Positions 1 through 32,152 of a stretch of 32,152 nt of DNA are shown here, one piece after another. The DNA is from Perkinsus chesapeaki ATCC PRA-425. Its lineage: Eukaryota; Protista; Perkinsozoa. Position 1 is the first letter of the stretch, and each line of letters starts with the position of its first letter. The translations under genes and the position numbers were made by a program. The stretch lies in NCBI GenBank assembly GCA_013115145.1, contig JAAPAO010000408.1, positions 1-32,152 of the forward strand, given 5' to 3'. The notes below the pieces were generated by a model. That model saw only the letters and a list, made by a program, of their open reading frames with translations. It was not told the origin of the DNA and ran no database searches.

Positions 1-46
1 TAAGGGTACTACTGCACACTAGAACCGGGCTGGGCCACACAATGGT

Positions 47-141
47 GCCGGGTAGTGCCGGGGATCTTGGAGGCCGCCCGGCTATCGCCGGGTAGCGCCG
101 GGTAGGGCGCCGGGCCGCCCGGCGGCTGCCGGGTTGCCGGG
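47..141. repeat. GC-rich degenerate GCCGGG(T) repeat tract
   Basis: GCCGGG at 47, 57, 87, 97, 109, 128 and 136 (several 10 bp apart), ending abruptly in A/T-tract sequence after ~175. Confidence 0.7.
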
Positions 142-890
142 TGGGTTGCGGCGCCTCTGGTAGGCGCCAAAGCGGCGAAATTATAAACGAATATAAGGCA
201 GCAAGTTCCCGAAAAATTTTGTATTTTTTTCTGAAAGATTTTTTCGCGATGCAGTATTTGGCAGAAATACATTCCTACGGTTAGTCACTGAGTCACCGCG
301 ATCCATCCCAGGTGTGGAGTCGTAGAGAAACGTCCGCGGTTCCCATAAGGATTGCATTTCAAATCTCCTTTCGGCCATGGAACCTTTTTGTTCGACCGCA
401 TTAGGCACTGGTTTTTGCCCTCTGTGGAACACATTCCTGAGGCTAGATGAACCCTGATGCCAGATATATAACGTTGTCTTTATTCAGGGAACTTACTACT
501 ACTAGTGATCTGTAGCGACGGCAACTTATCATTTATCCAATATCGATGGATATAGATGAGTAATTTTTGTGACACGAAAATTATCGAAAATGAGTTGCAC
601 ATATGTCGGCATCGAGGCGTTAGATAGTCGTGATGCCTGGCTCGGGAAGCACAGAAACTCAATGCACTTTTGTATGTGTATTTTGGCTTCAACTTTATTC
701 TTCATTCCAGTTCACTATAGTGAAGCTCAACAGGCCCGGAGATCCATCGCCCTGGTGATGAGGAGCTCACCCCAGCGGCTTCGAATTTTCTCAGGAATTT
801 TCCGATCTTTAGGCCCTTGAGATGGGAGAATAATTGGGCACGTTCGACTAAAGTTCAGACAAGGGTTTAGAGCATGCCAACGTGCTACAG

Positions 891-3800
891 GAGGAATCTT
901 GCATGGCTCGTAGGTACCTGGTAGATGATGTTCGCTATGTCGACGAAATAGATCTATCTGGTGCGAAGGCTACGATGGAGGTACCGGGGATCGAACTCGG
1001 GTCTTTCGGTTATTAGTGCGGCTCAGATTGAAGGCGTTAATCGTGATTCGGGCACTGACCATTCAGTTGTGAATAAGGACGGTGTTGCCCTCCCTAATAA
1101 GCTGGACGGCAGCGCTCTGTGGGACTTGCTTAATGAGATGAGAAGTGTTAAAGACGAGGAGGAGATCAAGATAATGGAGTAAGAAAAATGCACCTGGCGG
1201 GGATCGAACCCGGGTGTTAGGTATGCCTGTCATGTCTCCTCTGCTGCACATTTATCGACTATGCGGGCTTGCTATGCCGACCAGGACAACAGCCATCGGA
1301 TGGAGTATAATGCCGTGGCTAATTTCCGATATGAAGGGGCAATGAGGGGATGTCAACGTAAGCAGGGAGCTCGGGTACGCCTTGGCCAGAATTTCGGAAA
1401 AGAACGGAGATAAAGTTATACGTAACGATGTACTTTTTCAACATTAAATACTGCGATTCTCACCGTTTGCCGTTTGCTGGATATGACTTTATCATTCCAA
1501 CATATAACTGTCGTGATTTTCGAGCTTCGTTTCCTTCTTTGGGAAGCGTCCGGCTAATTAACTAATCGTTGTTGGAGCAGATGGTCCTACAAGGTGTACA
1601 CTTCACGCCTTCGTTTGGTTTCGAGCACATTCGGCATTTCCGTGGCGAATTCGTTGCTTTCAAGTGCTATCAAGCTTCGTTCCCTTCTTTGGGGTATGTC
1701 GGGCTTATTATTAGTGGCAAACGTACACTGGGAACTATCGAACTTCGCTAACCGAAGAACTTCTAAGTGTAGTACTTCTACAGTAGTAGGGTCATTTACC
1801 CTTGAGAGCAGGGAACCCCTCTGGGCATGGGCTCATTCTTTGCGCTTTGGTGATTCCCACGAAAAATCGGGTTTGGGATTTTCTGGATTGTAGTCGGGTT
1901 ATCTGGATCCGGGTTTCAGGTGTCGGTTACGGTTGCATTGGTTGTTCTGGTACCTCCAATGCTTCTCTACATTATGGTCATCCAGCCGAGCCTAATGATA
2001 AGAGTGTGCACAAGTCAGATTTGAGGCTGCTAGATATGGGAGCTGAGTAATACAGAAGGGACAGCAGGGATCTGGACATTTATTGTTGAATCATTCAACA
2101 ACCAATTGAACCATTCAACTTGGATGGTTTATCGTTAAAAGGGTGGGATGGGTAGATTACTGGCAGTAGCTCCTCTATCGCTGCTGCTGCTGCTCGGAGC
2201 CATATTTGACATCGGTTACTCCTGCAGCGATTAACATTTCGATGTGCCAAACTCGCTGTAAACAATTAGTAGAGTAATGATATATAATAGAGCAAACCTA
2301 AATTCGAAGAAGATCTTCGTCATCAATCTCGGGCCACAATAGTTCACTAAGTTAGTCTTACTTTTCACCGGAGGAACTCGGAGATATACTCGTTGTTGTA
2401 AATATGGTAGAGGATAGGGTGGATCCTTCTTAAGGTACCACTGTTATACAGCTGATGTGACCTGTACGTTCCCTACAAGTGGCCAGTTCTCCGACCTTCA
2501 AAAGGCTGCCTACGAGTCAGTATTGGCAGCAGTTCACGCAATAGAGGGGATATTGAAGCCTGGTCTGGATTATAGAGATATGCATAGGAAGGCTACTAGA
2601 GTCATTGCTGAGTAATACGGGGGAGAGTTGAGCTTCAGGGAATCTTTCATGCTTGACCTGGCAAGAATCTTCTCTGTTTCGACTTTCGAAGGATTTCTTT
2701 ATTTGACTTGCCACAATATTTTGGTTTCGAGCTCAGAAGGAATTGCTTCGTGTCGAGCTTCGAAGAATCTCCCCTCTTCCAACCTTGAAGGATATTTCTT
2801 ATTTCGACCTTGAAGTTCAAGGTTTGAATGGATATTTCTTGCCTTGGGCTCGGGAGGATCTTTCTAAGTTTGACCTTGGAGAATCTTTCACATTTGAACC
2901 TTGAAAGAATCTTACTGTTTTCGAGCTTGGACTTATTCCCGGCATGTCTTTTCAGAGAGCTCACTCGCCGTCTCGGTCTCTTCACTGCCACTATTGATGA
3001 TGTCTGTAATGAGGCATTGGTTGCAAGATATCTCATGCCACATGGGCTGGGACATATGCTTGGATTGGACTGTCACGATGTTGGAGGGTAGTACTACCGC
3101 GCGCCACGAAAATGGTGGATTCGGCCCAACAGTGTGGATGTGATTCGCATACCACGCATAGCAACGTTTTGAATCCGCGCGTTCTGGATCGTCATGCGAA
3201 TTTTCTCGGTCAAATATCCTGGGGTCCTGGGATCTTTGTGAGAATGTGCCGAAATGTTCCTGGGAGAAATGCTATAGTTTTTTGCTAGTAAACCGTGTTT
3301 GTTTCGACTAGATACGAGCCTGGTCATTACAAAGATGCGGAAGATGTGTCTCTTACTGGATTGAGGTTGGGCAGGCCTATTAAGGAGGGTTATATCTTGA
3401 CGGTGGAGCCAGGATGGTAATAAGATTACCAACACGGTCTGGTGTATTGTTAACAATTTGGAATACGTGCCGAAGGGAGGCTTCCCTCGGTACGTAAAAC
3501 GATGTAAACAATGTTAAAGGGAAGTCCCCTGGGAAGGTCGTAGAATGGGCAGCATTGGCTGAGTCTATACAGGTGAATATACTTGTATATTATACGCTAA
3601 GTAGCGTACTCATATCGATTGCCTATATTATAGAGTAATGATTGATCCTCGTCGGGTTAAGGTATGAAATTTATAACAGATATCATTGATTATTATGAAG
3701 CTTAGTTGCAATGGGAGTGGACCTCTGATAGCAAGTATTCATTTGTTTAGTTACTTTAACCCGTATTTAATCGACAAGTGGTGTGCTGATCCAGTCCACT

Positions 3801-4326
3801 CTAAGATGGTTAATGAATCAGTATTGAAGTCTCTTATACCAGTAGGTGGTATTAGGATTGAGGATGATGTGTTGATTACTAAGGATGGTTGCAGAGTACT
3901 TAATGATGTAAGTGTCGGGTGGGGGGATCGAACCTGTGTGTATTGATAGCGGCGCAAGATATCGTTCCTGGTGGTTCTGATACGTAGAATACCAATCGGA
4001 AGGGTGGGTTTTGAAAAAGGAGTCTTGCTTCAGGGTGGTAACAGAATTTAATAGTCCGGAAAGAGGAATGATTCCCGTTGGTTGTATAATTTCTAATTAT
4101 CAAGTAAAATAGAGGAAAATAAAGTACAATATCAAAAATTATTGATTAGTGATTTATTATTTTATTACCTGAATGATAATGCAATTCGTACCACTAAAGC
4201 ACAATATTTACAGTTGCCGAGAATCTTGTGGGTGAGCAGGTACCCCGCACTGTGAAGGATATCGAAGACTTCATGCAGGGTAAGATAGACTGGGTCCCTG
4301 GTAAAGGCAAAGTGAATAAGGCTTAA
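891..4326 (+). CDS. PEPD: Xaa-Pro dipeptidase (prolidase, peptidase M24B); multi-exon, 5' exons upstream of 891 not resolved
   Basis: Inferred exons 891-980, 1027-1178, 1221-1357, 1920-2046, 2435-2611, 2956-3087, 3312-3416, 3751-3907, 4240-4326 splice in frame at GT-AG. They encode YLVDDVRYVDEI, IEGVNRDSG, LHYGHPAEPND, LLDMGAEYHCYTADVT, MPHGLGHMLGLDCHDVGG, LTVEPGCYF, GGIRIEDDVLIT and VPRTVKDIEDFM, which include all five metal ligands (D, D, H, E, E). A VVFIQG-like segment near 473-490 may be an earlier exon. Confidence 0.93.
976..1001 (-). other. tRNA 3'-end-like relic (tRNA-Ala-like) spanning an exon/intron donor
   Basis: Minus strand reads CCCGAG-TTCGATC-CCCGGTACCTCCA: T-loop plus 13 nt resembling a tRNA-Ala 3' end. 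No 5' half is present. Confidence 0.65.
1184..1214 (-). other. tRNA 3'-end-like relic with T-run, filling a 42-nt intron
   Basis: Minus strand reads CCCGGG-TTCGATC-CCCGCCAGGTGCA-TTTTT, inside intron 1179-1220. Confidence 0.7.
1520..1710. repeat. 41-bp diverged direct repeat, 150 bp apart, intronic
   Basis: 1520-1560 vs 1670-1710: 33/41 identical. Confidence 0.7.
2084..2129. other. Double-hairpin excision-like scar (8-bp window GTTGAATG)
   Basis: tGTTGAAT-c-attcaaca ... aaccattcaa-c-TTGGATGgtt. Both palindrome centres are the complements of T8 and T1; one mismatch. Confidence 0.7.
2632..2935. repeat. Degenerate ~25-bp minisatellite in a prolidase intron
   Basis: About 11-12 diverged units, approximate consensus CTTGAAGAATCTTTCNNNTTTCGAC, inside intron 2612-2955. 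Confidence 0.65.
3913..3938 (-). other. tRNA 3'-end-like relic abutting the GTAAG donor
   Basis: Minus strand reads CACAGG-TTCGATC-CCCCCACCCGACA, ending exactly at the donor GTAAG (3908-3912). Confidence 0.6.
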
Positions 4327-4694
4327 GTATGGATTATAATACTAAGCAGTTCTGGTTTCTCAAACTGGTCTGAGTTGAAGTTGAGTGTTGAATTGGGGGA
4401 CGGTTAGCATGGAGTGGTTGGTAATGACCAATCACTGTTGGAATTAAGTCTGCAAGTAGTAGTGTAACATAGGCTCAGGGACTGATGTGAGTGTACTGTA
4501 GCAAACGGGGTTGATTTTTGACCGTATGGACAGGCAAACCTTATATGTTGGATATATTATTATACTCTATTATAATATTTAATAACTTTATTTATTATAT
4601 TACTGTATATTGTTGGATTTCTATGTTTAGTGTTGTTTAGAGTTTTTCGGGGGAAAGATTATAGAATTGATGGCAGATAGCGGACCTCTATAAG

Positions 4695-7600
4695 ATGCCT
4701 TTCGCACTCCCCAAACGTCTGTCTTCCTTGTAGTATTAATGGTTGACAATGTGTCTGCCCACAACAGACTACCTCTTATATCGTCACTCCATCACTCTCG
4801 TGTGAGAGTGCTCATCATTACCTTCTGCAGTTATGCAGCTCTGCATGCAGCCAGGAAGGCATTTTCTAATTCTAAGGCTGTAATAAAGGAGGGCAGAGGA
4901 CGTCGTATTCAACGGAATGGTCTATTGTAATTCTAGATAGCTTCATTCGAGTTTATACGTCTGTTGTAAGTCCTCGTACGGTCTTTGACGTTTTTCATGG
5001 TACGGTTTGCAAGTACCAGTGAATTCACGCACTCAGCGGGGATTCAGCCTATATGGAAGGTGTCTTCTTTTCAGTGTTGATAATTCCTCTCGTTGGTGGA
5101 ATTCCGATGCTTCTGGGCTATCGAAATGTACCTGCCTAATTGTGGCATAGTTGCGCAGTATACAGCCCAACGCAATGAAATAGAATACTTCGTGCTCTAT
5201 GGATTTCTCACTCTTGAGTGTTAACGAGTGAAACTCCAAACATGAGTACTACAACAAGTGTGATCGTAGTGTTCAATCGTCGAGTCGCTACTACGGGAAG
5301 ACCTGAGGGGGGGGGGGGAGTTGCCTGCTTTTGTTCAGGCATTGCAGGACGCCCGTCCTAGTACGTTCCCTACCTCCACCCTTGCTGTTCTGGATACTCT
5401 CTTCATGATAGCTTACTCATCGGGGCTATTACTAGCAGGCCGCCTCGGGGACGTCTTCTCGGCGTCAAGGGTTCTTGCCATTGGTTTATGTCTGACAACT
5501 GTGATCCAGACTATTTTTGCAGTGTTATGTGTCTTGAGGTCACCTGTGACGTGGGAATTCACTTTGGGCCTCTACGTTATGTGGATGATGAATGGATTGG
5601 TAATACTAAGGTCACAGGAAAGGTTTTGGTGAAATTCAACGGGTTGAATTTCAGCGTATTTTTCCCACGAGTTGCATACTAATCGGTATAAATCGTATTG
5701 AAGCTTCATTACATTAATCACATTAGTACTTGTTGTTTTTGCATTGTATGAGTTGTGGGAGCGATGCGTGTTGCTCACCGAGGCAGACTTACCGACGACG
5801 ATAGACTTGCCCTTTCTTGGTCCACATTACGATGATAGCGAATCGCTATCGCTATTCGCTTGATCGCTATCTTGTGAAAAGCCACATTCACACACATATG
5901 GGGGACCTCGCATTCGGCTCTCGTGGCATAAAGCAGCTCAACATATATCCTGGAGATTGCCGTCGATGAGCCGTATAAAGCAATCAATTTGAAGAGTTCA
6001 CTAATTGAAATACAATGTCATACAGTATTAGTATCCCCAATAGTATTAGAAAGTATCGGGTACATAGTGTGTAGACCTGCCTGCCAATGCGAGGACCTGC
6101 GGCTTCATATTGAGCGACAACAAGGCTACTACTCATTCGAAGAACACATCCTGACGTTCAATTTCATCGCTGGTCTGAGCAAACTGCGCTATGAGATCGC
6201 TCTGCCGCGTTTGAAGGTCTTGACTCGTGGATAGTCTCTACAGGAAATGGTCGAGCTTGAATTACAACGAGCGTGCCTAGAGTCTTCTAGACAACCACCA
6301 GCGGTTCGGAGTGAATTTTAATTCTCCCGACGTCATGTGACATGATTCATGTCAGGCGGTTACTTTGCATATTCCCGGCAAAGCTCATTTTTCTTATCAA
6401 GAACTAGTATACAAGTTAGACATCTCCATTTCACCACCTTGCCAACCGTTTATAATCCTCCACTGAAGAGCTAATATTACATGCCATAGTTCTCCTCGGT
6501 TACCTCGTGACAGGGACTCTTTGCTACGCCCTTGTAGTGGAAAAATATCATGTCCGAGTGGAGCAATTAAACTGACCTCAGGTTCAATCACTATGTTGGC
6601 CTGCTTGTGTGAAATTGGTGGGCAACTGGCTCGCTCCCGTTCATCATCTTATTGGTGACCCGGAAGATACTTCCTCATCATCCGAAGATTCCGAGACCAC
6701 CAGCCTAGCTGATAATGACATGGGCGTTGTCAATCCGGCCCACTCTGGCATGCTGTTTGGTCTTTGGTCATCGAATGCGAGTGTTGGTAACATCGTCGGA
6801 GCATTGATGGCAGCGGGTGCGCTGGGCATTGCGGGGGCCTTATCGGGTCCCAAGGAGATAGGGGTAGGCACTGGGCAAGACTGGTCCTTTGAACCTCAGA
6901 GCTGCTCTCAGGTTCTTATGGTGTTCATCGGGCCATCGGCATTGATGCTGCTGTTTGCTTACCTATCCTTTGGGTTGACAGACTATCCACCTACCACTGA
7001 TAATGCTCGAGAGCTAGAGGAGGTAAGCTCTGGTAAGCTTGTTAACGCTCTTCATCAGAGCTACATCAGTGTTATTCTCAACGGATACTGCTGCTAGGAC
7101 TCTAACCAGTGAGTGCCAAACTGTGCTGCGATACGTGATGAACGTGTCACTTTTCGCCTAACTCCTTGACTACTATTAAGACGAGATCGGAATTGTGCGA
7201 GCGATAAAGTTCCGGTTATTGGCGATATAATTGACATCGGCAATCGTATGGCTAATATTTACATCATGTAGATATGAGCCATACGCTTTGTAGGTTAAGT
7301 TTTGGAGTAGTTCCCGGCGGGAACTACAGTGGTACGGGAACTTCCCGCACCAGTTCACGTACAAGTGCGATTCGCTGTGAGCTCTTCCGTGTCAGATTTC
7401 CTTCCAGGTGCCTCCAGCGCCGCCACGTACCCCAGAAATGCCAACCTTCGAAGCGATGCTGGGCGGCCTACGCGAGATCTGGCATGCATTCTGGCTGCCA
7501 TTCGTGGCGCGCTACTCCCTAGTGTACGCCTGTACAAAAGGTGTCAACTACGCAATGTTCTTCTGGCTTCCGTTTTACCTCAGCGAGGTAACTCCGGAAT

Positions 7601-9316
7601 CACCAGTATTTGCCGAAGCCGGAGAAGCGCTCGCCCTGGCAGGTATGCCACTTGGACCCTGGTCACGCCGATGGGCTATCTACGTTCTACGATATGGGTC
7701 AGTGTATCGGCGGTGTGCTGGCTGGCTCTATCGTGGACAAGTTCGCTAAAGGAAGGAAGTCGATTGTGAGTCCGGTTTTGGTTGGAATCTCTGGGAGGGT
7801 GAACGAAGCTTGACTGAGGAGAGCGTGATTGACACAACACTTTTGTGCACTTCAAAAATCTATGTCTCACAGCCGATGACTGACCGAGTTTTTTCCTCGA
7901 TCAATCCCTGGTTATTAAAACACAAAAACGTACTTAATATGGCTCTATGGTACCATGGAGGTCAGCCGTTGGGTCTTTTGACCATTGAGGTTGAGTTTTT
8001 TCTAAACGTCTTAGCCGGGATTCGTACCTGTGACCCTCGTTTTTAAAGTGCTATATTTTTGGGCGCACCCATCCCAGACGGTAAGCTCTACAGTTTTGAG
8101 CTCCTGAGGCATTAAAGTTTGGAAGTTCATTCAAATCCGTCGGAAAAATCTTGGTGCACTAAATCCGATGTCAGCCCCGTCTCCGGTCACCTGTGGCTCG
8201 CTTCGATCGATTCCTCCTACCTGGTCAGGTCATCACCGTCTTCCTAGTGTTGGCTATCATCCCCACCTTGGCGCTAAGTATGAAATATGAGTCTGTTATC
8301 CCTATCACAATAATTATATTCGTTGCTGGGCTTCTGGTAAGGGCCGTCATCGCAGGATTTTCCACCGGTTCCGACAACGCGGTTTGCGTGGCCGCCGGCT
8401 CGGGAGCCCTGTACGTTCTGTAATGAGCTCCACACATACTGCGGGACCAATGTAGCGTTCCTCCTATAAGCTTTAAAAACACTGCATGAGCATACTCCGT
8501 ATTGAAAGGGTTAATCACCTCTGTCAAGAGAGGTATTTCTGGGCTGTTATCACCATCGTCATCGATAACCTATCACATTTGTCATTCTCTACAACCGTCT
8601 TGTATTGCTTTTTGTGAACCCGTACTTGTCATTATCGTTCTATCCTGGAGAGTCAGCGATGAAATTTACTTTCATCAACATAGCTAGATTCTTTCTCACT
8701 TCATAAGTATACATATACTTCCGTCTTGTACTAGGTCGGTGGCCCAGCCAATCTCATCTCCGCGGCAGTTTGCGCGGATCTAGGCAGCCAGGCCGAGTCT
8801 GATGTGACGGCATCCGTCAGTGGCTTGGTGGATGGTGTAGCATCGATCGGAGCAGCTCTCACTCAGCTGGCCATTCCCCTGCTAACCAACGGCACTAGCT
8901 GGCTATGGCTGTTCGTTGCATTTACAGGTTAGTAAAATGCCCCAGCTGGGATTCGACCCCGGGACTTGTCTAATAGCCGTTTCATTATTATATATCGGAT
9001 TTGTATGTGCTCGCTCAACTCTAGACCTGGCAAAGTTCGGGCCAATTCTAAGCCCTAGAGAACTTCTTTACCTCAGTGAGTGAATTCCAGAGACAAACTC
9101 AGGCCGGCGAGCTAAAGCGTTTACTGCCTTGGGGTCGCCTTGCTTGCACAGTACTTTGTGACTTCTAAAAATGCTGCCTGTGGGAATCGAACCTGTGCCT
9201 CCATCGCAGGTATGCTTTTGCTGGCAGCACTCCTTCTACTCCCCGTTGTTAAGAAGGAGCTTACATCATTGAGTATGCCGAGAGAGGGAGCGCCACATGC
9301 TCACGTGCGAGAATGA
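4695..9316 (+). CDS. MFS sugar-phosphate/glycerol-3-phosphate exchanger (SLC37/OPA family); multi-exon
   Basis: Inferred exons 4695-4729, 4768-~4879, ~5341-5599, 6582-7022, 7408-7587, 7643-7765, 8229-8336, 8735-8927, 9210-9316. They encode ITFCSYAALHAARKAFS, LDTLFMIAYSSG...GRLGD, NGLVQSLCWPACVKLVGNW, GLWSSNASVGNIVG, YAMFFWLPFYL, LSTFYDMGQCIGG, GGPANLISAAVCADLG and VSGLVDGVASIGAA, all matching SLC37A-type motifs. Confidence 0.9.
6332..6353. other. +14 zigzag scar, one mismatch (window (A/G)TCATGTC)
   Basis: g TCATGT g ACATGA t TCATGT c, in an MFS intron. Confidence 0.75.
7246..7284. repeat. 19-bp-arm palindrome with single-base centre
   Basis: GTATGGCTAATATTTACAT-c-ATGTAGATATGAGCCATAC, two mismatches, intronic. 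Confidence 0.75.
7307..7352. other. Double-hairpin excision-like scar (window GTTCCCGC)
   Basis: gtaGTTCCCG-g-cgggaactac ag tggtacgggaa-c-TTCCCGCacca. Confidence 0.8.
8004..8032 (-). other. tRNA 3'-end-like relic, intronic
   Basis: Minus strand reads CACAGG-TACGAAT-CCCGGCTAAGACG-TTT. Confidence 0.5.
8934..8962 (-). other. tRNA 3'-end-like relic just inside a donor
   Basis: Minus strand reads CCCGGG-TCGAAT(1-nt deletion)-CCCAGCTGGGGCA-TTTT; the intron starts at 8928. Confidence 0.6.
9167..9197 (-). other. tRNA 3'-end-like relic just inside an acceptor
   Basis: Minus strand reads CACAGG-TTCGATT-CCCACAGGCAGCA-TTTTT; the intron ends at 9209. Confidence 0.65.
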
Positions 9317-9763
9317 GCACCAACGCCAATTAGTATACTGCAACATTAGTTGAATTTTCCAAGTTATTTGAAGCTGTGTCGGTTGCGTTTGCCTCGAGAA
9401 TCTTCCCACTTGATATATATGAAATAAACCCCGTTACAAAATGATAGAACATCACATAATTTCCGAATATTTCCTTCAATTTGAGGAGTTTGTTGATGTT
9501 TCTTTGTATGGTCTTAATACATACATCTTAATACATAATCTTTTCTTTTATATGGTCTTAAGTGCATATATCTTTCAATAACTATTACTACACACTAGAC
9601 ATATAAATGATAGAACTATTCTAATAGATGTATAATTAAGTCTATAAGTATCACTATAGTGAGATCGAAACCGCCAGTCCCGAGCGCGCGCGGGAAAGCG
9701 TACAGATTTAATATCTATAGGGCTGAGTATACATTGCCTCGAGGGGCGTATGAGGCTCCGAGG

Positions 9764-9844
9764 GCGGGTCGAATACCGATGTGTAAAGGTTAACTGCTTA
9801 TACGGTATAATCAGTTAACCTTTACACATCGGTATTCGATCCGC
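9764..9844. repeat. 81-bp near-perfect palindrome, intergenic
   Basis: 40-nt arms around a single G at 9804, with two mismatches (9768/9840 and 9797/9811). Confidence 0.95.
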
Positions 9845-10129
9845 GTGTTATGATTTATAACACTCGCAAAGATGGGCTCTGGTATGTCTATTTTAATGAT
9901 GTGTTTCATGGTTCATCGTCAAAGTTTGGATCGTGCCTACGAGAAATGGCAGCAAATTCAATAACAGTTACTCGACTCGAGTATGATATTCGTGAAGACG
10001 GACTAGCTCATCATGAGCTCTATGACATCTATGAGCATGCTTATGCATGGTGAAATGTGCTGTGTCACACTGTGGCGAATATTTCCAATGTTGGTATCGT
10101 ACTGTGTCGTGGCCCAGTTGGGATTTGAC

Positions 10130-13100
10130 ATGTCGTTTCTCCCACCTGGAGCTCTTTCTGGCACATCTCGTTCCTTTCTCTTGGACTCTGCCAGCCCCGA
10201 TGAAGCCGATGGCATCTCAATCGGGCTCAGAGGTCGCGGACGAGCGCGTCTGCCGATTTACTCCAAGAAGAATGGTACGTACTTGGTAGAATGGAAACAT
10301 AACGCCTATATGCTCAAACTCTTTTTATTCATTTCCACGCTAGCTTTTCAGAGCTCCTGTACGGTATCTACCGACATCGAGTATCAATCGTGGTTGGATC
10401 TACTGGCTGCGGTAAGAGCACTCAGGTCCCTCAGTGGCTCGATGAAGCCGGATATACTCGAGATGGCTACAAAGTGATGCTGGTAAGTCCCCAGTAATCT
10501 CCGATCACGCAGGCGCTGTTTTCGGCTCTTAAAACCTGCAACCAGCATGCAAGGGCATTTAGGGAGACTGATGAGCTTTGTAGGAATGTCGTTGTTTGAT
10601 GCATTTACTCCTATATCTAACTGGTTGAGATTGCGCCATATGCTGGAGTTTCCGGGGTGTCTAAACTGACTGACTTGATGTGTGCTACACGTTTACCTTT
10701 CTTCGAGTTGACGGACCTCTGTCCTATTCTGCCGTGTAGATATATTAGGTCTGTATAGGAGAACAAATACCTCAAAACTATCACTTTTGAAGAAGTTACG
10801 GCTGCCCATCGATTCTCCCCCTCCAGATGACCAGTACTGTAGGAATCAGAACAATTCAGCTTCCCTGAATAAAACCTGTACAAAAGGTCCCATTGTATCT
10901 CCGTATACTGAGAGTTAATTATACCTGTTTAACGCATGATGCGTTACACATCTTTGTCAGCCCAGACGTATCCCTGTGATCATATCCTTTCATTTGCATG
11001 CATGGCTGTGAACTCTGAGACATATTCATCTTTGAGTAATACAGTTGTGTGAGGCTAACTGCCTGTGTGGCTCAGTATTCATATCCTTCCATTTGCCTCG
11101 GGCTCTCAACTTCACCGTATTAGTTTCTAGATTGTGCCCCGTCGCATCACCTGCGTGTCGGTCGCATCTCGTATACAGCAGGAAATGGGTAAGAATGCCT
11201 CCCAAAAGCGGTGCACTACGACAGTCCTTATCAGGTTCCCCAGGAGCGGTCGGATGGCAGATCCGTTTCGAGCGCAACGTGGATGAAGCCCGGAATCGTA
11301 TCATGGTGGTTACGGACGGCATGGCGCTCGCCTACATGCTGGGGGACCCACTGTTCACAGAGTAAGCCCAGGCTGGTATCATTCCGATCGATTTAATATT
11401 CCACGCGTTAGACTGCTCACTGTATTAATGCCTGTTGCACGTCAAAGTGTGATATATATACAACCGTAGTTCAATAAGATTCATGAACTGACAGTAGTTG
11501 TCTCTCTTGTTATATAAATTGCAGAATCTTGGTGATGTCTAGGGAGAATCAGAGAGGTCCATCAAGCTTAGATTTTCTTTTCCATTAAATCTTCATAGTG
11601 CGGCGTACTCCGCTAGGCTCTCTTGAACAACCTAGAATATTCCATCTCCAACAACTTGAGACTTACATATTTCTTCTCAACAAACTCTTGCGAACATAGT
11701 CTTCTTCTACGTCCCAGAAAAGCGTTCAGTTGCATTTTCTCAGGTACAGTGTGATCATGCTTGATGACTTTCACGAGAGATCGACTCAGCTCGATCTCCT
11801 TCTGAGCCTCCTCGTCACAAGAGTGATGCCGAAGCGGCCCAAGCTGAGGTCAGTGTTCCGTATGACTTCGTGAATCCGAAATAACCCATTCTGTATGAGG
11901 TCTTCCAATCCTCAGTTGTCCCTTGCCGTCCGTTTTCTAGTATGTCACGCCTATGTGTTACCTTCCTGACTTCCATACCTCAGCCTATGTTTGTATACAT
12001 TCCGGGCAATTTCAGTGGCGTTAATGTCAAATCTACATTGTAGATGGATGACGCTATAAGAATACCTGAATACGAAAAATATGGTCGGAAGGAACTCTCC
12101 AATAACTTTTTGATGAGATATACAAATTCGCTTGTTTATCTCTCGGACTTTCGTTAAACTCACCAACGGCAGCCCGTGCCGGGCGCTCAGTAGTTGGAAG
12201 TCATCCCAAGCCTCAAAGGTTATATGTATTGTGAGCCAGAGGAAGCAAAAGTTCCCAAGTAGCGACTGGGATAGGTTGACTCGTGCAACTAAGCAGTTTA
12301 CGGTATGAGACCTTCCTGGACTTCAAATTTCTTCCAGACATTTCTTTGACATGACTTTTGTGTTTTCCAGGCTGATCGTTTCGAGTGCCACCTTGGACGC
12401 GCTAGGCGTCCAGAAATTCGTAACGAAGCACTTGGGGAAAAAGCAGAAGGCCGATGAGCAGCCGGAGAGGAAGAAGCCAAGGAGGAAGTCAAAGTGGGAT
12501 TTCGAAATCCCTTCCGACAAGGATGAGGTTCTGGATCTAACCGACCTTGGTGATGGCGATAAGCTCGAAACGGTAGGGAGTTTACCTCTGACAACTTGAT
12601 TTGGAGCTCCGCGAAGCCTAGAGTCAGGCGCGTTGTATATTTCGATATGGTCTCAGCAGGATTTTACGACTTGTCTCCCTTACGTATGGGCAAGTGATGC
12701 CCATATGGTCGGATATGTTTGGACTTGTTTAATAACCGACATATGTTTCTCTAGTTTTTGATCGGTTCTTTGAAACATAACAATGATTTTCTTCATTCTC
12801 GGTGCAACTGTGTAATTCTCCAAGACTACTTCCGTTTGCTGCATATCGATCCCGACCTGCTGCCCCCTCGTATTTCCTAGCGTTTCTCGGTAATACGAAG
12901 AAGCATTGTATCAGGTTATTATGATGTCGGTGGAAGGGCAATGTTATCCAGTGACGACGCACTACTTAAACGAGGCATGTGCGAATTACGTGGCGACTGC
13001 GGTCGAGACGGTCCTCAGGATACATACTACGGGAGAAAGTAAGGAACATATCATCTGGATGGTTGATACTGAATAATGCAGTTCCACACTTCGGCGCTGA

Positions 13101-16100
13101 TATTCTGGTATTCCTCACGGGCCAGGAGGAGATAGATGTCGCAGTAAAGTTGACTAAGGAAAGGATCACCGATCAAAAGTGAGAAACTGGTCAGAATGTA
13201 TTCAATATTATTTCTCTGTATTATTTCGCGTTCGCCATGGGAAAGCATCTGGCCTCTGCCTTTAAGCGTTCGGAAGTTTGCTGAACCAATAGCAATAGCC
13301 GCACTACAGCGTTTCTCTGTCGTGTTCTCACTTCTGCGCCGGTGCGCACCGAGTTCCCGGAAGAATACTGAATTATCCTAGCCGTATTCGACCACGTCGG
13401 AGTCGATTTGTATCCAGTACCACTTATGCGAAGATCCTAAAGACTGCTACCCAATCTCCGGATGCACGCACTCTTTTATCCGACGCCTGACAGGCGCATC
13501 TAAATTATCCTCCGACCATGATTCAAACATCCGTAACTTCGCTCTCCAATATGACCGGGAAATGGCATAGTCGAGAGCTCGTGCTTCTGACAAACTGCAC
13601 ACTGCGCCTCGGTTTTTTTACACTGTGATTCCGAAAATAGTTTATAACTTTATTAGATAATTTTCTTACAAACCCGAGAATGTGTTCACATTCTTCGCAA
13701 TTGTGCGGTTCATTTTGCTCCCTCGTTGGTATTTGCTCTGTTCTTGCTCACGATCAAGCTTGGGTTAGGCTATGACGCCTCCTTTTCAGTCGGCCCGTCG
13801 GGGGAGGTCCTCTGGTAGCATTCGCGCTCCATTCCGGGTTGCCCGTCGGTTTACAACTGGAAGCTTTGAAACCGGTGGCTCGAGGTAGCCGCAAAGTTGT
13901 CTATTCCACCAACGTGGCTGAAAGCGGTGTGACTATCCCTAACATTGGCTTCGTGATCGATACGGGGTTTGTTAAACAAGCAGTTGCAGCGGCGCCAAAC
14001 CATCATGCACTACTGGTAAGTCTAATCGGAAAATTGATATTCGTCAATTGCCCGTTTTTTATCGAACTGTAAGTTGCCGCATAATTTTCTGTATGGAAAT
14101 GTGCACTCCCCATATGATAGAATTCTTGAGAGAGTGGCATCGGTCCTAAGCTAAAGGGACGGTCTTTCTACCGCCGTGTGAATCACTCCGATCTTCAAAC
14201 TAGGCTCGGAATTACGGCTGGGCAGGAGAATCGCTATTTACAGAAATCTGCAACCGGATCTGCAGCCACCTGAGCGATATGTAACGTTGTTCCGTTATTT
14301 GTCTACGGTAGACAGGGTAGACAGTCCACCCGACCACAGACCCTCTTTTGTGCAGGGATCCTGAATTCTGAGCTCCTGTGCCTTTTTGAAGGGATACTCC
14401 TACCAAGGTCAAACTCAAGGGCTCTTTTGCAGCACCCTGTATTTTTACAGGAAGTCGAATCCGGACTGCATTAGGCTCCACGACATGAATAACCTTCATC
14501 GTGACGGTCACATATCCAAATGGAACCCTGGCCGCGCGCTGCCGAATATAACAACCATGGAACGGTGGATGATGAAACGGTTGATCGATATCTCCTCGTA
14601 TCCGCCTGGTGAAAATAGGTATACCTCTTTAGGCTTTCGGCGTACAAAGCCGCTCTACGGTGGGAAATAACGATAACTTGCTCATTTGAATAACAAATTG
14701 GAATACTCTGTACTGCAGCGCCATGTGACCGACATGTAGGATACAGGGCCTGTAGGCTACATGTCGGTCACGCACGCAGGCGCACCGCTGCCGGTGTCGC
14801 GTTTACCGGAAGCATCTCACCGAGAGTTGATGATGCCGGCGATCTGCCAGGGCTTTGCTTATCGCCATTCGTGGCCCGCCGTATACTAACCCCTGAGCAG
14901 ATTGTTGAATGAGGGCGAAGGGGCTCGTCAGACGATTATTAATATCGAGTTAATATTGCCTGGACGACCGGCCAGGATTCCATCCACTTGCTTAATCTTA
15001 TCTAAAATTATGCTTATACTTCTCTCAATCGTTCAGTGTGGCTCGGCGCCTCAGGCTTCTCGTTGGAACTGTTACATCTTTCCTTCCCTTCAGATCACTC
15101 CTTGCAGCAAGGAGCAACTTGTGCAGCGAGCCGGTCGCGCTGGTCGCGTCTGTCCCGGCACTTGCTACCGACTTTTCCCCAAATCATCGCTTGGAATATT
15201 CCCCGATCAGTCCCTGCCAGAGATAACTCGTACCCCCTCACTATCATCGGTGCTGCTGCAGCTAATATCTCTTGGAGTCCGTAATGTTTGCTCACTACAG
15301 TGGTTGACGCCTCCCTCCGCGCGCGCGATGGAAGCATCACTGGAGGAATTGCGCATGCTGGGTTTCATAGACGACAACGGCGTCGTAGCGGACAAGCGTG
15401 CTGCCGAGCTCCTCCCTCTCAGCCCCGCCCAGGCCAGACTTCTGCTCCTATCGGTTGAATACGGATGTTCTTTGGAGGCAGTACAGCTGGCGGCGCTCAT
15501 GAGCATCGATTCTGTTTGGGTGAAACCGCACAACAGGAACGGTCGGGAACGACTAGCCGCCTGCAAACGGTCGCTTGGAGTTCACGAGGGCGACATGCTT
15601 ACTATGATAAATGTCTACCGGGAGTGGCGAGAAAATGAGCTCTCATCTGACGGCGATAAAGACTGGGCGCACCGTCACATGGTCCACGTCGGGTCGATGT
15701 CTCGAGCATCGCGGATAGCCAACACTGTTCGACGCCAACTCTGTCAAGTTCTGATAGATTCTGGAACGGATGTCAGCAAGGCACAGTCGCAAGTAGACGA
15801 ATCTGCTGGTGGCGATATTGAACCTCTTTGTCGGTGCATCTGTGGGGCCTTTGCTGCTAATGCGGCTTCCCAGGTCAACAACAGTGGACGGTATGTGTCA
15901 ATGCGTGACAAATCACGACATTTACTGATAGGCCAACAGAGCGTGCTGTATGGAGTTCAGAGACCTCCGAATTATGTTGTCTACAGTCACGGTATAGATA
16001 CTGGTGGTCATGCTGGTGCGTACGAGATGATTCACATAAGCCAGATAGAGAGCCAGTGGCTGGTGGACGTCGCCCCATCGTTGTATCGTCGAGGAAAACG

Positions 16101-16107
16101 TAGATGA
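10130..16107 (+). CDS. DHX35: DEAH-box RNA helicase, DHX35-like; multi-exon
   Basis: Inferred exons 10130-10274, 10352-10482, 11131-11188, 11235-11361, 11744-11848, 12371-12572, 12915-13038, 13082-13178, 13790-14015, 15094-16107. Motifs: RLPIY, GSTGCGKSTQVPQ, PRR, VTDGM, MLDDFHER, SSAT, ILVFLTGQEEI, STNVAESGVTI, QRAGRAGR, then HA2/OB-fold-like C-terminus. The N-terminal MSFLPPG resembles the DHX35 FWRPG start. Family call is strong; the ortholog call is moderate. Confidence 0.85.
14725..14771. repeat. 47-bp palindrome with single G centre, in a helicase intron
   Basis: GTGACCGACATGTAG-ga-TACAGG-g-CCTGTA-gg-CTACATGTCGGTCAC. Confidence 0.9.
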
Positions 16108-16168
16108 AGTTTCGACATTCTCGTCAGTTGTTGCGTATGAATTTATTGCGATTATTTGTTAAACGCTG

Positions 16169-16595
16169 ATGTCAGTTAATCGGGTTAATACGCTCCCCCT
16201 CTGCACTCGATTCCTGCTAGTGTTCATGATGCTAATCTCGTCCAGTGGTGTGGCTCCCACCGGTACCTTCGTCAAGTACAATTCCGAGTATTGTCTAGAG
16301 GTCACTTTGTCACATTAGAAAGCCACCTAGTTATTATAGTTAATAGGGCTGAGGATCAAATACGGTCTGCTGCTCTCAAGTTTGTTAAAGAAGCACAAGC
16401 TAATGCGTACCAGATGCCTAAAGAACCGGTTGTACGCAGGTTCTACGAGGCATTGTCAAGTCTTGTAAGGAAGGAGTCGGGCTTAAGCTCGTCGATGGAG
16501 ACTTATCAACATTTGCCTACGATAACAGTGGGAAGGCAATGAAGACTAAACTCCTAGGAGAACAAGCAACATTTCGCCTTGGCCAATGTTCTTGA
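16169..16595 (+). pseudogene. Frameshifted paralog of the 18950-19381 secreted protein
   Basis: Signal-peptide-like start MSVNRVNTLPLCTRFLLVFMMLISSSG. It aligns codon by codon with 18950-19381 (YCLEV, EDQIRSAALKF, MKTKLLGEQATFRLGQCS*), except for two 1-nt deletions at ~16307 and ~16453. These could be sequencing errors. Confidence 0.75.
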
Positions 16596-17195
16596 CTTGG
16601 GCGATCCAGCGTTGGCGATGCCCCGTAATCGTCTAGACACAAATTGTGTCTACTATATAACTCATAATCATTCAGTCGGTCACTTGCAACCTTAGTTCTC
16701 ATGAAAAAGCTACAGACTAGCCACAGACTCTGTAGTACACACGATGTCGGTGCTTAGTTCGCATATGTCCTACCTATCATATGGTCCTTTTCACTTCGTA
16801 ATGGTGTTGCTTTGCTGATCAGTGTCACAGTACCATTGCACTGGCGCTGCTAGTCTAGCAGTGTTGGACGGGGGTATAAGTCAGCCAACAGCCTTGAATG
16901 CTCTCGAATATTTAAGTGGACCTCGTGCATCAACTGGAACAGATGCCGGCAAATCGGCAGTCGATTCGTTGAATTCTCGATGCATCTGTGCGTTACGACA
17001 GCATCTCGACAATGTATTTTCTGAGCAAGCGAAGGGGGGGCTTTCTAACGTCGGGGCACCAACAGTCTGCTGAGTAGATGATGACCCCATCATGGCGTCA
17101 AAATACTTCAAGTCTTATGTGTGTTACGGGGAATGATGCCCTATGACACGCACATAAGCTTATTTCTCGATTCCCCGGGAATCTAAGTTGTTGTC

Positions 17196-17464
17196 ACCCT
17201 TACGATTTTCCCTCAAATTTTCCGTCGGCCTGAAGCCATTTGGACTGATAAAAGCTAAGTCTAGCTGCACCGGAGCGTGACCGGGAGAGGTGCTCGTAAA
17301 ATCTCATGCTGATCTCCATGCTGGCTGGACTGTCACAGACTGTGACTCACAGTTCAACTGTGACTGGCGATTACCTGACGCCGTCAGGTAATAGTACAAG
17401 TAGAGCTGCTATCTCCCAAAGCAGCCAGGGTCATCTCAGACGACCCTTACGATTTTCCCTCAAA
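17196..17464. repeat. 22-bp exact direct repeat
   Basis: ACCCTTACGATTTTCCCTCAAA at 17196-17217 and 17443-17464. Confidence 0.9.
17332..17353. other. Perfect +14 zigzag scar (window GTCACAGT)
   Basis: g TCACAG a CTGTGA c TCACAG t; an overlapping palindrome TCACAGTT-c-AACTGTGA follows to 17363. Confidence 0.85.
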
Positions 17465-17868
17465 ATGGGTTGTCCCCACGTTTTCGGGCCTCCTGATTCT
17501 CGTGGCGGTGCCACGGTGGCGCCATTCGTTTTTCTTCTTAAAGTACGACGGCTTTCACAAACCTAGGAGACTCTTAGTAAGAGTAGCCTTATCACTAACG
17601 AAGACGAAATCCCGGTCTGAAAACAAGCTCTCCCAAGAGCATCTCCAAGTCGATTGTTGTTTTGCATTCTGATGGGCACCGGTTTGAAGGCATTCAGGCC
17701 TCAAGAATGTTCACTGCTGGCGAATCCACCTGTGAAATACCGGCTAGCGTTCGCCTGGCGTTGGGTCGATGGAGAACAAAGCTGTCGATCATGCCCATAT
17801 GTGCTGTGTTGATTATGTTCTTGTCAAGACCGCTACTAATGGATACCTTGGCCATTGGTAGATAAGGA

Positions 17869-17890
17869 GTTCTTACTAAGAACTTCTTAG
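17869..17890. other. Perfect +14 zigzag scar (window GTTCTTAG)
   Basis: g TTCTTA c TAAGAA c TTCTTA g. Confidence 0.85.
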
Positions 17891-18004
17891 AGAAAAGTGC
17901 AAACCTGTGAGTAATCCTCACTGAGAATATAAACGTCTGAAGCCTACACGGGATACCTTATACCGTATGAGCCGTGTGCTGAAGCTGAAATGATATGATC
18001 ATTA

Positions 18005-18026
18005 CATTTGATTCAAATGATTTGAA
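18005..18026. other. Perfect +14 zigzag scar (window CATTTGAA)
   Basis: c ATTTGA t TCAAAT g ATTTGA a. Confidence 0.85.
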
Positions 18027-18949
18027 TGAATAATGAAGTAAACTTTCCCGAAAATCTGCGGACAATTTCAATCGGAACCCCCTAAATAAGATTATGCGGA
18101 TCTTGACGAAATCCGTGAAACAAATCAGCCCGCAACAAGCTCATAGGAAGGCAGTCTCCCTATCAGCTCACTAACAGTATCAGACACTGCTCGTGCCTCC
18201 TTGCACTAGATTAGTAATAGCGCCAAATGCCTTTCGAATGTGGCTCGTTTTTCTTCCCTGATCGCGCCTGCTACGAGCCTAGTGGAGAGGCTCGCGATGC
18301 GTACGTATGCAGCTTTCCAGCTTGCATTGTAGGCCGATCAATCTCATGGTGAGACATAAAACTTTTCGGCCCTACTTCACTCGCTCCTCCACAATATGCC
18401 AGGCTTGCAGCGCAACTTCATCAGAATATAGCATGTTTGACCAGGTATGATCTTGTAGACAGTATGCTCTCCATTGCAGGTCTCTGGGGAAGGACTTAGA
18501 ATCGTCTCCGCAGTGAAATAGTCTTACGAAGCTCAACTGGTAGGCAACCACTGAGACTTAAGCCATGCCTGTGAGAGGCTCATCCTAGCATGGTGCGTAT
18601 TCAGTTTGTTGGGAGCTTCGAGGGGCTTCGAGAAACAATCCTCCGCTGAATATTCCTCATCTTTCGCGGCGTGGTGGCGCACTACGAAGTCAGGCGTTCG
18701 GTGTCCCTAACATGCACACACATACACATCATCGCACATACACACGAACAACTCCGCAAACTCGTATCTCTACAATTCGCGCCTCAACTTATACCCACAC
18801 AGCTTCAACAGCTCCAAGCGATTCTCAATTTTCTTTTCACAGTGGGCAGGTCGGCGCCTGTAACATAACTGTTCTGCGCCGCCCAGGGGCTTCCATTCCC
18901 TAGCGCGTCACTTAGCCCCAACGACAGAGATTCGAGCTTTCGGGAAAAC

Positions 18950-19381
18950 ATGTTCCCCAACACCAAGATGTTCTCATATCGTACCCTATTCGTGTTGATG
19001 CTGATGACGGTAACCTTGTCAAGCGGTGTGCCTCCCCATGGTTCCTTCTATAAGAATTCCAAGGACTCCAAGTATTGTCTAGAAGTCGCCTGGGTACCAT
19101 TACAAAGCGATCTACTTATTATAGTTGATCGGGGTGAGGATCAAGTACGCTCTGCTGCTCTCAACTTTCTTGAAGGACCTGGAGCTGATGTGTACCGGGT
19201 TTCTGGAGAGAAGATTGTACACAAGCTCTACGAGGCATTTCTCAAGTCTTGTAAAGAACGAGTCGGACTCAAGCTCGCCGATGGCGATTTATCAACATTT
19301 GCATATGCTAGAAGTAATGGAACAATGAAGACTAAACTCCTAGGAAAACAAGCAACGTTTCGTTCCGGCCAGTGTCCTTGA
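18950..19381 (+). CDS. Small secreted hypothetical protein (143 aa, single exon)
   Basis: Intact ORF with hydrophobic N-terminus (RTLFVLMLMTVTLSSG). Three Cys are conserved in the tandem paralog at 16169-16595, and the 3' flanks are homologous. Confidence 0.8.
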   Translation: MFPNTKMFSYRTLFVLMLMTVTLSSGVPPHGSFYKNSKDSKYCLEVAWVPLQSDLLIIVDRGEDQVRSAALNFLEGPGADVYRVSGEKIVHKLYEAFLKSCKERVGLKLADGDLSTFAYARSNGTMKTKLLGKQATFRSGQCP

Positions 19382-20327
19382 CTTGGACGAGGTAGCAACG
19401 ACGATATGATCATCTCGACACAGATGTACAACTTATCCTCAGTTATTCGGTCTCATCTGGCAACCTCAGTATCGACTCAGCTACAAAGGATGCCGGTCCG
19501 TAGTTCACATAAATCTTACCTTTTTTATTGTAAGTATTCATTTTATCTCCATTACGACTAATGCTCAGTCGAGTTCGAAGTGTGGCCAGTCCGGAAACAC
19601 TATAAATTGACCTAACACAATTGATACATTCCTCAACTGAATCAAAGTAAGCTAGCGATATAGCATGATACTCTAGATTAGACTGAGATAGCTATCGTAG
19701 ACACGATAGCTTGTCAAAACGGCTCAGTGCAATGTGAAACGTGCATCGCACTGGTGCTTCGCACTGCACCACGCAACTCCATGCATTCTCGAATTTTCCC
19801 GTCGAGTTGAGATAGTACTGTATTGTGATACTCAACGGTAGTACCGCTGAAGTTTAGTGATTGAAGAGTGGAGTCAGTGCGATGTTGAGAGTTAGTCATC
19901 CCGAGTCACGGCCGCAACCATGCAATTTGGAAGAGCCAAAATTCACGAAATAGGGTCTACGGAGTGAAAGATAATTATTTGCTGAATTAATCGTCTCCTC
20001 GTTTTCCCACTTTTCTCTTATACCCCCGAAAACTCGGAATTGCATGAAATTTCAAATTTCGCGAAATTTCACGCTTGAAATTTTTCCCGCTAGATTTTAC
20101 GAAATTTTCGAACCCTGGTCACAGACGATGTTGAGATCGAAAGTTTCATCAGACAGCTCGACGGTTCAATTCCAGGCAGTGATCTGAGGTATCTACACTA
20201 CGATGGCAAAAATATAGGGGGAAGCCTGGCTTTCGCCTGACGAAAGACGCTTGCGGTCCTCACGGTTTCGAAAACAAGTGAAGATTACCAATACTCCTCA
20301 CCCGTTCCGTGGAAGAGCGAAAGAGTT

Positions 20328-20358
20328 CCTGTGACTCATAGGACTCACAGGCTGTGAG
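20328..20358. other. Double-hairpin scar with filler (window CCTGTGAG)
   Basis: CCTGTGA-c-tca tagga ctcacag-g-CTGTGAG. Confidence 0.7.
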
Positions 20359-20776
20359 AGAAGCGATGAGCACATCCTTCAAAGTTTTCTTCATATTGCC
20401 CAGTTAACGCTTTACCGCATGATCAAAGAACGTATCTTATGGTTCTTGCCTAGTCGGCTGTGATTTCATCAATGATCTTCGCCCTAAGGTCAGCGTTGTT
20501 GAGTTTGACGAGTATCGAATATGCACCAATGAGTCAATGGCAATGACTTTAGTAAACTTTAGTGAGTAAATTAGGGCAGTCTCCCACAAACTGCCCGCAT
20601 TATGGACGCGATGCGCGGTAGAATAAGTTGTAGACCTACGCGACAGTTCTGAGGTGATTCATTAGCACACGTGAGGTCCGTATGGCCCAGACTGGGCCGC
20701 CAAGTTTCTCGGCATACTAAGAACGCAAATCATCCACAGAGGACATGCTAGTTCATGCACTGCTAGTAGCATTATG

Positions 20777-23700
20777 CTATTCCGTCTCAAGACATAAGTA
20801 TCCACACTGAGAGCCTACCACTGACGTCGCCTCGTCCTCGCTTCCGGGCTCAGGGAGATCTCTAGGATTCACTTCCAAATTTGGCGGGCATTCTTGTGAA
20901 ATACACATACGGTGGTCCTCCGGCACGAATAGCACCAAAGGGAACTCCCAGCTCATATAAATTCTGTCCTGACCGAAGAATCTCGCCATTTCTCGTTCAA
21001 CATATTCATTTCTATTCTGGCGTGCTTCCGGACCATACCCTGACATCCGCGGTGGCCCGCTGTATGCCCATGTACCACCCTTTTCTTTCATAGTAGCTAG
21101 ACTAGTAATCTTAACATCAGCTCCCCCATCCGCTGAGTTCAATGGAGCAATACTTCCTCTATTGCCTGGTTCATTAAACTGCATCACCGAATACATCGTC
21201 GCAACGCTATTAACTTTGTGTGCGAGTTGCTGGAAAGTCTCAGCGCGTTTATCCTGCGGATAAGAGCGCTCGTAACCGAGATGCGTACGGCTACTGGAGA
21301 GCATCGCCTCGTTGAAACCAGGGAAGTATCCCTTCTCATTGATAAGCTTCGAAATATCTTCAGATGCATAAAAGCCGTATTCATCCTCGCCGGCGCCCGG
21401 CGCCGTCTCGAGAACCAACGCAGTGCCAGAGGGAAGATCCGGAAGCCCCTGGTCGACAGCCTCTTTCACTTTCTCGTAATCAACGACTATCCACTGCGAG
21501 TTGTACGTGCCACTCGGCACGTCGCACGTCTCCATTAAGTCCTTCCACGACGGTGTGTCGTGTGCCAATGAAACGGCTATCATAACTCTGATGAAGTCTG
21601 GAGTAGATTCAGGCGTCCCGAATCGGCCTGGTTTGAGGATATTAGTAGTCGTCTCAAATGACACCAACCATGTTGAAGGACGCACTACCCAATCATCCGT
21701 ACCTGATAAATTTGGAAGAAATCATTGGAGGCCACTCACAATACTGTACAATGTAACAGCAACAGTGCACATCACAGCATGCAAGAGGGGTTTCTGGTAC
21801 AACATCTGTACAATGTAACAGCAACAGTGCACATCACAGCATGCAAGAGGGGTTTCTGGTACAACCTCTGTCACAAGTTGTGGACCACAATGATTATTCT
21901 GAGGACAGATCCGTCCACCGAATAAAAGCAAAAATGAATCTACTCAGCTCTAATGGAGAATAGTAGAATTCCTAACCTTCGCTGAAATCGGGCCTCTCTC
22001 TAACAATACCGAGAGTTCCTCTCTGAAAACTCTTTACTGCTCAGATTGCTCGTCTGATATCTTTATGATGAAATAAGCTGAGCCTTTAGGGTAGTGTATA
22101 GTGAGTCACCATTGGTGACCATACCATGGTCCAAGCAAGATACTTACTGCTTATGCATCCGGGATAGCTGGAGAACTGCACGGTTGCATCCGACCTCTCC
22201 TGCATGACCATCGGAGCTGAGATGTCTTTCATCACTCGAACCATTTCGGGAAAGCTTTCCCATGTGGTACTTGAAGAAGGATTATAGCGGATGAGAAGCC
22301 TCTATCGAATCCACGATCGTCGAGGAAAGATTTGAGTGTCACTTATCGCAGTAAGTCCTCTATTTTGCTCTTGAATACGCGTGGGCCACGCGGCTTGGGT
22401 GTGCGCCTCACACCCACGTGGCGTAGCGTGGCGTGGCGCATCACTCTGTGAGGTCTTATTCCAAAACCCAAAATGGTTCAGTTGGACTATCCATTCTATC
22501 TGCAACTTCCAGCAAGGGTCGGTACCGACAATCTATCTCGAAATATTGTCGTACGGAGCAAGTTCGTTGAGCCTCTGCCCTTGAGGCCCTCACGTCTCAC
22601 AAAGTGCATCACACAGAAGTAGCAAAGCCGCTGTACGGTAGCATAGTTAAGAAAGTCTCCGCCTTACTGAGCCGAGATAACATCGGTAACGACGCCTTGT
22701 TGGTTACGAACCAGTCTGGTTAGAGCGCTGCATCTCTGGGGGACAGAGGGCACAAACTGAGAGCTGCCAGACCGATGAAGACGTATTTCCCGAACTGAAG
22801 GATGTTCTACGCCTGAAGGCTAAACCCTGAAATTGGCCATGAGGGGGCTGCTCACTGATTTGCTCCAGTTCTGGCAACTGACCGTCTGCATTCAGCGCTA
22901 ATATGTCCAAAAAAGATAAAGCTGCCTTCGGAGATGACGAAGTGTACTGAAAGGAAAATATCATTCTCTAGAAAAATATTGGGCCTTCAAACACAGTGCA
23001 GTTGCTTTGTTGCATTTCTCTGATGTATTCTCACAAACGCCCGACACAGTGAGCTTGCGAGAATTCTGACATTTCTCCGGTTTGGAGTCATTGCGTACGG
23101 ACTGGAATCCGATACACCTTCTCAGACTGAGATGACTTGATGCACATGTTCTCGAAATGACTAATGGAAATTTAGACAGAAGGCTATTAGCCTAATTAGG
23201 CTAATAGACTATAGCTATCAGGCTAATGTGCTGTGAATACTTCGATCCAAGTCGCGAGGCTGAGGAGCCCCACCTTGGCTCCTGCGTTTTGTTCCACAAC
23301 TGCATTGTAGCCATCCATTATACCGAGTAATTGGCAATAGTATCCATGAGCGAGATCAAAGTACTCCGCTTCGAGGTGGCACCCCCGATGGTTGTGATCA
23401 CGCTCCATGAAATTATCCAAGATAGGCCCGAAATATCTAAGACGACAGATATTTAATGAAGGAATTATTTCTGAGTCCAACAAACTCTGTCGGTACTAAT
23501 GGGTAGAGCGGAACTGCTCCAATTGAGTGAGCGAAGCTCACTAAAGTTATGCCTATGCTGTTCCTTCGGCTCTCACTGTTCTTTCATCCATATTGCGGTA
23601 GTAGTCCGTTCCTCTCTTCTGCCGATCATTTTCTCCGTGTTAAGATGATAGAATAGCCACATGTACTCCGCCGATAGGAGGCCTTCTAGTGTTCCCATAG

Positions 23701-24278
23701 CATACCTCATACGGAGCAAAACTCATACCGAGCTAGTTCGCTGAAATATTCCGGTAATCAACTACATTCTGTGATAGCGGTCCTCGTTTGTTGCGGGTGT
23801 ATCGAATCCTCCACTAAAAACGCTCCATCCAATATTCTCCCAGTAAGGCGAAAAGGTTGCATTTGCCAACACCTAGCCAAACATGTGGCATCCCGTATCT
23901 ATAGAGTTCCTAACCGGCAGTACTCGCTTGGTTGCATTGCCTGTCGTAACCCGTTCGTCTGACGTGTAGTGCAACTTGTGGGGCTTCGTAGCTGCGAGTT
24001 TGTATATTATTGGAGAAGTTTGGTATCGGCTTGGATTTGTTCTCACCTACAGGCTCTTCAGAATGAGCTAGGATTTGTAAAACATCATCGCCAATCTGAG
24101 GGAATCCTGCCATGCAGTTGTGCCGGAGGTAATCCTGAAATCGTATCCACTGGCGGTTTATATCCAGCCGCTGGCCTACCACAAACTTGGGGAAGTCAGC
24201 ATCTGGTTCCGAATACAAGGATATGCAATATGCAAGCTGTATAATGAAGACGTATAAAGCGAGCCACACCTCGGACAT
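20777..24278 (-). CDS. Phospholipase B-like protein (PLBD/LAMA family, Ntn-hydrolase); multi-exon, exact termini uncertain
   Basis: Signal-like first exon MSEVWLALYVFIIQLAYC, then AMGTLEGLLS, YCQLLGIMDGYN, LALNADGQLPELEQ, RCSALTRL (N-terminal nucleophile Cys), ISAH|TTW, QFSSYPGCISS|TDDW, ETT, SGTYNSQWIVVDY, VLETAPG, DVKITS and SGPP, in the canonical PLBD order. Confidence 0.87.
21744..21867. repeat. 62-bp tandem duplication in a PLBD intron
   Basis: CTGTACAATGTAACAGCAACAGTGCACATCACAGCATGCAAGAGGGGTTTCTGGTACAAC(A/C)T repeated twice, one difference, inside intron ~21703-22147. Confidence 0.95.
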
Positions 24279-24549
24279 TTGGTATGGTGATTAATTAAGC
24301 TACAATCCACAGACCTTGGGCAGTCCGCACCGTGGTGGCTAATGGAGACCATGGCCGGCTCCATCCTTCATATCAGGAAATCTGATCTACTTCGTTTTCA
24401 AATAGACGGAATATCAGCGTGTGGAGCGAGTTCGGAACTTTGTCAGATGTCGCCTTCAAGTTCGCGTGGTACTATCAAACGCACGTTTGACGATACACAC
24501 TGAAGTTTAACAGAAGTTCTGCTCACTCATCGCAAAGGAGTGATAAGGC

Positions 24550-24641
24550 CTCTCTACTAGACTCTAGTTGCTAGAGTTGCTAGAGTTGCTAGTTGCTCTC
24601 TACTAGTCTTCTGTTCTCTAGTAACTAGAGAGTCTCTAATT
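24550..24641. repeat. CTAG-rich cluster of direct, tandem and inverted repeats
   Basis: CTCTCTACTAG at 24550 and 24596; CTAGAGTTG tandem units between them; overlapping odd palindromes TCTCTAGT-a-ACTAGAGA-g-TCTCTAAT. Confidence 0.75.
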
Positions 24642-24802
24642 GCGATCGCTACTTCCTTTTTTTTCAATCCGGGTCTCTATTGGCCCCATTGACCGTCTCA
24701 TATCAATGGCTTCACTCCTCGGGACTCCCAAGTCGGGAGCTTACATCCCCGGCTGCGTATGACCATCCCCGCACTCCGGAATTAGGACTAGAGGTCTTCC
24801 TA

Positions 24803-25856
24803 CTATGTGAGTTCTACTAGAAATTTTGTATTATCTGTTTTGTGCCACGGTGACATCGGCACCTCAGTGGATAGCGGGCTAGTAAATCCAAAATTACAGT
24901 CATATTGACGGACGTGGGGTATCATTTTATCCGTGCAAGTAGCCGCAGATAGTGTGGGAAAGAGATAGAGTAAGTTACTCTGAGTAACAGACCCGTGTAC
25001 GGAAATCAGGCTTTTAAAAACGCAACCATTCTCGCAAGATAAGTCAGCAGTAGGCGTGTCAGAGTAACAGTGAACCACTAAAAATGCCTTGTCACAACTT
25101 CAAACTACATTATCAGTACTACTAGCCTCACAGCGTAACACAACGAATTGCCTCCACAGTTGCACGCATGCACAAAAGTAGCCTTCTTTCAGAAATAAGG
25201 ATACACTCAGAGCAGATATCAAATGAGGTAGGGCGCGACTCGCGCCGCGCGAGTGACCATAGACTCTATGACCACTATATGACTCATAGAGCTCCCTGCC
25301 GCGCCTAGTGAGACACGGCGTGTCTGACACGCTGTGAGAAGGACGTCTACTAAACTCGGGTCTTGAACGATACCCCGACAACTGGGTCGCGTGTCGCGGT
25401 ATCAGTTGATGAATTCCTAAGAATAACACAACAAAGGAGCTTGAGCCAGAATACCAATACTACGACCCTGGGACAATAGATATAACTTATATCATATAAG
25501 CGCACTACCTGCGCTTAAGTTGTGCACCAATCTATGTGTACGCAAACACAATTACTCTGCCCAATTAATCGATATTGAGCTCGACACCTATAAAGGGAAT
25601 GGCGAAGGTTTATTCCATCAGACAACCCTCCAGGATATAGTTGTGAGGAGTTGATAACAAGTTGTGGGGAGATCAGCAATATAGCAAGATGGGGATCAAT
25701 CTGGACGGTCCAGACTGGACCCACAACACGCAAGGCATGCGTGCGACCATAGCTACCTACAACGGCGCCTAAGGAAATGCAAACTGACAGAGGTTCGGCC
25801 AGAACCTCCAGAGAGAATCGGCAAAGAATAAGGAATGCTGGACATGAGAGTCTCAT
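24803..25856 (-). CDS. Hypothetical secreted protein, probably multi-exon or decayed
   Basis: ORF 25856-25515 starts with a signal-like MRLSCPAFLILCRFSLEVLA; a Cys-rich ORF lies at 25078-24803. No family recognised and the linkage between the pieces is not established. Confidence 0.3.
25232..25253. other. Perfect +14 zigzag scar (window GGCGCGAG)
   Basis: g GCGCGA c TCGCGC c GCGCGA g. Confidence 0.8.
25311..25332. other. Perfect +14 zigzag scar (window AGACACGC)
   Basis: a GACACG g CGTGTC t GACACG c. Confidence 0.85.
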
Positions 25857-25864
25857 GATGAGAC
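25843..25864. other. Perfect +14 zigzag scar (window CATGAGAC)
   Basis: c ATGAGA g TCTCAT g ATGAGA c. Confidence 0.85.
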
Positions 25865-26135
25865 CTTAAGGTCCTCCCTTTAAGTTTTCGGTATCTTAAT
25901 ATCTAATCCACCGCCTGTCCATACCGCACCTACTTTGTCGGTTTAGCACTTTTCCTTAGGTTTTTGACGTTACCCGGCGAGAGACGCTCCGGGTTCGGGG
26001 GAATCTTCATAGTGCGCAGGCTGCACAGCGCGTCAGGATTCACCAGGTCACTCCCACTGCTGTTTTACGCGCGTCGAATCCTACGGATTTAACTCGGAAG
26101 TAACAACTTGTTACTAACAAGGACCTTGTTGTATA

Positions 26136-27589
26136 ATGAGGATCGCTCCTGGTTTATGTCTCGTCCGATTAGCATCTGCCGTGATAACTATCGAAGAGCT
26201 TCTCGACTCCAAGAGCTTCTCGGCAAGGTACAGAACCTGTACTGCACGTTGTGCGGCCACATTGATCACCGCTGGCTATACCGCACAACCAGCGGCGATC
26301 GACTTGGCTGCTCAGAATTAGTTGTCTTCGAACATTTGTTAAGGTATGACAAAGCCTACAGCTCACCTGTAGAGTCCATGGTTGCCCTGAACGAGTCAGC
26401 TGAAGGACTGCAAGAGGTGGAGCACCTTGAAGCGAACGGTAGGCTGGCGTTCCGTCACCCATGGACTGCGACCACACGGTGGTTTATTCCCTCAGTTCGG
26501 CAGACCGCTGACAAGGTTCGTGCTCCCCCACCACCCGCAGTCGATTGGGCCGCCGCCGGTGCCGTCGGTCCAGTGAGGAATCAGGATACTCTGTTCCGTA
26601 AATGCGACAGCTGCTACGCTATAGCAGCCATCAGTAATCGGATTACTGTAATCCGATTCGAGTCGTGACTTCCACATTTCTTTCAGTCGTGTTGGAGAGC
26701 AGATTCCAAATACAGACTAAAATACCAAATGTGATACCATTTTCAGTTCAACAAATCGTTGACTGCAGCCAGCAATGGGGCAATGAGTAGTCAAATTATT
26801 CCAATCAGCTTACCGCCATACTTTTATTTGACAACTGGGTAGGGTTCTGTTCTTCCAGAGGGTGCAACCGTGGAACGGACTACTATTCGTACCTTTATGT
26901 CAAGGCCAAGGGTATGGTTAATGAATCGAGCTATCCGTACAAGGCAAAGGTGTCTGAGTGCAGAACTTCTATAACTGATAATCCTGCACTGCAGTGTCTG
27001 AAGGTGATCGGTTGAACTCCTCACGGAGTGTGAGTCAGTGCTGGAATTCATGGAAAGGAGGGGGATATCCGCGATATAAGAGCACTAGAGAAAGGAAATG
27101 ATTACAGTCTAATGAGCGCTGTCGCGGAAGGACCCGTAGCTGTACCAATAAACGGTGAATCCAGGGCATTCAACAAATACAAGTCGGGAATCATAACTGG
27201 TAGAGAAATATACGATTGTGGCATAAACTTGGTTTATCTTTTCAGCTGAAGCATGCGGTAAAGGACCCGTAAGTTACGGGCCGTAACTCACACTGTCGTA
27301 ATCGTCGGCTACGGTGTTTCTTCCGAGGGAATGCCGTAAGTCCTTTTTCTATTCCAAGGTATAATATTATGTCAGATACTGGAAGATTATGAACAGTTGG
27401 GGAAAGTCGTGGGGGATCGGAGGCTTCGCATACATCGAAAGGACTGGAACCAAAGTTCCAGAGGGTGAAACACGCCTGCCTGTGGTCGTTGAGCTCTTGC
27501 TAGCCTTTGTTTTGCTAGGCGCATGCAGCATTATGTCAGTGGATCCTATATATCCTGTATTCAAGCTCGGCTTAGCCAGTAGCTGCTGA
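26136..27589 (+). pseudogene. Papain-family (C1A) cysteine protease with an apparent +14 frameshift before the catalytic His
   Basis: I29-like FEHLLRYDKAYSS, then VDWAAAGAVGPVRNQ...CDSCYA (catalytic Cys), FSVQQIVDCS, GCNRG, YPYKA, GPVAVPIN, YKSGII, THTVVIVGYG (His), YWKIMNSWGKSWG (Asn) and IYP. The ACGKGPV exon only reaches THTV if 14 nt at 27273-27286 are removed. The start position is inferred. Confidence 0.8.
27266..27287. other. Perfect +14 zigzag scar inside a protease exon (window CCCGTAAC)
   Basis: c CCGTAA g TTACGG g CCGTAA c. Confidence 0.88.
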
Positions 27590-29421
27590 TCTAGTAATGA
27601 TGACATCTTCAAGTGACCATTTGTGTTAGCTTAGCTAGCTTTGCTGCGACGATGAGGAGTCTCAGATGTCCGTCTTCATCATTCAACGTCTTCCACCGTC
27701 GTGTCGAGTCATCATCTATGAACGCTCAACAGTAAATGGCGGGCCGTTACTAGCGGCCGGAACACTAATTGCGATGTAACCAATATTGCTGGCAGTTATA
27801 AGTTACATTTTTACTTGGCAAGTTCACGTGAGAAAAGACTTAGTCCAAAAGTCGTCGTTCACTGTAGGCGGGGCAGTAGGCTTTCACTTTATAACTTAGT
27901 TTTCAATCATTTTGAAGAGTTTTGCGTAAATTGTGATGAGATGTACCATTTACACCCTTAGGAGGTCCTCCTAGATGTTTTAGGGGACACAATCGAACAG
28001 TGTGGCAAAACCGTTGGGCTGGTCTAATCGGCGGTCGAACCCTCTCGTCGCACAATTAGGGATAGTTGAGTTGGGGCCAGCTAACGCAGGTGTTTTCTTA
28101 CATATTCTATTGCAGTTGGCTATAAACACGATGGGAAACACGTACTAAAGCTAATCACGGTGAATCTTCTAAGACAAAACGATATGATAAAATGTTTTGT
28201 TTCTCCGTTGCGTTGCCGTGCCAGTCACAAGCGGCGCATCCGCCAGAAAGAGGCCTAGAAACGGGAGTGTATCAGCCCGATGAGGCTTCATGCGTAGGTG
28301 CGGAGAAGTTCACTTTGCTGAATGAGTTTCCTGTTGACGGCGCCTCATTCCGTTAGCATGCTCCTCACCAGGTGGGGAGCATGTTCCAAGCAGGTCCTGC
28401 TTACACTGTTAGATCGCGTTTTCCAACCAGAGCAGTCGGGAGCGGGAAGTGGTCTACTGTCAGTGGAGCTACCCCTTACAGACAAGGCGCCACCGAACTG
28501 CATGAGGCCGTAGACCGGTCCGTGAAACTGAGCTTAGGAACGGCTAGCATCGGAGTCGAACATGAGATACTCTGCAAGAGCATCGATAGAGTGAAGGACT
28601 TAGTGAGAAACCGCAGTTAGAGCGCAGTCGGAGCGAGTCGCTCGCAGCGAGTCGGGCCAATAGTCTATACCAGGTCCTGGCTCTGGTCCCAACGGAGACG
28701 TGGTACATCACAGAACACCTCTACGTCAAGTTTGCGCCGTGAGAATCTCCCCAACTATGGTTGGTTTTCGTGAGTTACTAAAACAGGCACAGCTTGTAAG
28801 GATCAGGTAGAATTCAAATCTCTAACAATCCGTTTGCGACGTGCAGCATCCAAAAACCGGCAAACTCGCGAAACACCGGGTTGTAATCCTACTTCAAATA
28901 TGGAGACAGCCATGCGGGGTGACGTACTTCTTCAAGAGTTCAAGAGGCTCGACGTGCCTGCGTACGACTTGCCGTGCCCTTCATCGGTTTTAGGTGGCTC
29001 TTCTGCGTTTGAAACGCAGCGTTTCATTTAACCTCAGCAACCGTAAATTTGTATATCGTGGTGTTGCACCTACAGATTGGCGCCGAAAGTTCCCGCTCGA
29101 ACCAACTCTTCGAGGAATCGTATTGTTGCTGGTAGTCCATTATGTTTTTCCTGGCAATTTTGTGGGGAACATTGTAGATTCTACAGTACTTCTGGAGTAC
29201 GTAGCAACTCATCAGATGAGTCTCATCTGGGAATAGTGTATTTGCCTCCTTGTAATGTCTACATAACGGCATGACATTACATGACACGAAATTACGCCGG
29301 CTTGCTTGTCTGCTTGCTTCCAATACTTGGAATTGAATGTTTGAGAGCTCGAGTCTTAAGTGAACAACATTCGCAAAGTGCTTGATTCTCAGGAGCCTTG
29401 AGCAGCGGTTGTTGTTTCCCG

Positions 29422-30255
29422 ATGGTCACGCGAGAACCGTGCAGCTTTACGGGACACATACGTGCCCGGGGTTCCCCCAAAGTGCCGGTTTACTTCACAG
29501 CTGGCTCACTGGCGTTTGAGCGACCGTGTCCTGTGGCACTCGGCTTATCACCGAAATCTGAGAAATACCTTCACCGAACCCTTATATGTCTGCTCAGCAT
29601 GTTCACTTTCTACTTGGTCTTCAACTTCTTACTTTTCTTATTCAAATATTACATAGCATTTCATTATCTTGCGAACTGGAAGTTGGAAGTTACGAACTTT
29701 GATCACGGACCTGTGCCGCCGGTTACCCCTTGGCGAGATTTCCGTAACCTACCGCGAGGTGCTGATGAGTATGTCAACTTCACTTTCACTCTATCGGTCC
29801 GGAATAACCCGCCATGGCTCAATGTGCATGTTCGGTACGTACACTTGTATTATTCGTTTGGAGATATCGTACGAATCCCGAATGCTCACATAACGTTCTC
29901 GGGCGATTACAGTATAACACTACACCCGCGAAATTATCTAGGTAATGCTTATATAGTTGCCCTCCGTTGCCTTGACTACATCCTCTCCCTTGAAGATCCG
30001 GTGCCTGTGAAGCTGGAGGTTGAATTTGAGCCTTCTTTTTTTGGACAAGGCGTGGGTTTGCTGTCAACGAGCACTTTGATGTATTTTGATATTCCGGTAA
30101 GAGATGCCGCCTTTTCTCGAGAAATGCAAGAGACATGTAAGAAACTGCATCCTAAAGGTTCTTCAGAAATGGGATTGTTCCTGTCCAATAATACGAAGGT
30201 TCACACCAAGGTGACTTGGGCGGCGGACGCAGAGTCCCACGCGCTACCAACTTAG
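29422..30255 (+). CDS. Hypothetical type II membrane protein (TM helix plus beta-rich domain, possibly LEA_2/NHL-like)
   Basis: 278-codon open frame from an ATG that is conserved in the paralog at 31304. TM-like TLICLLSMFTFYLVFNFLLFLF, followed by FTFTLSVRNNPPWLNVHVRYVHLYY. The fold assignment is a weak resemblance only. Confidence 0.7.
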   Translation: MVTREPCSFTGHIRARGSPKVPVYFTAGSLAFERPCPVALGLSPKSEKYLHRTLICLLSMFTFYLVFNFLLFLFKYYIAFHYLANWKLEVTNFDHGPVPPVTPWRDFRNLPRGADEYVNFTFTLSVRNNPPWLNVHVRYVHLYYSFGDIVRIPNAHITFSGDYSITLHPRNYLGNAYIVALRCLDYILSLEDPVPVKLEVEFEPSFFGQGVGLLSTSTLMYFDIPVRDAAFSREMQETCKKLHPKGSSEMGLFLSNNTKVHTKVTWAADAESHALPT

Positions 30256-30643
30256 CACCAAGGCAGTCTTGGCAAGACAAGTAAATGCCGACTTGATGGA
30301 ACCTAATATGTTCAAAGTATAAAACTTATTCCATCCTTTGCCGGTATCATGACGATCTATCTCGAGCTATTAATAGGGCCATCATCAGTGGCCTATTAGT
30401 CGTGCTGATACCAACTCAGCAGTGTTCGAGACTATTACGTTAGGTCGATTAGCGATTATATTGTATACCTTCCCGCAACTTCTATTTTCTGATAGTATTG
30501 TACGCTTTGTGTTATCCTATAGTGCGTCATGCTTCATAACAGTCATAGGCGCATTTCTGACAACCCATCGATCGGATCTCACGCTCAAAAAGGATAACTG
30601 AGCACAGTGCTTCGCGCTAGTAATGGTAATCCAGCATCGCGTT

Positions 30644-30665
30644 GTTCACTGAGTGAACTTCACTC
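30644..30665. other. Perfect +14 zigzag scar (window GTTCACTC)
   Basis: g TTCACT g AGTGAA c TTCACT c. Confidence 0.85.
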
Positions 30666-31303
30666 TTATAGCTACGCTCTTGCACTGTGTGCATGAATGT
30701 TAACAGCAATCTCCCGAGAGACTTTGCTCGCACTGATCCCAGCGTTATTGGTAACCTGCAAGATCAATTGGCAACTTGCCAAGACGATTTCTCAAGTTGA
30801 CTGCGACCTTGGGAACCTCGCATCCACCATACGACTTGAAAGTGCCCCACAAAAATACAATAGGCCATCGCGCGTTGTGGCGCGCGTTAGTCGCTTATAG
30901 TGGCCCGATGGTACGACAAACGAGAACTCGCGTTGAGCAGACAAAGTACAAAATCTGAGCTTTCAGCTGCCGTAGTTACCGTGTATTAGCCCAGCTGTTG
31001 AAGGACCAGTTGAATGTGGGCGCAGTAACGTGACGTGACGTACTTCTCGAAAACGCATCTCATGTCTATCACGTTGGAATTTGGCATTCATGCACGCAGT
31101 ATGTCAGCAACGAGCCTTTGAGATATCGTCCCTTGAGGCTTTGAATCTCTTCTATCTGACAGGATATGCGTAGGGTGCCCCGATTCACATTGAGCTCCTA
31201 CTCCCCTCCTTGGACCCTCTTTAAATCTCGATTAGACGGGCTCAGGTATTCCGAGTTTACTATGCAACTAGTATCAGCCTCGAGAAGAAATCGCTACTTT
31301 CCG

Positions 31304-31933
31304 ATGGCTACTCGACAGCCCCGCAGTTCTCCGGGACACGTACGTCCTCAGGGTTAGTATTATATTTCGAATAGTGGAGGTTGAGAACTTTGACTCTGGA
31401 CCTGTGCCTCATGGTTAAAGACTTTTCCGCGAGGTTCAGATCGCCTCTCTTAAGGCGCCGATCAATACGTCAACTTTACATTAACCTCACCGATCATGAA
31501 TAATCCATCATGGCTTCATGTACGGCTTCACAATGTAGGCTTGCATTACGAGCTTGGGGATATTGTACGCCTTCCAAATGCTGGTATAAATTATACCTTA
31601 TAATGTTTCTCGGTGATGTTAGTATTACTGTCCACCCGCGACCTGCCAATATCAATGAAATTGGAAACCCTTGCCTAAATCATCTACTATCGAATGGAGG
31701 TTCGATTCTGCTCGGCGTGGAGCTTAAAATTGAGCCTCTTTTTGACGTTTTGTAGGCTTACTGGGAACAGACAGCTTCGTGTCGTTCAACAACAGTCGTT
31801 GAGTACGTTGAGAGAGAATGTGTCCTTTTCATGGGAAATGAATGACCGATGCAAGACCCTTCACTCCAAAGAGAAGGAATGGCTTTCGTCATTCAATTTG
31901 GAGGTTCTTACGACCATTAACTTAACTCATTAA
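31304..31933 (+). pseudogene. Decayed paralog of 29422-30255
   Basis: Homologous blocks: MATRQPRSSPGHVRPQG, VENFDSGPVP, GADQYVNFT, NNPSWLHV, LGDIVRLPNA, FLGDVSITVHPR, FSWEMNDRCKTLH. The TM segment is deleted and there are several stops and frameshifts. Confidence 0.85.
31583..31604. other. +14 zigzag scar, one mismatch, inside the pseudogene (window GGTATAAT)
   Basis: g GTATAA a TTATAC c TTATAA t; removing 14 nt restores frame and length relative to the paralog. Confidence 0.8.
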
Positions 31934-31962
31934 GCCTCCTTAACGGCGTTAAGGAAGCTTAA
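31930..31962. repeat. 16-bp-arm palindrome with single G centre
   Basis: TTAAGC-c-TCCTTAACG-g-CGTTAAGGA-a-GCTTAA, one mismatch. Confidence 0.8.
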
Positions 31963-32152
31963 GATACGATGCCTAACGAAAACCAACGTAGTTCGCCGAG
32001 CGAACGATGTATGGCTTCGCGAACAGGATAGCCGAGTTACCAAAACTCGTTACGAGTTACGTAGCTTCAGTACTCAGGGTATGCTTCACACAACTTGCTT
32101 GTGTGTGCGTACACTTACGGGGTCACGCACGCATGCGTCGCCCTGCTCTGAT

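Follow-up and report, generated by a model that had tools for sequence, protein, structure and literature searches.

Recurrent 22-nt scars in Perkinsus DNA with the form expected of hAT-like transposon excision

Results

Genes and scars along the Perkinsus chesapeaki contig

To investigate a stereotyped inverted-repeat pattern in the genome of the oyster and clam parasite Perkinsus chesapeaki, we analyzed the whole of contig JAAPAO010000408.1 (32,152 nucleotides, hereafter the window). A Pfam search of the 18 open reading frames (ORFs) of 100 or more amino acids identified only a helicase, phospholipase B, a papain protease and an MFS fragment. A 285-residue ORF had no hit in a homolog search. 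No tRNA or Rfam family was found. The phospholipase B and protease genes are separated by a divergent intergenic spacer (24279-26135).

The window contains 15 perfect 22-mers of the form T1-7 + revcomp(T1-8) + T2-8, each of which is an 8-bp site (T) expanded by 14 nt. A sequence-only reading had listed eight of these, at 17332-17353 (T=GTCACAGT), 17869-17890 (T=GTTCTTAG), 18005-18026 (T=CATTTGAA), 25232-25253 (T=GGCGCGAG), 25311-25332 (T=AGACACGC), 25843-25864 (T=CATGAGAC), 27266-27287 (T=CCCGTAAC) and 30644-30665 (T=GTTCACTC), together with one-mismatch copies at 6332-6353 and 31583-31604. We confirmed all ten, but found the count to be an underestimate. The seven further perfect scars lie at 24967-24988 (T=AGAGTAAC), 25479-25500 (T=GATATAAG), 25700-25721 (T=TCTGGACC), 26100-26121 (T=GTAACAAG), 26633-26654 (T=AGTAATCC), 29004-29025 (T=TGCGTTTC) and 29207-29228 (T=ACTCATCT). 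One-mismatch, older scars number nine in total, with the additional copies at 1768-1789, 10931-10952, 17501-17522, 20526-20547, 20684-20705, 24718-24739 and 31780-31801. The scar at 17332 lies inside an older odd palindrome with 9-nt arms, making a four-segment zigzag up to 17363.

Seven of the 15 perfect scars lie in the divergent spacer (3.8 per kb, compared with about 0.27 per kb elsewhere). One of these, at 26100, is situated 15 nt upstream of the protease start codon. Within the protease gene, the scar at 26633 straddles a 5' splice site (A|GTAATC) and is spliced out with the intron in the annotated model, and so is harmless. By contrast, the scar at 27266 lies inside the papain-protease exon just before the catalytic-His motif (HTVVIVGYG). 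The pieces on either side are in different frames, and the annotated model is designated "partial" and stops at 27198. RNA runs cover only 29580-30431, where there is no scar.

The pattern is specific to an 8-bp window and is present in the DNA

We compared the observed counts with first-order Markov randomizations of the window, which preserve dinucleotide frequencies. The randomized sequences gave no hits at zero or one mismatch, 0.1 at two, 1.6 at three and 9.8 at four, whereas the observed counts were 15, 9, 9, 15 and 38 for zero to four mismatches. The window also holds nine two-mismatch and about 13 three-mismatch copies. The mismatch classes of 15/9/9/~13 constitute a flat age spectrum, pointing to continuous production and decay of the scars. 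When the pattern was generalized to window lengths of 4-13 bp, it peaked only at 8, with 15 hits there and 0 at 6, 7 and 9-13. A minor 5-bp-window class (4 hits against 0.5 expected) has odd centers.

The regularity of the pattern raised the suspicion of a sequencing, assembly or planted artefact, and the share of sampled words held by the sequencing runs was 0.92-0.95 rather than 1. However, Logan contigs of two DNA samples from different studies (X1, 2020; X2, 2022) span 11 of the 12 scars in 24900-30700 without gaps, including that at 24967, and X2 carries SNPs against the window that show its independence. We then searched 16.5 kb of P. marinus ATCC 50983 (assembly GCA_000006405.1, which is probably Sanger-sequenced) and found three perfect scars and one one-mismatch scar at other sites, again only for the 8-bp window. 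Taken together with the decay of the scars by point mutation, these data refute an artefact.

Center bases and palindromes fit hairpins offset by one base

Requiring only the 6+6+6 forward-reverse-forward core, we found that 37 of 38 center bases are the complement of the neighboring target base. The one-mismatch scar at 6332 is the only one of 19 core hits with a center base off the rule. Odd palindromes with arms of 7 or more nucleotides number 62 against 2.2 expected, a 28-fold over-representation, whilst even palindromes number 5 against 1.8 expected. In P. marinus, the figures are 12 against 1.1 for odd and 0 against 1.0 for even palindromes. This fits a hairpin offset by one nucleotide rather than a flush hairpin, which would be expected of RAG/Transib chemistry together with a 5-bp target-site duplication (TSD).

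An uncollapsed two-hairpin scar was observed at 7307-7351 (T=GTTCCCGC). The left odd palindrome (7307-7327) has 10-nt arms and a center G, the complement of T8, and includes 3 nt of unique left flank. A 3-nt filler follows. The right odd palindrome (7331-7351) has a center C, the complement of T1, and one arm mismatch, and includes 3 nt of unique right flank. Four orphan palindromes have a perfect third copy 9-34 nt away, where about 0.05 would be expected. The orphan odd palindrome at 17370-17392, with 11-nt arms, is a single-hairpin type of outcome, and P. marinus 13122-13146 is a variant with 12-nt arms. The 22-mer is not the single product that the sequence-only reading had proposed, since about 20 further odd palindromes and uncollapsed forms are alternative outcomes.

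We considered whether replication template switching could account for the pattern, as fold-back copying of the nascent or opposite strand can be expected to create forward-reverse-forward triplets. Switch points would vary in such a process, yet only an 8-bp window occurs and the 1-nt skip at both turns is invariant. In addition, two separate palindromes that reach into opposite flanks do not fit a single switch-and-return. We regard this mechanism as very unlikely.

Empty sites, occupied sites and candidate agents

The scar at 25479 lies inside a high-copy repeat, with loose ends behind 25485 in both X1 and X2. Other copies of the repeat read GATATAA|GCGCACTA..., which is the empty 8-mer, providing a paralogous empty site for this scar. 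Only two internal duplicates were found in the window, and neither covers a scar. The P. marinus locus aligns only in the phospholipase B exons, at about 70% identity, so orthologous scar sites could not be compared. The protease exon hit only itself in a homolog search, and phospholipase B relatives other than that of P. marinus are not from Perkinsus.

A scan for an 8-bp TSD flanking at least 10/12 terminal inverted repeat (TIR) matches within 30-8000 bp gave no hits. No transposase, hAT domain or occupied site was found in the 32-kb window or in the 16.5-kb P. marinus locus, which has no promising ORFs. GTGTAC subterminal arrays were at chance level in the window. Thus, the assignment to hAT rests on chemistry alone and remains inferred.

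The target sites show a weak bias. T is present at T2 in 38% of half-sites (26.5% background, p=0.06), Y at T3 in 70% and T at T4 in only 13% (n=38 sites; p = 0.005-0.06 per position, uncorrected). This goes in the direction of the Ac-type nTnnnnAn preference and against the Buster nnnTAnnn preference (10.1101/2022.09.16.508221). Short P-nucleotide footprints (1-6 P-nt), which dominate hAT footprints in plants, yeasts and Candida, are at chance level here. Classes with 2-7 P-nt in total, comprising T1-7 c8 c1 T2-8 and intermediates, gave 1 hit against about 0.6 expected. The repair spectrum is therefore unlike that of any described hAT host, although this is a property of host repair and not of the transposase.

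Discussion

We interpret each 22-mer as probably the footprint of a cut-and-paste DNA transposon that inserted at an 8-bp target, duplicating it, and later excised. The core of this mechanism held up against every test that we could apply, namely two flank hairpins on an 8-bp TSD, each tipped by the complement of the base next to the element, which are opened and annealed through the shared 8 nt. In this model, excision uses hAT-type chemistry, in which a nick one base inside the flank is followed by transesterification, closing each flank into a hairpin. The left hairpin reads T1-7 c8 c7..c1 and the right hairpin reads c8..c2 c1 T2-8 on the top strand. Host enzymes open the hairpins away from the tip, giving 3' tails that end in c8..c1 and T1..T8. 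These tails are perfectly complementary over 8 nt, so they anneal, flaps are trimmed and gaps are filled. Any pair of openings that together expose at least 8 P-nucleotides gives the same +14-nt product. Annealing of the internal 6-nt direct homology would give a precise, invisible excision. The transposon, its hAT-like superfamily and the repair pathway (microhomology or single-strand annealing rather than Artemis/NHEJ-type opening near the tip) are inferred. On this interpretation, scars arise as neutral or harmful mutations, which concentrate in intergenic and promoter DNA. hAT elements appear to favor nucleosome-free 5' regions and local hops, in keeping with the cluster in the divergent spacer.

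The scars share several features with the excision footprints of the hAT elements Ac/Ds, Tam3 and Hermes, for which the hairpin model of Coen/Saedler and the biochemistry of Zhou et al. 2004 provide the framework. These include the 8-bp target duplication, palindromic P-nucleotides centered on the complement of the base next to the element, and the use of microhomology at the joint (PMC5873905; 10.1101/2022.09.16.508221). Known footprints are heterogeneous and mostly 0-3 P-nt, whereas here one full-length product of 8 P-nt, annealed over the whole TSD, dominates in a natural genome rather than at a reporter locus. Ac/Ds footprints in Saccharomyces cerevisiae show long palindrome arms (up to 20 nt), with 88-89% of joints using microhomology after hairpin opening, in data that are experimental and varied (Yu et al. 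2004, PMC321453; Lazarow et al. 2012; as summarized in PMC5873905). V(D)J coding-joint P-nucleotides also derive from hairpin-capped flanks opened off-center, although the odd palindromes and 8-bp window differ from the even palindromes and 5-bp TSD expected of RAG/Transib. In the related alveolate Amoebophrya, introner elements similarly combine short direct repeats with inverted repeats spread through genes (PMC7789003). However, those are introns of 40-1000 nt with family-specific inverted repeats and 3-5-nt direct repeats, while the Perkinsus scars have no sequence of their own. In the literature that we searched, in which the yeast footprints were known to us only in summary, we found no description of this 22-mer or of hAT elements in Perkinsus.

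A Mutator-like (MULE) element, or another hairpin-forming superfamily that makes 8-bp duplications, could produce scars by the same two steps. MULE Muta1/Os3378 forms hairpins on flanking DNA, makes 8- or 9-bp TSDs, and shows TSD-derived homology steering the repair (PMC5499845, PMC5225508). However, Muta1 mixes 8 and 9 bp, which would give 25-mers, and no 9-bp-window scars were found in the window or in the P. marinus locus. The Muta1 hairpin was sized as 43+43 nt, which is flush and predicts even palindromes and a 24-mer, neither of which is enriched here. Furthermore, Muta1 excision with donor TSDs is about 90% precise. We consider a MULE origin unlikely, although a strictly 8-bp MULE would be compatible with the data.

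The scars may alternatively have been made by a host or domesticated hairpin-forming nuclease, or another non-mobile system, without a conventional transposon passing through the site. The outcome is unusually uniform, and no element was seen in 48 kb of Perkinsus DNA that carries about 60 scars of all ages. However, each hairpin needs its own full copy of T1-8, which a single unduplicated 8-mer cannot supply, so a duplication step, meaning an insertion, is required first. We infer that a low-copy element with an excision rate near 1e-5 per copy per division is enough to explain the scar load. Scars break exons, so the process is not benign or programmed. This alternative is unlikely. In a further, also unlikely, form, Perkinsus may resolve every hairpin-capped break by long-range opening plus annealing, implying that it lacks, or does not use, Artemis/NHEJ-type opening near the tip. 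The scars might then be written by a domesticated or otherwise non-mobile hAT-like hairpin nuclease that repeatedly targets open chromatin. The 22-mers would in that case be the trace of a new genome-modifying system, with tens of thousands of sites giving a genome-wide map of its activity.

If the excision interpretation is correct, Perkinsus genomes hold a natural record of transposon excisions with base-pair resolution and rough dating. In most genomes, footprints are too small and varied to recognize. At about 0.5 perfect scars per kb, the record would amount to tens of thousands per genome. It gives a map of insertion preference and a direct estimate of excision rate relative to point mutation, which under steady state is roughly 1 scar per 100 substitutions in this window. 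It also gives a view of how an alveolate parasite repairs hairpin-capped breaks. The repair looks almost purely annealing-driven, which bears on gene-editing outcomes in Perkinsus and its relatives. The scars are frameshifting 14-nt insertions that pseudogenize genes, as for the papain-family protease here, and they add hairpin-prone sequence to promoters and introns. They could also serve as strain markers for a commercially important shellfish pathogen.

Genomic context and scar counts

The contig JAAPAO010000408.1 (32,152 bp) of the Perkinsus chesapeaki assembly GCA_013115145.1 carries four annotated genes. These are a DEAH helicase at 11185-16318 (+), a 143-aa ORF at 18950-19381 (+), phospholipase B at 20777-24278 (-), and a "partial" papain-family protease at 26136-27198 (+). 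The phospholipase B corresponds to the 621-aa protein KAF4660565.1, and its ORF at 20777-21685 (minus strand) matched a Perkinsus marinus protein at 64% identity. A 400-bp segment downstream of the helicase (16210-16604) is 76% identical to the region of the 143-aa ORF (18988-19390), and a 71-nt near-perfect tandem duplication (21744-21876) lies next to the last phospholipase B exon.

To establish the number of scars, we scanned the window strictly for the form T1-7 + revcomp(T1-8) + T2-8, where T1-8 is the 8-bp target. This revealed 15 perfect 22-mers and 9 with one mismatch, which include all ten sites (eight perfect and two with one mismatch) listed in the sequence-only reading. First-order Markov (dinucleotide-frequency-preserving) randomisations of the window gave none. 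Generalising the window length of the pattern from 4 to 13 gave 15 hits at 8 and zero at 6, 7 and 9-13. Mini-zigzags of the same form with a 5-bp window (13-mers) were found at 112, 10062, 23183 and 30771, 4 observed against 0.5 expected with a maximum of 2 in 100 shuffles, whilst the 4-bp window gave 19 against 8. These may be a minor class of footprints from another element, or trimmed scars. For the 8-bp window, the mismatch classes 0, 1, 2, 3 and 4 hold 15, 9, 9, 15 and 38 sites, in comparison to 0, 0, 0.1, 1.6 and 9.8 in the shuffles, although a few of the three-mismatch hits are offsets of perfect scars. This near-flat spectrum is what steady production followed by point-mutation decay predicts. 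Older scars occur across the whole contig, including the first 17 kb, where there are no perfect ones.

Since such a regular pattern could be an artefact, we inspected contigs assembled by Logan from the raw reads of two DNA samples from different studies (X1 and X2), which cover 24900-30700. The X1 pieces, 24900-25448, 25677-26052, 26065-29628 and 29781-30700, have no differences and no gaps. The X2 pieces, 24900-25448, 25677-26012, 25983-27408, 28188-29628 and 29781-30700, have no gaps but carry SNPs, for example 6 in 1426 nt. No variant in which 14 nt were left out was reported at any scar. Thus, 11 of the 12 scars in this stretch are spanned in both samples, and the twelfth, 25479, lies in a high-copy repeat where the contigs break. 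This repeat, of about 250 bp (25391-25641), is present at 40-60 times single-copy depth in both DNA samples. Other copies differ by a 122-nt indel (joints 25467>25590 and 25477>25600), and the repeat has no TIR or TSD at its edges and no Rfam or tRNA match.

We further characterized a 16.5-kb locus (GG687290.1) of P. marinus ATCC 50983 from an independent, presumably Sanger-sequenced, assembly (GCA_000006405.1). This locus carries three perfect scars (5375, 7648 and 9623), one one-mismatch scar and two two-mismatch scars, again only for the 8-bp window. The two loci align only in the phospholipase B exons, at about 70% identity, and the scars sit at unrelated sequences. The process therefore operates independently in both species, and the scars are not an artefact.

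Palindromic architecture of the scars

The 22-mer consists of two overlapping odd palindromes, T1-7 · c8 · c7-1 and c8-2 · c1 · T2-8, where c denotes the complement of the numbered target base. When only the 6+6+6 forward-reverse-forward core at fixed spacing was required, 37 of 38 centre bases in the two species were the complement of the outer target base, where chance is 25% each. Odd palindromes are a general feature of this DNA, beyond the 22-mers. Palindromes with arms of 7 or more and a 1-nt centre number 62 in the window against 2.2 expected, and 12 against 1.1 expected in P. marinus. By contrast, those with a 0-nt centre (even) number 5 against 1.8 expected in the window, and 0 against 1.0 expected in P. 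marinus. Only 29 of the 62 odd palindromes in the window lie in perfect scars, about nine are decayed scars, and about twenty are something else.

Several of those twenty are "uncollapsed" forms, of which the clearest is at 7307-7351. It starts with a 10-nt-arm palindrome centred on G, followed by a 3-nt filler and a second palindrome centred on C. The two share T=GTTCCCGC, and the left one extends 3 nt into the unique left flank (GTA/TAC) and the right one 3 nt into the unique right flank (GGT/ACC). Four orphan palindromes have a perfect third copy of the 7-mer 9-34 nt away, against a per-palindrome chance of about 0.2%. At 17332-17392 the events are nested: scar 17332 sits inside an older 9-nt-arm odd palindrome, and an 11-nt-arm odd palindrome follows 7 nt later, which suggests repeated hits at one spot. 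In P. marinus, 13122-13146 is a 12-nt-arm left palindrome joined to T2-8 through a 2-nt overlap, an alternative repair outcome in the second species. Footprints with fewer P-nucleotides (T1-7 c8 ... c1 T2-8 with 2-7 inserted bases) are at chance level, with 1 hit against about 0.6 expected.

Scar 25479 (T=GATATAAG) is informative on the direction of change. Several contigs from other copies of the surrounding repeat part from the window exactly after GATATAA and continue GCGCACTA..., which is the un-expanded 8-mer followed by the same downstream sequence. This indicates that the 22-mer is derived from the 8-mer by a 14-nt insertion.

A hairpin model for the origin of the scars

These observations fit one model, which was proposed in the sequence-only reading. 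An element inserts and duplicates 8 bp. At excision, each flank is closed into a hairpin after a nick one base inside the flank, such that the tip base is the complement of the base that touched the element. Flank hairpins and 8-bp duplications are the hallmark of hAT chemistry (10.1101/2022.09.16.508221). The left hairpin then reads T1-7 c8 c7..c1, and the right hairpin, read on the top strand, is c8..c2 c1 T2-8. If both are opened on the 3' side of the tip, the two 3' tails end in c8..c1 and T1..T8, which are complementary over 8 nt. Annealing, flap removal and fill-in give exactly the 22-mer, and we reason from the sequence that any pair of openings which together expose at least 8 P-nucleotides does the same. 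This convergence explains why one product dominates. In this model the uncollapsed forms are the cases where the opened hairpins were joined without annealing. Annealing of the internal 6-nt direct homology would restore the 8-mer and leave no trace, so the scars are a lower bound on excisions. A single unduplicated 8-mer cannot supply both hairpins, so a prior duplication, meaning an insertion, is needed. This argues against a one-step nuclease, which we consider unlikely.

The assignment to hAT is the more probable reading, but remains inferred, since no transposase, hAT domain or occupied site with an 8-bp TSD and terminal inverted repeats was found within the window or the P. marinus locus, and the search did not extend to the Perkinsus proteomes. 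The target logo, calculated from 38 sites, is weak. T at T2 (and A at T7) reaches 38% against 26.5% background, pyrimidine at T3 reaches 70%, and T at T4 is only 13%, which goes in the direction of the Ac-type nTnnnnAn and against the Buster-type nnnTAnnn (10.1101/2022.09.16.508221). The main rival is a Mutator-like element (MULE), as Muta1 makes flank hairpins and 8- or 9-bp duplications. However, there is no 9-bp class of scars, the Muta1 hairpin is apparently flush (43+43 nt), and Muta1 excision is mostly precise. A MULE that makes strictly 8-bp duplications remains a possible but unlikely agent.

Load and distribution of the scars

Under steady state and neutrality, the number of perfect scars equals r·L/(22·μ). 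This gives r/μ of about 15×22/32152, or 0.01, which is one scar fixed per hundred point substitutions, a rate that we infer a low-copy element could easily supply. Fourteen of the 15 perfect scars lie outside annotated gene models, and seven lie in the 1.86-kb divergent spacer between phospholipase B and the protease.

The papain-family protease gene (26136-27400) has three scars in or beside it (26100, 26633 and 27266) and otherwise open exons. Scar 26633 straddles a 5' splice site (A|GTAATC), and the annotated mRNA splices it out, with the protein reading ...YAIAAI|IVLESRF across it. Scar 27266 lies in the exon that encodes ...GKGPV and, after the scar and in another frame, HTVVIVGYG, the catalytic-His motif of papain-family enzymes. 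The deposited model is "partial" and stops at 27198. This looks like a recently disabled gene, and no RNA contig covers it in the two small RNA runs. RNA contigs from two 2015 runs do cover 29580-30431, in a stretch with no annotated gene (29398-30431). The 285-aa ORF there has no Pfam match and no homologue in 5.8 billion proteins, and paralogous contigs with 17-21 differences exist for 29419-29805. The scars behave as mutations, not as functional elements.

Hairpin-derived palindromic footprints are well established, and long palindromes with microhomology are known for Ac/Ds in yeast. A single full-TSD annealed product, dominant and written about once per 2 kb across natural genomes of a protist genus, did not turn up in our full-text literature searches. 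The interest of the scars lies mainly in what they offer to transposon and DNA-repair biology in alveolates.
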